Source of the DNA: a virus
DNA: 64,000 nt
Virus record (IMG/VR): IMGVR_UViG_3300033149_004566
Coordinates: 48,863-112,862 of that record
Reading direction: 5' to 3' (one strand)
Below, in pieces: positions 1 through 64,000 of this stretch; the stretch's first letter is position 1, and each line of letters begins with the position of its first letter. The translations under genes and the position numbers were made by a program. The notes beneath the pieces were generated by a model. It did no database searches, had not been told where the DNA came from, and saw only the letters and a program-made list of their open reading frames with translations.

Positions 1-55
1 CACTACAAGATTAAAAGAACTGGCATTAAAAGCTTCGCAGACCATACCGAAGCCG

Positions 56-262
56 ATGCCGACCCAGCAATCTTTATTGGACATACAATTATTCCTTCAG
101 CAAAATCCGGTTAGCGATGATCCGGCCGTTAATGAGGAAGTCTACAAGCACCTCGAAAACCTGGCCGGCATAGCACAGGCCGTTGCACAAAAAACTGGAA
201 ACTGTTACGTGATAAAAAGAGTGACGTGTGGCGGCGTTGAGGGGGGCGTTCAGGCTGAATGA
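56..262 (+). CDS. Hypothetical protein (may be the 3' part of a longer ORF starting before the window)
   Basis: ORF in operon direction, overlaps next ORF. Confidence 0.4.
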   Translation: MPTQQSLLDIQLFLQQNPVSDDPAVNEEVYKHLENLAGIAQAVAQKTGNCYVIKRVTCGGVEGGVQAE

Positions 263-773
263 GGCGTTTCCCGATTCTAACATTAAAAAGGTGAAAAAAG
301 AATTAAAAAAAGAAGAGCGCGGTGAAAAAAAATTGAAACAACAATTTGTCACTAAAGATAGAAAGGTCATGTTGGGCAAGGAGAGCAAGATTGGGCCAAT
401 TTCTGAGGCTCTTGAAGATTTCATTTCAAATCAACAGTACGATGAGGCCGCCGAATATAAATTCGTTGATAAAACGCCGGATATTCCGATAAAGTTCATG
501 CCCGGGTTGACATGCAATGCGTCAGACTCTTTCTATTATGGAATGGGAGTTTATCCTGGACAGGCGGCTTGTGCCATGTACGAGAGATTCGGCATGTGTG
601 GTAACTGTCCGAATGCCATCATGATGATGTCGCATCCGCTTAAAAAACCCAGCAGGCCATCGATAAGCAAGCGATATCCCGGCGAGGTTTCGGAGGGAAT
701 GATAAAAGTTCCCATGGATGAAATGAATTCCGTAAAGAACAGCGGAGGCCGCCAAAAATCAAGAAAAAAATGA
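228..773 (+). CDS. Hypothetical protein with Cys cluster
   Basis: ORF; ATGA overlap with next gene; C..C..CxxC cluster; start uncertain. Confidence 0.6.
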   Translation: MAALRGAFRLNEAFPDSNIKKVKKELKKEERGEKKLKQQFVTKDRKVMLGKESKIGPISEALEDFISNQQYDEAAEYKFVDKTPDIPIKFMPGLTCNASDSFYYGMGVYPGQAACAMYERFGMCGNCPNAIMMMSHPLKKPSRPSISKRYPGEVSEGMIKVPMDEMNSVKNSGGRQKSRKK

Positions 774-1072
774 AAGAATCCGAATACATGGAGTCCAATC
801 CTGTAATACTCGACATGATACAGCAAGAAATGTGGGTAAGGGCTAGAAACAATCCCCAGCTCGGAAAAATGATGTACATGGAAAACATCAAGCTTCCGAA
901 AAAAAAAATTTACCTTGAAAGCGGGTTGAGAAGAGAAATACCGGTTGACGTGAAGCCCACGTTTAGCAGCCGATTGGATAGGATTTTGGCAAGGGGATTT
1001 GCTGGCACGAAATTGGAAGATGACTTTGTAAAATTGTTCTATGGGGGTAAGTTACCATCGAAGAAAAGTTGA
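770..1072 (+). CDS. Hypothetical protein
   Basis: ORF coupled to neighbours by 4-nt overlaps. Confidence 0.65.
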   Translation: MKESEYMESNPVILDMIQQEMWVRARNNPQLGKMMYMENIKLPKKKIYLESGLRREIPVDVKPTFSSRLDRILARGFAGTKLEDDFVKLFYGGKLPSKKS

Positions 1073-1458
1073 TTGAAAAGGGCATGTGCCCTATTAGAGC
1101 CCCACATAGAGCTAAAAAAATACGTGCCATGATTTCCGAGTTTGGATTTCGGATAGGCGACCCCGAGCTCAGATCTCCTTTAACTATGGACTTGCTTTTG
1201 AAAAATAGAGAAAAAATTCAAAAACAAATTGCCGAAGAAACGTCAGAAACTGCTCTGGAAATGCTGAATAAATCTCTAAATAAATTGAATGACAGGATAA
1301 AGTATCGCGAGGAAATGTTGCGGACGGTTTTATATCCGAAGGGTAAAGTTCCTTTCTCGATACAAAAAAAGTTTCCGATGTCGTTCTGGTCTACTAAAGG
1401 TGGGTTGAGAAATGTTCAAACGGTTGGTGTGAGAAGGCGTGGACGTAAGAAGCATTAG
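1069..1458 (+). CDS. Hypothetical basic protein upstream of terminase
   Basis: ORF coupled to neighbours. Confidence 0.6.
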   Translation: MIEKGMCPIRAPHRAKKIRAMISEFGFRIGDPELRSPLTMDLLLKNREKIQKQIAEETSETALEMLNKSLNKLNDRIKYREEMLRTVLYPKGKVPFSIQKKFPMSFWSTKGGLRNVQTVGVRRRGRKKH

Positions 1459-3127
1459 TCCGTTTTTGGATGATTTTCTAAAAAAATACGATTTCAAGGG
1501 CATGGATGATAACAGAATCATGAAGATGCTCTTGTCGTCTTTAGATTGGTCTACGTTTGCGGAAACGTGGTTTAGAAACCCAATAGATCCCACGCTACCA
1601 TTAAAATTGGAAAAGTTTCAGCGCCGCATCATAAATTATTTTCAATACGGCAAGTGCAGTAACATAATTGTCAAGTGCCCCCGTCAATTTGGTAAAACCA
1701 CTCTCATATCGATATTGTGTAATTTAATTGCCATTTTTGATCCGGGTGCTAAGATAGGCCTATTTTCTACATCACACGACCAGTCCAAGGAGATATTGGG
1801 TAAGGTCAGGAAATTCATGAGAACGTCGGCATTTTCTTACTTACTTGACGATAAAAGCGTTCAAACGCAAACCGAAATAAATTATAAGGATCCTCGCGGC
1901 CTTGGGCATGGGTGCAGGATTAAAGCGTATTCTAGTTCTGGCAAAACCGTTCGTGGCCCCGATTTGACTTACACGTTTATGGATGAAATGGGCCAAATGG
2001 ACGACGACTTCGTAAATCAGGTTGTCCGTCCGATGGGAAGGGCTGTTGGAAAGAAAGAACTCGGGGCAAGCACTCCTTTCGGTACGAGGGGCGAGTTTTG
2101 GAACTCACATGAGAAGCCGTATCATTGGGAATGTCAATCGTGTCATGCTAAGGGCTTTGATGAACCACACCCTTACACGTGCCCGAAATGCGGCGGTTCA
2201 GTTCAGACTCTTGGCCAATATAAAGTGTTTGATGTTTCACCTCTTGACGTGTCTTGGATCACGCCCGAAAAACTTGCGGCAGAAGCTGCACGTCTCGGCC
2301 CGATTGCAGCGCAACAGGAGCTGTTTGGAGAGTTTATCCCGGCCGGAGATACTTATTTTAGACACGACTGGATAGTGAATGCCAGGGTTTTCACGCCAGA
2401 GCAAAATTCAAGATTTTCATCCATGGGAAAACCGTATTATACCTATTATCTTTCCACGGATTATGGTAAACAACGTGATAGAGGCGTGATCATGATAGGC
2501 CATTTTCAGGATGACGTGTTGTATCTGGATTGGGTCGAATCACATCTAAAAATGCCGTATCCAAGATTTCAAGATAGAATGAAAACTCTTTGTGATAGAT
2601 ATAATGTTTCAGAGGCCATTTTGGATGGGAACGGTGTCGGAATTGCTCTCATAGATTATCTCCGCGAGGACGTGCAGGTGCCGATTTTTACCAACAAGCC
2701 CGATTTGGGCCCCGGATATAAGTACGGTAACAAGGAGAAATTTCAGATGTTGGAAGCTCTTGCCAACATGTTGATACGGAAGAGAGTTCGTTGGCCGTAT
2801 CATGAAAATCACTCTGACCCGAGGCAGGAAATGTATGAGTTATACATGATGGAGCAGGAGCTCATCAATTATTCTTATGAATGGGGAAAATCGTCAATCA
2901 TAATGGGAACTCAGAGCGAGCACGACGATAGGGTCATGGCTTTGGCACAGCTCGTTGGGGCAACAATGATGACACATTTTGACGATGTCATGCCGTATGG
3001 GGCTTCTGACGTGTCAAGAGATGATCGCGGATGGCCGGTTTTTGACGAGGTCGGGGAAGAATTTGACGTGATGTGGGTTGATAACACGACGGATCCGGAG
3101 TACGAAATATATGACACCATCTTCTGA
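1439..3127 (+). CDS. terL: Terminase large subunit with a zinc-ribbon insertion
   Basis: Walker A CPRQFGKTT, Walker B TFMDE, motif III ASTP, nuclease STDYG and HDDRVMALA; CQSC...CPKCGG insert. Confidence 0.95.
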   Translation: MDVRSISPFLDDFLKKYDFKGMDDNRIMKMLLSSLDWSTFAETWFRNPIDPTLPLKLEKFQRRIINYFQYGKCSNIIVKCPRQFGKTTLISILCNLIAIFDPGAKIGLFSTSHDQSKEILGKVRKFMRTSAFSYLLDDKSVQTQTEINYKDPRGLGHGCRIKAYSSSGKTVRGPDLTYTFMDEMGQMDDDFVNQVVRPMGRAVGKKELGASTPFGTRGEFWNSHEKPYHWECQSCHAKGFDEPHPYTCPKCGGSVQTLGQYKVFDVSPLDVSWITPEKLAAEAARLGPIAAQQELFGEFIPAGDTYFRHDWIVNARVFTPEQNSRFSSMGKPYYTYYLSTDYGKQRDRGVIMIGHFQDDVLYLDWVESHLKMPYPRFQDRMKTLCDRYNVSEAILDGNGVGIALIDYLREDVQVPIFTNKPDLGPGYKYGNKEKFQMLEALANMLIRKRVRWPYHENHSDPRQEMYELYMMEQELINYSYEWGKSSIIMGTQSEHDDRVMALAQLVGATMMTHFDDVMPYGASDVSRDDRGWPVFDEVGEEFDVMWVDNTTDPEYEIYDTIF

Positions 3128-3884
3128 CTTGCGGCCGAAAATATCCCTTTTTACGTTATTGCCTTACGTGATTCAGGAGCATAAAGCCAAGCGTGCCGGC
3201 TTACACTACGACTTTCGCGTGAAGCGCGGCGAAAATGATTGGGAATCCTGGGCGATAAGAAAGGGATTTCCGAAAAAGCCCGGGATAAAACATCTGGCCG
3301 CACCGACGCCGAGTCATGATGAATATTGGGCAAAATTTAGCGGCGTCATACCCAGGGGTTACGGCTCCGGTAGACAGAAAGTCGTTGAAAGCGGAAAAAT
3401 AGACGTGATAAGGGAGCGAAAGAAAAAAAATAAATCGATTACTTTCAAAAAGGGAAAAGATTATTACACCATGATAAAGTTAAAAAAGGGAAAAAATTGG
3501 TTGATTTTTAAAAACGAGTCGGTGAAGTGGCGCAGGACGAAGAGCGGGGGCAAATTTCCGAAGATCGATGAGATGGAAAAGGGAATGCCAAAAATGACGA
3601 ACAAGCAATATAAGGAGTTTTACAAGCGGATGTTGGACTTGGGCTTGTTGAATCAATATAAAACGATTGGTAAGCCCATAAAACAGGATCATGGGGGCAT
3701 ACCCATAATAGAAGATGGAATGTCGGCTCTTTCGGCTTATCCTACAGCTATAGGGGAAGTGTGTCCGAAATGTGGACACCCGGAAATAAAAACGTGGCAG
3801 CGTCAGACTAGATCTGCTGACGAACCGATGACGCAGTTTTTCAGATGTGTCAGGTGCGGATATACCTGGAGGGAATACGATTGA
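3111..3884 (+). CDS. LigD 3'-phosphoesterase domain fused to a C-terminal TFS/TFIIS zinc ribbon
   Basis: YVIQEHKAKRAGLHYDFRV..SWAIRKG..KHLA.PT.SH..FSGVIP.GYGSG matches LigD PE; CPKCGH..QTRSADEPMTQFFRCVRCGYTWREYD matches the TFS C-ribbon; ATG 3111 preceded by GGAG. Confidence 0.9.
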   Translation: MTPSSDLRPKISLFTLLPYVIQEHKAKRAGLHYDFRVKRGENDWESWAIRKGFPKKPGIKHLAAPTPSHDEYWAKFSGVIPRGYGSGRQKVVESGKIDVIRERKKKNKSITFKKGKDYYTMIKLKKGKNWLIFKNESVKWRRTKSGGKFPKIDEMEKGMPKMTNKQYKEFYKRMLDLGLLNQYKTIGKPIKQDHGGIPIIEDGMSALSAYPTAIGEVCPKCGHPEIKTWQRQTRSADEPMTQFFRCVRCGYTWREYD

Positions 3885-4192
3885 GCGTGACGTATAACGG
3901 TTACACGGCAATACAGCCGAGAGTCATGTTGAAAGAATATATTAAGAGGACAAATAATATTCCAGAAAGACGCGATGATAAATATGATAGAAATCCGAAA
4001 GGAAAACATGCTAAATTAAAAACAAAAGAACCGAAGAGACCCAAATATGATAAGAGTAATAGTAAGCCCGGACTTACCGATGATCAGATTCGTGGAAACC
4101 CGAAGGATTGGAAAAATTATACGATCGTGTTAAAAAATGTCAAAAAGATGCCGAAAATGGTTTTTGATCAATATGAGAGGTGTAGGGTTTAA
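3845..4192 (+). CDS. Hypothetical basic protein
   Basis: ORF filling the gap before portal; start uncertain. Confidence 0.55.
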   Translation: MCQVRIYLEGIRLSVTYNGYTAIQPRVMLKEYIKRTNNIPERRDDKYDRNPKGKHAKLKTKEPKRPKYDKSNSKPGLTDDQIRGNPKDWKNYTIVLKNVKKMPKMVFDQYERCRV

Positions 4193-6003
4193 TGGACGAC
4201 GAATATGACGCATGGATGGACGTGTACAAGCCGGAAAGAGTTGAAATTGAGAATTATGAAGATATAAATGATCTTTCTAATAGCATCGTGTCCATGGAGG
4301 TTGGGTACGAAGTTGCCATAAATATAGAAGATACGGCACAGGAAGACGTCAATTGGTATTATCAAACGCAGGACGAAGAAATACGCCGCCTGAAAAGGCA
4401 TCTCATTAAAAAAACACCGCAAAATTTGAGTTGGGCGTTTTGGGAAGATGATACTGCACAAGCATTTGCCATGGTTATAACTTATACTATAATAGGTGAT
4501 GGCATAAGAGTGCGACCGAGAAAGGACGGCTTGAAGAAAAAGAAAAAAGAAAAATTAGAAAGAATTATAGATGATTTCAATAACAATATCAACGAACGCG
4601 GAGAAGACGTGTATGATATAATTCATCAAGCCGTGATAGGTAACGTGATACATGGAAAACAATTATTTAAAAAGGTGTTTAGAAAAGATCCGTACACTGG
4701 AAAGGAATATTTGTCTCTTTATGAAATAGACATGAGAACCATATCTGAACTTGTAAATCCCATTCATGGATACAGGAAGTTCGTGCAGGATCATTACATT
4801 AATGAAGAATTGCGCGACATTGATAGAAAAACATTCATGGAAACGTACGATCCTTTTATAAATCCGGAAGATAAAAAAGTGATTAATATGGGAATTGCGA
4901 GGCACAGGGTTCCGGTTTATGATAATGAAGTTCTTTTCTTTAAATTTTATAAAAAGCCCCCAATGAGATCTATTGTTGATCTAATAGTTTATAAAAAATG
5001 GATTTATTATTTCATGAAACAGGCCGCCAAAGTTAGGGGCGTTCCGCCTCCAGTAATTACCGTTGGCAATCAGCAGAGCCATCCGACTTCACGTGATTAT
5101 CCAAAGTATCTAAAAAGGGCCGCTCAAATTGGTGGAAAATTAAAAAATTGGGATGCCCTTTCGATGCCTTGGAATTGGGCAGTACAGTGGATGGAAGGTG
5201 GAAGGCCGTTTGATTTCACGCCACATCTTCAATTTATCAATAGGAGAATTGTTTTCTCATTGCTCGGTTCGATATCTCTCTTGGAAGGCGCATCTGGAGA
5301 GCTTCATGGCCATGTCATAGAAACGGTTTGGCTTCGTGTAATTTCAGCATTTAGAAGAAAAATAGCTAGGGTGTTAGAAAAGTGCTACAATGAAGTACTC
5401 AAGATGAATGGCATCAACGAGGAAGTTGTCATTGAGTGGACGCCTTTACGTGAGCCCATTAGTAAAGCTGAAATTGCCGCGATATTATCATCGTTATTCC
5501 AATTGAATGCTCTGAAGGATGTTAATGAGTTACGTGAATTATTTTCAAAGAATGGCATAATAGATTTGTCTCCGATGGATGAAGATGAAGAAGAAAAAGG
5601 CTACGCTGGTACCGGAGTTGAAGAATTGATAACGTCGGTTATGCCGGTACAAATGGAAAATAAAATATTAAAACAAAAACTCGAAGAATTTAGTAAAACT
5701 GGCGATTTCAATAGAAAACAAGTTCACGTGAAAAATTTAAAAAGAAGCCTGTCGATGTTGAACAATTCTTTGGGAACTGAACAGGCAAGACCCGAAAAAG
5801 CCGTGAAAAAACCGTCGATAAAAACTCCCATGAATCCAAAACCGGATTCACTTGGTCATTCATCTTTGAAGATACCATCTTTGAAGGTAAAAAAGGAAGG
5901 ACAGCAATACATGGAAGCATCATCCGACGATGAAAGCACGTGTTATGAGGAAGACGGCGTGAAAAAAGGATATTGCCCGGAGGAAATAAAAAATGGAAAA
6001 TGA
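4192..6003 (+). CDS. Portal protein
   Basis: 603 aa, between terminase and MuF gene, helical character; no diagnostic motif verified. Confidence 0.75.
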   Translation: MDDEYDAWMDVYKPERVEIENYEDINDLSNSIVSMEVGYEVAINIEDTAQEDVNWYYQTQDEEIRRLKRHLIKKTPQNLSWAFWEDDTAQAFAMVITYTIIGDGIRVRPRKDGLKKKKKEKLERIIDDFNNNINERGEDVYDIIHQAVIGNVIHGKQLFKKVFRKDPYTGKEYLSLYEIDMRTISELVNPIHGYRKFVQDHYINEELRDIDRKTFMETYDPFINPEDKKVINMGIARHRVPVYDNEVLFFKFYKKPPMRSIVDLIVYKKWIYYFMKQAAKVRGVPPPVITVGNQQSHPTSRDYPKYLKRAAQIGGKLKNWDALSMPWNWAVQWMEGGRPFDFTPHLQFINRRIVFSLLGSISLLEGASGELHGHVIETVWLRVISAFRRKIARVLEKCYNEVLKMNGINEEVVIEWTPLREPISKAEIAAILSSLFQLNALKDVNELRELFSKNGIIDLSPMDEDEEEKGYAGTGVEELITSVMPVQMENKILKQKLEEFSKTGDFNRKQVHVKNLKRSLSMLNNSLGTEQARPEKAVKKPSIKTPMNPKPDSLGHSSLKIPSLKVKKEGQQYMEASSDDESTCYEEDGVKKGYCPEEIKNGK

Positions 6004-6130
6004 TGAGGTTTATGCAACCGTTGTAAGATACGCGTGTAAGACACCGCATAAAAAAATACGATCCAAGGGAAAGGGACGCGGAAAAGCCAGGGGCAAGGGT
6101 AAAGGCCCGATTGGTATTCCTATAAAGTAG
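5993..6130 (+). CDS. 45-aa Lys/Arg-Gly-rich basic peptide (absent from ORF track)
   Basis: MENDEVYATVVRYACKTPHKKIRSKGKGRGKARGKGKGPIGIPIK*; GGAGG upstream; fills the gap between portal and next gene. Confidence 0.7.
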   Translation: MENDEVYATVVRYACKTPHKKIRSKGKGRGKARGKGKGPIGIPIK

Positions 6131-6140
6131 AGGTGTTAAA

Positions 6141-6401
6141 ATGGATTCATCCATATGGTTGATGGAAGTTGTTCGTCTCGAATCTGAAAAATGGAAAGAC
6201 GAGGATACTGAGCCATCTGAAGGAATGTCTGAAGAGGAAAAATCTGAAGTTGTAAAAAAAGCGAAAAAAGGTAAAGATATCGGTAAAAAGGGAAAAAAAT
6301 TTAAAGAAGTGGCTGAAAAAGCGGCAGAAAAGTACGGATCTAAAGAAGCCGGTGAAAAAGTTGCTGCTGCCGCAATGTGGAAAAATTTGAAAGGTAAATG
6401 A
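6141..6401 (+). CDS. Small Lys/Ala-rich hypothetical virus protein
   Basis: GAGGTG RBS; KKAKKGKDIGKKGKKF..YGSKEAGEKVAAA motif of a type recalled from phage hypotheticals. Confidence 0.75.
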   Translation: MDSSIWLMEVVRLESEKWKDEDTEPSEGMSEEEKSEVVKKAKKGKDIGKKGKKFKEVAEKAAEKYGSKEAGEKVAAAAMWKNLKGK

Positions 6402-6404
6402 TCA

Positions 6405-8663
6405 ATGATACCCGTGTCCGTATTGATGGAACCGCCCAAGGTGGTAAAAGATCCTTTAAAATCATCGTCATTGATAAAGTCATTCGTGATGATGAATAAA
6501 ATGAAATTTAAGGGTCTGGTTCCAAAAATAATGGACGCTATCAGGCAATCCAGGCGCGTTGTTCAGATGGAAACCGGTGCACGATATCTCAAGAGATACA
6601 TCGATAACATGTTATATAATAGCATTGTCGATCCGCATTTATTGGATAGGATGAAGTCATTCGTGGAAAACACGTATATTCAACACTCTAGAATGTTGCA
6701 AGAAGAATTGTATAAATTGAAGATGGTTCCCACGACAATGGCCGTCATGACTCCTACTGATGAGGACAGGGTAGAGGATAGAAAGGATACTATAGAAAAA
6801 ATGGCAAGCCTGGAAGCCGAACGCTTGAGTGCGAGGATTCATGACATAATAGATAGGGCTTATCATAATGCCGAACCGTTATACAAAATAAAAAAAGAAC
6901 TACAAAAATCCATAAAAGTTAGCAAGAAAGAATCCGCTAGAATTGCCAGAACCGAGCTCATAAAAACCATGAACTTGGCCAGGTTGGAACGTATGACTTC
7001 ATCGGGGATCGAATATTATCAGTGGGTTTCGGCTCCTTCGTTTGATGAGAGATTGTGTCCTTTATGTGGCGAATTAAATGGAAAAGTAATAAAGTTGGGC
7101 AGGTCGTTTTCGGATTTAGTGCGAAACGAATCATCCAAGAAAATAATGGGAACTAGACAGATCTATTATCCTCCGGCACATCCGAATTGCAGGTGCACTA
7201 TAAGGCCATCTTATGCTCCGGTAATTACCAGGCCGTTAAAAGAACCGAAATTTATAAAGAAAATATTCGATAAGTTTCCTGGCTTGAGGCCCAAAACCTT
7301 GATAACACAAAAGATCGGCCCGACTTCGATAGATATCATACAGGCGGAAGAATTAGAGGACTGGCACGAATTGCACGATTTATATTTAAATGAATCGAAA
7401 AGATGGGGTGGCGATCTTCGTAAGCGATTGATATATCAGGCGATGGAAGCAAAAAATAGGGCAATGAAGGAAGACATAGAATTATTCGAGCGCGATAACT
7501 TGGAGGAAATGGAAAAGCCGAAATGGACGCATTATCCTTTAACAAAAGATGAAATTTATTATCATTATGCGCGAAATTGGGATAAATTGTATCCGGAATT
7601 GAAGGGCCGAAGAGTGGCGATCCGTAACCGCAGGGGCGTCATTTTACGTAATTGGGAGCCCGGTGGAAAGCCCATAGAAATAAAAAATAAAAATGATTTA
7701 AAAAAAGTAGTCTATAATAAAAATGCGGTTGAATTGATTCCGGAGTTGAGCACCAAAAGGATGAAACCATCAAATACAAGAAGGTTTCTCGTGGATTTAG
7801 ATTCAAATAGACCGATAGACGAGACGGTTGTCAAAAAAACAGTTGAAAAAATGAAAACGCTGCCGGTCAATAATGTTCAGGTTATATTTTCCGGGAAGCG
7901 TGGATATCACGTTAGAGGTGATACAAAAAAGAGTTACACGTGGAAAAAAGCGAGAAAAATGCTTCGTGAGGCGATGAAGCCTCTATCAGAACAATACAAT
8001 GATATAATTTTTGATTTATCACCCATGAAAAGACGTGGAGTTAGTGTATCTCCTTATAGTTTGAGATATTTGCCGACAGAAAGACAGGGCGTTGCACATC
8101 ACGTGCAATTTGAAGAGTGGTATGAAAAGGGTGCGTTAGGCACGCGGGACATAATTCCGGAAAAATTAAAATTGCCTAGCGGAAGAAATGCTTTCTTCAG
8201 GAAAACGTTTCTTGGCATCCAAAAACGAAAGTTGTATACCGAACAGGAATATAAATTGCAGGCGGCTTTACCGATCATATCGGCATTGAAACACGATCTC
8301 GATTTATCCGATTCGGTACAAAAAGAAGCGAAAAGGATATTTAAAAAGGCTTATAGTAGCGGGATAACACAGGGTAGAAAAACATCGTCCAATGCCGCGG
8401 TATCTGTTTACAATGCCATGAGATCGTTGGGAATGAGCAGGCCGATAAAAGATTTTCTTCCGCATGCAAATGTAAAGACCGGATCTTTTGTCAGGGCGGT
8501 TAAAAAATTTCAGGACGCTTTAAACTTGCCAAAATTTAAAGTCGGAAAGCGCGCCGACGTGGAAGAGGCAAGAAAGTATTATAAAAGCATGAAACGTACC
8601 GGTATAAGCAAGCGTAAAGTTGCAAGAATGTTTGGCGTGTCTCCGTCGAGTATAGGTGATTAG
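6405..8663 (+). CDS. MuF/SPP1 gp7 head morphogenesis protein fused to a LigD-type AEP polymerase domain and a TFB-like cyclin/HTH region
   Basis: MuF: RIARTE, WVSA..DERLCPLC, PPAHPNCRC; AEP: LTKDEIYYHY, LVDLD, FSGKRGYHV, IFDL, VSPYSLR; TFB: LDLSDSVQKEAKRIFKKA..GITQGRKTSSNAAVSVYNAMR..RPIKD, C-terminal SKRKVARMFGVSPSSI. Confidence 0.88.
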   Translation: MIPVSVLMEPPKVVKDPLKSSSLIKSFVMMNKMKFKGLVPKIMDAIRQSRRVVQMETGARYLKRYIDNMLYNSIVDPHLLDRMKSFVENTYIQHSRMLQEELYKLKMVPTTMAVMTPTDEDRVEDRKDTIEKMASLEAERLSARIHDIIDRAYHNAEPLYKIKKELQKSIKVSKKESARIARTELIKTMNLARLERMTSSGIEYYQWVSAPSFDERLCPLCGELNGKVIKLGRSFSDLVRNESSKKIMGTRQIYYPPAHPNCRCTIRPSYAPVITRPLKEPKFIKKIFDKFPGLRPKTLITQKIGPTSIDIIQAEELEDWHELHDLYLNESKRWGGDLRKRLIYQAMEAKNRAMKEDIELFERDNLEEMEKPKWTHYPLTKDEIYYHYARNWDKLYPELKGRRVAIRNRRGVILRNWEPGGKPIEIKNKNDLKKVVYNKNAVELIPELSTKRMKPSNTRRFLVDLDSNRPIDETVVKKTVEKMKTLPVNNVQVIFSGKRGYHVRGDTKKSYTWKKARKMLREAMKPLSEQYNDIIFDLSPMKRRGVSVSPYSLRYLPTERQGVAHHVQFEEWYEKGALGTRDIIPEKLKLPSGRNAFFRKTFLGIQKRKLYTEQEYKLQAALPIISALKHDLDLSDSVQKEAKRIFKKAYSSGITQGRKTSSNAAVSVYNAMRSLGMSRPIKDFLPHANVKTGSFVRAVKKFQDALNLPKFKVGKRADVEEARKYYKSMKRTGISKRKVARMFGVSPSSIGD

Positions 8664-9231
8664 ATTGCCGATAACAGTAAAAATGAGCTCTTTAAAATTA
8701 AAAAGGTTGATTCCACAGGCAATATATCATATAAAAAGCGAAGCCGCGCAAATATTGATGTTTAGCATAATAGAAGTTTTCATGCAACAGGGACTTCCGG
8801 ATGAACAATGGAAGCAGTTGTCGGCGATAACTGTCGAGAAAAAACACTCCAGATCTATTTTGATAGATAAGGGATTTTTGATGAACTCCATTACGGTTGG
8901 GCCAATCGATGTTGATAAACCCGTGGAAGTTGGAATATTTGAAGGGCCCGCTCTCAGGTATGCTTGGATACATGAGTTTGGTGGCACGATTCCGGTTACT
9001 GACAGCATTAGAAAATTTTTTATAGCAAAGACCGCAGAAGAACGAAGACAACGTCCAGGATTGCCTGAAGATTCTTACACGTGGCATCCTTTGAGAAATG
9101 ATACTAACGTGATATCAATTCCGGCAAGACCCTTTATGAGGTGGGGCGCCATCATTGCACGTCCTAAAATTAGTAAAATGGCTGAAAGAGTTTGGTATAC
9201 GATGATTAATCAGGGATTGATAATTAAATGA
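8656..9231 (+). CDS. Phage virion morphogenesis protein (Mu gpG / tail S-like)
   Basis: WKQLS..T..KK..ILIDKGFLMNSIT, YAWIHEFGG, IPARPFM. Confidence 0.85.
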   Translation: MIRLPITVKMSSLKLKRLIPQAIYHIKSEAAQILMFSIIEVFMQQGLPDEQWKQLSAITVEKKHSRSILIDKGFLMNSITVGPIDVDKPVEVGIFEGPALRYAWIHEFGGTIPVTDSIRKFFIAKTAEERRQRPGLPEDSYTWHPLRNDTNVISIPARPFMRWGAIIARPKISKMAERVWYTMINQGLIIK

Positions 9232-10064
9232 AAACATTACCCATTTATACGTTGCAAGACACTCTAAATCCTGAAATTTGGATAGGAGATGGTAAAAATG
9301 CAAGATTGCGAAAAAAAATTAAAAATGTCATCATGGATTCCGTTCGTAAATCTTTGGATAAATACGGTGGTAAGCCAAAGCGTATCATCATCGTTGGCTC
9401 CTCTGTTGCTTATAGATGGCGAAAAGACGGTGATATTGACGTACACGTTGAGGGAAAATTTCCCATCAATGACTATGAGGTGGACGAATATAAAATACCC
9501 GGATCAAAATTGACTATAGAGGTGGTATTAACCAATCAAAAATTTCCCAGTACAACGCGCGCTGAGGGCGTTTATAACGTGGTGATGGATAAATGGATTA
9601 AAACTCCAGAACGATTTCCGGGCAAGGTTTATTGGGATCCATTAATAGAGGAAGCGTCTTCATGGGCTAGAAAGGTGGATCTCGATATGGGCGAATTAAA
9701 ACGCGATCTTCTCGAATATATTTTATATAAAGAGAATGGCGGCGACGAGTCTGCCCTTGCAAGAAAAGCCGACGAAATAAAATCCGATTTGAATAGCATT
9801 GTTGATACTTGGGATGCTCTAAAAAATGAAAGAACGAAGGCACTTTCCGGCGATTCCGACGACACGAGGTTTTTTAAAAATCCGAGCAAGTCATCCATGT
9901 TGCAACCGGAAAATTTGATATTTAAAATACTGCAGAGATTTCAGTACAACGATTTGATGAAGCGCGTGAAACAACTCGTCAGGGATCTTCAGGACGAGAC
10001 GAATTTTGATGTTATTGAGAGGATAATAACGAGATTTTTGAAGAAGGAAAGGTGGATTAAATGA
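9228..10064 (+). CDS. Pol-beta-superfamily nucleotidyltransferase
   Basis: LNPEIW, IIIVGSS.AYRW..DGDIDVH (GS..DxD), GVYNV..DKW. Confidence 0.85.
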   Translation: MKTLPIYTLQDTLNPEIWIGDGKNARLRKKIKNVIMDSVRKSLDKYGGKPKRIIIVGSSVAYRWRKDGDIDVHVEGKFPINDYEVDEYKIPGSKLTIEVVLTNQKFPSTTRAEGVYNVVMDKWIKTPERFPGKVYWDPLIEEASSWARKVDLDMGELKRDLLEYILYKENGGDESALARKADEIKSDLNSIVDTWDALKNERTKALSGDSDDTRFFKNPSKSSMLQPENLIFKILQRFQYNDLMKRVKQLVRDLQDETNFDVIERIITRFLKKERWIK

Positions 10065-10540
10065 ATAGGAAAGCCAAACTCATGCTCAAAGGTATGAACG
10101 AAAGAAATGCAAAGATTTCCAATGAATTAATGTCAATAGCCATACCCGGAGAACACGGCACGGGAATACCGGTTCTTCATCCGTATCAAAGATTGAGACA
10201 TTGGTATTTCAAGAAAAAAATGGAACAGGCCAAAAAATTGGCAAAAAAATATAAAGAAGGAACTCCTGAATACAGGGCATACATGGATGCATTTAATGTT
10301 GCAGTTGGTAAAACTTTAGCGGCTTATAGAAAGAGCCGCGATCTGACTTTCCCGATGATGGCCGAGTTTGAAGAATTAAAAGAAAAATTGGAAAGATTTG
10401 CGTGTCCTAAAAGTGGTGAACGCAGCGGTTATAACGTTCATGCTGTTTGTACTGAAAGTGTATGCGGCGACGCAGAAGACGTGGAAAAATGTAGAGAATC
10501 TGATAAATATAAGAGATGTACTGAAAAGGTAGGAAAATGA
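10061..10540 (+). CDS. Hypothetical protein, Cys-rich C-terminus
   Basis: Coupled ORF; NVHAVCTESV motif. Confidence 0.65.
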   Translation: MNRKAKLMLKGMNERNAKISNELMSIAIPGEHGTGIPVLHPYQRLRHWYFKKKMEQAKKLAKKYKEGTPEYRAYMDAFNVAVGKTLAAYRKSRDLTFPMMAEFEELKEKLERFACPKSGERSGYNVHAVCTESVCGDAEDVEKCRESDKYKRCTEKVGK

Positions 10541-10776
10541 TACGTAAAGCTCGCTCTAAAAGACCGTATAAGCCGTTAGATCTATCAAAACGCTTACAGA
10601 TAATGTTGATGGCAATGGAAGATTATTCAATATCTTCCATATCTAAAGAGTTACGTGTTGCTCGTAATACCGTTAAAAAGTATATTGAGCCAAAAGAGAA
10701 GGATAGAACTATGACCGACATTGTAGAAGTGGTCAAGGTCTTGACAAAAAACAAGAAAAAAACTCCATTAGAATGA
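10537..10776 (+). CDS. Helix-turn-helix protein
   Basis: YSISSISKELRVARNTVKKYI HTH pattern. Confidence 0.8.
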   Translation: MIRKARSKRPYKPLDLSKRLQIMLMAMEDYSISSISKELRVARNTVKKYIEPKEKDRTMTDIVEVVKVLTKNKKKTPLE

Positions 10777-10860
10777 CGTACAGGCGATTTTAACCATACT
10801 TAAAATGACTTATATGATTAATATTAGAGTTTTACGTTATTTTTAGTAATATACACTTGA
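10777..10860 (+). promoter_or_regulatory. AT-rich intergenic region, candidate promoter for the capsid genes
   Basis: Only sizeable gap in the head module; TTAAAA/TTATAT elements. Confidence 0.3.
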
Positions 10861-12093
10861 GTGATCTCGATGAAACATGATGAGTTGGAATACTACAATG
10901 AGCCAAAAATTACGAGTCTGGAGAGAAAAGGTAACAGTTTGATATTTGAAACCGTTACTCTCACGGATAAGTACGTGCCTACAAACGTTCTTAAAGAAAA
11001 TTACAACACAATAGAAAATAAAGAAATGAGATGGCGGCATTTACCTCCGGAAGAGAATGCGAGTTCTTTTATAGGGGTGGTAAAAAATGCCAGGCTTGAA
11101 GAGATCACTGATAAGTCTGGCGATAAAGTGACGGCGTTGATTACTAAAAATGAAATCTTTGGTAACACGAAGTCGCAAAAAAAAGCACAATCTCTGATAG
11201 AAAAATGTTATGAAAACGGCGAGGGCGTTTGTGGTGTAAGTGCCGGCTTTGTTAAATTATCTGATGATGATGGTAATGTTGTCGGCATGCATATAAGAGA
11301 ATTGAGTCTTACACCGAGACCTAAATGTAAGGAATGTGGTGTGTTGACTCCAGAAGGTGTCGTATTAGAGATGACAGATAAGTTAAAAGAACATTATAAA
11401 CCAGACATTGGCGACTCGCAAAAACCAAAAGGACACATGGAAGGCGGACAAAAAACATCTTCTGCCAAGTCCGACGTTGGAAGCGGAGTCAACGAAGAGT
11501 CTGGAAAACAGAAAAATAAAAAGAAAAAATTGAAACCATCTTCATATGGCATGGAAGACGATGAAAGTCTTCATGGTGCCATAGGGGTGTACGAAAAGAT
11601 GAACAAGGTTTTAGAAAATAGGAACATTGAACTCGAAGTTCTTTCCGAAGAGCTGGTAAGTAGGGTTGAATCTTATGAATCAAAAATAAAGCAATTGGAA
11701 GATTTATTGGTTCAGTCTACCGCTTATATTGAAGAGCTTGAGGATAAGAATGAAAAACTTGCTACGATTCCATTACGTATGAGAATTGCGGAACTAAAAG
11801 GCTTGGAAGATCCCGAAGAAATTAAAGAAGTTCTTGAACGATATGAAGACAGATCATTCGATTATTTAGTCGATATAGTTGAAGAATTGGAAGATTTGAA
11901 ATCTGAAGGGCAGGACAAGATTATAGCGGAAGAGTACGAGGAAAAACAACCCGATAAACAGGTAGCAATTGCCATGGAAGAAGAACAGGTCGTACAATTT
12001 GAAGATTTGACGGATCCCAATGACATATTAAAACATGCCGGTTTTTCGGAATATGAAATACAGCAAATTTCACGGGGAGCATCTGTTAGGTGA
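10861..12093 (+). CDS. Prohead protease fused to coiled-coil scaffolding domain
   Basis: RWRH..IGVV..GVSAGF..RELSLTPRP resembles HK97-type protease; acidic heptad C-terminus; lies before cement and capsid genes. Confidence 0.8.
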   Translation: MISMKHDELEYYNEPKITSLERKGNSLIFETVTLTDKYVPTNVLKENYNTIENKEMRWRHLPPEENASSFIGVVKNARLEEITDKSGDKVTALITKNEIFGNTKSQKKAQSLIEKCYENGEGVCGVSAGFVKLSDDDGNVVGMHIRELSLTPRPKCKECGVLTPEGVVLEMTDKLKEHYKPDIGDSQKPKGHMEGGQKTSSAKSDVGSGVNEESGKQKNKKKKLKPSSYGMEDDESLHGAIGVYEKMNKVLENRNIELEVLSEELVSRVESYESKIKQLEDLLVQSTAYIEELEDKNEKLATIPLRMRIAELKGLEDPEEIKEVLERYEDRSFDYLVDIVEELEDLKSEGQDKIIAEEYEEKQPDKQVAIAMEEEQVVQFEDLTDPNDILKHAGFSEYEIQQISRGASVR

Positions 12094-12098
12094 TTTAA

Positions 12099-12527
12099 AT
12101 GACAAATGTAAATTACATATTGAAACGAGATTTTCCGATCACGTTTGAAGCCACCGCAACAGAAGATTTGGGTATGGATAGTACCGGCAAAACATGGCCG
12201 GAAGCACCGGATACGACTGTTGGGTTATTGCTTCAATTTACAGGCGACGATCAGGTGGGATTGTGCGATCCGTCCAGTGGAACGTACTTTGCTGGAGTTA
12301 GTGAAATTCCAGTTTATTCCGGGCAAAAAGCCACGGTTAGAACATCAGGAATCATTTTGGTTGTTGCTGGCGAAACAATAGTCGCGGGACAACACGTGAA
12401 AGTTGACGAATCCACGTCTCAACGAGTTGCAGTAGCAGGCGCAACGGAAGCCACCAAGATTATTGGTAGAGCAATAACTGGCGGAAACGACGGAGACACG
12501 ATAAAAATCTTATTGAGAGGTTATTAA
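12099..12527 (+). CDS. Capsid cement/decoration protein (DUF2190-like)
   Basis: FAGVS..V..GQKATVRTSG..VVAGETIVAGQ.V..IIGRAITGG.DGD.I.ILL; GGTGA RBS; precedes capsid gene. Confidence 0.75.
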   Translation: MTNVNYILKRDFPITFEATATEDLGMDSTGKTWPEAPDTTVGLLLQFTGDDQVGLCDPSSGTYFAGVSEIPVYSGQKATVRTSGIILVVAGETIVAGQHVKVDESTSQRVAVAGATEATKIIGRAITGGNDGDTIKILLRGY

Positions 12528-12528
12528 C

Positions 12529-13467
12529 ATGAGTGTTACACATTTAGCTAATACAGCATTACATCCGAGAGTTATTCTTGCAATCGCTGTAAAGCGAGCG
12601 CAGGGTGCGATGATCAGTACCGATTTCTTACCGGAACGTCCAGTAAATAATAAGGTATTTGAATATCGCGAGTACGGTCAAACAGATCGTGAAATCGGAA
12701 CGTTGGCTCCGGAAGTAAATGAAGGCGATACTACACCATTGGACAAACTTGGATACGAGATGCGAGTTAAACGAGCAAAGGAAATACGTTTGGGAACTCT
12801 AATTACAGAACAAGCACAAAAGTTCTTGTTTAGAGATGTGGTTAAAGACCACGTAACATATATTACGGATCGAATTGCTCTTAAACAGGAATCTATGGCA
12901 TTCGACGAATTATTTGAGGTAAGTTCTGTAACCGGTGCTTTAAAAACGACTAAAGATCTGACAACGTCATGGGACGAAACCGATGCCGAAATCCTTAACG
13001 ATTTAGCCGATGCTAAGAAACGGTTTAGGGATATTGCTCACGTCATTCCGGATTCTTTGGTTGTTGGTAGCGATGGTGAGAATGCTTTACTAAAGTCAGT
13101 TGAAATGAAATTATGGAGATATTCCGGGCCTTTCACTCAAACACCGATCATTGAAGGAACGATTGGTCGTCTTAGGGGATTGGACGTGTGGGTTACGGAT
13201 GCGGTTAAATTAAAAGATAATACAGATCCTACGGCTGGATTAATTCCGATTGTTCAGGATCGCGTTTTGGTCACGCGAAGAGGGCCAGATCTGGGTTTTA
13301 CTGCTATTGCCGAACCTTTTAATTCGCGACGAATTCCCAAGCCAGGTCGTCGATCCATCATGCTTCAAATGTTTAAGACATTTTTACCGGTGATCATACG
13401 ACCCAGGCGCATCTACATAATTAACAATATCAGTTCGTCTTTATCAACTGATACTGCTTTATCGTAA
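12529..13467 (+). CDS. Major capsid protein, HK97 fold
   Basis: APEVNEG E-loop, PDSLVVG, GTIGRLRGLDVWVT; position; followed by terminator-like hairpin. Confidence 0.88.
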   Translation: MSVTHLANTALHPRVILAIAVKRAQGAMISTDFLPERPVNNKVFEYREYGQTDREIGTLAPEVNEGDTTPLDKLGYEMRVKRAKEIRLGTLITEQAQKFLFRDVVKDHVTYITDRIALKQESMAFDELFEVSSVTGALKTTKDLTTSWDETDAEILNDLADAKKRFRDIAHVIPDSLVVGSDGENALLKSVEMKLWRYSGPFTQTPIIEGTIGRLRGLDVWVTDAVKLKDNTDPTAGLIPIVQDRVLVTRRGPDLGFTAIAEPFNSRRIPKPGRRSIMLQMFKTFLPVIIRPRRIYIINNISSSLSTDTALS

Positions 13468-13492
13468 AATGCCACCAGGCATTTATTTTTTT
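13467..13492 (+). terminator. Hairpin plus T-tract after capsid gene
   Basis: AAATGCC-ACCA-GGCATTT followed by ATTTTTTT. Confidence 0.5.
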
Positions 13493-13511
13493 ATATTAAG
13501 GAGGCTGTTAT

Positions 13512-14690
13512 ATGAAAAGAATACTTTTTTGTTCCGATAGTCCACTTGTAAATAGTGGGTTCGGACACCAATTACACGGTATATTGACGGGATTGAAACA
13601 ATTATATCCCGGAGCATACGATTTACATTGTATCGGATGGCAATACGTTGGCAGGCGATTGAATGTTGACGGATATACATTGTGGTCTAGAAGTGCCATG
13701 GGGTTTGGTGTTGACGTTACATCCGATTACTTGAATATATTAAAACCGGATATTTTATTTACTTTGGGCGATTTATGGATGATTGAATGGTTGACAAACG
13801 TAGATAGAGATTGTCCTTGGGTCGCTTATTATCCGCTTGATGGCACGCCGTTGCCGAAAAGATGGGTTGAAATAATTAAAAAAATGGATTATCCGGTAGT
13901 TTTTTCAAAATTTGCTTTAAATTTATGTAGAAAAGCCGGATTACGGCCTTATTACATACCGCATCATGTCGATACAAGCGTTTTCTTTCGCTTACCAGAT
14001 GAGACAAGATCCAAGTTAAAGGAAAAGTACGGCATTCCGCCGGATAAAAAGGTAATATTGACGGTTGCACGTCCCAATCCGAGAAAAAAATTGCATCTCG
14101 CGTGTAGAGCTCTGGACTTGTTGTATAAAAAAAGACAGGATTGGGTTTGGTATTATCACGGTGATATGGCTCACGATAAGATGTTGAGCAAGGGAACGTT
14201 CAAGGACGAATTGGAATATTCTTTATTCTATAAAAATGGCGCGTTTAAGAGATCTCATTTTAATTATTTCATGGGCGTGTCGGACGCGCATTTGAACGAA
14301 ATATATAACATGGCTGACGTTTATTTCATGCCAACTGGCGGCGAAGGATTTGGATTAACAGTTTTAGAGGCTGGAATGACCGGGTTACCATCCGTTTTAA
14401 CCGATTATACAACGTCAAGAGAGTTAATTGAGGGCAGAGGAGAATTGATAAATGTTAGATCTTATTCGCCCGATGGAAACTCCGAAGGCGTGTTAAAGGC
14501 CAATATAGATATTTACGATGCGGTAGAAAAACTCGACACGATGCTGTCGAATGATGATTTGAGAAAAGAATACGGTTATAAATGTCAGGAAGAATTCATC
14601 AAGTATGAAAAAATGCTGATAATGCCGATGTGGCACGAATTATTTTCAAAAATAAATTACAATTTGGTGGCTCCGGAATGGCAAGAATAA
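13512..14690 (+). CDS. Glycosyltransferase, GT4/GT-B
   Basis: SDSP..SGFG, IPHHVDT, VARPNPRKK, YNMADVYFMPTGGEGFGLTVLEA. Confidence 0.93.
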   Translation: MKRILFCSDSPLVNSGFGHQLHGILTGLKQLYPGAYDLHCIGWQYVGRRLNVDGYTLWSRSAMGFGVDVTSDYLNILKPDILFTLGDLWMIEWLTNVDRDCPWVAYYPLDGTPLPKRWVEIIKKMDYPVVFSKFALNLCRKAGLRPYYIPHHVDTSVFFRLPDETRSKLKEKYGIPPDKKVILTVARPNPRKKLHLACRALDLLYKKRQDWVWYYHGDMAHDKMLSKGTFKDELEYSLFYKNGAFKRSHFNYFMGVSDAHLNEIYNMADVYFMPTGGEGFGLTVLEAGMTGLPSVLTDYTTSRELIEGRGELINVRSYSPDGNSEGVLKANIDIYDAVEKLDTMLSNDDLRKEYGYKCQEEFIKYEKMLIMPMWHELFSKINYNLVAPEWQE

Positions 14691-15787
14691 ATCTGACATA
14701 TATGGGACAGGTGGACGATCCATCCGGATATGGTAATGTTGCAAGAAATTACGTGGAAGAGCTTGCAAGAAGAAAAAATATAATTGATTTGAAAGTAATT
14801 CCTATCAATTTCATGCCTAGGTTAAAATGGTCTGAAGAACATCGGGATTTATTATTTAAAGATGGCGATAAAAAAGATATTGTAATACATCATATGACTC
14901 CTGACAATTGGAAAAGTGCGCCGGGAAGAATAAACATAGGATATGCTGCGTGGGAAACTAATATGATTCCGAGATATTGGTTGCCGCACTGCATGATGAT
15001 GGACGAAATATGGACACCGAGCGAATATTCCAGGCAAGCTTTTATTAATTCTGGCATACCTCCAAAAAAAGTGATAGTGATTCCGCACGGGGTTGACGTC
15101 GATAAATTTTCTCCAAATGATATTGCCAAGCTTCAGATGTTAAACAAGGAAAATTTTAATTTTCTTTCGGTATTTCAATGGAATTGGAGAAAAGGATACG
15201 ACGTGTTGTTGAAAGCGTATTTTAGAGAATTTGAAGACGATAGAGACGTGTCTTTAATATTAAAGACGTACGGATTTAACGAATCGGCAGCGGAAAATAA
15301 TAGAATACGAAAAGAGATAATGCATATAAAAGACATGACGATCGGCAACAAAAAAGGCCCGAAAGTGATTTTTATTCGAGGATTTTTACCAATGCCGGAG
15401 TATCTTTATCGTGCATCTGATTGTTTTGTTTTGCCCGCAAGATCTGAAGCGTGGGGCGTCACGTATTTGGAAGCCATGGGTTGTGGAGTTCCGGTGATTT
15501 CCACTAGATATGGTGGACAATTGGAATTTTTAAATGATGACAATTCCATGCTTGTCGAAATCGATGGCGAGGTGCCATGCATGAACATGCACGGTTACAA
15601 ATGGTACGAGCCAACTATGGTTTGGGCCGAACCGAGCGTGACAGATCTGATGGAAAAAATGAGATACATGCGTGAAAACGTGTGGCAGCGCGAAAAAATC
15701 GTTAAAAAAGGCCTTGAAACTGTAGAAAGATGGTCATGGAGTAATGCCGTGAATAAAATTATAACTAGATTAAAGAAAATAACGTGA
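14678..15787 (+). CDS. Glycosyltransferase, GT4/GT-B
   Basis: SGYG, AWET, IPHGVD, RKGYDVLLKAY, SDCFVLPARSEAWGVTYLEAMGCGVPVI; ATG 14678 preferred over track start 14630. Confidence 0.93.
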   Translation: MARINLTYMGQVDDPSGYGNVARNYVEELARRKNIIDLKVIPINFMPRLKWSEEHRDLLFKDGDKKDIVIHHMTPDNWKSAPGRINIGYAAWETNMIPRYWLPHCMMMDEIWTPSEYSRQAFINSGIPPKKVIVIPHGVDVDKFSPNDIAKLQMLNKENFNFLSVFQWNWRKGYDVLLKAYFREFEDDRDVSLILKTYGFNESAAENNRIRKEIMHIKDMTIGNKKGPKVIFIRGFLPMPEYLYRASDCFVLPARSEAWGVTYLEAMGCGVPVISTRYGGQLEFLNDDNSMLVEIDGEVPCMNMHGYKWYEPTMVWAEPSVTDLMEKMRYMRENVWQREKIVKKGLETVERWSWSNAVNKIITRLKKIT

Positions 15788-15792
15788 TATAA

Positions 15793-16272
15793 ATGGAGCG
15801 GGCTTTATTATGTACAACTCCTCGTCCTTATACGGGAACTTTTGACATAGATACGGGCGAATTTGATCCTCTTTCTGAACACGTTGAATACATTTCATTG
15901 CCTTCTTCTGATTTTAAATTTGGATTCTTAAAAGGGCATCAAAGTGAGTCAGCGGCGTGTCTTAAAAGACATCCAACATTTATTATGTTTACTACTGATA
16001 TAAATTTTGGAAACTCGATGAGTCCTGATGAAAAAGTTTATTATATTTATGGATACCTCTTTAAGTCGTGGCAATTGAATGGATATTGGTATCAATACGA
16101 CCAGAAACTCTCACCCGATGAGTTTTATGGAACTGTTGCGGGTGGAAGTTGGAGGAGCAGGATAAAGTCTTGCTTTATAGAAAATGATAATATAAAGATA
16201 ACCTGGTATAATCCAGGAACTGCAAACAAGTCGAGAGCATATTTTAAGGGGTCGTATTTTGTCTGGAGATAA
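15793..16272 (+). CDS. Hypothetical beta-rich (structural?) protein
   Basis: ORF within the glycosyltransferase cluster. Confidence 0.6.
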   Translation: MERALLCTTPRPYTGTFDIDTGEFDPLSEHVEYISLPSSDFKFGFLKGHQSESAACLKRHPTFIMFTTDINFGNSMSPDEKVYYIYGYLFKSWQLNGYWYQYDQKLSPDEFYGTVAGGSWRSRIKSCFIENDNIKITWYNPGTANKSRAYFKGSYFVWR

Positions 16273-17434
16273 GTTAAAAGTATTAATGTTGTTGAGAGAA
16301 GACGTGGAAATGCCGTCTGGTGGGATGGGAGTCCATGTTATAAATATTATCAAGTATCTAAAGAATGACTTTGACATTACTATTGGGTGTCTTGCTTGTG
16401 ACCAAGTAACGTTAGTCAAGAAATGGAACGATTGTAGGTTATTAAAAATTGGATGCGAAAATACAATTAATAATACCCTTGAAATGCCGCTCACCGAGGA
16501 AATAATTGAATATAATATTCTTATGAAAATTTTTAGCACGTTTATGAAAGATTGGAAATTTGATATTATCCATATCCATGATAGTCCATTTTGGTTTTGG
16601 GTGTCTAATTTACTTGCACCTTATTATAACTCATCGGTTGTGATGACGGTTCATCTTTCTTATTTTCTCTCGATTACAGCTCCCGATCCTATGAATTACG
16701 CGTTTGAGTTTTATTCTTATCATGTACAAAAAGAAGGACAAGCAATAAACTATTGTGATAATTTGGTAACCGTGTCAAAAAAATATGCGAATTCTTTGAA
16801 GACTTTATTAATTAATGGAAAAAAAATTCACGTCATTCCAAATGGCGTGAATTATGACGAATTGAATAAGGTCAAATATGATAAAAAATTAAAAGAAATT
16901 TTTACCAATGGAAGAAAACTAGCGGTATTCGTGGGGCGAACGGTTTGGACAAAAGGAATTGATATGATATTAGACATTGTTTCCGAATTTCCTGATTATA
17001 ATTTTGTCTTTATTTCTAATATTTCGCCAACACTAGAGCCAATTGTTCCACTTATAGGAAGGATTATAAAATTAATGGATGAGTATGATAACTTGATTTG
17101 GCTTAGAGATGTTGATGATGAAATGAAGTTTAAGATAATGAAAGTAGCAGACGTGGGACTTATGCCATCAATTCATGAACCATTTGGAATTGTGGCTTTA
17201 GAATGGATGGCACTTGGAATTCCATTAATTGTAAGTAATTTAGTTCCACCATGTAATGATGATAATTCTATTTTGATTGAACCAAATTCGGAAGCTTTGG
17301 CTGCTGCTTTGAGAAAATTTGATCCAGATACATACCCCAATTACAAACGACATAATGGAAAAATGAATGCACGTAAACATAGTTGGGATGCAACGGCATC
17401 TAAACTAAAAGAGGTTTATGTTAAATGCCGATAG
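16259..17434 (+). CDS. Glycosyltransferase, GT4/GT-B
   Basis: GGMGVHV, DIIHIHD, IPNGV, FVGR..KGID, PSIHEPFGIVALEWMALGIP. Confidence 0.93.
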   Translation: MSGDKLKVLMLLREDVEMPSGGMGVHVINIIKYLKNDFDITIGCLACDQVTLVKKWNDCRLLKIGCENTINNTLEMPLTEEIIEYNILMKIFSTFMKDWKFDIIHIHDSPFWFWVSNLLAPYYNSSVVMTVHLSYFLSITAPDPMNYAFEFYSYHVQKEGQAINYCDNLVTVSKKYANSLKTLLINGKKIHVIPNGVNYDELNKVKYDKKLKEIFTNGRKLAVFVGRTVWTKGIDMILDIVSEFPDYNFVFISNISPTLEPIVPLIGRIIKLMDEYDNLIWLRDVDDEMKFKIMKVADVGLMPSIHEPFGIVALEWMALGIPLIVSNLVPPCNDDNSILIEPNSEALAAALRKFDPDTYPNYKRHNGKMNARKHSWDATASKLKEVYVKCR

Positions 17435-17580
17435 GTAAGATAATTTCAGTTAAGAAAGTTAAATGTGTTTGTGGATTTACTACTATGAATGGATGGATAA
17501 TAGAAGACGATATTATAAAAAAAATGAGATTTTGTAAAAATTGCGAGGCAGTGGTTGATAATAATGGAGATTATGTGTAA
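17425..17580 (+). CDS. 51-aa zinc-ribbon-like protein (absent from ORF track)
   Basis: MPIGKIISVKKVKCVCG...RFCKNCEAVVDNNGDYV*; GAGG upstream; stop abuts next ATG at 17581. Confidence 0.6.
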   Translation: MPIGKIISVKKVKCVCGFTTMNGWIIEDDIIKKMRFCKNCEAVVDNNGDYV

Positions 17581-17937
17581 ATGACAGACGAAGGACTGAT
17601 TGAACTAACCGAGTCGATTCAAGTAAATGATAGTTTAACGTTAACTCACGTGAGTATTTGTAATATCACTATTGAAGAGTCTAGACCGTGGGCTAACAAG
17701 TTGGGCTACTTTGACATTTGGCTTGCGTACGGATATTTACGTTCAGATGGACACATGGTAGAGCCAGAATATAACGGTTTAAATATAATAATAAGTGAAA
17801 AAGACGAATTATCAGAATTCAATGAATTGTATAATAAAGTTACAACGTTAAAGTCTATAATGCTCGACGTCAAATTAATAATAGGCCAATTTTTAATCGA
17901 TAAAGGTTATATTGTAGGAAATCTAATAATGGAGTAA
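17581..17937 (+). CDS. Hypothetical protein
   Basis: ORF in operon. Confidence 0.65.
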   Translation: MTDEGLIELTESIQVNDSLTLTHVSICNITIEESRPWANKLGYFDIWLAYGYLRSDGHMVEPEYNGLNIIISEKDELSEFNELYNKVTTLKSIMLDVKLIIGQFLIDKGYIVGNLIME

Positions 17938-17941
17938 TTTT

Positions 17942-19159
17942 ATGTCAACAGTAACATATTGGGCAGAATGGAGAGATGCTGATGGAAATCTAATAACAGG
18001 ACTTAGTCCTTCTATTACTATTTATGAACAGGGCAACCCATCCCCAGTAGTTAATGACTCCATGACAAGATTTGTTACAACGGCAATTGATGGTGTTTTT
18101 TATTATTCTTTTACTGGATTTGACGTGACAAAATTATATTATGCTGTTTGTGATGCTGGTTTAACATTGGCTGAATGGAATCGGTATAGAATTCCCAATA
18201 TGATTCATAATCACATATTTACAAAAATCAAGGACGTTGAAGTTGACACGCAGAGCATAGAAGGAAAAGTTGATACAATTGATACTATTGTTGATACAAT
18301 AAAATTAAAGACCGATAATTTACCATTAGATCCAGCAAGTGAAACTAATGTTGATGCTAATGAAGTAAAAATTGATATAATTAATACAAATGTGGGCTTA
18401 ATTTTACCAGAAACGAATAAAATTCAAAGCATTCTAGATGATACGTCAGCAATCGATTCGCGTCTTCCTTCTGATCCGGCTGATCAGAGCCAAGTCGAAG
18501 CGGCAATATCGGCGTCAGAAACTAACATAATAACCGAAGTAAATGAAAACGAGTCAAAAATAGATATAATTGACGCGATTGTCGATGCCATATTGCCCGA
18601 GACCAATAAAATACAGGGCGTTCTTGACGATACTTCTGCCATTGATGCGAGATTACCATCGGATCCGGCAGATCAAAGTCAGGTAGAAGCCGCAATAACT
18701 GCATCGGAAAACAACATACGGGGAGCCGATTCGGATACTTTAAAGACTTTATCAGACCAATTAGATATTGCACAAGCCGATTTAGACAATCCGGATCAAT
18801 ATAAGGCCGATGTTTCTCTTCTTGCGCTTGAAGCAACGTCGCAGATAATAAAAGGACATCTTGAAAACGGTACCTATGGTCTGGATGCTTTGAGAATTTT
18901 GATAGAGGCGATAGATACATCGGCCGAAACTAAAGCAAGGTTTGACGAAATTAAAGGTGCCGGATGGACTGATGAAACGTTAAAATCCATTCGTGACGCC
19001 ATAGCTACTTGTGGTAGCGTGTGGTCTACCGCAGAGAAGGATCAGGCATTGCAAGACTTGATCGATTTAAAAGGAGATCTCGGAGATGCGTCTGCGGATG
19101 GATCAACAGTATATAAAGAGGCGAAACAGGATGGTTTTCCATCAATTAGAGATGCTTGA
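17942..19159 (+). CDS. Fibre/whisker-like structural protein: Ig-like N-terminus plus coiled-coil repeats
   Basis: TGLSPSITI..GVFYYSF N-domain; LPxDPA repeats; duplicated 43-aa unit. Confidence 0.7.
   Translation: MSTVTYWAEWRDADGNLITGLSPSITIYEQGNPSPVVNDSMTRFVTTAIDGVFYYSFTGFDVTKLYYAVCDAGLTLAEWNRYRIPNMIHNHIFTKIKDVEVDTQSIEGKVDTIDTIVDTIKLKTDNLPLDPASETNVDANEVKIDIINTNVGLILPETNKIQSILDDTSAIDSRLPSDPADQSQVEAAISASETNIITEVNENESKIDIIDAIVDAILPETNKIQGVLDDTSAIDARLPSDPADQSQVEAAITASENNIRGADSDTLKTLSDQLDIAQADLDNPDQYKADVSLLALEATSQIIKGHLENGTYGLDALRILIEAIDTSAETKARFDEIKGAGWTDETLKSIRDAIATCGSVWSTAEKDQALQDLIDLKGDLGDASADGSTVYKEAKQDGFPSIRDA
18401..18718 (+). repeat. Intragenic duplication of a 43-codon unit (18401-18529 and 18590-18718)
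   Basis: ILPETNKIQSILDDTSAIDSRLPSDPADQSQVEAAISASETNI vs ILPETNKIQGVLDDTSAIDARLPSDPADQSQVEAAITASENNI. Confidence 0.9.
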
Positions 19160-19965
19160 AAATGGGTAGAGAAGCTGCACAGCGCGGATCTTCAATCAAA
19201 TTGGTTGCATATATGCGAGATAGTGGAAACGTTTTACAAGATGCCGATTCATTACCGTTGGTAGAAATAAGAGATCCAACTGGAACGTCAATAGAATCTG
19301 GAAATGCAACCAAGGAAGATGTAGGTATTTATTATTATAATTATGACGTGGCATTCGATGCTACTTTAGGAACGTGGAACGATTATTGGACTGCGACTAT
19401 CAATGGCGTTGATGTTAGCACCACGTTATCTTTTGTTGTCGTAACACCAAATATATCTGGATACACGCCGAAGTGGACATCAAAAGCCAGAGTTGTTAGG
19501 TATACGGATCCACAAATAACTGTTTCCGATATAGATGATTTTACCATGGAAGAAGCGGAAACGTTAATGGAAGATATGATGTGGGAATATGGATACGATC
19601 CAGATGTAGTGTATAACAACATAAATAGTTATAGGGCTACTCGAAGGCTAACAATGGCTGCAACATTTTTTGTAATGCATTATTTGAGGATTCAAGGTAA
19701 AATATTTTATCATTCTCACGTTGTAGTGCAATCAGATGTTGGAGGTGGGATGATGCCGCCACGTCCTTTTGAGCGTGGATTGGGCACGTTTCCTCCACAA
19801 GAAGAGCCAACTGGCAACTATTTACAAAAAGGTAGAAGGGAATTGATGAGATTTGCTGAGGCTAACGATCCTAGATTTGATGAAATGTATGTAGAGAATA
19901 ATATAGATCCAGTAAAAGAAGCATATGGAGAGATATATTACCAAGAGACGGATTGGATTGGATGA
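19156..19965 (+). CDS. Head-tail adaptor/neck protein with N-terminal Ig-like domain
   Basis: VEIRDPTG..GIYYYNY..GTWNDYW Ig-like domain then helical domain; position. Confidence 0.55.
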   Translation: MKMGREAAQRGSSIKLVAYMRDSGNVLQDADSLPLVEIRDPTGTSIESGNATKEDVGIYYYNYDVAFDATLGTWNDYWTATINGVDVSTTLSFVVVTPNISGYTPKWTSKARVVRYTDPQITVSDIDDFTMEEAETLMEDMMWEYGYDPDVVYNNINSYRATRRLTMAATFFVMHYLRIQGKIFYHSHVVVQSDVGGGMMPPRPFERGLGTFPPQEEPTGNYLQKGRRELMRFAEANDPRFDEMYVENNIDPVKEAYGEIYYQETDWIG

Positions 19966-21035
19966 CTCTAACACAAACTCAGAGAGAAGACATACTTTCA
20001 GCGGTTCCTACATCTTATGTGATAGATGAAGTTACGTTTGAGCCGTTAATAGAATATTGGAAATATCCTTTGGGTAGGTATAACACTTTTCCCGTGATAA
20101 GATTGTATGTCGTGGCTCAAGGAGTTCCGATGTTAGAGTTTCACGGTTATAAAATTACAGAAGACATATACGGTGCTGTAAACGTCTGTGAATTACAAGT
20201 AGATGTAATGGCCAGGGATTATTTAAAAAGTGATGGGTCAAAAATACATGGATTCATGATTGTAGAAGAAATAACGAGAAAATTAATTGATTATATAAGG
20301 CAAAGGTGGGATTATGACATACCGAATATCGCAATAAATTCCATAAATGTAATAACGAATCAAAGCGGAATGATGGCGGTTGGTTATGTTCATAGGCGCG
20401 CGTTTACGGTATCATTGAGATATTTAATTACTAACGACGTGTTAGATGATTTTAAGAGTGAAAAATTGGAAAAAGTCATTCCAATAATAGGAATGCCGGT
20501 AGAAGAGGATTTTTCGGGTGCGGTTAACGATACCCTGATTTTTTCCACGTTGTCGGGAAGCGGAGGATCCGTAAATTATTATGACGGATACGTTGAATTA
20601 AATTCTATATCCAGTGGATCCGTGTCGTATATGTATTGGGATTATCCCCTACCGTTTGAATACATGGTAGAAATTGACTTGCGAACTCACGATGGCTCGA
20701 TGGAAGTAAACATTTGGGACGAAGTGCCGTCCGTGAGTGCAAGTGACAAGAATAATAAAATATTAACGTTTTTTATGAGTAGTGGATCGGAAGCGTATGA
20801 AGTTTATGAATATGACACGTTGATGTCATCCGGAACTTACGATCCAGGCGAAGAAAATACAGTTAAGATAATTAAATCAACAGAACATTACCAAATATGG
20901 TTAAATGAAGAGCATTTAACAATGATTTCTGGAGCCGATGCCACGCAAGTGGAATATGTCGGTTTTGGGGATCCATACGACGACGAAATTTACGGAACGT
21001 CGAAAGTGTATAATGTAAAATTTTTGGTGAGATAA
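19953..21035 (+). CDS. Neck/tail-terminator-like protein with C-terminal beta-sandwich
   Basis: FPVIRL..LQVDVMARD..RRAFTVSLRY; directly upstream of sheath. Confidence 0.55.
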   Translation: MDWMTLTQTQREDILSAVPTSYVIDEVTFEPLIEYWKYPLGRYNTFPVIRLYVVAQGVPMLEFHGYKITEDIYGAVNVCELQVDVMARDYLKSDGSKIHGFMIVEEITRKLIDYIRQRWDYDIPNIAINSINVITNQSGMMAVGYVHRRAFTVSLRYLITNDVLDDFKSEKLEKVIPIIGMPVEEDFSGAVNDTLIFSTLSGSGGSVNYYDGYVELNSISSGSVSYMYWDYPLPFEYMVEIDLRTHDGSMEVNIWDEVPSVSASDKNNKILTFFMSSGSEAYEVYEYDTLMSSGTYDPGEENTVKIIKSTEHYQIWLNEEHLTMISGADATQVEYVGFGDPYDDEIYGTSKVYNVKFLVR

Positions 21036-22124
21036 ATGGGTGGATTAGAATACGTCGATGTCTACGTGAATACTGAAGGACTGTATCAGCCATTAACTAG
21101 GTCTTACGGAAATATTGGAATTGTTGGAACCTGTTTGTCTGGCTCCGATAATGAAGTTGAACAATGGACAAGCCCGATAGATGAGGAAGCTGTTCATGCA
21201 TCTGGTGATTTGGTAAATGCCGTGTCGGATGCATTTGCTAATGGTGCTTTACGTGTTTTTACTGTAAAGTCGACGTCAGATAGCGAAACTGACATGTATG
21301 CGGCTTTATCAAAATTGGCATCTGAAGACGTGCAGCTCGTGCTGTACGCTGGACAACCGGCAACGGTTGCAAACACTGCGTCTGGAAGCACGTTATACGG
21401 ATTGTTTAAAACACACGTATTGAATGCGTCTGCAGCTGGAAGAACAAGGATGGGCATAATAATGTTGGCCAGTGGAGCCGATACATCAGATATGGACACG
21501 GTAGTATCTAATATGACGAGTGAACGAATGGTATTGTTAGCTCATCATTCTAGTAGCGATATAGCTGCTTGTGCTGCTGGAGTGATATCTTATAGAGAGC
21601 CTCCAACATCCATGACGTTAAAACCGATAGTGTGTGAACAGACAGAAGAATACAGCGACACCGATTTGGCTACGATTGTAGATTTACATATAATTCCTGT
21701 CACGGTTCCGTTATATTATAGTGGCAATGGTGAAGTAATGGGTAAAAACTTCACGTTGGACGGAAGCGGAACGCGAAAATACATCGATATAGTGAGAACA
21801 ATTGATGACGTTGTATTTTCATTGAAAGCTGGGTTGACCAGCCCGAAGGTCATGGGAAATTTCAGGATGAATCTCGTTGGCATGAGATTGTTGTATTCTG
21901 AAGTAGCTGGAATATTAAATTACAAAAAAACGCAAAAATACTTGGATGACTACAGGATAAACATACCATTATTGAATCTTCTCGAAAGGACAAACAGAAC
22001 CGATGCCGAAACTGCGACCATGAATCAGATCATAAACAGTCTAATAGCAACTGTAGAAGTTGACATAATATATCGTGGAGCTTTGGAATCGTTGATAATT
22101 AACGTGAATTTTGTACCAAGTTGA
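21036..22124 (+). CDS. Tail sheath protein (small, 362 aa)
   Basis: NIGIVG, AFANGA..V, AACAAGVIS, YIDIVRTID, VEVDI..ALESLIINVNF. Confidence 0.8.
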   Translation: MGGLEYVDVYVNTEGLYQPLTRSYGNIGIVGTCLSGSDNEVEQWTSPIDEEAVHASGDLVNAVSDAFANGALRVFTVKSTSDSETDMYAALSKLASEDVQLVLYAGQPATVANTASGSTLYGLFKTHVLNASAAGRTRMGIIMLASGADTSDMDTVVSNMTSERMVLLAHHSSSDIAACAAGVISYREPPTSMTLKPIVCEQTEEYSDTDLATIVDLHIIPVTVPLYYSGNGEVMGKNFTLDGSGTRKYIDIVRTIDDVVFSLKAGLTSPKVMGNFRMNLVGMRLLYSEVAGILNYKKTQKYLDDYRINIPLLNLLERTNRTDAETATMNQIINSLIATVEVDIIYRGALESLIINVNFVPS

Positions 22125-22135
22125 GGTGAAAGAAT

Positions 22136-22672
22136 ATGTCTTTAAGTAACGATTGGAAAACAACTTTGGCGGTCTTTGTAAAAGATGAGAATGGAATGTA
22201 CATGGTGACACCGATATTATCTGTTGCACCAACTATAGCCACTCCTGCTGCGCCAATTGATAGTGTTAACATGACAAACATGGGCTACGTGCATGGCCCG
22301 ACCAGATTTTCTTTTAGGATGGCCGTACAGGCTCTACAATTAAAGGACTCGTCTGGCGTGCCGTTGTCCGCACTCGGGGACTCTAACATCACGAATGTGG
22401 CATATTTGATGAAAATGCAATTGAACAGGACGGAGTTTTCTTTAGTATTGGTAGAGCAGGGCGATGATGTTTCTCAGATGGATTGGGTATTTTCACAGGT
22501 GATATTTAATAGATGTATAATCATATCTTCAGATGCGCCTACAGTGCCTCCTCCGGGTGTTGTTCCCACGATAACTTTCAATTGTCTAGCATTGGAATTA
22601 CAGGCTGCTGCAACAGATCCTGCCGTAGAATTGACGATAGAAACAAAATTTCCATTGGATGAATTGTTATAA
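22136..22672 (+). CDS. Tail tube protein
   Basis: Beta-rich 178 aa directly after sheath; GAGGTGA RBS. Confidence 0.7.
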   Translation: MSLSNDWKTTLAVFVKDENGMYMVTPILSVAPTIATPAAPIDSVNMTNMGYVHGPTRFSFRMAVQALQLKDSSGVPLSALGDSNITNVAYLMKMQLNRTEFSLVLVEQGDDVSQMDWVFSQVIFNRCIIISSDAPTVPPPGVVPTITFNCLALELQAAATDPAVELTIETKFPLDELL

Positions 22673-22695
22673 AAATAAAAAAAGGAGGATGAAAA

Positions 22696-23181
22696 ATGAA
22701 TTCGAGTGAACTTACAAGATTGGAGAGTCTTTTACAAAAAGGAATCAATCATGAAGAAGAATTTTTCTTGCCGTATTATAAAACGAGTATAAAGATAAGA
22801 CCGTTATCTAAATTTGAAATTAACATGTGTACAGCAATGGCATTGGACGAAATTACGGATCCAGACACTGAATTGTATTTTTTTATGCGTAGTGATGAGC
22901 GCAAGGATTTCAAAAAAAGAATAAAGATGAAAGAATATATCAGGGCACAAAACATGTTGAATTTATACATAGTGTATGAATCCTTAAAAAAAATATATCC
23001 GAAATTATCGAAAGAGACAGTATCGAGGATAAACGGTCTTGAAGAAATTGCATCACGAATAATGGACATTTCATCAGCAAAGGAGGATGACGTGGAGTTT
23101 TTTCGTGGAGACGCTGAGGGGAGCTCAGCTAAGGATGTTGGTAATCGAAGCAGGACTAAAATTAGCGTCAAGACCTTGTGA
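22696..23181 (+). CDS. Tail assembly chaperone
   Basis: IKIRPLS motif; between tube and TMP; slippery site near 3' end. Confidence 0.7.
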   Translation: MNSSELTRLESLLQKGINHEEEFFLPYYKTSIKIRPLSKFEINMCTAMALDEITDPDTELYFFMRSDERKDFKKRIKMKEYIRAQNMLNLYIVYESLKKIYPKLSKETVSRINGLEEIASRIMDISSAKEDDVEFFRGDAEGSSAKDVGNRSRTKISVKTL

Positions 23182-23368
23182 ATTATTGGCAAGTCAGATA
23201 TATCTTTATGAGTTATGGTTGAGTAAAAGGCTGACCAAAAAACAAAAAGAAGCCATTCGTAATAACGATAGCATAATAACGTCATTTGAAACGAGAGAAT
23301 CAATGCTCAGAAAAACAAAAAATTTAAGGGAATTGTATGTCGGTAGACAAAATCGTCACGGAATTTGA
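23087..23368 (+). CDS. Tail assembly chaperone frameshift extension (+1 frame)
   Basis: Overlaps chaperone gene in the +1 frame across TTT TTT CGT (23098-23106). Confidence 0.6.
   Translation: MTWSFFVETLRGAQLRMLVIEAGLKLASRPCELLASQIYLYELWLSKRLTKKQKEAIRNNDSIITSFETRESMLRKTKNLRELYVGRQNRHGI
23098..23106 (+). other. Candidate programmed +1 ribosomal frameshift site TTT-TTT-CGT
   Basis: In-frame TTT TTT CGT; +1 frame reads TTC GTG GAG.. and stays open to 23368. Confidence 0.6.
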
Positions 23369-24332
23369 TGTCATAGGTCACGATAAATTGTTGTCCGTTT
23401 TAGACGAAGTAGAGCGCGGCGTCGAAAGGATGACTAGCAATGCTGAGAGACGCTTGGATGATTTAACTGAAAAAATACGGAACATGGGAACCGAATCCGA
23501 TAAGTCAACACCTCTCATACAAAAAATGGGAAACGCGCTTTCCAAGGTTGTTAGAAAGTTGAGAGGGGTTAAAAATGTCGGCAATATAAACATAACTACA
23601 GGTGGTGCGGATGTATCGGAGTTGGGAAAAACCGAAGAATTGGGCGGATTGACTCCGTTATCGTATTCAGGATTTAAATTGACAGAAGAGGAAAAAGAAT
23701 ACATTAAAAAATCCGACATAGAGTTACCAGAAGGCATTACGCCGGAGGAATTGTTAAAAACTTTATCCAGCGTGAGGAAGAGATATCAGGAAAGTCAGAA
23801 AAATGTGAGCGGGCCAGACGTGTCGATGCTTCCCTTTGAGGACGTGTTAAAATATGGAGAAAGTGGAACCGAGACAGCGGGCCAAATGCGTAGCACATAT
23901 GAAGATCTTTTGTACGAGACATTAAAAGAATTTACCACTTCTGGAAGCACGTCAGTAACAAGACCCGAAGACGTCGAAGAGTTATTAAAAAAAGGGTTGG
24001 AAGTCGAGAGCGCATTGAGAAAAAAAAGAGTTCCCATCACTGAAAAAGTTAGAGAAGTCGCCAAGAGTAGCGAAACATACGCTGGAAAACCCTCCGAAGA
24101 AGTCGAGGCATGGATGGGGGCTATAATGGGATTTCAAGAGATAGAAGCGCCGTTCAAAAAAATAGCAAATGAACTCGATAAAAGGGCAAGAGAAAGCAAG
24201 AAAGAGGCCGATGAAATATATGAAGCATTGGTCAGAATGATAGAAGCCGAAAAAGAGGGCATAAAAAAATTCATAAAAGGAATAACAGAATCATCTGAAG
24301 TATTTAGAGATATAAGTGAGAGGCTCGGATGA
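23337..24332 (+). CDS. Tape measure protein (short, 331 aa)
   Basis: Position after chaperones; helical/coiled-coil composition. Confidence 0.6.
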   Translation: MSVDKIVTEFDVIGHDKLLSVLDEVERGVERMTSNAERRLDDLTEKIRNMGTESDKSTPLIQKMGNALSKVVRKLRGVKNVGNINITTGGADVSELGKTEELGGLTPLSYSGFKLTEEEKEYIKKSDIELPEGITPEELLKTLSSVRKRYQESQKNVSGPDVSMLPFEDVLKYGESGTETAGQMRSTYEDLLYETLKEFTTSGSTSVTRPEDVEELLKKGLEVESALRKKRVPITEKVREVAKSSETYAGKPSEEVEAWMGAIMGFQEIEAPFKKIANELDKRARESKKEADEIYEALVRMIEAEKEGIKKFIKGITESSEVFRDISERLG

Positions 24333-25255
24333 TGGAGTCTGACATGGCTGTTTTAATTGGATGGGTTCCGTTATTTTCCGTGGAATATATAGAACACACG
24401 CAAGGAACTGCAGTTTCGATATATAAGTCGGATATAGGATATTGGGCTCCACAGGCGGTTGAAGACACGGCCGATCAAATAATTTTAAAGGGCGTGTTAT
24501 ATGGTGAAATGTGGCGTACTTGGAAGTTGATGTTGGAAGCACAGAAGAGCTCAAAAATGGCGTACTGGTTCATATCCAACATGTCACAATTATTTTATTG
24601 CGTCATAACGGCCCTGAAGTTTACAAATTCTTCGCAGAGAAGAAACGTTATAGATGTCGAGATTACCATAAGACAGGTTAAAAAAGTGGCCCAAGCCAGA
24701 TGGTTGACAATAGCCAGTGCCGTATCGGCCATAGCAACATTCATGACGAGGGGCGCAAATGACATGGCGATAACATTAAATCCGTTTAACTTTACAGATA
24801 ACGTCGTGAGAATAGCCACGTCTCTTGAAACTTTAGAAACAAGAAAAGAATTGGTCGCAGAACTCCAAAAATATGCCTGGAATATATGGTACGCTAAAGA
24901 GTGGTTGAGTGCAAATGTTGCAAATACAATTACTGGTGACGGAACAATTTATTACACGTTTTTTGAAGAGAATTCTGGCATCTATCCTAGAAATTATGAG
25001 ATGTTTATAAATAATAGTGCCATTGTTGATATAGGCACGATTGATTTTGGATTTTTTGGCAACAAAGACATAAATTACATGCCTCCGGGGACGATGGGTC
25101 GAATCATGACGGAAAAAATGGACGAAAACAACGAGCCGGTGTTGTATTATTTTCTCGCTGTAAACGATTCGGATTCCAATATGGTTAATGGCCAGGCAGT
25201 GACGATAACGGGAGTTGTGGGCACCGAGAAAAATCCCATTATGGTGGTCGAATGA
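24329..25255 (+). CDS. Baseplate/tail-tube initiator-like protein
   Basis: IILKGVL..CVITALKF..IDVEITIRQV tube-like fold; position after TMP. Confidence 0.55.
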   Translation: MMESDMAVLIGWVPLFSVEYIEHTQGTAVSIYKSDIGYWAPQAVEDTADQIILKGVLYGEMWRTWKLMLEAQKSSKMAYWFISNMSQLFYCVITALKFTNSSQRRNVIDVEITIRQVKKVAQARWLTIASAVSAIATFMTRGANDMAITLNPFNFTDNVVRIATSLETLETRKELVAELQKYAWNIWYAKEWLSANVANTITGDGTIYYTFFEENSGIYPRNYEMFINNSAIVDIGTIDFGFFGNKDINYMPPGTMGRIMTEKMDENNEPVLYYFLAVNDSDSNMVNGQAVTITGVVGTEKNPIMVVE

Positions 25256-25614
25256 GCACGAGTTTGGATGATTATTTATCGCAGTTCTCCGTCCTTCCGG
25301 TAGATCAAAACGAAAGATTTCCTCAACGTTGGAGCGTGACGATAAATGACGAATTATACACGTTTGATGTTAGAGCTAATACGAGCATTATAGATCCGTT
25401 GTTTGAGGAGAATCCGAGATTATCCCTGACCGTGTATGATTCTAATGATGAGATGTTGTTTACAAATCCTATTGGAGTTGGATACGAGGAAAAGATTTAC
25501 GACGAAGACGGGATAAAATTTAGGATTTCCGTGCTTATTGCCGATATTGCCAGAGAAAACGCGCTTGGAGAAACTGGCAATTTTGGAACGAATTTGGTGG
25601 TTGTTGTCAGGTGA
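25252..25614 (+). CDS. Baseplate protein (plug-like)
   Basis: LPV..FPQRWSVTIND..YTF..N..LTVYD; position. Confidence 0.5.
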   Translation: MSTSLDDYLSQFSVLPVDQNERFPQRWSVTINDELYTFDVRANTSIIDPLFEENPRLSLTVYDSNDEMLFTNPIGVGYEEKIYDEDGIKFRISVLIADIARENALGETGNFGTNLVVVVR

Positions 25615-27218
25615 TAAATCCTTTAAACGTGGTTTCTATACCGCTCAATTTCACTTCTATAAAGGATTTCCATCCCATATTTGAGTTGTATATGAGTGGA
25701 TCTGGCGTATCCAGATTATGGGTTAGTAATGAAAATGTAGAAGGAAACATAATAATAGAGCGAGAGATAGATGGAATTACGAGGCTTAAGATGGATCTTT
25801 TCAATTTGAGTGAAAGCAAGTTGAATACCGGATTATTATTGGTAAATGAATCTGAAAGATGGTATTTAACAATAAAGCTCGGTTTTGAAAGCGACGTGTC
25901 TAGACATATTTCATCTGTTGGTGATTTTTGGATAGATTACGTGTATATTAATAAATTGGAAGACGGAACCATACATCTTCATATTAAAGGCACTGGATAT
26001 TTGGATAAATATTTATCGGACGTGACCATAGATAATCCGATATATTTGGGAGTCATTACTACAAATTCATTCATCACGTTGTTAGGCGGTATATTGTCCG
26101 TATTTAATTATCCGAGGGTGAAAAAATATTCCATAGAGTTGCTGTCAGTTCCTCCGAAAAAATCGGACGAAGCATTGAGATGGAACGGCTCGGATGTTCC
26201 CGAAATGACAATACATGTCGGAAGTGTTAAGGCTGATAAAACTGGAGTGGAAATATCGAACGTGATTCCCATTCTTGGTGAAAGCTTGATCGATTTAATA
26301 ACAAAATTTATGGTAAATAACGGTCTCAATGATGGCGTTCATTATTCTATAATAAATCGAAATATATTCATATCCGATAAAATATATGAATTGAGCTTGA
26401 GTGGAAAGGTCAATATAGGCAATTACGACATCATAAACATTAATCGAAAAAACATATCCGGAACCTATTATTACGAATTGACGCTTAATGGAAAGCCAGA
26501 AATTTTTCCCGGAAAATCAGTAATTTTCAGGTCTAAAAATTTAATAGAGTCTGAATTTTCGCTCAATGAGTTGAATCGGGGACAAAAAGATATTTTGAAT
26601 TTATCAAAAAAAGAAATGATAGTTATCAGTGCATCACACGAGTTTAGAGCGAAAGAGGGTTTCTTGACAAAAGTGGTATTGGTTGATAACTCGTTAAAAT
26701 CAAACGACTTGAAAAAGATATTGATGCATTCTTTATCACCGTCTGCTAGGGTTTCTTTCAATATAAGACAACACGTGAATAGAAAATCGGAGATAAATAA
26801 AAATCCCTCATCGTATGCACAAATTGCAAACGTGGGACAAAATGTATGCGAGTTAAAAGTTCCGAATCAAAAAAACATAATTCCACCACAAAAGTTAAAA
26901 CGATTGACGAATTATTCTAACGTGTTAAACGTTACTAGACTATATCCATTTATGGGAACCAAATTTGGAATGTCGGCTCCTTTAGGTATAGATGATTGGG
27001 TGGTATATGATAAGCTTGATGGTGAAAATCCAATTATTTTGGGTTGTATAAAGAATGAGACACAGACACTTCCATTTGGTGTTACGGAAAGTGATCTATT
27101 ATCCAAGATAATTTTATATTATGGTAATAATTTGATAATGATGGACGAACAGGAAATAACGTTGAAGGTCGGAGTCAGGACTTTTAAATTGACCGCTACC
27201 GGAGTTTCCGTGTCATGA
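25611..27218 (+). CDS. Baseplate hub fused to spike OB-fold (VgrG-like arrangement)
   Basis: IKLGF, LTLNGKPEIFPG, VISASHEF..GFLT hub motifs; C-terminal PFMGTKFGMSAPLGIDDWVV..DGENPIILG resembles gp5/gpV OB-fold. Confidence 0.6.
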   Translation: MINPLNVVSIPLNFTSIKDFHPIFELYMSGSGVSRLWVSNENVEGNIIIEREIDGITRLKMDLFNLSESKLNTGLLLVNESERWYLTIKLGFESDVSRHISSVGDFWIDYVYINKLEDGTIHLHIKGTGYLDKYLSDVTIDNPIYLGVITTNSFITLLGGILSVFNYPRVKKYSIELLSVPPKKSDEALRWNGSDVPEMTIHVGSVKADKTGVEISNVIPILGESLIDLITKFMVNNGLNDGVHYSIINRNIFISDKIYELSLSGKVNIGNYDIININRKNISGTYYYELTLNGKPEIFPGKSVIFRSKNLIESEFSLNELNRGQKDILNLSKKEMIVISASHEFRAKEGFLTKVVLVDNSLKSNDLKKILMHSLSPSARVSFNIRQHVNRKSEINKNPSSYAQIANVGQNVCELKVPNQKNIIPPQKLKRLTNYSNVLNVTRLYPFMGTKFGMSAPLGIDDWVVYDKLDGENPIILGCIKNETQTLPFGVTESDLLSKIILYYGNNLIMMDEQEITLKVGVRTFKLTATGVSVS

Positions 27219-27544
27219 GTGCAATTTTGGTTAGGCCGCGGGGCGGATTTAATGCTAGCAATATTTCGACGTATTTCGTTATGGTTCCACCGATGGTAGC
27301 TCTATTAAACGTCACGGACACGTATCATGATAAATTAAAGGTGAATGACTTGCCGGCCGTATCCATGGTGACAATTCAATGGCAATCAACCGTGCCTCCA
27401 TACGTGTTTAATTCGACTGTCAATGGATCCAGCATGACGGATGTAGATGGAATGAAGATCATTAAAGTTGGAGATATTGGTGTCGGTAACGGCGTGGCCA
27501 CGGTGATAAATTCACCGATAACTACGGAGTGGGTTTCTTTATGA
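27215..27544 (+). CDS. PAAR-like spike tip protein
   Basis: KLKVNDLPAV, NGSSMTDVDGMKIIKVGD; follows spike. Confidence 0.45.
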   Translation: MSAILVRPRGGFNASNISTYFVMVPPMVALLNVTDTYHDKLKVNDLPAVSMVTIQWQSTVPPYVFNSTVNGSSMTDVDGMKIIKVGDIGVGNGVATVINSPITTEWVSL

Positions 27545-27924
27545 GTAATAATTACGGCATAACTTGGAAGCTTGATGATGATTTCGACATCGAGTTTGAT
27601 GATGACGGTGATGTTAAAATTATAGAAGATGTCGAAACAGTATCGCAATCTTTAAGAGTATTATTTATGACACAATTTAAAGAAGATTTATTGGTTCCGG
27701 TATATGGTTTTGATAGAGAATCTATATTGGGGGCAGATTTAAGATATGATGATCAGGTCAAATTGTTCGAGTTAAACGTGCAACAGGCGGCATATCAGGA
27801 CGATAGGGTTGCTTACATCGTGGATTTGGTCACTATGACCGAAAAAAGAGTTGGAACAATTGACATGAAATTACAATTATTGAATGGCGAGATGATTTCG
27901 CTCAGCATAGAGGAAATATTATGA
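27541..27924 (+). CDS. Baseplate wedge gp25/GpW-like protein
   Basis: V.QSLRVLFMTQFKE....PVYGFD, QDDRV. Confidence 0.75.
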   Translation: MSNNYGITWKLDDDFDIEFDDDGDVKIIEDVETVSQSLRVLFMTQFKEDLLVPVYGFDRESILGADLRYDDQVKLFELNVQQAAYQDDRVAYIVDLVTMTEKRVGTIDMKLQLLNGEMISLSIEEIL

Positions 27925-29030
27925 CTGATTATGGCATATCTGATGACGGCTTTCTGATCAAGAGTTATGATGTCATTTTGGCCGAAATGATTGCGAGAGC
28001 GCAGGAATATTTTGGCGAGAATGTCGATCTCAGGCCGACATCGAGTCTTTATAAATTCATTCAAGTCGTGGCATATGAGATTTCCACGCAATGGGAAGCC
28101 ATGGAAGCATATTGGTCTTCCAGTTTTTTAAAAACGGCAACTGGTTCGCCTCTAGATTATTTATGTAGTGATCTTGGTATAGAGAGAGAACAACCGGCCG
28201 CTGCTACGGGTTTTGTAACGTTTACATTATCTTCTGGAGCTCCAACCACGGAAGTTCCCGTTGGATCTACGGTTAGAACTAGCAATTATATATATTTTTC
28301 CACCGATATTGAAGTAAACATATCATCTGGATCCGCAACCGTTCCAGTTACCGCGGTGGAAACCGGATCAAATGGCAACGTAGCGGAGGGATCAATAAAC
28401 GTGATAGATCCGGAAATTACCAACATAGAATCCGTCATAAATAACAGCGCAACGACCGGAGGATTGGATCTGGAAACTGACGTGTCTTTGAGACGGCGGG
28501 GACTTAACATACGGAGGTTCAATTACACCGCGTCTAAAATTTTAGCGGACGTAGAGGAAGTATCCGGTATAAGACAAGCCAAGATAATTGAAAATTATCC
28601 CACGGAATATCAATTCACGTTATACGTGGCTCCTGACGTAGCTGGCTCGTTATCAAGCGGTAGCGAATATTACAGTCAGGCACTATATGATTCCATAGAA
28701 GATGCCGTGAATAACGCCAGGCCAGTATGTTCTGAAATAATAATAGACGAAGTTACTCCAGTATCGGTTGAGATAGAAGCCGAAATGATGATTAAAGCCG
28801 GAGTTGACGTGTCGACAATAACTAATGGAATTTCCGATAGGATAAATAGTTACATCTCCTCGTTGGAAATTGGCGATACCGTGTATCTTTCGCAAATTTC
28901 GTGGTGTTTCACGGAAGATAACAGCGTGATTGACGTGTATTCCATAAAATTGAACGGCGTTGAATCCAATTTAAATCTATCTCCCGATGAGATAGCAACG
29001 TTTGGATCGTTATCCGTAACGGTGATTTGA
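27921..29030 (+). CDS. Baseplate J-like protein
   Basis: FLKTATGSPLDYL, A.G.VTF, AVETGSNGNV, GGLDLETD.SLRRR. Confidence 0.92.
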   Translation: MTDYGISDDGFLIKSYDVILAEMIARAQEYFGENVDLRPTSSLYKFIQVVAYEISTQWEAMEAYWSSSFLKTATGSPLDYLCSDLGIEREQPAAATGFVTFTLSSGAPTTEVPVGSTVRTSNYIYFSTDIEVNISSGSATVPVTAVETGSNGNVAEGSINVIDPEITNIESVINNSATTGGLDLETDVSLRRRGLNIRRFNYTASKILADVEEVSGIRQAKIIENYPTEYQFTLYVAPDVAGSLSSGSEYYSQALYDSIEDAVNNARPVCSEIIIDEVTPVSVEIEAEMMIKAGVDVSTITNGISDRINSYISSLEIGDTVYLSQISWCFTEDNSVIDVYSIKLNGVESNLNLSPDEIATFGSLSVTVI

Positions 29031-31972
29031 TGAGCTACGAACGAATGCGCGGCGTTTTTACCACGCCGTATTTGAAAACTTTGTTGTTGGATAAGATAGG
29101 ATCTGTATCGATCGTGTCTAACATTGCATCATATACGTACGTGACCACAGTTGACGCGCCGTCTTCGTTGCTTTTAAAGATTTTTCAATTAAATGAAAAT
29201 GATGTGAAAATCAGGATTTCTTATGATGATGAAAATCTGATCACTAGAACCGTCGAACACACCATAGAGAGAAACACGCTGGCCGACGAATATTTGTACG
29301 TGGATTTGAATGGATATAAAGTAAGAAAAGTAAACGATGTTACCATAATAGACGGCACGGCTAATGACGGAACGTGGGAATTTTACACGTTGTCTTGGAA
29401 TAATAGCAAGTTGTTCATGTTGTGTGCAAATTTTCTTTCAGAGATGTCGAAAACCAATAGAGATATCATGATGGAAAATTTTATAGATTATGCTACCACG
29501 ATTGGATTGGAAAGGTGGGGGCAAGATTTAGATGTTGCCATAGGCGAAGGTTGGTCTGAAGAGATATACAGGACTATACTCAAAGCCATAAGAAGCTTTC
29601 ACAATCCATCGGTTAATTCGTTGTATGACCTCATAAATAGCTTTGAGGACGATGAGTTTTTCCACATTTTTGAGTTACACGATGGCGAATATCAATATAA
29701 TGGTGGAATTACAAATGGTTGGCTTTTATATGCGACACATGACATGCCGACATCGTTTGAGATACAACGGGTTGTTGGCCAAGAAAATTTGACGGACGAA
29801 CAATTGAGTTCCATATTGGATTATGTCAGGCCGGTTAACACGCATTATTCGATAACACATCCGATACCCGAAGACGCCGATGAGTGGACTGATACCGATT
29901 TTAGAGATTATCAAGTTCAGTTAGATCACGATTCTACAGCAACTCCCATATGTGATACCACGTATAATGTCGGACAGACGATATCAAATGTCAGAACATC
30001 TCCTGGGATGGTATTGAGGGTGCGAAAAGTTACAAATTCATACACTCCTTCGTTTGATTATTACCGGGAATTGAGCTTGACCGAATCAAATGGCGTCGAC
30101 AGAACTGATGAAGTGATTGTCACAAGCGTGTCTTCAATAACATCTGGAAATTGTTATCATGATTCAATTAGAGTATATAATAGATATTCTACAGAAACGG
30201 AAATAACATCTCAAGTATTCAATAAGATACACGATACATTCGATACTGATCATAATTTTACGAGTTCTACAGATTGGTCAGATCCTACTGGTTGGACTGT
30301 ATCTGAAACTGTAAATTCATCTGTTCAAGTTTTACCACATTTCATGGGACATAAAAAAGTTGTTGAAATGTATTATGATGGCTCTGGATACATGTCTTTA
30401 ACCGACACGTTTGCCAGCAGTCAAGTTGACGAAGTTATAGAATTTTGGATCAGAATAGACGATGCTACTAATGGTGGATTTGCTGTTAATATAGATTCTA
30501 GTTCAACTAACGCAATTTTATTTGCAATATATCAAGGAAAATGGCAATATTATGATGGCTCGTCGTGGAACGATGTTGGAGAAAACGCATCTAGCGACAC
30601 GTGGTATCATGTAAAATGTGATTTTGATTGCGATACTGATACGTATAGCTTAACGATAAATAATGGAACAACACACGCTTCAATTCCTTTTAGAAATTCA
30701 GTATCAAATGTTGATAAAATAACTTTTGATAGACTTTCTGGTAATAGTTATACGGCTTATGTTGGTGCTGTCGATTACTCTTGGGAAACGGATTATTATG
30801 ATGGAAGAATAAAATATCTAACGTCGTTTGACGTTGCATTTCTTGCTGATGTGTCAGCAAATTCTACAGAATACTATAGGATATATTATCATTCGTCGTC
30901 AAAAGGAGATCCAGGATATACGGGAATTAGTAGATCTGGCAACGAAGTTACCTGTTCGGACAATACCACGTATCTTTTGGAATCTAGTACTACTTCGAGA
31001 TTGATGGGTAATACACAAGAAGATAAAAACGGCGTGGATTGGGCACTATATACTAATTATTTTAATTCGATTCTGAATTTATTTGACAGCAATCAGTCGC
31101 CGATTTGGTTGGAAGATGGAGCCGTATTTTGCGAGGGCGTTTTTTACGAGTCATCAAACGAATATGCCTATTTCACGTTTTACGATAACGATCTGATCAA
31201 GGAAACGTGGAAAGCCGATGCAGTACATACGACCGATTACGTGCATGATTATGATGTTGGCGGCACGTTTGTTGATTATACGCGTTTATATTACAACAAT
31301 GATTGGCAATCACATGCCTCTGGAGACGGAAATACCAATTACGTGATCCAAACTGGAAAAATATTTTGGGATGACTCCGGCGACAAGGAAATAATTTACG
31401 TGTGGCTTTATTCAATAACCGATGAATCAAAAAACGTATTGGTATATTCCAATCAAGTAGATCGCGTCATATTAAATATAGGTCATGATGGATCGGACAC
31501 TCTTTTAGCAAATACGGAATATGAAGTATGGCACGGGTTTAGAGACGTAGGATCAACGTCTTTTAATTTAAAGAAATCTTATGTGGATGATTTATACACG
31601 GAAGTGGTGTCAAATCCGCTCACGCAGAGCTTGACATCTGAAAATAGTGAGGATACTATCACAGAGTTTTCAACTTCGTTAAAAATTGAAGTTTACGAGT
31701 GGGATACCGATTATTCCACCACGATTGCGGCCCCTCTGGTCACGAGTGGTGAAATCGATTTTAGCGACGTGCAGGTAGATTTTCAAGACATTCAAGTGAC
31801 GTTTACGGATGTTGACTTGGACGAAACAAAAACTTATCTGATACACGTGTACACTACTGGTGGCAATGCAACATCTGATCCAGAAGGATATGGAAATTAT
31901 TATGAAATTAGATACCAGAGTGGAAATCCATATCCATATGGATCTGCATATCAAAATGGGAGTGAAATATAA
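29027..31972 (+). CDS. Baseplate wedge (gpI-like) fused to large lectin/beta-sandwich receptor-binding region
   Basis: FIDYATTIGLERWGQDL..YRTIL..VRPVNT wedge motifs; ConA-like IEFWIR..WYHVKCDFD; ADVSANSTEYYRIYY. Confidence 0.65.
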   Translation: MMSYERMRGVFTTPYLKTLLLDKIGSVSIVSNIASYTYVTTVDAPSSLLLKIFQLNENDVKIRISYDDENLITRTVEHTIERNTLADEYLYVDLNGYKVRKVNDVTIIDGTANDGTWEFYTLSWNNSKLFMLCANFLSEMSKTNRDIMMENFIDYATTIGLERWGQDLDVAIGEGWSEEIYRTILKAIRSFHNPSVNSLYDLINSFEDDEFFHIFELHDGEYQYNGGITNGWLLYATHDMPTSFEIQRVVGQENLTDEQLSSILDYVRPVNTHYSITHPIPEDADEWTDTDFRDYQVQLDHDSTATPICDTTYNVGQTISNVRTSPGMVLRVRKVTNSYTPSFDYYRELSLTESNGVDRTDEVIVTSVSSITSGNCYHDSIRVYNRYSTETEITSQVFNKIHDTFDTDHNFTSSTDWSDPTGWTVSETVNSSVQVLPHFMGHKKVVEMYYDGSGYMSLTDTFASSQVDEVIEFWIRIDDATNGGFAVNIDSSSTNAILFAIYQGKWQYYDGSSWNDVGENASSDTWYHVKCDFDCDTDTYSLTINNGTTHASIPFRNSVSNVDKITFDRLSGNSYTAYVGAVDYSWETDYYDGRIKYLTSFDVAFLADVSANSTEYYRIYYHSSSKGDPGYTGISRSGNEVTCSDNTTYLLESSTTSRLMGNTQEDKNGVDWALYTNYFNSILNLFDSNQSPIWLEDGAVFCEGVFYESSNEYAYFTFYDNDLIKETWKADAVHTTDYVHDYDVGGTFVDYTRLYYNNDWQSHASGDGNTNYVIQTGKIFWDDSGDKEIIYVWLYSITDESKNVLVYSNQVDRVILNIGHDGSDTLLANTEYEVWHGFRDVGSTSFNLKKSYVDDLYTEVVSNPLTQSLTSENSEDTITEFSTSLKIEVYEWDTDYSTTIAAPLVTSGEIDFSDVQVDFQDIQVTFTDVDLDETKTYLIHVYTTGGNATSDPEGYGNYYEIRYQSGNPYPYGSAYQNGSEI

Positions 31973-32451
31973 TGGGTGACCTATATTTTAAGTGGCTAGG
32001 CATACCATACGGTTGGGATTCTGATATTGGTACACAGACAGAAGAATTAGTAAATAATTATATCGGAGATGCTGCTGTAAAATGGATTTTTACTGGTGAT
32101 GGATTAACGCATTGGTTAGAATATGAAATACCTTCCGGTTCGGAAGTTAACCTAGCAAGTGGATCCCACACGCAAATGTGGGCAAAAATAAACTCGTCGC
32201 ACGATATAAATTTTGATGACGTGTACATATATGATTTAAACGATAATTATTTTAGCAAGACAGCCGGATTGACAATATCTTCTGGATCGTTTCAGGACGT
32301 TCACGTGGATTTACGAAATCCGGATATTATGAGCGGTTCGTTGGATACGACCGCAATACATAGATTTAGAATGAATTTTGATACGGTTAATGGTGTTGAA
32401 TACACTGTAATTGTAGACATGTTTAGATTTGAAAAGCCGTGGTCAAAATGA
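31972..32451 (+). CDS. Tail-associated beta-sandwich protein
   Basis: ORF in tail module; four SGS motifs. Confidence 0.6.
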   Translation: MGDLYFKWLGIPYGWDSDIGTQTEELVNNYIGDAAVKWIFTGDGLTHWLEYEIPSGSEVNLASGSHTQMWAKINSSHDINFDDVYIYDLNDNYFSKTAGLTISSGSFQDVHVDLRNPDIMSGSLDTTAIHRFRMNFDTVNGVEYTVIVDMFRFEKPWSK

Positions 32452-32548
32452 TGATAATTGATAAGAGAAAATTAAAGGATAAAAAGAAAAAAACATCATA
32501 CGGTTATACAGCCGAACAAAAAGAAAAATGGATTAAGAAAAGGCGACA

Positions 32549-33529
32549 ATGATGTCTGATCCCAGTGATGAATATACTATTCATGTAAATCATACTAATA
32601 CAAATCATTATCCCGTGTATTCTGATCATTTTAATGATGTCGTGAGAAGTAGCGGGGGCGATGCACCGTATGGTTTACAAAGAACAGTTGAAATGCGTTC
32701 ATATGATAAGTTTGGCAATGTTGTCGGAAATACAAGAGAAGATGGCTCAGATTTAGAACCTGTTAGCGGTACTACTACCACGTTTACAATACTTAGTGGA
32801 TCGGCTTATATAAAAGGTGTTAGATGTGATTTAGTAGAGAATGTTCCCATAACAATAGGCCCAAATGGCTATTATACATATTACGCAGAATTACCACCCG
32901 AATACGAAGATTCGTCCGATTACGAACCACCATACACTTTGGATAGCAACAACATATCCTATTATTATGATCCATCATCGTATCCTGATATCGTGGACGT
33001 CAATAAATTACCCATTGCTAAGGTTGATGTCGGATCCACGTTTAGCGGCACGATGAATGAGTTAATAGATATACGGCAAATGTATTGTAAAGGACATGGA
33101 ACAGATCAAGTTGTTCAAATCAGGCAATTAAACATTACGGAAAGTGCAACGTTTAATGGGGTTAATATCACCGATTATACAGTACCAGTAGGAATGATAG
33201 GAATTTTTGACGCATCATGTCCATCTGGATGGACTCACGTGTCTGCGTATAATGGAAAGTTTATCAGGGGAGCCGCATCTGCGGGTGCAACGGGCGGATC
33301 TGACACTATAGCAGCACATCACCATACAATACCATCAATGTCTTATACAGGCAATACAGGAAGCGGCATAGGAACTTTTTCTCTCGTGTTACTTGGAGTG
33401 CCATCTGTTGTATTATTGGATCACACGCATTCTATGAACCACACGCATTCGGCACAAACATCATCTGATGACGGCGGACACGATAACCGCCCATCATACA
33501 TAGAAGTAGTGTTTTGCAAGAAGGATTAA
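32549..33529 (+). CDS. Tail fibre protein with collar domain and HxH metal-binding tip
   Basis: PVGMIGIF..CPSGW, GKFIRG..GATGGSD, HHH/HTH, HDNRPSYI.VVFCKKD. Confidence 0.8.
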   Translation: MMSDPSDEYTIHVNHTNTNHYPVYSDHFNDVVRSSGGDAPYGLQRTVEMRSYDKFGNVVGNTREDGSDLEPVSGTTTTFTILSGSAYIKGVRCDLVENVPITIGPNGYYTYYAELPPEYEDSSDYEPPYTLDSNNISYYYDPSSYPDIVDVNKLPIAKVDVGSTFSGTMNELIDIRQMYCKGHGTDQVVQIRQLNITESATFNGVNITDYTVPVGMIGIFDASCPSGWTHVSAYNGKFIRGAASAGATGGSDTIAAHHHTIPSMSYTGNTGSGIGTFSLVLLGVPSVVLLDHTHSMNHTHSAQTSSDDGGHDNRPSYIEVVFCKKD

Positions 33530-33530
33530 A

Positions 33531-34466
33531 ATGGTAGATAAATACACCACCAAAATAGAGACACATTTATCATTAATGGACGAAATGATAAATGATGTTA
33601 ATAGAGATAACGATAAAGTGGGATTACAGCGAGCTATCGAGAACAGGATATTTGATAAGTTTGGAAACTTGGTGGGAAATACGAGTGAAAATGGAACCGA
33701 TTTACAATGTGTTATGGATGAATCTATTACCATATCTATAAAAAAAGGATGTGGATATATAAATGGTGTTAGATGCGTGTTGGAAAATGACATTTCATTC
33801 ACTTTGAGTCAAGAAGACGGTTATTATATGATCTATTGTGAAGCACCGTCTAACGACATTCCACCTTATAATTTGACGTCTGAAAATTTTGGTTATGTCT
33901 ATGATGAGGCATCGGTTCCGACCACGACTGAAATAGATAGATTAATATTATCACGCGCCGTGATACAAAATGGCATAATTACAAGCATACATGATATGAG
34001 ACAAATGTTTAATAACACGGCTTCTGGAATGATTGTTCAAGTTAGAAAAATAATAGGTATAGAAACAAGTGTTGCAAACATATTTGGTGACGAGCCATTG
34101 AGTGACTATCTAATACCTCCGGGCTTTATAGGAATATTTGACACCTTGTGTCCAAGTGGATGGACTCGATTGAGCGGTTCTGGAGAGCCGTTTTATAACA
34201 GGTTTATAGTGGGATCTTCGTCATATGGAAGCACTGGAGGCAGTGATTTTATAGATAATCACACGCATGTTGGTACTTATACGTTTACTGGCACTACGTC
34301 ACAACATGGGGGCATAATAGGTTCGTCTCCTGGAATTCCATCTGTATTTCAATGGATAATACATTGGCATAATATAGATCACACGCACAATGTTACAACT
34401 ATAGAGAATGGTGGGCACGACAATAGGCCAAGTTATATAAATGTCGTGTTTTGTAAGAAAGATTAA
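33531..34466 (+). CDS. Tail fibre protein, paralogue of 32549-33529
   Basis: Same motifs: GLQR..YDKFGN.VGNT, PPGFIGIF..CPSGW, HDNRPSYI.VVFCKKD. Confidence 0.8.
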   Translation: MVDKYTTKIETHLSLMDEMINDVNRDNDKVGLQRAIENRIFDKFGNLVGNTSENGTDLQCVMDESITISIKKGCGYINGVRCVLENDISFTLSQEDGYYMIYCEAPSNDIPPYNLTSENFGYVYDEASVPTTTEIDRLILSRAVIQNGIITSIHDMRQMFNNTASGMIVQVRKIIGIETSVANIFGDEPLSDYLIPPGFIGIFDTLCPSGWTRLSGSGEPFYNRFIVGSSSYGSTGGSDFIDNHTHVGTYTFTGTTSQHGGIIGSSPGIPSVFQWIIHWHNIDHTHNVTTIENGGHDNRPSYINVVFCKKD

Positions 34467-34480
34467 AAGGAGGTCTTTGT

Positions 34481-34729
34481 ATGCAAGATATCTTGAATTT
34501 GAAAAGAAAATGTAAGTACATCAAAACGGATCGTGGCCCTGAGCCATGTCCAAGAAAAGAAGAGGACATCACGGATGCCACTTGTATTGCTTGTTTGAGC
34601 AATTTAAATCTGATAGTACTTACTGATCTTAAAGCAAATACATACAATGCTCTTGAAACAATTTCAAACCAGATCAGAAAGATCTGTGGAAGATTAAAGA
34701 ATATAGAGAGCGCGCTTTATGAAAAGTAA
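34481..34729 (+). CDS. Small Cys-containing coiled-coil protein
   Basis: GGAGG RBS; C..C..CxxC. Confidence 0.65.
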   Translation: MQDILNLKRKCKYIKTDRGPEPCPRKEEDITDATCIACLSNLNLIVLTDLKANTYNALETISNQIRKICGRLKNIESALYEK

Positions 34730-34740
34730 ATGGTGAAAAC

Positions 34741-35295
34741 ATGATTGAAATAGTTCAACTGATTCTTTTGGTATTGTTGAATTGTTCTATAGGAGCTATA
34801 ACAGCTGGAGTATATCGTTTATGTCAGGAAAATTTAGCCGATGGTCTTCAAAGATCGGAAGCGGTACGCATTCTTCAACAATCTGGATTTGGCGCACTTT
34901 ATGGTAGTCTGGTAGTAGTGGTTTTATGGACTGCAATTGGATGGCTAGTTTTATTTCATCCATGGATGGGCGTGACCATTATTTCTACTATAACTCCCAT
35001 TTTGGGCGGATCGGATCTGACAATCCTTATAAAAAATAAGGTAAAACAATTGATCAGGCCGAAAACGGACGATGAGAAAGCCGTGATAATCAAGGAACAA
35101 CTCGCAGAAATAAAGAATTTACAAGAAACAGTAGAATCTCTAACGGATCAGGTTGATGACTTGTTAAATGGCAAGAATATAGAATTGAGACCACTTCTTA
35201 ATGAACCAAACACAACGGATGTCGAAGATAAAGAGGACAATGAGTTATTAAAAGCTGCAGAGGCACCCAATGGTGATGAAACGGAAGAACTTTAA
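34741..35295 (+). CDS. Membrane protein with coiled-coil (holin/lysis candidate)
   Basis: About 3 hydrophobic segments then acidic coiled coil; end of tail module. Confidence 0.5.
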   Translation: MIEIVQLILLVLLNCSIGAITAGVYRLCQENLADGLQRSEAVRILQQSGFGALYGSLVVVVLWTAIGWLVLFHPWMGVTIISTITPILGGSDLTILIKNKVKQLIRPKTDDEKAVIIKEQLAEIKNLQETVESLTDQVDDLLNGKNIELRPLLNEPNTTDVEDKEDNELLKAAEAPNGDETEEL

Positions 35296-35938
35296 AACGT
35301 TGGAAAAAATATACACGCGAGTTTTTCTCGCACCATTTTTTATTTTATCCATCATTACGCTGATGGGTTGCTACTTGCATTATCCCGTGCAAATAGTGTC
35401 GTTCATCTGTGCCATGCTCTTATTGGTTGATGTGGAGCTCTATTACTTGGGAATGACCAAGCGAGATCTAGAGAGAAGATTTGGAATGAGCACCGGTAAG
35501 CTGGCATTATCAAAACATGTTTTGAGAAAACAGATATTCAATTTTATAAGATACGATTTGAGAATTTATATTTTTGCATTATTATCGTTGATATTTTTCA
35601 TAATTTCATTATACGGCGCGACTTTTATAATACCAATGATATATAGTTATGCGCCGTTTCTCATATTTTCCACTACAATACCACAATCTTACAAGTTAAA
35701 AAAATTGGGCAATGAGGCTTGTCAAATACAGAAAAAATGCCACGAGCAAATAGAAATGATTACTAGAACGTATTCAAAGATGGATGTAGGTAGCAGGAAG
35801 TATGCATCCAGAGAAATAAGAAATAAGTCCATGATAGCAAAAAGACAAGTTGAATTCATTGAAAAAACTACTGCCGGAATGAATTATAAGTTTGAAATAT
35901 TCAAGTACGTGTTTACTGCAATAGTATTATTATTATGA
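35270..35938 (+). CDS. Multi-pass membrane protein
   Basis: 4-5 hydrophobic segments. Confidence 0.6.
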   Translation: MVMKRKNFKTLEKIYTRVFLAPFFILSIITLMGCYLHYPVQIVSFICAMLLLVDVELYYLGMTKRDLERRFGMSTGKLALSKHVLRKQIFNFIRYDLRIYIFALLSLIFFIISLYGATFIIPMIYSYAPFLIFSTTIPQSYKLKKLGNEACQIQKKCHEQIEMITRTYSKMDVGSRKYASREIRNKSMIAKRQVEFIEKTTAGMNYKFEIFKYVFTAIVLLL

Positions 35939-35947
35939 GGTGATGCA

Positions 35948-36880
35948 ATGAAAGAAATAAAAATAATCTGTGGAAATCGTGGAGGTTGCGGAAAAACCAG
36001 GTTGATGGTTGCGGAAACAATCTTTCACATTCGCAAGAATCAGAAAACGGTGACGTTCGATTGGAATCTTAATAATCCGGATTTTCTCGCCATAATGCAT
36101 TTCTTTAACAAGGATCACACTGAGATAGACAATAGGATAATTTCTACTGAAGTTTTCGTGGACAACACAAAAAAGAGGCTGAAAATATTTTATCCGATGA
36201 ATGCACATCAATTACAGGACGATGAATTTTGGAAATATTTAAAAGGTGTTTTAGATTCGACAAGAAGAGACACCATACTCATTGTTGATACCAGGGTAGA
36301 TATAACCAGATTGCCGTGCTGGAATGGCGAGTGCGTCAAGTACATGGAGAGATTTAAGGACATCAAAATAACCATTTATTATATTTGGGGTTGGGTCTAT
36401 AGATATGATGAGCTCGATCTCATCAAGCAATCGTACGGATGGCTGAGAAAATATCTTCCAAATGTCAACTTCGTGCACGTGTGGAACGTAAACGAGCAAA
36501 AAAATCCCAAGAAATTGTTCAAGTCAATATACAAAAAATACAAGAAATTGTTGTTGAAAAGCACTAAAAGAAGAATTTCAATAAGGACGTTATTGGAATT
36601 GATAGAATCTTTAAACTTCTCGCACGATACGGATGAAGTTGATGCAAACGACATACCTGAAGCGATATGGGAAGAATGTTTTGAAAAGATGATAGACATG
36701 GTTTCGGGAAAGCACGCGATTTACAACTGGCTTCTGATACCGGAAAAAATCGACATGTCGTTCAGCACCGATGCAGATATAGCCGGAAATAGAAGCGATA
36801 TAAGATTATTGGAAAGCAACATGAAAAAGTTTTACAAATACGTTTACGATTTTGAAAAAATGCGCGATAAACTGGCCTAG
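35948..36880 (+). CDS. ParA/MinD-like P-loop ATPase
   Basis: GNRGGCGKT deviant Walker A, FDWNLNNPD, ILIVDT; GGTGA RBS. Confidence 0.7.
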   Translation: MKEIKIICGNRGGCGKTRLMVAETIFHIRKNQKTVTFDWNLNNPDFLAIMHFFNKDHTEIDNRIISTEVFVDNTKKRLKIFYPMNAHQLQDDEFWKYLKGVLDSTRRDTILIVDTRVDITRLPCWNGECVKYMERFKDIKITIYYIWGWVYRYDELDLIKQSYGWLRKYLPNVNFVHVWNVNEQKNPKKLFKSIYKKYKKLLLKSTKRRISIRTLLELIESLNFSHDTDEVDANDIPEAIWEECFEKMIDMVSGKHAIYNWLLIPEKIDMSFSTDADIAGNRSDIRLLESNMKKFYKYVYDFEKMRDKLA

Positions 36881-37011
36881 AGTTTGCGATTATTGCGCGG
36901 GTTTTGTGCCTCCTTTCCCGCGCGTGTTCCGGACGGACTGTCCCGCGGACAGGTTTACGGTTTTATCGTGCCAAAAAAAAATAAAATGTAAAAAGAGTTT
37001 GAATAAAAAAA

Positions 37012-37045
37012 TTAATAAAAAAAGGCCCGCCTCTCGGCAGGGCCT
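37012..37045 (-). terminator. Terminator of the minus-strand arm at the convergence point
   Basis: AGGCCC-GCC-TCTC-GGC-A-GGGCCT hairpin (37023-37045) preceded on + by A-tracts (U-tract on -); next to stop of 37048-37401. Confidence 0.75.
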
Positions 37046-37047
37046 GT

Positions 37048-37401
37048 TCATTCATCCAATTCCAATGCTTCTTCAGGATACCAGAAGTCGTTTTCCAGAA
37101 GGTAGAGTCCGTTTGATATCAACACGTCTTTTATTTTAAATGTCTTTCCGATAAATTTCTCCATTTTGCCGTCTATCCAAATGATTCCATCGTGTAGAAG
37201 CACTTTTTTTACTTTTACACTGTCGTTTATTTTAAACATTTTTGGCGATTTATCGGTTATTTCCTGACATGTCGACGAACTACTGCTCTTATCGCACGAC
37301 ATGGCGCATTTTATTTTACATAAATGACAACATCTGTAAGATTTTACGATTTCGTTTTTACAACCATTATTTTTTATATGGATCTTACAATATATATTCA
37401 T
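37048..37401 (-). CDS. Cys-rich plus SH3/KOW-like protein; paralogue of the N-terminus of E2 45118-46341
   Basis: YCKIHIKNNGCKNEIVKSYRCC..C vs YCKKHIKAGGCPNQIIKSYKCC..C; DFWYPEEAL vs NMWFPDEVV. Confidence 0.75.
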   Translation of the reverse strand: MNIYCKIHIKNNGCKNEIVKSYRCCHLCKIKCAMSCDKSSSSSTCQEITDKSPKMFKINDSVKVKKVLLHDGIIWIDGKMEKFIGKTFKIKDVLISNGLYLLENDFWYPEEALELDE

Positions 37402-37402
37402 G

Positions 37403-37756
37403 TTACAACCTTCCTAACACGTCTTTTAACGTGTCTGTTACCGTTAGAGGAATGTTTTTTATTTTTTCTTTACTTTCGGTGTTATCTTTTTTATATTTTA
37501 CGTGTTTCATTACAATGTACCACATCTGTATTATAAATGCGGCCAGATGTGTCAACTTCATGGTATCTCCATTCTCTATCTCTATAAAAGTCTCGAGAAG
37601 AGAATTAAGATCTTCTTCAAATTTACTTCCAGAAAAATCTCCTGCTGTTATGTGTAGCAGGTAAATCATTTCCATGGTTTCCGCAAAGTTTAATTTCTCG
37701 CGGAATAATTTATTTTTTAACTCGTATTTTCTTTTATCAATATCTACGCTTTTCAT
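37403..37756 (-). CDS. Hypothetical protein
   Basis: Coupled ORF. Confidence 0.6.
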   Translation of the reverse strand: MKSVDIDKRKYELKNKLFREKLNFAETMEMIYLLHITAGDFSGSKFEEDLNSLLETFIEIENGDTMKLTHLAAFIIQMWYIVMKHVKYKKDNTESKEKIKNIPLTVTDTLKDVLGRL

Positions 37757-38142
37757 GTTCTATCACGCATTATATTTAATATGTTTCTATCATTATTTAT
37801 TTTTTTTACCATATATTTAAATATGGTATCTTCGGATAAGTGTGTTATTATGACCGATGGATTACTTAAGGCACACATGATGTTTTCTTCGGTCGGGTTT
37901 TCATCGCAAATGTATGAACAATCCTTGCACGGATTGCATGATTTGCAATAATATTCGAGAGCGGCCTTGATAAATAAGTCTATGATTATCGAACCAGTAT
38001 TTTTCTTGAATCTGGTAATCATCCCGAAAAAATCTCCATCTGTTATTCTTTTATTATTCGGTTGTTTACCAGACATCTTACATATTATTAAGTTTCCATA
38101 TAAATTATAAATGATGACATTTGTTATTTCCACAATTATCAT
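37753..38142 (-). CDS. Cys-cluster family A protein
   Basis: YYCKSCNPCKDCSY. Confidence 0.75.
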   Translation of the reverse strand: MIIVEITNVIIYNLYGNLIICKMSGKQPNNKRITDGDFFGMITRFKKNTGSIIIDLFIKAALEYYCKSCNPCKDCSYICDENPTEENIMCALSNPSVIITHLSEDTIFKYMVKKINNDRNILNIMRDRT

Positions 38143-38507
38143 CCTTCTACAGTTCTATAAATTTTGAGCAAGCGTCTTATTTCCGGAATCGTAAGCTCGT
38201 CAATAATATCTTCTATCTGGAACTCATCGAGATAGTTTTCAATGTTTCCCCATGTGTTTTCGACGATCTTTATCAGATCATCATGGTTGCATCTTGCCGG
38301 CAGCGTGCATTTTCTACCGGCACATATACGACAGTTTTTTACATGGGGATTATTATATATTATCGAACACACGTCATATTTGGTCATCAAATTTGTCTTT
38401 TCTATTATAAATTTAACGATGTCTGAAATAGCGTCTTGATCGTATTCATCTTTTATGAACACTTTTTTTAATATTATGTTGCCAGACAATATTTCCATGC
38501 ATATCAT
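38139..38507 (-). CDS. Cys-cluster family A protein (divergent)
   Basis: NCRICAGRKCTLPARC. Confidence 0.65.
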   Translation of the reverse strand: MICMEILSGNIILKKVFIKDEYDQDAISDIVKFIIEKTNLMTKYDVCSIIYNNPHVKNCRICAGRKCTLPARCNHDDLIKIVENTWGNIENYLDEFQIEDIIDELTIPEIRRLLKIYRTVEG

Positions 38508-38872
38508 GTATTCATCTCCACCAGATATTTCATGATTAGATAGTCGAGCGGCAATTTTTCAGTTATTTTGTCCTTTGACACGAACTTCAATATTGATTTC
38601 ACGTCGTAATATTCTCTTATGACAATACTAAATGGCGTTGTAGTGTAGTCGATCTCAACCAGATGACAGTCCAGACATTTTTTACAATTAAACCAATAGC
38701 ATTCTATTTCTCTCATTAGCATATCTCCGTATTTTTTTTGTATTTTTTTCCAATCATTGAAATCTCTTGACGCTTGCCTGATCTCCAAGTAAACGTAATA
38801 TCGTTCGGCTTTTACTGAAGTTCTCTCCATGATGGCATTTTCTTTGTATATTTTACAAGTTACAACGTTCAT
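38504..38872 (-). CDS. Cys-cluster family A protein
   Basis: ECYWFNCKKCLDCH. Confidence 0.7.
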   Translation of the reverse strand: MNVVTCKIYKENAIMERTSVKAERYYVYLEIRQASRDFNDWKKIQKKYGDMLMREIECYWFNCKKCLDCHLVEIDYTTTPFSIVIREYYDVKSILKFVSKDKITEKLPLDYLIMKYLVEMNT

Positions 38873-39200
38873 GATAATACTCCAGTAAGATTTTGTTGTC
38901 TATACTTTTTAATCTGCGCTGCTCGGGTATTTCGATTATTACTGCCGTTGCTCCGATAAAGTAGTACACGATATCGTGTAAAGTTAGTCCGCTGGCGTTA
39001 AAATAATTACAATATTCACACTTGTAGCATTCATCGAGTCTAAGATCACATGAAAGGACGTTTCCTATGATCTTAGATGTTAACAGATGGTGTCTGCGCA
39101 ATATGATGAAAATTTTTTCCGCAATGACGTTGATATAACGCATAACGTTTTTTGATAATATGTTTAAGGAATTCTTGAAGTCTATCACTTCAATTTTCAT
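38853..39200 (-). CDS. Cys-cluster family A protein
   Basis: SCDLRLDECYKCEYCNYFNAS. Confidence 0.75.
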   Translation of the reverse strand: MKIEVIDFKNSLNILSKNVMRYINVIAEKIFIILRRHHLLTSKIIGNVLSCDLRLDECYKCEYCNYFNASGLTLHDIVYYFIGATAVIIEIPEQRRLKSIDNKILLEYYHERCNL

Positions 39201-39532
39201 CTTATTGCCCCCGTTTTTCTAAGATATGCTTTCTTCAATTGTTTTTTAGAGAAACGTTTGAATATGTATTTTAAATCGACATGTTGTAATAATGCCCGCG
39301 GAGTGTAAACGGTATATATGATGTCTTCGAGTCCTTCGTAAAGGTTAATGTTGATGTAATCACAATCATCGCATGCTAACGGGCAGTCATCGCATAAATA
39401 TTCATATACCGCTTTTTTTATTTCCGGGTTTATTACCGATAAAACCCTAATGTTGACTGAAAATACGTCTGTGCTCTTACTAGATGCAGTTATTATATTT
39501 TTATAGGTTTCATTTAGAGATATCTTTAACAT
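39197..39532 (-). CDS. Cys-cluster family A protein
   Basis: YEYLCDDCPLACDDCDY. Confidence 0.75.
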   Translation of the reverse strand: MLKISLNETYKNIITASSKSTDVFSVNIRVLSVINPEIKKAVYEYLCDDCPLACDDCDYININLYEGLEDIIYTVYTPRALLQHVDLKYIFKRFSKKQLKKAYLRKTGAIR

Positions 39533-39830
39533 TATAATCGACCATTAAATTAATATCAGATAGATATTTTAATATTAACTCTTTTCCTATGCATGTAAGT
39601 AAGATTTCTACGTTAAATATCGCGTATATCATCTTTCTCAAGCTGAAAAACGAGTTAAAATCGGCTCCATCACAATCGTCACACTTGTCGCAATTTTCAC
39701 ACAATTTTTCATACACTATTTTTTTCATGTCGGTTTTTGTCATCGTGATAATCAATTGTATTAATTTTATAATGTTGCCAGACGACATTAATCTATTTTT
39801 ATGTATCTCACAATATATTATTTTTATCAT
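39510..39830 (-). CDS. Cys-cluster family A protein
   Basis: YEKLCENCDKCDDCDG. Confidence 0.78.
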   Translation of the reverse strand: MIKIIYCEIHKNRLMSSGNIIKLIQLIITMTKTDMKKIVYEKLCENCDKCDDCDGADFNSFFSLRKMIYAIFNVEILLTCIGKELILKYLSDINLMVDYNVKDISK

Positions 39831-40125
39831 TATAATCGACTATCAAGATTTCATCGTGCAAGTGTTTTAATATTTCCGACTTTCCTATAAAAGAAAGCAC
39901 GGTTTTTATATTGTATATATCATATATCAATTTTTTCAGGTCTAAAATAACCCTCATGTTTAATCCATCACATACATCACACATATCACATTCGTTGCAA
40001 TAATCTGGAATTGCTTTTTTTAATGCATAACGAAGATCGTAAATGACTGCAAGCCCCTTTAATTCAAAATCGTTTTTTTTGGACTGTAATTTCAAATTTT
40101 TATGATACAGGATTATATAATTCAA
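39808..40125 (-). CDS. Cys-cluster family A protein
   Basis: DYCNECDMCDVCDG. Confidence 0.78.
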   Translation of the reverse strand: MNYIILYHKNLKLQSKKNDFELKGLAVIYDLRYALKKAIPDYCNECDMCDVCDGLNMRVILDLKKLIYDIYNIKTVLSFIGKSEILKHLHDEILIVDYNDKNNIL

Positions 40126-40126
40126 C

Positions 40127-40438
40127 TCACTCCACTGTCCTCAATTCCAGTTCGTTTAACAGGTCTCCGGTTTTTAATTTCTCGAGGATGTCTTTCACGT
40201 TTATATGTTTTAATACGTTCAAAAAACCAAATACATAATATATCATGTAGAAAATAGATTTATTGCGGCTATCCACGAATTCGCATCTCTCACACATGTT
40301 ACATTTGTTACAATAATCCTGAAATATAGTTATCTTGACAGCTGGATGCATGTACATGGGATCGACAATTAATGAGATTGACGAATTGTCTAAGGACATA
40401 AATTTCAAGTTTAAATATTTAGTTCTCAATATTTTCAT
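40127..40438 (-). CDS. Cys-cluster family A protein
   Basis: DYCNKCNMCERCEF. Confidence 0.78.
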   Translation of the reverse strand: MKILRTKYLNLKFMSLDNSSISLIVDPMYMHPAVKITIFQDYCNKCNMCERCEFVDSRNKSIFYMIYYVFGFLNVLKHINVKDILEKLKTGDLLNELELRTVE

Positions 40439-40779
40439 ATCGTCGCATCCGTAAGACGATTTAATAAGTAATCAGTGTCAATATTTTTGAGCAGAATTGT
40501 TTTCTCTATGCATGTTATTATGTCAAATAATTCAAAATAATCGTTTACTATTTGTCTGATTGTCATAAAAGATGCATCAAAATATTCACAGTTATCACAT
40601 CGCACGCAATAGTTACAAATATTATCCCAGAGCACGTCGTAATACTCCGTGCTTCCAAAAAATTCACTTGTAATTAACATGTATGATAACAACTTGTATA
40701 CGCTTGCTCTATCATCAAGACCCACTGATATTTTTTCGCCACTCATATTTTGCACGATATCGACAAACATAATTTTCAT
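40435..40779 (-). CDS. Cys-cluster family A protein
   Basis: NICNYCVRCDNCEYFDAS. Confidence 0.78.
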   Translation of the reverse strand: MKIMFVDIVQNMSGEKISVGLDDRASVYKLLSYMLITSEFFGSTEYYDVLWDNICNYCVRCDNCEYFDASFMTIRQIVNDYFELFDIITCIEKTILLKNIDTDYLLNRLTDATI

Positions 40780-41120
40780 TAACCATGCTCCTCCAAGTGT
40801 TGCATTAATTTTTTCGTGCTCAGATATTTTAGCATTGTTTTTTTATCCACATAATTCATAATTTCATATATATCAAAATATTCGTATATAATATCTCCTA
40901 AATACATTGCAGCGGCGTTGAAGTAGTCACAGTCGCTACATATTTCACAACTGTCACACACGCCACTAAATTCATCATGTATCATGGAGTACAATTTTTC
41001 GCATCTAATTGCATTCAGAAAGAAACCAATATTTTCACATTTGATGACGTTTGACTGCAATCTTTTCAGGTTTCTTACATCCAAATCATGAATTACGGAT
41101 ACGGACATTGCCATTTTCAT
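40779..41120 (-). CDS. Cys-cluster family A protein
   Basis: VCDSCEICSDCDYFNAA. Confidence 0.78.
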   Translation of the reverse strand: MKMAMSVSVIHDLDVRNLKRLQSNVIKCENIGFFLNAIRCEKLYSMIHDEFSGVCDSCEICSDCDYFNAAAMYLGDIIYEYFDIYEIMNYVDKKTMLKYLSTKKLMQHLEEHG

Positions 41121-41485
41121 GCTATCGTCGCCCTTTCAAAATAAGATTTTAACATGTCGGTGGACACGTGATCGAGCAACACGCGCTTGCTCCATTTTGA
41201 TGCAATGTGTTTTAAGATCTCATAATCGCCAAATTTACTATATATGATGTTATCAAGTGATGGATCGGTTGCATCAAAAAAATTACAGTAAATGCATTTA
41301 TCACATTTATAACATATATATTTTTTAATAAATTCTCTATCGTGTATCATTCTATCTGGATCTGCGATTTTTCTCGACAGATAATATATGATGTCGTCGT
41401 CGTCTACATTTAACATATAAAGATAATAATCGGTTTTTAAGTTTCTTGTTGTCAAAAGCATCCCATCAAACAATAATATTTTCAT
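41117..41485 (-). CDS. Cys-cluster family A protein
   Basis: YICYKCDKCIYCNFFDAT. Confidence 0.78.
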   Translation of the reverse strand: MKILLFDGMLLTTRNLKTDYYLYMLNVDDDDIIYYLSRKIADPDRMIHDREFIKKYICYKCDKCIYCNFFDATDPSLDNIIYSKFGDYEILKHIASKWSKRVLLDHVSTDMLKSYFERATIA

Positions 41486-41795
41486 CCTTTTTCACCAATG
41501 CGTTCGTATCGATGTGTTTTAGTATGGCAGTTTTTTCCACGTATTTCAATAATTCGTGGCTATCAAACATCAAATATATCATTTCCTCCAAGCTTTTAAA
41601 TATGGAGTAGTTGATATATTCGCATCCCACGCATGTTTGACATTGCCCACATTTCACGTGCTTGAAGGTGGCAAGCGCGTCTTCTTCTAACATGGCGTCT
41701 TGAAAAGGCTCTAAAAAATACGGATCGATACCGTTATATTTACAAAATTTAAAAGATAGATTTTGTTTATCTGTGCAAAATAACAATACTTTCAT
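41466..41795 (-). CDS. Cys-cluster family A protein
   Basis: VKCGQCQTCVGCEY. Confidence 0.78.
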   Translation of the reverse strand: MKVLLFCTDKQNLSFKFCKYNGIDPYFLEPFQDAMLEEDALATFKHVKCGQCQTCVGCEYINYSIFKSLEEMIYLMFDSHELLKYVEKTAILKHIDTNALVKKDENIIV

Positions 41796-42135
41796 TCTTC
41801 AACCTCCATAAAGTCCGCAGTGAATCATTTGACAAGTGCGAAAGCATGTGAATTTTTTTGACGTGGGCTAAAATTAATCTGACTCCGAACACCGAATATA
41901 TTATTTCTCTTAGAATTTCATTGCCGTCAAAGTATTCGCATCTATTGCATTTATCACAGTTGCAGCACAGCACTTCGTACAGCTTTTCAAATAACATGTC
42001 ATTGTTAAAAAATCCCACGCATGATAACGTTTTTTTCATGCCATTATGGCCCAATAGATACGATGAATGTTTCCGTATCAGTATTTCAAGAGCAGCTTTA
42101 TTGTGTATGATGTATTTCAACAATTTAATATTCAT
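41767..42135 (-). CDS. Cys-cluster family A protein
   Basis: YEVLCCNCDKCNRCEYFDG. Confidence 0.78.
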   Translation of the reverse strand: MNIKLLKYIIHNKAALEILIRKHSSYLLGHNGMKKTLSCVGFFNNDMLFEKLYEVLCCNCDKCNRCEYFDGNEILREIIYSVFGVRLILAHVKKIHMLSHLSNDSLRTLWRLKNESIVILHR

Positions 42136-42505
42136 GGCAAGCTGTCCCGTATCTTTGTAATAAAACTTCGTTGGATATTCTATGCATCATTTCTGATGCC
42201 GTTAAACCAACATTATTTTTTAGTTCTTCGAGAATATTTCTTGTATAGTATATGTTTTTTACTACATATTCTAATGGAAACATGTTTACGAGAATTCTGC
42301 CCCGTTTACAGATACAAACATTACATAATTTATCACTCAGCTCTTTTGAAAAATATTTTAATTTTCTATAAACACGTTTTATCGGCCACATGTTTACGTG
42401 ATCGTTCAATATGAGATGATATTTTGAACGATTATTGTTATTAAATTCTGTTATTATTGCTTTCATTTTTTCTTTCACCAAAAAAGTGGAGTTATAAAAC
42501 TCCAC
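42125..42505 (-). CDS. Cys-cluster family A protein (partial motif)
   Basis: DKLCNVCICK. Confidence 0.65.
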   Translation of the reverse strand: MEFYNSTFLVKEKMKAIITEFNNNNRSKYHLILNDHVNMWPIKRVYRKLKYFSKELSDKLCNVCICKRGRILVNMFPLEYVVKNIYYTRNILEELKNNVGLTASEMMHRISNEVLLQRYGTACHEY

Positions 42506-42857
42506 GCCTGATTAACTCGTTTTTTATGTCGTCTATCGAAAGAAAATCCAACATGTCTTCGACGTCTATGGCATCCAATAGTTCGTCCATTGTAATTCTC
42601 CCGTCCATTAGAGTCGTGACGAAGTGGTGGGCGTCGTATAATACCTTATCACAGTTTTCACACCTGTCGCAATTTTCACAGAAAACGTCCTCGATCGCTC
42701 CGCGTAATACTGACAGCAATTTACTTTCGTCGTCTTCGAGGACATAATATATATCGTGTATGAATTCCTCCATCTCCTCATATAAAGACAGGTTGTAGAT
42801 TTTTTTGAATAATTTTTTATCTTTGCCTACCGTGGTGTTATATATAATCACGTACAC
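42492..42857 (-). CDS. Cys-cluster family A protein
   Basis: VFCENCDRCENCDK. Confidence 0.78.
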   Translation of the reverse strand: MYVIIYNTTVGKDKKLFKKIYNLSLYEEMEEFIHDIYYVLEDDESKLLSVLRGAIEDVFCENCDRCENCDKVLYDAHHFVTTLMDGRITMDELLDAIDVEDMLDFLSIDDIKNELIRRGVL

Positions 42858-43312
42858 TACAGCACCTCAACGTATTCATTGCAATAGAAGCAAAAATACT
42901 TCTTTTCTCTTCTATCATACGCGGATTTTTTTCCGCACACGACACACGACCTTTTATGAAGATCTTCCACGCTATCACATGGTATCGGCTCCAATTTTTC
43001 AAACAAACTGTCGTCGCGTTTTGATATTCCTTGTACTATGTTTACCAACATGTGCCATATTTTTGCTACCTGTATTGGGTCGTATTCATATTTTAATGCG
43101 TCGAGCACGTATGCTTGTGTTTTATTTTTTATAATCACGTGTCCGAGATATTCTGATTTGGCAATATTCTCCGGCGTGTTCCATGGATGAGACCAGAACA
43201 GTATGGCGGATAATCTGACGTCATAATTTCCGCCTTTTTCAACGTCTCTTTTTTCGCAATACCTGAAAATCTTGTCTATGGTGTTGTAATAATACATGCC
43301 TAGGAAATTCAA
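42857..43312 (-). CDS. Hypothetical protein with C-terminal zinc ribbon
   Basis: CVVCGK..YFCFYCNEY. Confidence 0.7.
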   Translation of the reverse strand: MNFLGMYYYNTIDKIFRYCEKRDVEKGGNYDVRLSAILFWSHPWNTPENIAKSEYLGHVIIKNKTQAYVLDALKYEYDPIQVAKIWHMLVNIVQGISKRDDSLFEKLEPIPCDSVEDLHKRSCVVCGKKSAYDRREKKYFCFYCNEYVEVL

Positions 43313-43983
43313 GACGTGAGCACCATGAAATTTTCTACATCATAATCATATCTGAAATGATTTTTGTCCGCGTTATCACGGATTTCATTAAATATCAGGG
43401 CGCAGGCGGTTGCTGCGACTTGATTCAACGTGAAAATTATGGTTTGCTGTGTACACGGAATGTCAAGTGTTTTTCTATCTAATGTCTCTGCCCAATTATC
43501 GATTTTTTCTGGTGTCACGTAGAACACCGCGCAGAATAGTCCTCCTGTTCTTGCGTCGATTATAGTTCTCTTGTTTTTTAAAAGGACGTCTTTCACTATT
43601 TTTCTAGAGGTCATCGAGTCGACTCCGAGAACGACAAAGTCGCACTCTTTGAACTCATTCACGTGGTTTTTTCCGAACAATTCGTTGTACTTGATGACTT
43701 CAACTCTTCCAGGAGATACTTGCTTGATTCGGTTTTCAAGAGCGTCTACCTTTGGAAGATCTACTTCGTCCCTGAAGAAGAATTGATTCGGAAGGTTGTG
43801 CTCTTCGATCACGTCATCATCAAACAGCACGAATTTTCCGACGCCCATTTTTGCCAGCATCGTGCATATGATGGAGCCGACAGAGCCACATCCTATCATC
43901 ATGACGCTTACATCCTGTATTGTTTCGGGATTAATCCATCCCGATTGCCTCAAAAAGGTATTTATAATGTTCATCTTTATCAA
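43309..43983 (-). CDS. ThiF/E1-like Ubl-activating enzyme (system 1)
   Basis: FLRQ, IGCGSVGS, FDDDVIEEHNLPNQFF, PKVDAL, GVDSM..R, IDARTGG, candidate catalytic Cys in IPCT. Confidence 0.93.
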   Translation of the reverse strand: MIKMNIINTFLRQSGWINPETIQDVSVMMIGCGSVGSIICTMLAKMGVGKFVLFDDDVIEEHNLPNQFFFRDEVDLPKVDALENRIKQVSPGRVEVIKYNELFGKNHVNEFKECDFVVLGVDSMTSRKIVKDVLLKNKRTIIDARTGGLFCAVFYVTPEKIDNWAETLDRKTLDIPCTQQTIIFTLNQVAATACALIFNEIRDNADKNHFRYDYDVENFMVLTS

Positions 43984-45194
43984 CTATAATAATTGATTCT
44001 TTTTCTCGATTTTTTGATTATATAACTTCGTTTATTCACGTTGTAATAATTATGATAATCGCTTTTCGCTACGACGACGTCTTTTTTGTCAATCCATTCA
44101 TATATGCCGTCTATTTTGACTAGATATTTGTCATTGCCTTCGATTATTATCTCGCCAGGTTTCATCGCATAGTTGTCATTTTTTACAGCACATTTTTTAA
44201 GAGATCGTGAGCTGTAAGATTTTTTTATCATTGTTTTTACCTTTTCTACGAACTCTATGACTTTCGGATCGTTCATCATGGAATCTGGATCTCCGTAGAA
44301 TTTTATCTCCTTGCATTTTTTGTGAACGTCTCCAGGATAATCTATTTGCACGTGCGACTTCATGGTTGTAAAATTCATGTTTTCAGTGAACGACGTTACT
44401 ACACTGAGTACGGCCGGCCATCCCATTTTTAGGAATAGATCGATCGTTGATTTATCTGTTCCGGATATGAACGTTGACATTGATCCGTGGCTATGCCACG
44501 TGCCTATTATTGACTCCTTTTCAAATGGTTTTGTTGGAGCTTTTATCATTTCGATGTTAGAGATTCCGTAATCCTCCAACGCATCTTTTTCATAGTCAAC
44601 CGAACCGGACGTTACGCTCTGTTTGATTATCACCAACTCAGTGATGAGTATTTTCATCAGTTTGCCATCGTCGTATGTTTTTTTACCTATTATTAGGCCT
44701 CCAATTTCGCTGTTGCCAAATGACAACGTGAGAAGGGCTATTTCAGCTGCAACCTGTTCGCTAAAATATACTTCAAAGTCCTGTTTTATTTCTTTCTTTT
44801 TCGTATATTTCGCGAGCGTTTTTATCTTCTTCTTTTTTAGATCTCTCTCCTGCCATAAAGTATAGATTTTGTAGTTCCCAACCCATTTTATACATAAGTC
44901 GCGAGCGTCGCACAACTTTTTATTGTCAGTATTTTTACACGTCAGACATTTTTCGTCGTAGCTGTAATCATCTAAATGACGATCGATTTCGTTCTCATAT
45001 AGATCTACATCGTAAAGCACGTAATATGGGTCATAATGCTTGTAGTCCTCGTTCTTACAAACTTTACATAGATCGTCATTGCCATTGAGATACCACGCGC
45101 ATTTTTCGCATATTCTTTCATCCATTTCTACACCCCATGCATAGTCCATCTTTATCCAAGGCAAACATTTTTCCGCATGATACACATTCGTCAT
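43980..45194 (-). CDS. JAB/MPN metalloprotease with Cys-rich N-terminus (system 1)
   Basis: EIGGLIIG..IIGTWHSHGSMSTFISGTD (JAMM E..HxH..S..D). Confidence 0.9.
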   Translation of the reverse strand: MTNVYHAEKCLPWIKMDYAWGVEMDERICEKCAWYLNGNDDLCKVCKNEDYKHYDPYYVLYDVDLYENEIDRHLDDYSYDEKCLTCKNTDNKKLCDARDLCIKWVGNYKIYTLWQERDLKKKKIKTLAKYTKKKEIKQDFEVYFSEQVAAEIALLTLSFGNSEIGGLIIGKKTYDDGKLMKILITELVIIKQSVTSGSVDYEKDALEDYGISNIEMIKAPTKPFEKESIIGTWHSHGSMSTFISGTDKSTIDLFLKMGWPAVLSVVTSFTENMNFTTMKSHVQIDYPGDVHKKCKEIKFYGDPDSMMNDPKVIEFVEKVKTMIKKSYSSRSLKKCAVKNDNYAMKPGEIIIEGNDKYLVKIDGIYEWIDKKDVVVAKSDYHNYYNVNKRSYIIKKSRKRINYYS

Positions 45195-46341
45195 AGCCGA
45201 CGACTATTTTACAGAAATCCGTTATATATGAATCTTCTGGATTGTATGTCACGCACATTTCTCTAATGAGTAGTACCAGGTTAACTATGTCCAACTGTGC
45301 AGACGCATTTTTTATGGCAACGCTAAAGCTGCCCATGCATATCTTATCTGTACCGATATGTGGCGTGATATACGCATCATACGGGGCAAATGTTGGGCCC
45401 TCGTGTTTTACCAACACGGGATCCATTCCGATAGAGCAAGACCATGTGAACGTTCCGATCGGGATGTATTCCTCGCAATGATCGTTCTCGAAGTATAATT
45501 CTAGATCGTGATACACGACGTTTATTCCGTTGTCCACGACCTCTACGTCGATGTTATCAAGTTTTTTTAATATTTCCAACGTTTTTGGCAAGTTTAATAG
45601 ATTTTTATGACAGTTTTTGATGTTTTGTGATATTTCTCTTTTCTTAACGGCTGATTTGACGTTTGCAAGTAGGTTAAAATTGTACTTGAGAGCAATGTTA
45701 AATAACGGCAAGAATTCCGCAATTTTTTTGTCTGTTAATTTTATCTCGTCTCCATTGACCACCGTTTCAACAAAGTTTTCTAAGACCGTATTTACGTTCG
45801 TTATGGCGTAAAAGTTTTCATCCAGTTTGGACGCTATGATTTCGCCCTTCTCATTTACTATGATGGACTTGGCAATGAACGCGTCGCCGACTCTATCCAT
45901 TAATATGAGGTGCGGGATTTCACCCTTGACGTCCGAGTTTAGATAATCGTCTATTGTCGACACCAACTTACCACCTTCAAAGTTAAATCTGTTAACGACC
46001 TCGTCTGGAAACCACATGTTGTCTTCCGATAAGTTAACGAATCCCGGAATCCTGTCGACGACTATTTGAATTTTATTTAATGAATCAATTGCGTCTTCAT
46101 CCCAATATATGGCTTTTGAAGCCAATACTCTGGTTATATATGCCATGTCTCCAATTCTTAATCTTTTATCGTGTTCAAGAGTCTTATGTTCGCATTCGTT
46201 GTCGATGCCGATTGCACATCTATACGTTTCACAGTCTTCGTGGATCACGTCGCAAGCGGCACAGCACTTGTAACTTTTAATTATCTGGTTCGGACATCCG
46301 CCCGCTTTTATATGCTTTTTGCAATACATCGATGTTATCAT
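45118..46341 (-). CDS. Prokaryotic E2-like Ubl-conjugating enzyme with N-terminal Cys-rich/SH3-like module (system 1)
   Basis: C-terminal TPHIGTDKICMG..YNPEDSY (HPH-type motif plus catalytic Cys); between JAB and Ubls. Confidence 0.78.
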   Translation of the reverse strand: MITSMYCKKHIKAGGCPNQIIKSYKCCAACDVIHEDCETYRCAIGIDNECEHKTLEHDKRLRIGDMAYITRVLASKAIYWDEDAIDSLNKIQIVVDRIPGFVNLSEDNMWFPDEVVNRFNFEGGKLVSTIDDYLNSDVKGEIPHLILMDRVGDAFIAKSIIVNEKGEIIASKLDENFYAITNVNTVLENFVETVVNGDEIKLTDKKIAEFLPLFNIALKYNFNLLANVKSAVKKREISQNIKNCHKNLLNLPKTLEILKKLDNIDVEVVDNGINVVYHDLELYFENDHCEEYIPIGTFTWSCSIGMDPVLVKHEGPTFAPYDAYITPHIGTDKICMGSFSVAIKNASAQLDIVNLVLLIREMCVTYNPEDSYITDFCKIVVGYDECVSCGKMFALDKDGLCMGCRNG

Positions 46342-46356
46342 ACAAAATCACCACGT

Positions 46357-46638
46357 TTATCGAGGTAAAACTGTCATAAAAATGGGAAATAGGGGATTTT
46401 TATCATTTGTAATTCTTGTAGATTTGAAAGAAATTATTCCTTCCGGAATATCTTTTACGAGCGTGCTCTTGTTAATTATTTTTCCAGATATTACCATGGG
46501 TTGAGTACCATCTTTTACACTGATCTTTTCATCATCTATTAATTGTTCAACGACCTGACTACAGGTCATATCCTCGTCAAATTCGACAGTATAGATGCCA
46601 ATGCCCCAAATGGCGAAGTTAAGTTTTCTTTTTGTCAT
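46357..46638 (-). CDS. Ubiquitin-like beta-grasp protein, copy lacking the conjugation Gly
   Basis: Paralogue of 46643-46930; ISFKSTRITNDKNPLFPIF. Confidence 0.7.
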   Translation of the reverse strand: MTKRKLNFAIWGIGIYTVEFDEDMTCSQVVEQLIDDEKISVKDGTQPMVISGKIINKSTLVKDIPEGIISFKSTRITNDKNPLFPIFMTVLPR

Positions 46639-46930
46639 GTTTTCAACTCTTTTGAGGAAAATTATTATAAAAAATAGGGAAAAGGGCTTTTTTGCCCTGT
46701 TTGATTTCCGGTGGCGTGAAGCTAATCATTCCTTCTGGAATGTCTTTCACGAGAGTGCTCACGTCAATCACTCTGCCAGATACTTTCATTACCTGGGCCC
46801 CGTCTTCTACACGAAGCTTTCCATCGATAATTAATTGTTCAACGACCTGACTGCAGGTCATATCCTCGTCAAATTCGGCAGTGTAAAGGCCAACGCCCCA
46901 AATGCCGAAGTTAAGTTTTCTTTTGGCCAT
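46539..46930. repeat. DNA-level duplication between the two Ubl genes (about 46539-46638 and 46831-46930)
   Basis: ttaattgttcaacgacctgact[a/g]caggtcatatcctcgtcaaattcg...gccccaaatg[g/c]cgaagttaagttttctttt shared. Confidence 0.9.
46643..46930 (-). CDS. Ubiquitin-like beta-grasp protein with Gly and C-terminal extension (system 1)
   Basis: EFDEDMTCSQVV..VSGRVID.STLVKD..ISFTPPEIKQG|KKALFPIF; adjacent to E2/JAB/E1. Confidence 0.75.
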   Translation of the reverse strand: MAKRKLNFGIWGVGLYTAEFDEDMTCSQVVEQLIIDGKLRVEDGAQVMKVSGRVIDVSTLVKDIPEGMISFTPPEIKQGKKALFPIFYNNFPQKS

Positions 46931-46935
46931 TTTTT

Positions 46936-47400
46936 TCAACTCATCGGTTTTATCGTTGCACTGAAAGACGATTTTACAGGCACGTCTTCGAGGTGCAATA
47001 AAAATTCTTCATTTTCATTTATTTCGTTATTTCCTTTCGGATAATCTATCATGATGACACTTTCAATGTCATTCGCTTTTTTATAGATTATCCTGTACGA
47101 ATTGTTTAAAATGCATCCTTTTTGGTATGCTAATACGAAGGCTTCATATTTGAGCCTTCCATTACATGATCTACATTGGGTTTTTTCAAGTTCGTTTACC
47201 GAATAATTTAAAAACCCCTGTTTCAACGCCAATAGCATGTTTTGCGTTGAGTTTTCTGTAACGGTTACCGACCTTGTCCTACATCTCGTGCATTTAAAAA
47301 TCATGGACATTATAGATGCATGGAAGTCGGTCTTTAATAGGTTCTCCATATAGGAGCTTATTGGGTCAATGTACTCTGACATTATTTGTTCATCTCGCAA
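46936..47400 (-). CDS. Zinc-ribbon protein
   Basis: FKCTRC...QCRSCNG. Confidence 0.7.
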   Translation of the reverse strand: MRDEQIMSEYIDPISSYMENLLKTDFHASIMSMIFKCTRCRTRSVTVTENSTQNMLLALKQGFLNYSVNELEKTQCRSCNGRLKYEAFVLAYQKGCILNNSYRIIYKKANDIESVIMIDYPKGNNEINENEEFLLHLEDVPVKSSFSATIKPMS

Positions 47401-48056
47401 TACTCATCGCTAATGATGATCGGAGTGATAGTTTCCGGTAAGTGCACGTGACTGCACGCGTGCAGTCTATTGTCTTTTACCACAATGGTATTACAACGTT
47501 GTTTTACGTTGAACACTCTATCCATGATGTATTTTTCACACCTGATCATATTTGCCCAGATTTTTCCGATCTCGAGAATTTTTTGCTTCATGATTGGAAC
47601 GTCTTCGTCTTTTATTTGATTTGCAACGGATAGTCTCATTCCGTGCAGTGTTGGAAAACACCACAAGAAGAATTCAAATGCCAACACTTTCATGCGATCA
47701 AAGTCAACCGGAAAATCATCGATGACAAATTCAACGACGCATACGCTTTCATTGATAAAGAATTTTTCCATTGCTTCTATCAACGTTTTTATCGTTTTTT
47801 CATCGTAAAACTCTTTTGATATTCGGAAGATCATGTTCGACACGTTGAATTTCGGCAGCTCGTCGTAGTAAACGTATCTATCGGCACGTATTTTCAACAT
47901 CATGTTGAATATTTTTTTGTCTTCGTAGATGCTGTCATCGATTATTAAATTGACCACATTATTGCTTGCAATGTTTTTTATATCAGCGACTATGTCTTCC
48001 GAAGGCACGTTCTTTACGTAGATTTTATATTTAATAATAATCACCCATTTCATCAA
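47382..48056 (-). CDS. Hypothetical protein
   Basis: Coupled ORF; C-terminal C..ACSH. Confidence 0.65.
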   Translation of the reverse strand: MMKWVIIIKYKIYVKNVPSEDIVADIKNIASNNVVNLIIDDSIYEDKKIFNMMLKIRADRYVYYDELPKFNVSNMIFRISKEFYDEKTIKTLIEAMEKFFINESVCVVEFVIDDFPVDFDRMKVLAFEFFLWCFPTLHGMRLSVANQIKDEDVPIMKQKILEIGKIWANMIRCEKYIMDRVFNVKQRCNTIVVKDNRLHACSHVHLPETITPIIISDEYCEMNK

Positions 48057-49641
48057 TGCTGTTTCCTTCTATAATATTGTTTATTATAGAAGATATTGCG
48101 GTCGGAATGTTGCTGCTATCAACATATAACATTTTCTTACCCCACATTTTTTTTAATGTTGCTTGTGAAGACGTGCAACATATCGGTATGAAATGCACTC
48201 CTTCGCGTTTCACGTCGTAGTACATGTACAACGTGTCTGCTATTGCTTCGTTGCCACTGTAGGCACATCCTCCGTGATGCGGTAACCCATCCGATATGAA
48301 CATGATTATCTTTAATTTTTCCGGTCTGTCCAGAATTTTCTCGAGCTCATATCTTATACTGTATCCGTCGGCGTTTTCATAGTCCGCAATCACGGACTTG
48401 TACATCCTGCTCGTTATCGTATTTTCATTATCATCATCAAAATCTCTAAAGACGTGATGATAACATGTGTATCCACTGGAAGATGCCTCGAAGCTTATGG
48501 CGCGTATGTTCGCGCCCAATTCTATTAATATGTTCTCGATGTTTGACGCTATGTCCCGTAATGTGTCTTCGGTAAATCCCTGTACCGAGCCGGAGCCGTC
48601 CATCATTATTGTTGCCGCCATCGATATCCTTTGTTTTTGCGGTAAATAAAATCTTTTCGGTTCATGTATTGACGTCGGTATGCTGAAGTCGTATATTTCG
48701 CCTTCGTAGTCCAATTTTGCCGTCCTTTTTTCCATCAGTGTTTGTTCCAGCAATTTTAATTCTTCGTCTTTTATTTTATGCATCTTTATTTTATTATTTT
48801 TCAGTGAATGAATCTTGATTTCCTTATATTCATACGGTAGATTAATGGGTTGTGGTGTAAATTTTGTCCTTTTTACCATGGTTTTGAATCTTTCTGTTGT
48901 CTTTTTTATCGTTTCTTTGTATTTTTCGATGAATTCGTTCATGTCTTTTTCCAGTTCTTCCAACGACTTATCAGAATTTAGAATATCTTTCATCATTTTA
49001 CAATGTTCTGTATTCTTGCGCTCTTCAGTTTCCAGCTCTGTTGTGGTAGATATAATTCTACTTCTATTTGGCAGCTCGGCTCTGATTCTGGATCTATCCT
49101 TCATCCACATCTTGAGGATTTCTATTGTTGCCCATAATCCTCTGACAGGATTGGGATCTTCTAACAACGTGTCGAATATTTCTCTTATCCGCGGCATGTC
49201 TATGTCGTCAAAATTTCTATGTCTTGCTCTTTCTAGGTCGATTACGAATAATGAGAGGCTTTTCAACGGCTCTACATTATCGCGATATATTTTCAGATAT
49301 TTTCTTGTTCCGGGCAATAACTCTTGAATTATTGTTTGAACTCTGACGTCTTCCACGACGTTAAAAATGTACCTATATGTTTCGTCTATATTCGCCACTA
49401 TTGTGGGATCTGAGAAAATAACAAACGCAGAGGCATAATGACTAAAGCCTCTCACGTATTCTTCGCTTTCAACGTTTTTTTCGTAAGTCAAAATTACTTT
49501 TTTATCCGTGTCCATTGTCACTATTGGAATTATAGATCTATCGATAGTTTCAAATGTTGTTATTTCAACATTTCCCTTTTCGATGCCGGACAACGTGCTG
49601 AGTATCGTTTTGATCATGTTTTCTCTTTCTTGGTTATTCAT
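48031..49641 (-). CDS. vWA/MIDAS-domain protein (CobT/NorD-like partner of MoxR ATPase)
   Basis: MMDGSGSV (DxSxS), ENADGYSI, FISDGLP; N-terminal FNVVEDVRV. Confidence 0.88.
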   Translation of the reverse strand: MNNQERENMIKTILSTLSGIEKGNVEITTFETIDRSIIPIVTMDTDKKVILTYEKNVESEEYVRGFSHYASAFVIFSDPTIVANIDETYRYIFNVVEDVRVQTIIQELLPGTRKYLKIYRDNVEPLKSLSLFVIDLERARHRNFDDIDMPRIREIFDTLLEDPNPVRGLWATIEILKMWMKDRSRIRAELPNRSRIISTTTELETEERKNTEHCKMMKDILNSDKSLEELEKDMNEFIEKYKETIKKTTERFKTMVKRTKFTPQPINLPYEYKEIKIHSLKNNKIKMHKIKDEELKLLEQTLMEKRTAKLDYEGEIYDFSIPTSIHEPKRFYLPQKQRISMAATIMMDGSGSVQGFTEDTLRDIASNIENILIELGANIRAISFEASSSGYTCYHHVFRDFDDDNENTITSRMYKSVIADYENADGYSIRYELEKILDRPEKLKIIMFISDGLPHHGGCAYSGNEAIADTLYMYYDVKREGVHFIPICCTSSQATLKKMWGKKMLYVDSSNIPTAISSIINNIIEGNSIDEMGDYY

Positions 49642-50453
49642 AGTTCCACGTCGTGTGCAATTAATAGCTCTTTTATTGCGTCTCTCTGTTTCTTTTCCAC
49701 CTGATCGACAATAGTTTTATTTATGCTCAGCCCGTGTTCATATGCGAAGAGCATTTTGAACAACAGTCTCATGGTGACATACTTGGATGATTTTCTCATG
49801 TTGTAAAATGCATTGATGATTTTGTTGTTCGGAGTAAGATCTTTAGTCTTGCATATTTCATGTACCACGTTTTTTGGTGGAAAGTCCATGATGTAATTAA
49901 AAAATCTCGAGACCGTTGCTTCGTTTTGTTTAAAGGTTCCTCTAAGCCCCGGATTTTCCGTAGACGCCATCAAAACCTTGCATTCGATTGGAATTTGAAT
50001 TCCCAGGGCACCAACATGATATGATTTTCTAAAATCGGTTAGCTGATTTATTGCAGCTATCACGTTCGGCTCTCCGAGATTTCTTTCATCCAATACGATA
50101 ATTACATCTCCCGGTCTTTCATGATCCATGTTTTTTGCCATCCAATTGCCCATTAGTAGAGCATTGGTTATGAATCCCGGCCTAAAGCTTCCATCCGCCA
50201 GAGGCGATCCTTCAAAATGAAAGTTTCTCGTCTCATTATTGATCGGAATCACCATGATCGGAATTTTCCAATCTTTTGCCAATGACATTAATAGCGTGGT
50301 TTTTCCGATTCCTGGCTCTCCGATCAAGTTTATCGGCATGTTTTCTATTATTTCACTAACTTCTTCTCTATACATGTTGTAATTTATAAATCCCGGAATG
50401 TCCGGGATATAAGAGTTTACAAACTCTTTATTCATTTCTGGTAATTTATTCAA
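49638..50453 (-). CDS. MoxR-family AAA+ ATPase (CbbQ/NorQ/CobS-like)
   Basis: LIGEPGIGKTT, VLDERN, STENPG.RGT..NEATVSRF. Confidence 0.9.
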   Translation of the reverse strand: MNKLPEMNKEFVNSYIPDIPGFINYNMYREEVSEIIENMPINLIGEPGIGKTTLLMSLAKDWKIPIMVIPINNETRNFHFEGSPLADGSFRPGFITNALLMGNWMAKNMDHERPGDVIIVLDERNLGEPNVIAAINQLTDFRKSYHVGALGIQIPIECKVLMASTENPGLRGTFKQNEATVSRFFNYIMDFPPKNVVHEICKTKDLTPNNKIINAFYNMRKSSKYVTMRLLFKMLFAYEHGLSINKTIVDQVEKKQRDAIKELLIAHDVEL

Positions 50454-51540
50454 TCTGTCTTACCACCAAACTTCTCATTGAATAATATATTGTTGTATAT
50501 TTTTTATATTTTATCATGCCGGCAATTATATTTGCGCCAAAATCTGCCGTTGTCGGCAGTATTACCGGTGTTGTTATGTTGGTACTCACGGGTCGTACCA
50601 ACCTTCCGTCAATCATTTTACAATTTATCCTTTCTTTAAGGGTTTTTGTAGCACCATGCTTGACGGGAATGATGACGCCGTCAAATCCATCCGGTGAGAT
50701 GGTTATGTCAAAGAGGGGCTTTTTATAATATTCGGCAATTTCATCGATATAAAACTTTAGTTCTATATCGTTAACCGTATTTATAATAAAATCTACATCT
50801 TTCATAAGACTTTCATTGAAATCTATCTCATATACATTTTTATCTATAAATCTTCTTCTATACTGTCTCGCTGCGCTGCTTTTCCTTGACATTAGATCGT
50901 CGTATGCAAATCCAGCTGCTATATTTTTATCATTGATATATCCGTCATCTATGATTATTACATGGTCATGATAATTTTGAACGTAAAATCCCACTGAGCC
51001 CAAGCCAATTAACAATATATTGTACGGATTGAAAAAAATCTTTTGTTTTTTATATGGCAACATACATTTTACATGCCTAAGCGTTTTTCCAATACAATGA
51101 TTTAATACTTCTTGCGATACTACCGTTTTCATGGCACACGCATATGAAGCGAATAAATAATATGGGATTATAACTGGAGGACGCGTGGGATTGTACGCGA
51201 AAACGTTAAATCCAGACAAGCTATCAACATCAAATAATGACACTACTTTTCTACACGCTCCACGTGAGTCAAGTACATATACTGTATTTATTATATCGGC
51301 AATTTTATTGCAATTCATGACACATGTCTTGTGGTCATTTTTTTTAATAATTCTATGTTTTATAAGACTTTCCACAGTTGAATAACAAGCGTTATATACC
51401 AATGATGGAAATCCAAGAGTGTGCATATTTTCAAAATCACCATAAGTTCGGTATCCCTTATATCTAATAATTACTTGCTTATTTGCAAGCTTGGATACAT
51501 CATACGCGTTATTTAATATCCTATGATAATCAATATTCAT
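50446..51540 (-). CDS. ThiF/E1-like protein with two ThiF-like halves, probably catalytically impaired (system 2)
   Basis: IGLGSVG present, but NLNR replaced by NIAAG and VDN by VND; N-terminal YHRIL..YDVSKLANKQVII. Confidence 0.75.
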   Translation of the reverse strand: MNIDYHRILNNAYDVSKLANKQVIIRYKGYRTYGDFENMHTLGFPSLVYNACYSTVESLIKHRIIKKNDHKTCVMNCNKIADIINTVYVLDSRGACRKVVSLFDVDSLSGFNVFAYNPTRPPVIIPYYLFASYACAMKTVVSQEVLNHCIGKTLRHVKCMLPYKKQKIFFNPYNILLIGLGSVGFYVQNYHDHVIIIDDGYINDKNIAAGFAYDDLMSRKSSAARQYRRRFIDKNVYEIDFNESLMKDVDFIINTVNDIELKFYIDEIAEYYKKPLFDITISPDGFDGVIIPVKHGATKTLKERINCKMIDGRLVRPVSTNITTPVILPTTADFGANIIAGMIKYKKYTTIYYSMRSLVVRQIE

Positions 51541-52684
51541 CCATATCCACCGAAAATGCTGAAAAATCTCTGAGAGAGAACTTTATACATGATTTTCTTT
51601 CGTTACCACAAGAAAGTAGTTGCGATAACATCAGCTCCGCTACTAACGAATGCGTGGTGCACAGGCTACTGGAACAACTGTAATCGCTCACATTCTTATT
51701 TTCAAAAAAGTCACCTATGTAAGTCATTTTTAACATCTCTTTTAATGTCGGCGTAGTCCCCGGAACGACATGTCTTATAGAACCACCAAATCCGTCAAAC
51801 GAACTTCCCCCGTCTATCAGCGGGATATTATATTGTTGCGAAATTTCATCCATGTATATTCTTGCCTCCTTGTTGTCAACCGCTAAAACGATATATGAAA
51901 TGCTTTTCATGAAATCGCTGTTAAAATTATAGTCAAAAATGTTCATGACCATTGGTATTATTCCGATGTCATTCTTCTCGGTCACGGCTATCGATTTATA
52001 CTTGCCGATGTCTTCAATGTTGAACGATCTGTTTAGATTGACCTCATTGACTATATCGTCGTCAAATACGTACATTCTATCGCGGGAATTATATGTCCTG
52101 CACGTCTTGACGAAATTGGATCCTATTCCACCGGCCCCAATCAACATTATATTTCCCGGATATTTCAATTTTACGGGTTTGCCGTGAAATAGTACTTTTT
52201 TGGTTGGTATGCCTATGACGTAATTTAATATTGTTTGCGTTAACAATATCTCTTCAATATTACCAATTTTGCAGGGCGGAAAACTTATCGTGCTGGTATC
52301 ATCGCCGATTTCTTCATCGGTGTTTATTTCCACCCCATAATACGTGTTTCCATTAGCCACGATAGTATTGAATCTCACAACTGCGGCACTTTTTTCATTT
52401 TTCAATATTTCTACAAAACATCCTCTTTCCGTCTTTTGATCGGGATTGACGTTTATTTTCCACCTGTAATCCGACGTCCGAATTATTCTTTTAGCAAGTC
52501 TCCGCACGCACCCTGGCTTGTACGAATAACCTGGATCGGTAAAAAATTCGCGAAATCCCAGCCTTATTAACAATTCGTACATGTCTATGTTCGCGTCGAA
52601 TCCGAAGCGCAACGTTACGTTGAACAACTTGGACAGGTCATATGTTCCTATGAGTCTCGAAAAACACAGCGGTATGTCATTCAT
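51530..52684 (-). CDS. ThiF/E1-like Ubl-activating enzyme with degenerate N-terminal ThiF half (system 2)
   Basis: IGAGGIGS, FDDDIVNEVNLNRSF, DIGKYKS, AVDNKEAR, IPLIDGG, YSCSSSLC. Confidence 0.9.
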   Translation of the reverse strand: MNDIPLCFSRLIGTYDLSKLFNVTLRFGFDANIDMYELLIRLGFREFFTDPGYSYKPGCVRRLAKRIIRTSDYRWKINVNPDQKTERGCFVEILKNEKSAAVVRFNTIVANGNTYYGVEINTDEEIGDDTSTISFPPCKIGNIEEILLTQTILNYVIGIPTKKVLFHGKPVKLKYPGNIMLIGAGGIGSNFVKTCRTYNSRDRMYVFDDDIVNEVNLNRSFNIEDIGKYKSIAVTEKNDIGIIPMVMNIFDYNFNSDFMKSISYIVLAVDNKEARIYMDEISQQYNIPLIDGGSSFDGFGGSIRHVVPGTTPTLKEMLKMTYIGDFFENKNVSDYSCSSSLCTTHSLVAELMLSQLLSCGNERKSCIKFSLRDFSAFSVDMDEY

Positions 52685-53456
52685 ACGCTTTTATCACGTC
52701 CTTTATTATTTCATCGTACATTTTTGACATCATCATTATGTCTTCTTCTTTCATGAATCGGTTTATCTTCTTGATTATTTTTATTTTTTCGTCATATTTT
52801 TCAGTCACCGGCGGCGTCCCGAAATATATGTAAGGTATTCCGCGCACGACCGTCTCTTTACTCTTTCCGATCTTCTTGTTTTTCACGGAATTCATCGTGA
52901 AATATGATGAAGACAACATGGATATTTTTTCGCTGAAATATGTTTGCATTTGCGGACGATTTGCGCCGCCGTTAATCATAAAAAATGGAAACGGATAATT
53001 CTTCCTGTCAAATTTCGGAAGGCTCCTGTCGTCTGTCGTTATAGTTTCCACGGAGTACGCCTCGTCGTTTATTATTTCATAGATATTCAACTCGTTGTTG
53101 TTATATATCATGAATATGGGCGTCGTCGCAGTTAAAGATTCCCATCTTATGAAATTTTTCATATCGGATTTTGACGGCACTGTTTCGCTCGCATGTGAAT
53201 GAGCGTGTCCAACAACATGCAATCCTATCGGTAATCCCAATTCTATATCGTGTCTCCGTTTTGATGACGATATGACGTGATCTACGTCATTTTCAATGTA
53301 TTTCATCTGTACGACGTCATATATTCTTATCGTGTTATTAAAATCCGTTCCTATGAGATAGAATGCGATCTCTTTTCTCGCCAATTTCGATAGAAATCGC
53401 ATTTTTTTCACGATGTAATCCGGAATGATCACTTTTTCGATTGCCAAAAAGAACAT
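52677..53456 (-). CDS. JAB/MPN metalloprotease (system 2)
   Basis: KEIAFYLIG..VVGHAHSHASETVPSKSD. Confidence 0.9.
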   Translation of the reverse strand: MFFLAIEKVIIPDYIVKKMRFLSKLARKEIAFYLIGTDFNNTIRIYDVVQMKYIENDVDHVISSSKRRHDIELGLPIGLHVVGHAHSHASETVPSKSDMKNFIRWESLTATTPIFMIYNNNELNIYEIINDEAYSVETITTDDRSLPKFDRKNYPFPFFMINGGANRPQMQTYFSEKISMLSSSYFTMNSVKNKKIGKSKETVVRGIPYIYFGTPPVTEKYDEKIKIIKKINRFMKEEDIMMMSKMYDEIIKDVIKAYE

Positions 53457-53902
53457 CTCCCTTCTGCAGATAATCCGTCTTTCTTACAGATATGATATAT
53501 TTTTCCAGTGACATCGCTGACACTCGTGACGTGCCTGCAGTTCTTACAGGAAGAGTCCGTGAACACCACTTTGAATTTTTTTATGGCTTCATCGAGAGCG
53601 TCCATCAGGATTTCATCGACGCTCCCGAGAAGATCGGGAGTCAAGATTTTAAAGGAAGAGTTTTCATTTTGAGTTATTTCTCCCACCGTTTTCTTGTCCC
53701 ACTCGTCATCTATGATGTTGTTTTCATTGTCTACTAATTGTACTGTATCTGGTATGGGATAATTTCCCCTAAAAGATGTCAATGCATCGACAATGGCATC
53801 TATCATTGGCGAATTATTGTCCGCCACGATCGTTACACCTTTCCTCGCTCCGACGAGCGAGAATTTTATTTTGACTTTATCTCCTAATTTTAACACCTCC
53901 AA
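53429..53902 (-). CDS. UFM1-like ubiquitin-like protein fused to a C-terminal Cys4 domain
   Basis: KVKIKFSL..KTVGEI..NSSFKILTPDLLG|S parallels UFM1 KVSFKITL..QTAGNV..GSELRIIPRDRVG|S; then CKNC..C..C. Confidence 0.72.
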   Translation of the reverse strand: MEVLKLGDKVKIKFSLVGARKGVTIVADNNSPMIDAIVDALTSFRGNYPIPDTVQLVDNENNIIDDEWDKKTVGEITQNENSSFKILTPDLLGSVDEILMDALDEAIKKFKVVFTDSSCKNCRHVTSVSDVTGKIYHICKKDGLSAEGRCSFWQSKK

Positions 53903-54329
53903 TAATAAGGCCGTAAACCATGATCATGGACACGACCCACGCAATGCCGTGCTCTTTCGGCTTGAACTTGGGAAGTTTTACATTTCCCTTAAAACATAAT
54001 CTTTCGCTGCTCCTATACATGTTGAAAGATAAGTTTTTTTTACCGTATTCCACGGCACTCCACACGTACTCCAACATGTTCACGCGCGGGTAGTCCGGCG
54101 TCAACATTATTGGAACGAGCATGTTGTTTCCATTACGATAAAAGTGCACCTTTACCCAATATACCGGAAATTTGGGATAATTATCCCAATAAACCTTCTT
54201 TAAGAATAACTTTTTATCGAAGGTTCTCGGTATTTTTTGTAGGTTTTCTTCCTCTTCACGCTTGCGTAGCTCCCATTCATCATCAAATGGACTGCACATT
54301 ATCTTATGTTTCTTGAGATACTGGAACAC
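53877..54329 (-). CDS. UFC1-like E2 conjugating enzyme
   Basis: SPFDDEWELRKREE..L, LTPDYP, NMYRSSERLCF, PKEHGIAW parallel UFC1 GPRD..W..RLKEE..L, IPITYP, KMYRGGKICL, PKFGLAH. Confidence 0.75.
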   Translation of the reverse strand: MFQYLKKHKIMCSPFDDEWELRKREEEENLQKIPRTFDKKLFLKKVYWDNYPKFPVYWVKVHFYRNGNNMLVPIMLTPDYPRVNMLEYVWSAVEYGKKNLSFNMYRSSERLCFKGNVKLPKFKPKEHGIAWVVSMIMVYGLIIGGVKIRR

Positions 54330-54461
54330 CTTTTTTGACTCTCTTTTCTTTTTTTAATATGTTTAATATTGTTGGGTATTCATATTCAATGATGCTTCTT
54401 CTCCGCAATGACGATGCTTTCATTAGCTCTTTTTGATACAATATTTTCAGCTTTCTCAGAT

Positions 54462-54683
54462 TCAAGTCCTATCCGGCCTCTGATTTATTGAAAATTCATC
54501 AATGATGTCATCGCAGATGTTTCTCCACAACGACATCTCCTCGTAAAACATTGATATTGATTGTGTCAATATCGTTCCAATAAAATCGAACAGTCGTTCG
54601 ACTTGCGCCGTGTCGTATTTTTTATCGATGAGGAGTATTTCATTAAACAATATCATCAGTGCTTCCTTTCTCAAGGAATTCAT
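54462..54683 (-). CDS. Hypothetical protein
   Basis: Coupled small ORF. Confidence 0.55.
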   Translation of the reverse strand: MNSLRKEALMILFNEILLIDKKYDTAQVERLFDFIGTILTQSISMFYEEMSLWRNICDDIIDEFSINQRPDRT

Positions 54684-54843
54684 TTTTATACTCCTCCAGT
54701 ACAGTTATCATGTACCATATGGGAAAATTCGTGAGGTCTATGCCGAGAAATTTGCTTCTCGCGTTGATCTCGTCATCATTGCCCCTGCATTCCTGTTGGA
54801 GAAATGCATACAACTTTGAAATTTTTACATCAGACATCATCAT
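54643..54843 (-). CDS. Hypothetical protein
   Basis: Coupled small ORF. Confidence 0.5.
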   Translation of the reverse strand: MMMSDVKISKLYAFLQQECRGNDDEINARSKFLGIDLTNFPIWYMITVLEEYKNEFLEKGSTDDIV

Positions 54844-55367
54844 CGTTTCACGTAAAGCGGCGGTTGTGTCTTTTCACCGGACGCAATGACCGCGTCTTTA
54901 AGACCGATAAGATGTAATGGAATGTTTTTATTGAACGATCCAGTCCACATTACATTGTACTTGACGCGTATTAATCCTTCGTCAAAATTTCTCCTGGCGG
55001 AAAACTTCTCTATAGAAATTGTTCTATCATTGAAATTTCTCACAACTCTCATAAAAGAGTTGAGTACCCAAAATCTGGCTGTTATTGTGCCATTTTTATC
55101 AATTGCATACGGCTTCAGTCTTTTGCCAGTCGTGCTGCATACGACTATTTTTGTTTTGTCATGTACCGCTTCGTATGCTTCGATGTATATCTTGAAATCT
55201 CCACCGATACCTCTCGGTATTATGAAAAATTGCTCTCCTGGTTTCGTTTTTTTCTTAAACGTTTCCTTTAATATTAATCCTACCTTCCCAGAGCTGAGGA
55301 TCTTTATGTTGTCGTATTCGGAAACGTACTTTAACTTGTTAGTCACGAGCTCTACTCTTGGACTCAT
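54840..55367 (-). CDS. Hypothetical protein
   Basis: Coupled ORF. Confidence 0.65.
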   Translation of the reverse strand: MSPRVELVTNKLKYVSEYDNIKILSSGKVGLILKETFKKKTKPGEQFFIIPRGIGGDFKIYIEAYEAVHDKTKIVVCSTTGKRLKPYAIDKNGTITARFWVLNSFMRVVRNFNDRTISIEKFSARRNFDEGLIRVKYNVMWTGSFNKNIPLHLIGLKDAVIASGEKTQPPLYVKR

Positions 55368-55612
55368 GTATATAACCTCGAGTTGCTCTTGACTTTTTCA
55401 TCTTTTTTGCCTTTTATTTTTATGTATTCTTCGAGCATTTGCTTCAATGCACCTATTGATGAGAATATAAGTATGAGCTTCTCATCGAACTCGCTTATCT
55501 TGCAATTTTCATCGGTACATTTATTTTTTTCATGCTCTATCATTTTTACCAACACTTCACTCACTTCTTTATGAGTGTAAATGACTGTTTTTAACAATTC
55601 ATCAATGTCCAT
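55364..55612 (-). CDS. Hypothetical protein
   Basis: Coupled ORF. Confidence 0.6.
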   Translation of the reverse strand: MDIDELLKTVIYTHKEVSEVLVKMIEHEKNKCTDENCKISEFDEKLILIFSSIGALKQMLEEYIKIKGKKDEKVKSNSRLYT

Positions 55613-55838
55613 TTTTTCTACCCCCGGAAAGCCACTTTAAATCGACCTTTCCAGTTATATCTGATTTTTTAAGCCATGAGGTCTGTTCCTCTAGCTTATA
55701 AATAAATAGTTTTACTTTGTCCAAGTCTTGTAATATCTTTACAATAGTATCATCGAAAGATAGGACTTGTACCTTGTGCTCGTTATCTTCTGATAACAAT
55801 AACACCTCTTTTATTACATTGTTAATCTTCTTTTCCAT
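55602..55838 (-). CDS. Hypothetical protein
   Basis: Coupled ORF. Confidence 0.6.
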   Translation of the reverse strand: MEKKINNVIKEVLLLSEDNEHKVQVLSFDDTIVKILQDLDKVKLFIYKLEEQTSWLKKSDITGKVDLKWLSGGRKNGH

Positions 55839-56095
55839 CTATCTATCATCCCTCTCATTCTAGTTTCTCCATAATTGATTATGTAGTGCACGAAATCCGG
55901 CATATTCAAAATTATGAAATGGCCATTTTCATAAGTAATCTTTATGCCGTATATCTCGTCTTGCAATATTTTTGCAATCGGAGATAACATTCCGTGTATG
56001 CTAAATTTACACAACGTTGCGTCGCCGTTTATTGTGACGACACACAACATGTTTTTTTGCGCGAGATCCAATATTTTTTCAAGCGTTTTGGTCAT
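55814..56095 (-). CDS. Hypothetical protein
   Basis: Coupled ORF. Confidence 0.6.
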   Translation of the reverse strand: MTKTLEKILDLAQKNMLCVVTINGDATLCKFSIHGMLSPIAKILQDEIYGIKITYENGHFIILNMPDFVHYIINYGETRMRGMIDRWKRRLTM

Positions 56096-56534
56096 ATATA
56101 TCTTTGTCCAACTCCTCGAGTGTTTCTATAAATGATTTTCCGAATGCTATTGGATTGTTTGTGAAAAAATATTCAATAGCATCCTCTAACGTGTCAAATG
56201 TCCTCTCGTCCTCTTCTGTGGTTGTTATCACAGATATTTTTTCCAGCTTGTTGCAACAATCTTTTGGTATTCTACCGACCATGTTTCTAATTCTACTCGG
56301 AATTGCCGTATTCTTCTCCAATTTTATATCATCATACGGCAACACCATTTTTATCGGCGTTCCGTAACCCCAATAATCTCCGTTAGCATAGAGCATCGGA
56401 TTTTCCTTCATGTCGTCTTTTGAAACGCTGTTGAACAACACTCCCATTATTTTTTCTTCTGGCGAATGGTATATTAATTCATTGGGATATCTATTCCATT
56501 TATTTTTTCGCACGTTCGGTATTTTTTTCTTCAT
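56079..56534 (-). CDS. Hypothetical protein
   Basis: Coupled ORF. Confidence 0.65.
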   Translation of the reverse strand: MKKKIPNVRKNKWNRYPNELIYHSPEEKIMGVLFNSVSKDDMKENPMLYANGDYWGYGTPIKMVLPYDDIKLEKNTAIPSRIRNMVGRIPKDCCNKLEKISVITTTEEDERTFDTLEDAIEYFFTNNPIAFGKSFIETLEELDKDIYDQNA

Positions 56535-57057
56535 TAATCATTTTCTCCATTTCTATCAATTTTTTTGCCTGCAAGTCTATTGTTCTCCGCAGGTCTTTTA
56601 TCACCGCGTCTTTTTCCTTTACTGATGCCTTTACGGCATCTTTAATCTCTTTTCGCGCGAGCTTTTCTATTGATTTAATTTTTTTATCGTAATATTCGTT
56701 GGATCTTCGCGCGAAGTCATCGATCTTTTTTTCGCACTCATTTATTACCTCGTTAAGGTAATTTAATGCATTGTCCCTTTCTTTTAATGATTCATTTATT
56801 AATTTAAGAGCATCATCTTTGGATTTTTCAATTGACTGAATGGAAAACCTCAACAACGACTTTATGAGAGTGTTCATCAGGAACACGATATCGTCCAGAC
56901 TTTCCTCCAGCTCAATTGCCCATCCGTACCATTCATCCTTATCGAACGTTATCTTTTCAAATGGAACGAATGAAAATCTCGCGAGCGAATACAGACCCTG
57001 TATTGCATCTCCGAGAGAGACGATGATGTCTTTTATCCTATTTTTTTCTTCATCCAA
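56500..57057 (-). CDS. Coiled-coil protein
   Basis: Heptad-rich; GGAGG upstream. Confidence 0.65.
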   Translation of the reverse strand: MDEEKNRIKDIIVSLGDAIQGLYSLARFSFVPFEKITFDKDEWYGWAIELEESLDDIVFLMNTLIKSLLRFSIQSIEKSKDDALKLINESLKERDNALNYLNEVINECEKKIDDFARRSNEYYDKKIKSIEKLARKEIKDAVKASVKEKDAVIKDLRRTIDLQAKKLIEMEKMINEEKNTERAKK

Positions 57058-57069
57058 TTAACATGCCTC

Positions 57070-57579
57070 CTAAAAAACAATTGCGCTTGGCTTGCTTTTA
57101 TTATAACAATTAATACACATGCGTTGTATCATAACAATTCCAAATGGATTTATCGTGACTATGAATATTTTTGCCCTCATGTTGCAACAAATACCATCTC
57201 GCGTTTCGCTGCACTGAAAAATCGTGGAATTTGATTTATAATATACACGCGCACTGTATCCTTTGCTGACACTCACGTCTTTTATTTTTTTAAACTCAGA
57301 ATTCATTTCGTCAAATGCTTCATTTTGTAAAAATTCCCTAGCAAGTTCATCGGTAAATATTATAATTGCTACCAAGCAATTATAACACGTCCTTTTTATT
57401 TCTTCGCTTTTTAAGTTTACAATTACATACTCGACATGGTGTTGTTTGCAGATGTCACAGGTCTCAAAATTTTCTACAATCCTCGAAAAATGCTTGTAAA
57501 TGGCCATTGTTTTGTCGGAATACAATAGGTTATATTCCTTCGGTTTCATCATATATACACGACCTAAAGTGCCTGTCAT
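57070..57579 (-). CDS. Double zinc-finger family B protein
   Basis: TCDIC..TCYNC..CCNMRAKI..MCINC. Confidence 0.78.
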   Translation of the reverse strand: MTGTLGRVYMMKPKEYNLLYSDKTMAIYKHFSRIVENFETCDICKQHHVEYVIVNLKSEEIKRTCYNCLVAIIIFTDELAREFLQNEAFDEMNSEFKKIKDVSVSKGYSARVYYKSNSTIFQCSETRDGICCNMRAKIFIVTINPFGIVMIQRMCINCYNKSKPSAIVF

Positions 57580-58003
57580 AACAAATAGGACATAAATAAT
57601 TTCTAGACATCGTGTTGTTATCTATGTTCTCATAGATCACTATTATTTTTGCCCTCATGTTGCACGTTTTATTTTCTTGTATGTGATTACATTGACGCGA
57701 TATCATGTCTGGATCATAAAATACTGTAACTTGAACATCACTACCATATCTAAAAGAATTTATCATTTTCTTGTTAGATATAGTAAACTCTTTAAGAAAA
57801 GCTCCTGAGACGCGAATTCCCATGGTGTATATTCTTGCATAGAAACATATTTCACACATCCGTAATTCTTTTCCACTTTTGTACTTGATTTTTATTCTTG
57901 TATAATTACTGCAAAAATTACACGCTTCATGTCTTTTATCATGGCGAAGAGTGTAAAATATCCTACTTATTTCCACTCTATCGTCCTTGTACAACGTGTT
58001 CAT
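57530..58003 (-). CDS. Double zinc-finger family B protein
   Basis: ACNFC..MCEIC..TCNMRAKI..LCPIC. Confidence 0.78.
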   Translation of the reverse strand: MNTLYKDDRVEISRIFYTLRHDKRHEACNFCSNYTRIKIKYKSGKELRMCEICFYARIYTMGIRVSGAFLKEFTISNKKMINSFRYGSDVQVTVFYDPDMISRQCNHIQENKTCNMRAKIIVIYENIDNNTMSRNYLCPICYDRHFRSCIYDETEGI

Positions 58004-58412
58004 CAGTTATCTCCTCGTAATGTATCATACAGAGATATATCAACGTGAATTTTATTTCGGCATTGTGCGGCTCCACGTCTATCAGTACCACCTTTGCCTT
58101 CATGTTGCAATACATGCCATTCTCACTGGCATTACAATTATATAATTCCAAGTTTGGCATGTAGTTTGCCATATAATAACCACAAGGAGGTATTATTGGT
58201 TTGGCTTGCAATTGTTTTTTTATAAATGACAAGAGCTCGTCTTCGTCTTGATATTCCTCTATGAACGCGTCCACGCTCATCATTGACGTTTTGTCCCCCA
58301 TTTTTATATATATCACGTCAGTTGGACATTTTTTATTAAATGTTTTATATACGACGACATCATCGTCTTCGTATAGTATGTTGATCACGTTAGATCTAAT
58401 ACCACATTCCAC
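57978..58412 (-). CDS. Family B protein (first finger degenerate)
   Basis: YNCN..YCNMKAKV..LCMIH. Confidence 0.75.
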   Translation of the reverse strand: MECGIRSNVINILYEDDDVVVYKTFNKKCPTDVIYIKMGDKTSMMSVDAFIEEYQDEDELLSFIKKQLQAKPIIPPCGYYMANYMPNLELYNCNASENGMYCNMKAKVVLIDVEPHNAEIKFTLIYLCMIHYEEITDEHVVQGR

Positions 58413-58840
58413 CTCATGATTTTTTTAAAGCATTTAATGCATAAGATCTTATCAATGTAAATCGTGGTTTCATTTTTATACTTTTTGTGTCTAGTTATTT
58501 TTGCGACAAAATTACAGTTAATGTTAGAACACTTGATGGCATTCATTTTATCATGATAAAACGTCAAGATTTCGTACGTTTCTCTGTCTTCTATGGAGAT
58601 TGGATCCATATTTTTCGCGTTTATGTATTCTATTTGCTCGTAAAACCATTCGAGCATTTTTACATTTCTTGATTTGATAATAAAATCTTCCAGGCAGTCC
58701 CAACAATAACTTATGCGTTCAAGGCCGCGAAATACCGTAAAACTGGCACTGCATGTCATGCATACATTACACGTTAAATTGACACCATGTGTTTTTTTTA
58801 TGATGTTGTCTTCATCGCGATATACGACATTTAAAATCAT
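58385..58840 (-). CDS. Double zinc-finger family B protein
   Basis: TCNVC..YCWDC..NCNFVAKI..LCIKC. Confidence 0.78.
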   Translation of the reverse strand: MILNVVYRDEDNIIKKTHGVNLTCNVCMTCSASFTVFRGLERISYCWDCLEDFIIKSRNVKMLEWFYEQIEYINAKNMDPISIEDRETYEILTFYHDKMNAIKCSNINCNFVAKITRHKKYKNETTIYIDKILCIKCFKKIMRWNVVLDLT

Positions 58841-59265
58841 TTGTCCAACCTCGGTTCATATTCTCTTTTGAAATGCATTGGACATATGTAAAACATTTTC
58901 ATATATTTAACGCGTGAGTTAGTAATGCATGCCGTTATTTTCGCTTTCATGTTGCAACCCAACACGGCACACGGCTGTATCTCCATGTCATGATTGTAAA
59001 AAAATATGATATCGCCGTATCTTTCACGTATCGTGCCCAATTTTACGTGATCCAAGCTCGTTTGCTCGTGAAACCACGCGTTTATTTCCGGATAGGTTTC
59101 GTCGGTAAAGCGATCGAAGCAAAATGAACAGAGGTTAGTGGTTTTTCCATCACTATTCATGACGAATGACGCAAATCTCGAGCAAACATCACAAAAGAGG
59201 GTACTTTTATTATTAAAAGTCTTATAAATGGTAGTATCACCAGCAATATATATCGGATTTTTCAT
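58837..59265 (-). CDS. Double zinc-finger family B protein
   Basis: FCDVC..LCSFC..GCNMKAKI..ICPMH. Confidence 0.78.
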   Translation of the reverse strand: MKNPIYIAGDTTIYKTFNNKSTLFCDVCSRFASFVMNSDGKTTNLCSFCFDRFTDETYPEINAWFHEQTSLDHVKLGTIRERYGDIIFFYNHDMEIQPCAVLGCNMKAKITACITNSRVKYMKMFYICPMHFKREYEPRLDK

Positions 59266-59722
59266 CCTTGATCATCTCGTAAAGCATGTTAAAATGCATC
59301 GGACACATGAAGATTGCATCCGTTGGATCAATGCCCGTTTTTGTTCTTTCTACCGACATTATATATATACGGGCTCTCATGTTGCATCCGACAATGAAGC
59401 ACAATTTAATTGGTTCGTCCTTGCAAAGAAAGTGATAATATTTATATGATGTGGCTTTTGACCTGACAATTCCCTTGTATTCGGCGTTTTCTATTTGATT
59501 TTTTACACGCTTCCACATCCACGAACCGATCTCGGGATACAGTTCGTCCAAAAATTCCAATATACAAAGACGACAAAGCAACAACGAACAATCGCGATTT
59601 ACCATGTAATGGGCTATTTGACCGCACGAGATGCAAAAATGTGTCCGTCTTTTCGTGTGATAATAAATATAGTACAACGTAATTTCTCCTTCGTATATCA
59701 TGTTTACGACCAGATCATTCAT
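59237..59722 (-). CDS. Double zinc-finger family B protein
   Basis: FCISC..LCRLC..GCNMRARI..MCPMH. Confidence 0.78.
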   Translation of the reverse strand: MNDLVVNMIYEGEITLYYIYYHTKRRTHFCISCGQIAHYMVNRDCSLLLCRLCILEFLDELYPEIGSWMWKRVKNQIENAEYKGIVRSKATSYKYYHFLCKDEPIKLCFIVGCNMRARIYIMSVERTKTGIDPTDAIFMCPMHFNMLYEMIKDEKSDIYCW

Positions 59723-60158
59723 ACAATCTCGACCTATAAAATCTATTAAAACATTTCGGACAAATGTAGTTCACGATCAATCCATTCTTGTAACCAAACA
59801 ACGTTTTATATTCAATTATTTTGGCCCTAAAGTTGCATTTGGATTTGACCGTGCACATCTGGGACGTCAATTTCTCGTGATAATAAAACTCTATGGTGCC
59901 ACAATTGTGTAGATGAAAACCCATAAATTTTGCGCCAACTATGTCCCCGTATTGAATGTTCATCCATCTCATCGCATCATCATTACTAGCTAATTGTAGT
60001 TCCAGACAATGGCGACACAACTTTATTTTTTTTCCATCGTCGTACACGAACCTTGTCGTTTTAAAATCACATAATTCACAAAAATACGGTTTAAAACAGA
60101 ATTCATTGTAAGCGATGTAAATTTTAATGAGTTTATCGTCGTATACCAGATTGAGCAT
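59715..60158 (-). CDS. Double zinc-finger family B protein
   Basis: FCELC..LCRHC..KCNFRAKI..ICPKC. Confidence 0.78.
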   Translation of the reverse strand: MLNLVYDDKLIKIYIAYNEFCFKPYFCELCDFKTTRFVYDDGKKIKLCRHCLELQLASNDDAMRWMNIQYGDIVGAKFMGFHLHNCGTIEFYYHEKLTSQMCTVKSKCNFRAKIIEYKTLFGYKNGLIVNYICPKCFNRFYRSRLYE

Positions 60159-60217
60159 TTCATCTTCTCCATAATTTTAAATAAAAACGCGATGGATCCG
60201 TGATCCATCAGATCGCA

Positions 60218-60667
60218 TCAGTACACCACAAAATCGTCAGCCCATTCAAATTCCGGCATTCCGTTTTCTATTTTTACCAGAACCAGGCGTTTTTTGTCAT
60301 AAATGTCGTCAGTTTGGATATCGTAATGATTTATGGCCCACACGTTCCACTCCAAGATTTCCAATTCAAATAACCCGTGATCCCTGATGTCACAGTTGTA
60401 ATCGTATTCTATACTATCAAACGGTGGATCGTACAACACGTTGTACATGGCGGCCGTAAGCCTTCTTATATCCAAGTCCGGCCTCAATGCACTACCGAAT
60501 ATCATGCTGCCCACTCCCAAAGCACCCCCATTGAGCGTGCATATCACGCGTTCTATCAATGATTTTAACGATTCTTTATCGCCGCCTTGATACCACTGTT
60601 TTCGCATCATGTGTGAAAATGCCAGTCCGTCCCTGACCCTATATGCGGCCCTTTCACCCATTTTCAA
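60218..60667 (-). CDS. Hypothetical protein
   Basis: Coupled ORF. Confidence 0.65.
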   Translation of the reverse strand: MKMGERAAYRVRDGLAFSHMMRKQWYQGGDKESLKSLIERVICTLNGGALGVGSMIFGSALRPDLDIRRLTAAMYNVLYDPPFDSIEYDYNCDIRDHGLFELEILEWNVWAINHYDIQTDDIYDKKRLVLVKIENGMPEFEWADDFVVY

Positions 60668-60905
60668 TCATCCTCTTGGCTTCATCGTACAACCATTCGT
60701 GTTGTTCAAATTTCACGAGATCCCCGAAAAATTGGGTGAGAAAATAGGCCGCAAACTTTACATACGTTGATTGAGACGTTTTATTGTCTTCTCCACAGTA
60801 TTTTACCATAGCGTATGTAAAATTTGCCAGGTTATTAAAACAAGAAAACGATAGATGTTTTCCGTAATGCATGTTTGATCTGCACAACAATTCATAATCT
60901 TTCAT
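60654..60905 (-). CDS. Hypothetical protein
   Basis: Coupled ORF. Confidence 0.6.
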   Translation of the reverse strand: MKDYELLCRSNMHYGKHLSFSCFNNLANFTYAMVKYCGEDNKTSQSTYVKFAAYFLTQFFGDLVKFEQHEWLYDEAKRMIENG

Positions 60906-61392
60906 TTTTCAAACGCTCCATAATTTTTTTCACGTGATGGCTTGCAACGGATACTTTTATTTTGCATTCGTCTGCAAGCTCTCCAAGCTCTACAGAGCTC
61001 CCTTTTTTTACGAGATATTTTTTTATTTTATCGTCTATCATTTGATCTCTCGCCTTATTGCATGCTCTCAAGTCTATTTCATCGCATACCACGTCGCACC
61101 AAGCCGAAGATTCCCAACACTCGGTGTTAGACAAATTGTATATGATTTCATATAAAGAAGTCATGAAGTTGATTTTCCTTAGCTTCCTACATTTTTCGGA
61201 AGCTTTATCAAAAAATTGACGCTCTTTCTCCAACTTTTCCTCAAAATTTTCGATCTTGTCCAACTGTTCCGGCGTTAAATCTAATAACAGCGAAACTTTA
61301 ACAAAATCGGATAACTCGCTTAAATATATTTTTAATTTATCTTTCACGACATAACAATTCATTTCAACAACCATGTAAACAGCTCCGTACAC
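60892..61392 (-). CDS. Hypothetical protein with possible C-terminal winged HTH
   Basis: IKKYL..VELGELADECKIKVSVASHHVKKI; start uncertain. Confidence 0.55.
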   Translation of the reverse strand: MYGAVYMVVEMNCYVVKDKLKIYLSELSDFVKVSLLLDLTPEQLDKIENFEEKLEKERQFFDKASEKCRKLRKINFMTSLYEIIYNLSNTECWESSAWCDVVCDEIDLRACNKARDQMIDDKIKKYLVKKGSSVELGELADECKIKVSVASHHVKKIMERLKNERL

Positions 61393-61580
61393 AGCGTTAA
61401 TGCTGCTGTCATCTCTTTTCTGGACAGTCCGCTGATGATGGTTCTCATCATCTTTTCATCACTGCAGTATAAATCTATGGCGTAGTAACCGTACCTTCTG
61501 GCGACTACCACATTACATTCTGGCATGGCATCGTTAATGACGGATACCATGTAATCCACTTCTTCGTTACTGATTTTCAT
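61359..61580 (-). CDS. Hypothetical protein
   Basis: ATG at 61580 (MKISNEEV..); the track's extension to 61664 runs through hairpin/low-complexity DNA. Confidence 0.6.
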   Translation of the reverse strand: MKISNEEVDYMVSVINDAMPECNVVVARRYGYYAIDLYCSDEKMMRTIISGLSRKEMTAALTLCTELFTWLLK

Positions 61581-61726
61581 GAAAAATTCCACAAAAAAAA
61601 ATTTGAATTTTTTTGATATAACGGCGTTATGACGCATCAACGAAACGCAACCCGAAAATTGCACTAATTCGGGCCGCGTTTCAAAATAAAAAAAAATGAT
61701 TTTTTGCGGTTCAAAAAACTCACCGC

Positions 61727-61771
61727 AAAAAAAAACCTCCAGTGGACAGACTTGCGTCCATCCACTGGAGG
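61727..61771 (-). terminator. 16-bp hairpin with GNRA loop followed by U9
   Basis: Minus strand CCUCCAGUGGAUGGAC-GCAA-GUCUGUCCACUGGAGG-UUUUUUUUU. Confidence 0.75.
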
Positions 61772-61808
61772 GCGTTTGTTGTACATGTTTAAGACCAATA
61801 CTATATAC

Positions 61809-61939
61809 TTGAGGGAGAGACGCCTAAGCATCTCTATCATTACTCGTGCCGGGCCTCCTATAAGTCTTAGGCCATATAGGACGCAGATCAGGCTTGGCAG
61901 CCCCAGGTCACGGGCCATTGCCCAGCACGAAACCCTCAA
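61809..61939 (-). ncRNA. Candidate structured non-coding RNA (multi-stem junction), family unknown
   Basis: Nested stems UUGAGGG/CCCUCAA, UCGUGCUGGG/CCCGGCACGA, AGAGAUGC-UUAG-GCGUCUCU, UCCUAUA/UAUAGGA, GGCU/AGCC; mismatches become G-U pairs only on the minus strand. Confidence 0.6.
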
Positions 61940-61957
61940 TAATATGGTGTATGAACT

Positions 61958-62284
61958 TTACATCTTTTTGGACACGAGATATGATTTATTTTCCTCGTAC
62001 TTGTCGTCCGGCCTCTCAAGACCGATCCCGAAAGCGTCGAAAATCTTTTTTATCTCGGGATCGACGTCATATTCGTTGCCGGAATGATAAAAGTACATGA
62101 AAGACTCCTCAAATCCTCTCATGTCCACTATTATTTCTGCAGCCTCTTTCCACGTGTATTGCACGGCTTCGGAGCCGTACAAGAGGCGATTGCAAAGCGC
62201 ATCATATAACTTGCGCGCAAATTCGTCATCCGTTATCCTTTCACGAGCTCTTCTCAGAGCTTCGGAAATTTTTTTTTCGATCAT
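61958..62284 (-). CDS. Hypothetical virus protein
   Basis: FARKLYDALCN..TWKEAAEIIVDMRG..FYHSGNE motif of a type recalled from phage hypotheticals. Confidence 0.7.
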   Translation of the reverse strand: MIEKKISEALRRARERITDDEFARKLYDALCNRLLYGSEAVQYTWKEAAEIIVDMRGFEESFMYFYHSGNEYDVDPEIKKIFDAFGIGLERPDDKYEENKSYLVSKKM

Positions 62285-62793
62285 GAAATTTCATCTCTTT
62301 CTATTTTTATTATTTCCGAGTTCAGCTCGTGAACAAAATATTTGTCGTCATTCATTTTTAAAAAATCAAAATCTCCAGACAGTTCCCATGCCATGTCCTC
62401 ATTTTCTGCCCATATTTCTCCAATTTTCATGTATTCTTCTATGAATTTTATGAATACCTTGTATCTCCGATGGCCTACAATCTTTTTATACATTACATGA
62501 AAGAATTTTTTTAACATTGATAAAAACTCAATTTCTTTACGATGTATATCATAAAATATACATCTTGTGGTCTTTTCAAATATTTTAAAAATTTTTTCAA
62601 TAATGGATAAAATTCTATTTTGTTCTTTCCATATCGCCATGTGGCTATCGTTTATATTTAATTTGTCTAAAAGATTTACAGTATTTTCATTTAGACATTT
62701 TATGGGACATTTTCTTGTAAGGAATTTTTTACCTTCCTCTTCTCCATGGAGTTTTATAAAAAACTCCCTGTAATTAAATTTTATTTTTTTCAT
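62281..62793 (-). CDS. Hypothetical protein
   Basis: ATG at 62793 (MKKIKFNY..) overlapping the ligase stop; track start 62943 lies inside the ligase gene. Confidence 0.6.
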   Translation of the reverse strand: MKKIKFNYREFFIKLHGEEEGKKFLTRKCPIKCLNENTVNLLDKLNINDSHMAIWKEQNRILSIIEKIFKIFEKTTRCIFYDIHRKEIEFLSMLKKFFHVMYKKIVGHRRYKVFIKFIEEYMKIGEIWAENEDMAWELSGDFDFLKMNDDKYFVHELNSEIIKIERDEIS

Positions 62794-63869
62794 AATTTTC
62801 CATCCCCTATCATTTTTAGAATTTCGACAAAAAGTTTTCTTTCGTCGCACAAGTAATACAATTTGAGCAGTCTCTTGTACGTCTTGTCTATTGCAAGCGC
62901 ATCTAATCTCACGAAGTATTCCTTGCGGCTCTTCCTGTCGCAAAGATAGTCCAAGTACATTTTTTCCAATTTTCTTTCAACATTGTAGTATACCGATCTA
63001 ACATAGTCCGATATTTCATAAGCTGTCTCGTGAAAGACGTCCGGAACGCCTTTGATAATTGCGTTATCTTTTAACATGTTGTCCACGACTATTTTTTTAA
63101 GGCCGTGTTCCGTGCCGCATGACTTCTTGACCTTGAACATTTTAAAGTATTCGGGTCTCTTTACCTTCATCATATTCACACGGCCGTTAACTTTTGAATA
63201 TACGACCCATCCTTCTCGATCGCATCCAATCTCGTGCTTTTTTATGATGATATCGCTCATCGTCAAATCATCGTATATCTCACACGTTTTCAAGTCGAGA
63301 TTTTCCGCAACTTTTTTCATCTCATTCGGCATGAGAAGGCTCCAATCCTCTTTTGATCTCAGGCCAATTAATCTCAGTTCGGTTTTTTCATATTTCGTCA
63401 CTAGAAAATTGAGAAAGTCCGGCGATATGAGCTCAAACATGAACGTGTATTTTTCCGTGGGAAGATCGTCGAAGGTTGCAACTTGCTCCGCCATCTCTGT
63501 AAATCTATTGGAGAAAGATCCTCTCGTCGAAAATTTCAATTTTCCTTCGTGCTTGTATGGTATAATGAGAACTCCATCCAATTTTTCCGTGACTTGCGTG
63601 TCCTGTGTTAGAAACAATGGATCAATGCTTCTCGGCTCTTCAAAGTCATTGTAAAATTTATCAAACGGATATTCAATTATTTTTTTGTCGGAATTTCTCA
63701 AGATTATGCCCCTACACATTTTTATGTACCTATTGCTGCTCATGACGTTGCTAATCGATTTTCTACAATTTATCTTGAAAAGCGTTCTATTATAATTGAA
63801 CACGTATTTTACGACGTTGTCAAACTCAAAAACGAGATCGACAAGCCTTTTTCCGAGATCTATTACCAT
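62790..63869 (-). CDS. RNA ligase, T4 Rnl1 family
   Basis: FNY..CRGIIL..YPFDKFYN, EKLDG (motif I), STRGSF, TFMFELISP, EGWVV, KVK. Confidence 0.92.
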   Translation of the reverse strand: MVIDLGKRLVDLVFEFDNVVKYVFNYNRTLFKINCRKSISNVMSSNRYIKMCRGIILRNSDKKIIEYPFDKFYNDFEEPRSIDPLFLTQDTQVTEKLDGVLIIPYKHEGKLKFSTRGSFSNRFTEMAEQVATFDDLPTEKYTFMFELISPDFLNFLVTKYEKTELRLIGLRSKEDWSLLMPNEMKKVAENLDLKTCEIYDDLTMSDIIIKKHEIGCDREGWVVYSKVNGRVNMMKVKRPEYFKMFKVKKSCGTEHGLKKIVVDNMLKDNAIIKGVPDVFHETAYEISDYVRSVYYNVERKLEKMYLDYLCDRKSRKEYFVRLDALAIDKTYKRLLKLYYLCDERKLFVEILKMIGDGKL

Positions 63870-64000
63870 AATAATTCCGCCGCTTCCCTGTACTTGTTCA
63901 CGTCGCCGTGAACGAATTTCAGTTTAAACTTGTTTTTTTCAAGATCTTTTATGGTCTCCTTCATGTCGTCTTCTGGAGTCCAATAGCACTCGTATCCGTA
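63866..64000 (-). CDS. 3' end of a hypothetical gene truncated by the window edge
   Basis: ..YGYECYWTPEDDMKETIKDLEKNKFKLKFVHGDVNKYREAAELLW* overlapping ligase start. Confidence 0.5.

Follow-up and report, generated by a model that had tools for sequence, protein, structure and literature searches.

Large paralogue families of big DNA viruses consist mostly of host-interaction genes, and the poxviral ankyrin/PRANC (F-box-like) and BTB-kelch families are substrate adaptors of ubiquitin ligases. In archaeal rudiviruses, the paralogue families located near the genome termini are likewise mostly host-interaction genes, and one of these yielded the anti-CRISPR AcrID1. The gene array described here resembles the poxviral families in that diverged paralogues lie in tandem in one virus, combine a variable part with a shared module and occur in a genome that also encodes ubiquitin-type enzymes. 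However, there is no relation in sequence or fold, the shared module being a four-Cys cluster with nonapeptide helical repeats instead of an F-box or BTB domain; the host is archaeal, with no known partner of the cullin or Skp1 type. With the rudivirus families, the array has in common the archaeal virus, small orphan products in several diverged copies and a presumed role in host conflict, but there is no homology, the copy number is much higher, the Cys cluster is conserved, and the genes are internal to a long operon rather than located at the genome terminus.

The window analyzed is a 64,000-nucleotide stretch (positions 48,863 to 112,862 of the IMG/VR record IMGVR_UViG_3300033149_004566). 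The genome is that of a tailed archaeal virus of roughly 113-117 kb, with the array in the non-structural, leftward-transcribed half. Its features match those described for "Nidhogg", a published virus of Helarchaeota (Asgard; Rambo et al.), which is very probably the same virus; the preprint version on Nidhogg mentions three E1 homologues and does not mention the paralogue array. The host is presumed to be an anaerobe. Pieces of transcription factors are also encoded, namely, TFIIS (a ribbon, 1.2e-17) and TFIIB (a repeat, 3e-12), each fused to other proteins.

The array consists of 15 consecutive, co-directional ORFs on the minus strand, from 42857 down to 37753, with products of 103-129 aa; neighboring genes overlap by 1-29 nt or lie 1 nt apart (Table 1). 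The ten core members (m03-m12, 38853-42135) match each other in pairwise BLASTP mostly at E 1e-5 to 1e-14. A core HMM trained on these ten only and run against 459 frames recovered four members outside the training set (m01, 4e-8; m13, 4e-7; m15, 7e-7; m02, 4e-4), with the best non-member among these frames at E 0.25. The remaining ORF, m14, was recognized by neither the core HMM nor hhalign; it is a positional look-alike with a tail that appears nonapeptide-like by eye (QIEDIIDEL / TIPEIRRLL). The array noticed in the original prediction is real, and the claim of 15 mostly overlapping paralogues stands for 14, by BLASTP and HMM, whereas the 15th, m14, is a probable member by position, size and a looser Cys pattern. 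The only profile to match the gene that follows the array was one in which this gene was already included. SD-like tetramers precede 10 of the 17 starts, against a background of 9.4% (P = 6e-7), and the array ORFs appear to be real genes.

Table 1 Features of the array and its surroundings (positions in the window)
Feature	Coordinates	Strand	Characteristics and evidence
Terminator-like G+C hairpin, then T7	37026..37041	-	just after the last gene (37048-37401)
Paralogue (117 aa) of the Cys-rich N-terminal domain of the E2-like protein	37048..37401	-	final gene of the leftward train
117-aa gene after the array, not a demonstrable member	37403..37756	-	without Cys; core HMM and hhalign negative
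m15	37753..38142	-	129 aa; CKSCNPCKDC-SY; core HMM E 7e-7
m14, probable very diverged member	38139..38507	-	122 aa; C-x2-C-x4-C-x5-C; position, size, Cys cluster
m13	38504..38872	-	122 aa; C-x4-C-x2-C-x2-C; core HMM E 3.8e-7
m12	38853..39200	-	115 aa; C-x6-C-x2-C-x2-C-NY; BLASTP and motif
m11	39197..39532	-	111 aa; CDDCPLACDDC-DY, with a single 3-residue spacer; BLASTP and motif
m10	39510..39830	-	106 aa; CENCDKCDDC; Cys cluster and C-terminal part folded alone (AF2 mf86ae8ac84a4)
m09	39808..40125	-	105 aa; CNECDMCDVC; closest pair with neighbor m10 (BLASTP ~1e-14, tree support 92/91)
m08	40127..40438	-	103 aa; CNKCNMCERC-EF; BLASTP and motif
m07	40435..40779	-	114 aa; CNYCVRCDNC-EY; BLASTP and motif
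m06	40779..41120	-	113 aa; CDSCEICSDC-DY; BLASTP and motif; full-length AF2 model md7d6f93819bb
m05	41117..41485	-	122 aa; CYKCDKCIYC-NF; BLASTP and motif
m04	41466..41795	-	109 aa; CGQCQTCVGC-EY; BLASTP and motif
m03	41767..42135	-	122 aa; CCNCDKCNRC-EY; BLASTP against other members down to ~1e-10
m02	42125..42505	-	126 aa; degenerate cluster C-x2-C-x-C, only three clustered Cys; core HMM E 3.6e-4
m01	42492..42857	-	121 aa; CENCDRCENC (exact Cys motif); core HMM E 4e-8
151-aa orphan between E1 and array	42857..43312	-	C-terminal CxxC...CxxC ribbon (sequence)
E1-like adenylyltransferase (ThiF)	43309..43983	-	Pfam ThiF 3.7e-32; PADLOC E1-E2 4.6e-19
JAB/JAMM peptidase with Cys-rich N-terminal extension	43980..45194	-	PADLOC JAB 3.7e-9; Prok-JAB 3e-4; HSH-x7-S-x2-D motif
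407-aa protein with E2-like C-terminal domain (weakly supported)	45118..46341	-	PHIGTDKIC ... YNPEDS motif
Two paralogous candidate Ubls, ~95 aa	46357-46638, 46643-46939	-	65% identical to each other

The products, in which inspection of the translations by eye reveals neither signal peptides nor transmembrane segments, are predicted to be small cytoplasmic proteins of three parts, namely, a hypervariable N-terminal half, a four-Cys cluster and a shared C-terminal repeat module. The N-terminal half (43-65 aa) opens with a short strand-like stretch of hydrophobic character (MKI...) and is, as originally noted, variable to the point of being practically unalignable, with a mean pairwise identity of 14.7% (BLOSUM 0.05 per column, approximately random) compared to 40.7% over the Cys cluster and 19.3% over the C-terminal part. 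The Cys columns of the family alignment are invariant or nearly so, and acidic or amide residues follow each Cys of the cluster. The central motif was correctly read: CxxCxxCxxC is exact in 10 of the 15 proteins, one has CxxCx3CxxC, two have Cx6CxxCxxC and Cx4CxxCxxC, and m02 has only three clustered Cys; [DEN][YF] directly follows the fourth Cys in eight. Isoelectric points range from 4.2 to 9.4, with several members strongly acidic (net -9 to -15), so that the family lacks the uniform charge of a DNA mimic or a DNA binder.

Given that the C-terminal part is only 19.3% identical, its conservation is one of pattern, and the claim of a conserved helical C-terminus holds for the pattern and the helices modeled by AF2, but not for sequence identity. 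The pattern is a 9-residue periodicity (compared to shuffles, offset 9 gives z = 6.8 and offset 18 gives z = 2.7), with hydrophobic residues at repeat positions 5, 6 and 9. In the model of the m10 fragment, four short helices (residues 25-32, 35-41, 44-50 and 53-65; pLDDT 71-89 from residue 21 on) carry this period; the full-length model of m06 reaches pLDDT 79-93 over residues 80-113 and stays below 60 in the N-terminal half and the Cys cluster. Confident C-terminal helices are common to both models, and AF2 is not confident on the Cys cluster or the N-terminal half. The C-terminal module consists of about four tandem 9-residue short-helix repeats.

The Cys cluster most likely binds metal. 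Zinc would be our first guess, and two chains might share it, since a single intramolecular tetrahedral site would be awkward to build from four Cys that lie within 10 residues. In LIM domains, the central tetrad (H/C)-x2-C-x2-C-x2-C is split between two Zn sites, and in the Rad50 zinc hook, two CxxC motifs from two chains share one Zn; by analogy, CxxCxxCxxC could bind metal across two sites or between chains. However, the array proteins lack the CxxC pairs that flank the LIM tetrad 16-23 residues away, as well as the coiled coil of Rad50.

The DNA repeats across the array are limited to the Cys codons. The protein tree has the shape of a star, its tips have a median length of 2.3 substitutions per site, and only the adjacent pair m09-m10 is supported. 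This topology is consistent with tandem duplication long ago and rapid divergence thereafter, in agreement with the proposal of an old expansion with low DNA identity. An HMM search of 1.84 billion representatives of approximately 15 billion proteins retrieved only the window's own genes as family members, and the sole non-self matches were 9-residue tandem repeats in unrelated enzymes. The family had no match in Pfam, PHROGs, PADLOC, PDB sequences, Foldseek, VIA-align or the ESM Atlas. The initial failure to assign these proteins to anything described is thus upheld by the exhaustive HMM search and by the profile and structure searches, and the family is an orphan, present in this one genome among the sequences searched. 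Conflict genes that evolve fast would be expected to have this status in a lineage of which so little has been sampled (nearest TerL, 46%).

The original prediction also placed the array immediately downstream of an E1-JAB-E2-Ubl cascade. The E1 and the JAB peptidase are confirmed by profile matches and, for JAB, by the motif; the E2 is weakly supported at the motif level, and the Ubls are candidates that match no ubiquitin, ThiS or MoaD profile and have no C-terminal GG. The E2-like protein has no Pfam UQ_con match; it aligns with a protein adjoining JAB-E1 in L001, a distantly related viral cassette, at E 0.009, and a 3-sequence profile matches Ubc13-type E2 chains collinearly at E 0.6-0.9. 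The ThiF E1 adjoining a JAMM peptidase, the E2-like His...Cys and NP[ED]D[SP] pattern and the adjoining small candidate Ubl genes are shared with operons of the Iyer/Burroughs/Aravind type, CBASS Cap2/Cap3 and Bil, but the E2 and Ubl of this locus are too diverged for any profile, and no array of paralogues is known to follow any of the described E2/JAB/E1/Ubl cassettes. L001 itself comprises genes for two E2-like proteins, a JAB, an E1 and a small protein with tandem repeats (candidate di-Ubl). The 151-aa protein has no family match (PADLOC Cas10 at E 0.005, 13.8 bits, is at chance level, and Atlas matches appear only below 0.9). Cascade-related genes bracket the array, with the E1 and this Zn-ribbon protein upstream and, downstream, the paralogue of the E2-like N-terminal domain (BLASTP E 3e-16, 32% identity to residues 4-116), and CxxC ribbons occur in almost every cascade component of the locus. 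However, the entire 27-kb minus strand from 63869 to 37048 is one gapless train of about 60 abutting genes, and therefore the adjacency of array and cascade carries little weight.

The array might encode interchangeable E3-like factors or substrate adaptors of the viral Ubl system, with the shared Cys cluster and repeat module docking on the E2-like protein or on E2~Ubl and the N-terminal half selecting the target. A hypervariable N-terminus joined to a shared C-terminal module, as in the poxviral families, is the layout expected of adaptors; the array begins one gene after the E1, in the same train as the remaining cascade genes, and is closed by the free-standing paralogue of the E2-like N-terminal domain, and almost all cascade components have CxxC ribbons. 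Moreover, a Pfam scan of the whole genome detected no RING, U-box or other E3 and no UBC or ubiquitin family, as the reported lack of a recognizable E3 anticipated, so that a specificity factor is missing. We nevertheless consider this explanation rather unlikely because the neighborhood is weak evidence in a gapless train, support for the E2 is weak and the Ubl is only a candidate, L001 has no such array, and the four ligands cannot build a RING cross-brace. As initially noted, the Cys spacing is neither of the RING nor of the ferredoxin type. Furthermore, prokaryotic Ubl systems of this type, such as CBASS Cap2/Cap3 and Bil, work without an E3.

[quoted passage not shown] This is improbable considering that none of the members matches an HTH, a wHTH or a known zinc finger, whether by profile or by fold, that the charges are unlike those of a DNA-binder family, and that four Cys all at 2-residue spacing correspond to no known DNA-binding finger. 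Even less probable is an iron-sulfur site, in which three Cys would act as the ferredoxin CxxCxxC core, the fourth ligand being supplied by the same chain or a different one, making the proteins redox or electron-transfer modules suited to a presumably anaerobic host. The first three Cys are spaced as in ferredoxin CxxCxxCxxxCP, one member shows a marginal Fer4_6 match (E 0.3), and a list of 2[4Fe-4S] ferredoxin subtypes includes a CX2CX2CX2C half-motif once (PMC8928951), but the fourth spacer is 2 instead of 3, there is no CP after the fourth Cys, no second cluster motif and no significant Fer4 match in any member, the residues between the Cys are not small or hydrophobic but acidic or polar, and there is no obvious reason for having fifteen diverged copies of a redox protein. 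The repeated C-x-x units, the many tandem precursor-like paralogues and the nearby ThiF-like enzymes also bring to mind precursors of ribosomally made peptides with Cys-Xaa-Xaa repeats, as in heterocycloanthracin, which the E1-like or another enzyme of the locus would modify after translation; TOMM precursors with CXX repeats are known (PMC2674419). This is hardly credible: the 112.9-kb record encodes no YcaO or radical SAM enzyme, proteins of 103-129 aa with a mid-protein Cys cluster and a folded, conserved C-terminal module are unlike leader-core precursors, and the ThiF genes, located with JAB and E2-like genes, have a conjugation context.

The explanation that we tentatively prefer is a lineage-specific family that arose through old tandem duplications (a gene accordion) and provides a repertoire of target-specific binders for virus-host conflict. 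Against the binder repertoire, the N-terminal half might be variable merely because it is unconstrained, AF2 is not confident on this half or on the Cys cluster, and the explanation is generic, overlapping with the adaptor alternative. Measures of selection (dN/dS, copy-number change) need more than one genome, and the family is known from one. The proteins would be produced from a polycistronic message by coupled reinitiation, via overlapping stops and starts and SD-like motifs. The Cys cluster and the repeat module would form a common scaffold, a docking or dimerization unit, whereas the variable N-terminal half would give each paralogue a different binding target. Such a repertoire of binders would serve host take-over or anti-defense.

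On the minus strand, 15 consecutive ORFs of 103-129 aa run from position 42857 down to 37753, with neighbors overlapping by 1-29 nt or spaced by 1 nt and with frequent ATGA-type junctions; SD-like tetramers lie upstream of 10 of the 17 starts in this stretch, compared with a background of 9.4% (P = 6e-7). Thus, the overlapping or abutting ORFs and the SD-like tetramers together identify the array as a translationally coupled string of genes and exclude chance ORFs. BLASTP comparisons among the ten central genes (38853-42135) are mostly significant pairwise, at about 1e-5 to 1e-14. A profile built from these ten genes only (core HMM) and tested on the window's full set of 459 stop-to-stop frames recovered four genes that had been left out, namely, 42492-42857 (E = 4e-8), 38504-38872 (E = 4e-7), 37753-38142 (E = 7e-7), and 42125-42505 (E = 4e-4), the best frame beyond the recovered members having an E value of 0.25. 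The original prediction of 15 consecutive paralogs thus stands for 14 genes, supported by BLASTP and HMM, and the remaining one, 38139-38507, which is not recognized by any profile (core HMM, hhalign), is a probable member judging from position, size, and look; on sequence grounds, we count 14 supported paralogs and one probable paralog. The next gene downstream, 37403-37756, encodes no Cys and is negative with both the core HMM and hhalign, so that membership is not demonstrable, and no additional copies of the family were found elsewhere in the 112,862-bp virus record.

Four cysteines, and no histidine, are conserved in the family. Two of the Cys columns are invariant and the two others are at least 90% conserved; the exact C-x2-C-x2-C-x2-C spacing is found in 10 of the 15 members, three others have one longer spacer, and 42125-42505 has just three clustered Cys. 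The residue after each cluster Cys is mostly D, E, or N, and [DEN][YF] directly follows the last one in 8 of the 15 members. The N-terminal half (43-65 aa) is 14.7% identical, with a BLOSUM score of 0.05 per column, that is, an alignment no better than random, and its sole recurrent feature is a short hydrophobic stretch at the beginning (MKI...); identity reaches 40.7% for the Cys cluster and 19.3% for the C-terminal part, which is patterned. A feature absent from the original prediction is the internal repetition of the C-terminal part, with a period of nine residues (for example, LRKMIYAIF / NVEILLTCI / GKELILKYL / SDINLMVDY): in self-comparison against shuffles, peaks appear at offset 9 (z = 6.8) and offset 18 (z = 2.7). 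AlphaFold2, run with the paralog alignment, predicts four short helices in the C-terminal model (25-32, 35-41, 44-50, and 53-65; pLDDT 71-89), with exactly the spacing of the sequence repeats. The second modeled member shows the same confidently predicted helical C-terminus, and the N-terminal half and the Cys cluster are of low confidence. Of the predicted division, the variable N-terminus and the central Cys cluster are borne out by the identity per region and the helical C-terminus by AlphaFold2, the C-terminal part being conserved as a pattern.

The family could not be assigned to anything described, as had been predicted. A Pfam scan of 14 array members (all but 41466-41795) and searches of PHROGs, NCBIfam, and PADLOC yielded no family match; the family profile also found no match among PDB sequences and, in a word-indexed search of 5.8e9 clusters, only the window's own genes, beyond which the ESM Atlas yielded no match either. 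Array homologs were not found in GenBank phages, either by DNA or by tblastn, and a scan of IMG/VR with a back-translated DNA pattern returned 110 places, none of them family members, the best being a low-complexity (CDR)n repeat. When 1.84e9 representatives, standing for about 15e9 proteins, were searched exhaustively with hmmsearch, the window's own genes and four non-self proteins were retrieved. The latter are long enzymes (sulfo- and methyltransferases) that match the C-terminal part of the profile alone, in 5-11 tandem stretches, through 9-residue repeats of their own (AEEIISHFT, AQQVLDHFS); we take these matches as an apparent resemblance between repeats, homology being undemonstrated. 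The 5-11 tandem repeats of the sulfotransferase- or methyltransferase-domain proteins (P0017-P0020, from other metagenomes) are of the type xxE[IM]LxH[LFI]x; they are not covered by any Pfam model and, resembling the C-terminal module of the array, may represent an undescribed nonapeptide helical repeat. The structure-based check proposed for the family, prediction followed by Foldseek, detected no neighbor with E < 8 in the PDB: the full-length model had no match at E <= 10 and the C-terminal model had one, at E = 8.2. The best Z scores of the two models in VIA-align wide were 2.5 and 2.3, and BFVD contained no structural match. The models are small and partly confident, so these missing neighbors would not prove a new fold.

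The members of the family cluster are start-codon variants of one genome sequence (IMG, NCBI, Logan), the longest contig having 117,419 bp. No IMG/VR relatives were found for TerL or for the E2-like protein encoded near the array, and the nearest large terminase (TerL), encoded on a contig of 3.9 kb, shares 46% identity; the lineage is barely sampled, which makes the orphan status of the family less surprising. The array consists of tandem paralogs of demonstrable common origin (14 members, by BLASTP and the left-out HMM test) that encode proteins with one hypervariable and one conserved region, the features of an accordion family. In the protein tree, which is star-shaped, the tips have a median length of 2.3 substitutions per site and the adjacent genes 39808-40125 and 39510-39830 form the sole supported pair; in agreement with the low DNA identity noted originally, similarity among the array genes at the DNA level is restricted to the Cys codons. 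Hence the duplications are old, or divergence is fast, or both: the long-tipped star is consistent with the predicted old expansion and equally allows fast divergence.

A second tandem array lies on the minus strand at 57070-60158 and encodes seven paralogs (142-169 aa) that share conserved Cys pairs and, in the alignment, an invariant C-N-[MF]-x-A-[KR]-[IV] motif; Pfam searches with two of its members gave no match. Kinship between the two arrays was considered and dropped (hhalign probability 0.4%).

The array is the continuation of a set of genes related to ubiquitin-like (Ubl) systems (see the table), transcribed in the order candidate Ubls, E2-like protein, JAMM peptidase, ThiF E1, and 151-aa orphan. 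Of the E1-JAB-E2-Ubl cascade originally proposed, the E1 and the JAB are supported by profile and motif, the JAMM motif H-x-H-x7-S-x2-D being intact (HSHGSMSTFISGTD). The E2 assignment of the C-terminal domain of the E2-like protein is suggestive only: this protein is weakly similar (E = 0.009) to a protein next to JAB-E1 on L001, a 208-kb IMG/VR contig, and a 3-sequence profile yields collinear sub-threshold matches to Ubc13-type E2 chains (E = 0.6-0.9). The candidate Ubls have no profile match and no terminal GG. Genome-wide, no UQ_con, RING, or ubiquitin Pfam family scored above threshold, in keeping with the earlier statement that no E3 is recognizable; a zf-RING_2 search produced one 14-bit sub-threshold match, outside the locus. 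Downstream of the array, the last gene of the train encodes a free-standing version of the N-terminal domain of the E2-like protein, which in both proteins consists of a Cys-rich segment and a beta-rich one with W[FY]P[DE]E at its end and belongs to no known family. Cascade-related genes thus stand on both sides of the array. Along the minus strand, the genes between 63869 and 37048 abut in one uninterrupted train; a 510-nt promoter gap at 54330-54839, considered as the boundary of an operon with two cascades and the array, was rejected because three small ORFs fill this stretch. Further upstream of the cascade lies a second Ubl-type gene set (46936-54329, minus strand), which also includes small Zn-ribbon proteins. 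Additional ribbon-like segments of the CxxC...CxxC kind occur at the N- or C-terminus of almost all components of the two sets. Neither Rfam nor tRNA scans returned anything for the window.

Features of the virus genome and of the distant cassette L001 (window positions unless a contig is named)
Feature	Position	Strand	Evidence or remark
LigD 3'-phosphoesterase and TFIIS zinc ribbon fusion	3078-3884	+	8e-16 and 1.2e-17
MuF head protein and TFIIB cyclin repeat fusion	6405-8663	+	1.2e-14 and 3e-12
Terminator-like hairpin and T7 run	37026-37041	-	After 37048-37401, the last gene
Free-standing paralog of residues 1-117 of the E2-like protein	37048-37401	-	E = 3e-16
151-aa orphan, C-terminal CxxC...CxxC ribbon	42857-43312	-	Between E1 and array
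E1 (ThiF)	43309-43983	-	Pfam ThiF 3.7e-32; nucleotide-binding loop GCGSVGS
JAMM/JAB peptidase	43980-45194	-	PADLOC JAB 3.7e-9
E2-like protein, 407 aa	45118-46341	-	C-terminal pattern PHIGTDKIC ... NPEDS
Two ~95-aa proteins, candidate Ubls	46357-46939	-	65% identical to each other
vWA/CobT-like protein	48031-49641	-	Second set
AAA_5/MoxR-like ATPase	49638-50453	-	Second set
Two ThiF-domain proteins, long N-terminal extensions	50446-51540, 51530-52684	-	Second set
JAB	52677-53456	-	Second set; HAHSH...S..D motif
Three small overlapping ORFs (53, 73, 66 aa)	54304-54843	-	Fill an apparent gap between ORFs of at least 75 aa
Ribbon carriers	43980-45194, 45118-46341, 42857-43312, 46936-47400, 53429-53902	-	Sequences
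Distant cassette	L001:6096-11276 (IMGVR_UViG_3300032123_000052, 208 kb)		Order: two proteins with E2-like C-termini, JAB, ThiF E1, 158-aa protein

The plus strand of the window encodes head and tail proteins of a tailed virus, TerL among them, and two fusions with transcription factor domains; the minus strand encodes one RNA ligase and three ThiF proteins. Nidhogg, a virus of Helarchaeota whose genome was closed to a circle, belongs to a set of viruses of up to 117.5 kb and encodes an RNA ligase (Rambo et al., bioRxiv 10.1101/2021.07.29.454249). The LigD-TFIIS fusion matches a feature listed for Nidhogg (bioRxiv 10.1101/2021.07.29.454249), and the E1 of the cascade together with the two ThiF proteins of the second set amount to three E1 homologs, the number reported for that virus. 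From gene content and size, rather than from sequence alignment, we infer that the record is the virus Nidhogg. The preprint version (bioRxiv 10.1101/2021.07.29.454249) describes neither the array nor the JAB and E2-like parts of this locus.

A search of IMG/VR with the E1 found only two cassettes, both distant, L001 and L002. The L001 cassette adjoins portal and structural genes and lacks a paralog array; its 158-aa protein appears to consist of two tandem similar halves and is a candidate di-Ubl.

It is directly established that the array genes form a tandem family with coupled translation inside a long leftward train and that their products have four conserved Cys, a hypervariable N-terminal half, and a shared helical module of nonapeptide repeats; the biological role is inferred from architecture and neighborhood alone. 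The Cys cluster would bind metal. LIM domains split a 2-2-2 tetrad between two Zn sites, and the Rad50 hook holds one Zn with two chains; given these precedents, and because a single tetrahedral intrachain site would be awkward to build from four Cys so closely spaced (ten residues), our first guess is Zn that two sites or two chains have in common, perhaps chains of different paralogs, with Fe-S as the second. The cluster and the repeat module would form a common scaffold, a dock or dimerizer, and the variable half would be the target-recognition surface. The array would then be a repertoire of target-specific binders in virus-host conflict, a reading to which we give slightly less than an even chance. 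Distinctly less probable, but worth entertaining, is the proposal that this shared cluster and module attach to the Ubl machinery encoded next to the array, making these proteins adaptors or E3-like factors. Bracketing of the array by cascade-related genes is the best new argument for such a functional link; against it, the strand is practically without operon boundaries, the genes abutting all the way from 63869 to 37048, and the distant E2-like/JAB/E1 cassette of L001 comes without an array.

RING domains are cross-braces with eight Cys/His ligands and two Zn, and the U-box is a separate fold; an E3 of either type was rejected because the array proteins have four conserved Cys alone and no conserved His, and RING profiles match none of the 14 members scanned with Pfam (all but 41466-41795). 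The LIM domain (C-x2-C-x16-23-H-x2-C-x2-C-x2-C-x16-21-C-x2-C/H/D, eight ligands) has the same 2-2-2 tetrad, but the array proteins lack its flanking ligand pairs and have no Pfam LIM match. Regulators of the Zn-finger type are unlikely, given the spread of pI among the members from 4.2 to 9.4 and the failure to match any DNA-binding fold. Fe-S proteins are more doubtful still: the spacing is 2-2-2 with no Pro, unlike the CxxCxxCxxxCP of 4Fe-4S ferredoxins, and the best Fer4_6 match is at E = 0.3, in one member. The earlier statement that the spacing differs from both ferredoxin and RING is thus confirmed. Precursors of the CXX-repeat TOMM/RiPP type are highly improbable, maturase genes being missing: YcaO (PF02624) and radical SAM (PF04055) gave nothing at E <= 1 in the 112.9-kb record, with positive controls. 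Judged by sequence, the defining features of the RING, Fer4, LIM, and RiPP precursor families fail, and the array belongs to none of them.

Gene accordions are already known as a general phenomenon in viruses; new here are the sequence family, its 2-2-2 Cys4 motif combined with a 9-residue helical repeat, and its placement in an Asgard-virus Ubl super-locus. The boldest reading, which we consider rather unlikely, is that Asgard-virus Ubl machinery is provided with about 15 interchangeable, structurally novel specificity subunits, each built from a Cys4 cluster, a nonapeptide-repeat dock, and a hypervariable recognition half, which would direct Ubl tagging or de-tagging to many host or viral targets. 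If so, the array would be to a prokaryotic virus what the ANK/F-box adaptor repertoires are to poxviruses, and its products would be E3-like factors of a new type, from the lineage closest to eukaryotes. Should the array serve the adjacent Ubl enzymes, it would extend virus-encoded repertoires of Ubl specificity factors beyond eukaryotic viruses for the first time; because the eukaryotic ubiquitin system presumably descends from that of Asgard archaea, experiments could then address how E3-like target selection arose. Otherwise, the array still provides a clear case of an archaeal virus with a large, old gene accordion, and a good candidate set for new anti-defense or host-takeover proteins.

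Follow-up and report, generated by a model that had tools for sequence, protein, structure and literature searches.

The virus carries, at 50446-54329 of the window (the whole 64,000-nucleotide stretch that was analysed), a cluster of genes which we read, with a probability of roughly 60%, as a virus-encoded module for conjugating a ubiquitin-like protein (Ubl), akin to the Ubl/E1/JAB systems of prokaryotes. Five consecutive ORFs on the minus strand (Table 1) overlap one another by 26, 28, 8 and 11 nt in order when the longest-ORF starts are used, and with the AAA+ and vWA genes included the overlaps across the cluster range from 4 to 28 nt. These five genes had been proposed in an earlier reading made from the sequence alone (the sequence-only reading), and they are real, with overlaps of 8-28 nt. 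The two E1 genes of that reading are likewise borne out, both products passing the Pfam ThiF profile, as, more weakly, is its JAB protease, for which a Prok-JAB match just below the cut-off is joined by a motif aligning to AfJAMM. Together these features support a virus-borne cluster of the Ubl/E1/JAB conjugation type.

Table 1. Genes of the cluster and of the adjoining AAA+/vWA pair (positions in the window)
Feature	Position	Strand	Evidence
Candidate E2, 150-aa ORFan	53877..54329	-	ORF call; no family match
Ubl precursor candidate, 157 aa	53429..53902	-	Predicted secondary structure and co-fold with E1
JAB/JAMM metallopeptidase, 259 aa (N-terminal ~125 aa = JAB)	52677..53456	-	Prok-JAB and JAB profiles
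E1, 384 aa, predicted active	51530..52684	-	Pfam ThiF E 6.7e-20
E1', 364 aa, E1 paralogue, predicted dead	50446..51540	-	Pfam ThiF E 1.3e-8
AAA+ ATPase, CobS/MoxR (AAA_5) type, 271 aa	49638..50453	-	Pfam AAA_5 E 2.6e-8; phrog_249 E 8.7e-10
CobT-like vWA protein, 536 aa, vWA region near C-terminus	48031..49641	-	CobT_C E 1.6e-3 (under cut-off); phrog_1576 E 1e-5

The virus is a tailed virus of Asgard archaea and very probably identical with Nidhogg, a Helarchaeota virus already described (Rambo et al.), with which it shares three ThiF/E1-like genes, a LigD domain fused to a TFIIS zinc ribbon, an RNA ligase and a Peptidase_C57 (I7L) match. A profile search identified exactly three ThiF genes in the whole virus genome, while the JAB profile matches each adjoin an E1 gene. 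The viral E1s lie in cassettes of their own, two in the genome, each of which also holds a JAB gene and a candidate Ubl. In the second cascade a large Cys-bearing gene sits between the Ubl and JAB genes. The same proteins are also present on a 117,419-bp contig. Apart from this virus, the module was found solely in a near-identical twin, and comparative support is therefore absent. In the Nidhogg preprint the viral E1s are proposed to exploit the E2 and Ubl of the host, and a JAB gene is mentioned nowhere in it (0 times; 10.1101/2021.07.29.454249). The three E1-like genes have already been reported; what is added here is the JAB adjoining the E1, the candidate Ubl precursor and the division of E1 into a pair. 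In contrast to the preprint's account, the E1 genes are found in cassettes with JAB and a candidate Ubl, one of the E1s being the probable dead partner of its neighbour.

With the Pfam profiles the JAB gene product scores under the gathering cut-offs (Prok-JAB E 1.9e-4, JAB E 0.012), and in a per-genome search it matches Prok-JAB at E 4e-6. Its HSH-x6-S-x2-D motif is intact, with GHAHSHASETVPSKSD aligning to the HSH..PS..D of AfJAMM, and a glutamate (Glu29) lies upstream of the HSH; the E..HxH..S..D motif is thus present in a JAB protein adjoining an E1 with an intact adenylation site. The JAB domain accounts for the N-terminal ~125 aa, and the C-terminal half of the protein has no assignment.

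The predicted active E1 has a ThiF adenylation domain preceded by an N-terminal extension of ~170 aa to which no fold is assigned. It possesses GAGGIGS183, NLNRSF216 and VDNKEAR269 as well as a crossover-loop cysteine, Cys337, with a further cysteine at position 342, and on these motifs it is predicted to be catalytically active. Its closest matches in the PDB are Uba1, UBA3 and SAE2 (7e-9 to 2e-7), with UBA5 following at 6e-5 as the sole non-canonical E1 among 30 matches. In a BLASTP comparison with a fragment of human UBA5, verified as 100% identical to the PDB UBA5 chains, residues 279-357 align without a gap, the crossover loops are of the same length and Cys337 falls on the UBA5 catalytic Cys. 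Zinc binding is not conserved, as the ACFAC of UBA5 (its CxxC zinc ligands) aligns to TPTLK and the zinc site is absent. UBA5 also bears a C-terminal tail which binds UFM1 and UFC1; the viral E1 continues for just 27 residues past the aligned region and has no tail of this type. The likeness in crossover-loop length and Cys337 position is the only verified resemblance to the UFM1 pathway, and judging from sequence it appears to be confined to E1.

The second ThiF protein, E1', is 33% identical to E1 over 177 aa (E 3e-21). Compared with E1 and the active adenylation domain of yeast Uba1, it has NIAAGF for NLNRxF and VNDIELK for (L/V)DNxxAR, in which Asp is replaced by Asn and Arg by Lys, and an ungapped register check places Thr324 at the position of Cys337. 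One paralogue has therefore kept the catalytic residues and the other has lost them. As E1' lacks the Arg of the ATP site, the Asp that ligates Mg and the Cys, it is predicted to be catalytically dead and is read as a likely inactive partner. It does retain GxGxxG and may for this reason still bind nucleotide.

An E1 of the minimal ThiF/MoeB type would also fit a module for sulfur transfer or biosynthesis like those of ThiS, MoaD and CysO. In it the Ubl would be adenylated by E1 and so converted to a thiocarboxylate, and the JAB, like Mec+, would serve in product release or carrier maturation, with no conjugation involved; triads of Ubl, E1 and JAB are known in such pathways (PMC1779556). Such a module is nevertheless very improbable here. 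No rhodanese, ThiG, MoaE, CysM or other sulfur-pathway family is found among the neighbouring genes scanned, the best PDB matches of E1 are eukaryotic conjugation E1s and not MoeB or ThiF, the carrier has one terminal Gly instead of GG and is made as a fusion, and one virus genome holds two cassettes.

The Ubl precursor candidate is predicted to be modular, with a beta-grasp-like N-terminal domain (residues 1-93) ending in LTPDLLG93, followed by 64 residues with a helix and then a module of four cysteines (C119, C122, C139, C150). AF2 predicts the order b-b-a-b-b-a-b and then a tail to Gly93, which lies four to five residues past the last strand; this order matches a beta-grasp up to Gly93 in a model with a pLDDT of just 45.8. 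No family match was obtained with Pfam, PHROG, PADLOC or PDB sequences, structure searches with the low-confidence model returned nothing beta-grasp-like, and neither homologues nor a confident model were obtained. When residues 1-93 were co-folded with E1, the median ipSAE was 0.47 (runs of 0.39, 0.48 and 0.47) as against 0.02 for the best control, the runs agreeing in at least 83% of contacts with a partner pLDDT of 72-76, and the verdict was 'weak support', both for the Ubl fold and for its binding to E1. In the calibration the mark was reached by 58 of 80 solved complexes and 2 of 110 mismatched pairs; as passes at an ipSAE of 0.60 or under were few (7 of the 80 solved complexes) and included both passing mismatches, the pass is a weak one, and the score may reflect likeness to solved E1-Ubl complexes.

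The sequence-only reading held that this Ubl follows the UFM1 pattern. The string itself, PDLLG93 followed by Ser, is present, but kinship with UFM1 is not supported in view of a 64-aa extension, an adjacent JAB and a Pfam Ufm1 profile (PF03671) which, with one candidate scored in the virus, gave no match at E<=10, the comparison of the Ubl ORF itself with this profile included. UFM1 has a propeptide of 2 aa which is cut off by the cysteine-protease UFSPs. No UFSP-like family is present among the neighbouring genes scanned.

The 150-aa ORF directly upstream of the Ubl gene, which it overlaps, is of a size expected for an E2. Its only cysteines are at positions 12 and 112, a PxxYP-type motif (PDYP, 78-81) follows predicted strands, and near its C-terminus 19 strongly hydrophobic residues (128-146; mean Kyte-Doolittle hydropathy 2.08) precede KIRR, giving it a membrane-like tail. 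The protein is without a match in Pfam, PHROG, PADLOC and PDB sequences. Among 5.8 billion proteins it found itself alone, and among 1.84 billion representatives itself and three tandem-repeat artefacts. There were no homologues for an alignment, and its models, in which the UBC core and additional N-terminal helix of UFC1 would have to be sought, are of low confidence (AF2 single-sequence pLDDT 38, ESM Atlas 0.41). From its position and size, with Cys112 and the PDYP motif, it is considered a candidate E2.

This ORF had been described as UFC1-like from a series of hallmark strings. The strings do exist and are collinear (PFDDEWELRKREEEENL, NMYRSSERLC with Cys112 at ~53995, and EHGIAW), but they are no better than chance: 156 of 2000 shuffled sequences equalled the 1.0 bit scored by the real ORF against an HMM derived from 25 genuine UFC1 proteins (hmmsearch --max), and semi-global alignment with UFC1 gave z = 0.22. 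Comparison of the ORF with the same 25 sequences by hhalign gave 1.0% probability over 21 columns, BLASTP against real UFC1 an E-value of 8.1, and Pfam UFC1 (PF08694) returned nothing across the whole virus at E<=10; the UQ_con and Prok-E2_B profiles were silent over the genome also. In an alignment of UFC1 the catalytic-Cys block K-M-Y-R-G-G-x-I-C-L-T-D-H-F-K-P-L-W is invariant or nearly so, and of this the ORF shares just M-Y-R and a Cys shifted one residue on (NMYRSSERLCFKGNV), in a region aligned by neither hhalign nor BLASTP. With the hhalign, BLASTP and shuffle tests at chance level, UFC1 kinship is not supported.

A true UFMylation-like cascade, in which the 150-aa protein, the Ubl and E1 would be homologues of UFC1, UFM1 and UBA5 and the virus would hold an archaeal-virus relative of the eukaryotic pathway, can draw on the UBA5-like crossover loop of E1, on the 'LPTT' which E1' retains in the same register, on the single terminal Gly of the modifier and on the tree of the Nidhogg preprint, which places its E1-like proteins near UBA5 (10.1101/2021.07.29.454249). 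It is quite unlikely, however, given the silent UFC1 and Ufm1 profiles, the canonical E1s that outscore UBA5, the 170-aa N-terminal extension found in place of a zinc site and C-terminal tail, a JAB with a 64-aa propeptide where the eukaryotic pathway has a UFSP and 2 aa, and a second, degenerate E1 at odds with the UBA5 homodimer. The complete UFM1-like operon of the sequence-only reading is accordingly not supported.

E2 profiles are without a match across the virus, and a system lacking an E2, like the archaeal SAMP/UbaA/JAMM type, must also be weighed. Here E1 (with E1') would activate the Ubl and transfer it directly to targets, the JAB would both process and remove it, and the 150-aa ORF, with its membrane-like C-terminus and lack of a usable model, would encode a small membrane protein of no relevance to the module. 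The viral E1 belongs to the minimal type, and in archaea E1 suffices for SAMP conjugation, which a JAMM peptidase reverses (PMC4443979, PMC4895103). Against this stand the place of the ORF immediately upstream of and overlapping the Ubl gene, its E2-like size, single internal Cys and PxxYP-type motif, and the large Cys-bearing gene likewise found between the Ubl and JAB genes of the second cascade; an E2-less system is unlikely, though it retains some chance.

Under the preferred reading of a conjugation module, the 157-aa product would be a precursor which the JAB peptidase cuts after Gly93, so that a beta-grasp modifier is released together with a small protein bearing four cysteines. E1 would then adenylate Gly93 and load the modifier on Cys337 of its crossover loop, as in minimal E1s of the UBA5 and MoeB type. 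E1 may be paired with E1' as a heterodimer, a split form of the pair of inactive and active adenylation domains of NAE1-UBA3, SAE1-SAE2 and BilD. The modifier might be handed to lysines of host or viral targets, possibly via Cys112 of the 150-aa, perhaps tail-anchored, protein, and the JAB peptidase could also reverse the mark. Neither an E3 nor a target was identifiable for the viral module. A bolder view is that of a self-contained viral Ubl system with a split E1 (an active UBA5-like subunit and a dead paralogue), a Ubl produced in fusion with a zinc protein, and a minimal E2 that is anchored in the membrane and has an unrecognised fold family. On the UBA5 branch, such a system might represent a surviving link from the homodimeric E1s of prokaryotes to the heterodimeric or pseudo-dimeric ones of eukaryotes; we regard this view as unlikely.

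Like the BilABCD systems (Ubl, E2, JAB and E1) of bacterial antiviral operons, in which the Ubl C-terminus is pre-processed by JAB and the E1 consists of inactive and active adenylation domains (10.1101/2023.09.26.559546), the viral module has the same set of components, its Ubl and E2 being candidates. However, BilD holds both adenylation domains (IAD and AAD) in one chain with an inserted CYS domain, whereas the virus has two separate paralogous chains, which may pair, and a Cys in the short crossover loop. Bil is also part of host defence islands, while this module is carried by a virus and matches no curated PADLOC defence-system model, that of Bil included. With PADLOC the Ubl, candidate E2, JAB and E1' were without any match, and E1 alone gave weak Cap2-type 'E1-E2' matches to its Rossmann region (best E 1.4e-5).

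NAE1-UBA3 and SAE1-SAE2 likewise combine a competent ThiF-fold subunit with a paralogue lacking the ATP and Mg residues, an arrangement that the viral pair would share if E1 and E1' associate, and UBA3, SAE2 and the active domain of Uba1 are the best PDB matches of E1. Unlike these, the viral E1s have no inserted Cys domain or ubiquitin-fold domain, and both carry an unrelated N-terminal extension of ~170 aa. With the UFM1 pathway (UBA5, UFC1, UFM1, UFSP1/2) the module shares a minimal E1, a single terminal Gly on its modifier and an E2 candidate that is small and lacks C-terminal helices; a JAB metalloprotease replaces the cysteine protease and the degenerate E1 is extra. From the archaeal world, the Ub/E1/E2/RING/Rpn11 operon of Caldiarchaeum subterraneum is comparable in that a JAMM peptidase processes a Ubl precursor (PMC6043591, PMC5654768), as it would in the virus. 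In that operon, however, the E2 is recognisable by its UBC fold, and a RING E3 and a Ubl of the ubiquitin family are encoded too; none of these is detectable in the viral module.

Downstream, the AAA+ gene shares 8 nt with the end of E1' and is probably in the same transcription unit. It may also be linked in function to the Ubl genes, as may its vWA partner, the gene of which overlaps the AAA+ gene by 4 nt.

Five ORFs on the minus strand, real genes whose neighbours overlap by 8-28 nt, bear out the five overlapping genes of the sequence-only reading, and the same close packing extends upstream of the operon and downstream through an AAA+ and a vWA gene. The locus is probably a virus-borne Ubl/E1/JAB module with a Ubl precursor and an active/dead pair of E1 enzymes, termed here E1 and E1'. 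The E1 genes themselves are already in the literature, the new elements being the reading of the locus as a cassette and the split E1 pair.

Features of the viral genome discussed in the text (window positions)
Feature	Position	Strand	Length, matches and remarks
E2 candidate	53877-54329	-	150 aa
C-terminal segment of E2 candidate (residues 128-150)	53877-53960	-	GIAWVVSMIMVYGLIIGGV
Ubl candidate	53429-53902	-	157 aa
JAB	52677-53456	-
E1	51530-52684	-	384 aa
E1'	50446-51540	-	364 aa
AAA+	49638-50453	-
vWA	48031-49641	-
Second Ubl-type cassette	43309-46939	-	two ~95-aa ORFs, 407-aa Cys-rich gene, JAB, E1
Second-cassette JAB	within 43309-46939	-	404 aa; Prok-JAB E 3.2e-4
Second-cassette E1, compact	within 43309-46939	-	224 aa; ThiF 3.7e-32
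Virion-module genes, listed jointly: LigD 3'-phosphoesterase domain fused to TFIIS zinc ribbon; MuF head protein with TFIIB cyclin repeat	3078-3884 and 6405-8663	+	LigD/TFIIS fusion E 8e-16 and 1.2e-17 (the latter for the TFIIS zinc ribbon); TFIIB E 3e-12
T4 Rnl1-type RNA ligase	62790-63869	-	RNA_lig_T4_1, E 1.7e-17
Cys-rich paralogue with Peptidase_C57 match	57530-58003	-	157 aa; E 7.5e-7, above cut-off
Neighbouring Cys-rich paralogues	57070-57579 and 57978-58412

Both of the proposed E1s belong to the ThiF family in Pfam (E 6.7e-20 for E1 and 1.3e-8 for E1') and are paralogues with 33% identity over 177 residues (E 3e-21), but the catalytic motifs of E1' are lost. E1 retains GAGGIGS, NLNRSF and VDNKEAR, the latter two aligning with NLNRQF and LDNVDAR of the active adenylation domain of yeast Uba1. 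At the equivalent positions E1' has NIAAGF and VNDIELK, so that the motif Arg is lost, the Asp, which in Uba1 is an Mg ligand, is changed to Asn and the next Arg to Lys. An 80-residue fragment of human UBA5, 100% identical to PDB UBA5 chains, aligns gaplessly with residues 279-357 of E1 and places Cys337, the crossover-loop Cys of E1, on the catalytic Cys250 of UBA5, while Thr324 of E1' is in register with Cys337. As the motifs and Cys337 are kept in E1 and lost in E1', E1 looks competent and E1' looks to be its catalytically dead partner. According to the Bil study, the known bacterial E1-like proteins are all homodimers with the exception of BilD, in which one chain holds both an inactive adenylation domain and an active one (10.1101/2023.09.26.559546). 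Here, in contrast to BilD, the two are separate genes, the same layout as the active/inactive pairs NAE1-UBA3 and SAE1-SAE2. E1/E1' would be a split form of the inactive/active adenylation-domain arrangement, and, as two genes, the first case in which the arrangement that characterises canonical eukaryotic E1s is split.

E1 appears to be partly UBA5-like. The length of its loop and the position of its Cys equal those of UBA5, which is also the sole non-canonical E1 among the 30 PDB matches of E1. However, Uba1, UBA3 and SAE2 outscore UBA5 against E1 (7e-9 to 2e-7, compared to 6e-5), the zinc-binding ACFAC of UBA5 aligns with TPTLK, the C-terminal tail is absent and, unlike UBA5, both viral E1s possess an N-terminal extension of ~170 aa. 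These extensions (residues 1-170 of each) are weakly similar to one another, with the strings MN..R(I/L)...YD(L/V)SKL, LGF and RII(R/K) in common (alignment A2); no family was found for them in Pfam and no paralogue by tblastn across the whole virus.

The predicted JAB protease holds as to family, at lower strength than the E1s. Its score against Prok-JAB is 21.7 bits, below the Pfam cut-off of 25 bits (E 4e-6 per genome), and the assignment is backed by an HSH-x6-S-x2-D block that aligns with crystallised AfJAMM and by the one further JAB-like gene of this virus, which likewise adjoins an E1. Directly after E1' lie an AAA+ gene of the CobS/MoxR type and a CobT-like vWA gene (48031-50453 together, with overlaps of 8 and 4 nt), a gene pair common in phages whose link to the Ubl genes is that of gene overlap alone.

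The Ubl candidate gave no profile or PDB-sequence matches (Pfam, PHROG, Ufm1 model, PDB). In its AF2 single-sequence model, which is poor with a pLDDT of 45.8, the secondary structure runs strand-strand-helix-strand-strand-short helix-strand and then LTPDLLG93, ending at the proposed cut point, which is the order of a beta-grasp, followed by a tail of ubiquitin-like length. Structure searches with this model were uninformative, and the ESM Atlas returned only noise-level rows. Past Gly93 there are one helix and four Cys (C119, C122, C139, C150), and this tail had no matches to the Pfam ribosomal proteins S27a and L40e or to any other Pfam family. Co-folding of E1 with Ubl residues 1-93 gave a median ipSAE of 0.47 (0.39, 0.48, 0.47) against 0.02 for the best control, the runs sharing at least 83% of contacts and the partner pLDDT not falling below 72. 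In calibration the mark was reached by 58 of 80 solved complexes and 2 of 110 mismatched pairs; at an ipSAE of 0.60 or less it was reached by only seven of the solved complexes and yet by both passing mismatches, for which reason the verdict is one of weak support. The score may reflect resemblance to solved E1-Ubl complexes and, since gene order had already made a Ubl likely here, the co-fold is counted as modest support for docking of the Ubl on E1.

The assignment of the 150-aa ORF as an E2 is the weakest part of the operon and is unproven. Its favourable features are its size, the position of its gene directly preceding that of the Ubl, a predicted helix followed by three strands and a 'PDYP' motif, and a single internal Cys (Cys112). 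A word-indexed search of 5.8 billion proteins found no relatives beyond the ORF itself, and exhaustive phmmer of 1.84 billion representatives retrieved only itself and three tandem-repeat artefacts, the scores of which are sums over the repeats (two inspected). There were no Pfam, PHROG, PADLOC or PDB matches to the ORF and none to the UQ_con, Prok-E2_B and UFC1 models in the whole virus, and its structural models are unusable (AF2 pLDDT 38; noise-level rows in the ESM Atlas). A strongly hydrophobic stretch of 19 residues (mean Kyte-Doolittle 2.08) lies at the C-terminus, followed by KIRR. This end could be a tail anchor or else the buried helix of E2s past the active site; with a tail anchor, and provided that it is an E2, the protein would be membrane-bound in the manner of the Ubc6/UBE2J type.

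A UFMylation-like cascade with a UFC1-like E2 and a UFM1-like Ubl had been claimed for this operon. For comparison, UFC1s were retrieved with an 80-residue fragment (100% identical to database UFC1s) and 25 were aligned. Against these, hhalign gave the ORF a probability of 1.0%, its alignment being confined to 21 columns within the N-terminal helix, BLASTP against UFC1 gave an E-value of 8.1, an unfiltered HMM search scored 1.0 bit, which was equalled or beaten by 156 of 2000 shuffles, and the semi-global alignment had a z of 0.22. With regard to the catalytic-Cys hallmark of UFC1, M-Y-R is indeed present, but the Cys is one residue off and the rest of the invariant block is unconserved. The Ufm1 model was silent on the virus, and the 64-aa propeptide and JAB neighbour are unlike the UFM1/UFSP arrangement. 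As profiles put the E2 and Ubl candidates no nearer to UFC1/UFM1 than to other families, such kinship is not supported at the sequence level, and that with the UFM1 pathway is limited to one feature of E1. The UFM1 result is mainly negative, and at present the operon offers no usable evidence of how UFMylation arose.

A second Ubl-type cassette lies downstream of the first and has two small ORFs of beta-grasp size, which do not have a conserved C-terminal Gly in common. Its E1 has NLPNQF at the NLxRQ motif. BLASTP detected no paralogy between its genes and the E2 or Ubl of the first cassette, and whole-virus tblastn with the E2, the two halves of the Ubl, those of the JAB and the N-terminal domains of the E1s found no paralogues. 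Beyond this virus, a word-indexed search with E1 returned itself and one partial ThiF protein of 40% identity. IMG/VR scans with E1, the large terminase and the AAA+ protein gave no matches, nor did blastn and tblastn against INPHARED, while GTDB genomes, scanned with an alignment of E1 and P0003, yielded only generic bacterial ThiF genes of 25-30% identity.

The full IMG/VR record is 112,862 bp with direct terminal repeats, and the window covers its bases 48863-112862. Genes for a large terminase and for a head protein of the MuF type are present, and the virus is therefore a tailed one. An archaeal host is indicated by a TFIIS zinc ribbon and a TFIIB repeat, archaeal/eukaryotic transcription-factor domains, in two virion-module genes. 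Among known prokaryotes the Asgard archaea are the nearest relatives of eukaryotes, and it is through this group that ubiquitin-type signalling is traced to its origin. The virus is very probably the Helarchaeota virus Nidhogg or a near-identical record. The Nidhogg preprint describes three ThiF/E1-like genes, a LigD with a TFS-II-like zinc finger, an RNA ligase, glycosyltransferases and an I7L/C57 peptidase (10.1101/2021.07.29.454249); the present genome has exactly three ThiF/E1-like genes, the LigD-zinc finger, an RNA ligase, glycosyltransferases and a match to the vaccinia I7L/C57 family. In the preprint the viral E1s are proposed to make use of the E2 and Ubl of the host, and its text has no JAB gene (10.1101/2021.07.29.454249), whereas one is present beside E1 here. 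If the virus instead conducts its own Ubl conjugation, viruses would be carriers, and possible innovators, of Asgard-lineage Ubl machinery.

The TROVE family was looked for in the genome and not found, and so the preprint's 'Ro60 with TROVE and vWA' may be the vWA gene at 48031-49641. A tandem family of Cys-rich paralogues with the motif 'CNM[RK]AK' includes an ORF with a match to Pfam Peptidase_C57 (vaccinia I7L). As this match spans only positions 179-255 of the 425 of the profile, the ORF is too short for a whole protease; it is probably the match behind the 'I7L/C57 peptidase' of the preprint, an annotation that may be misleading.
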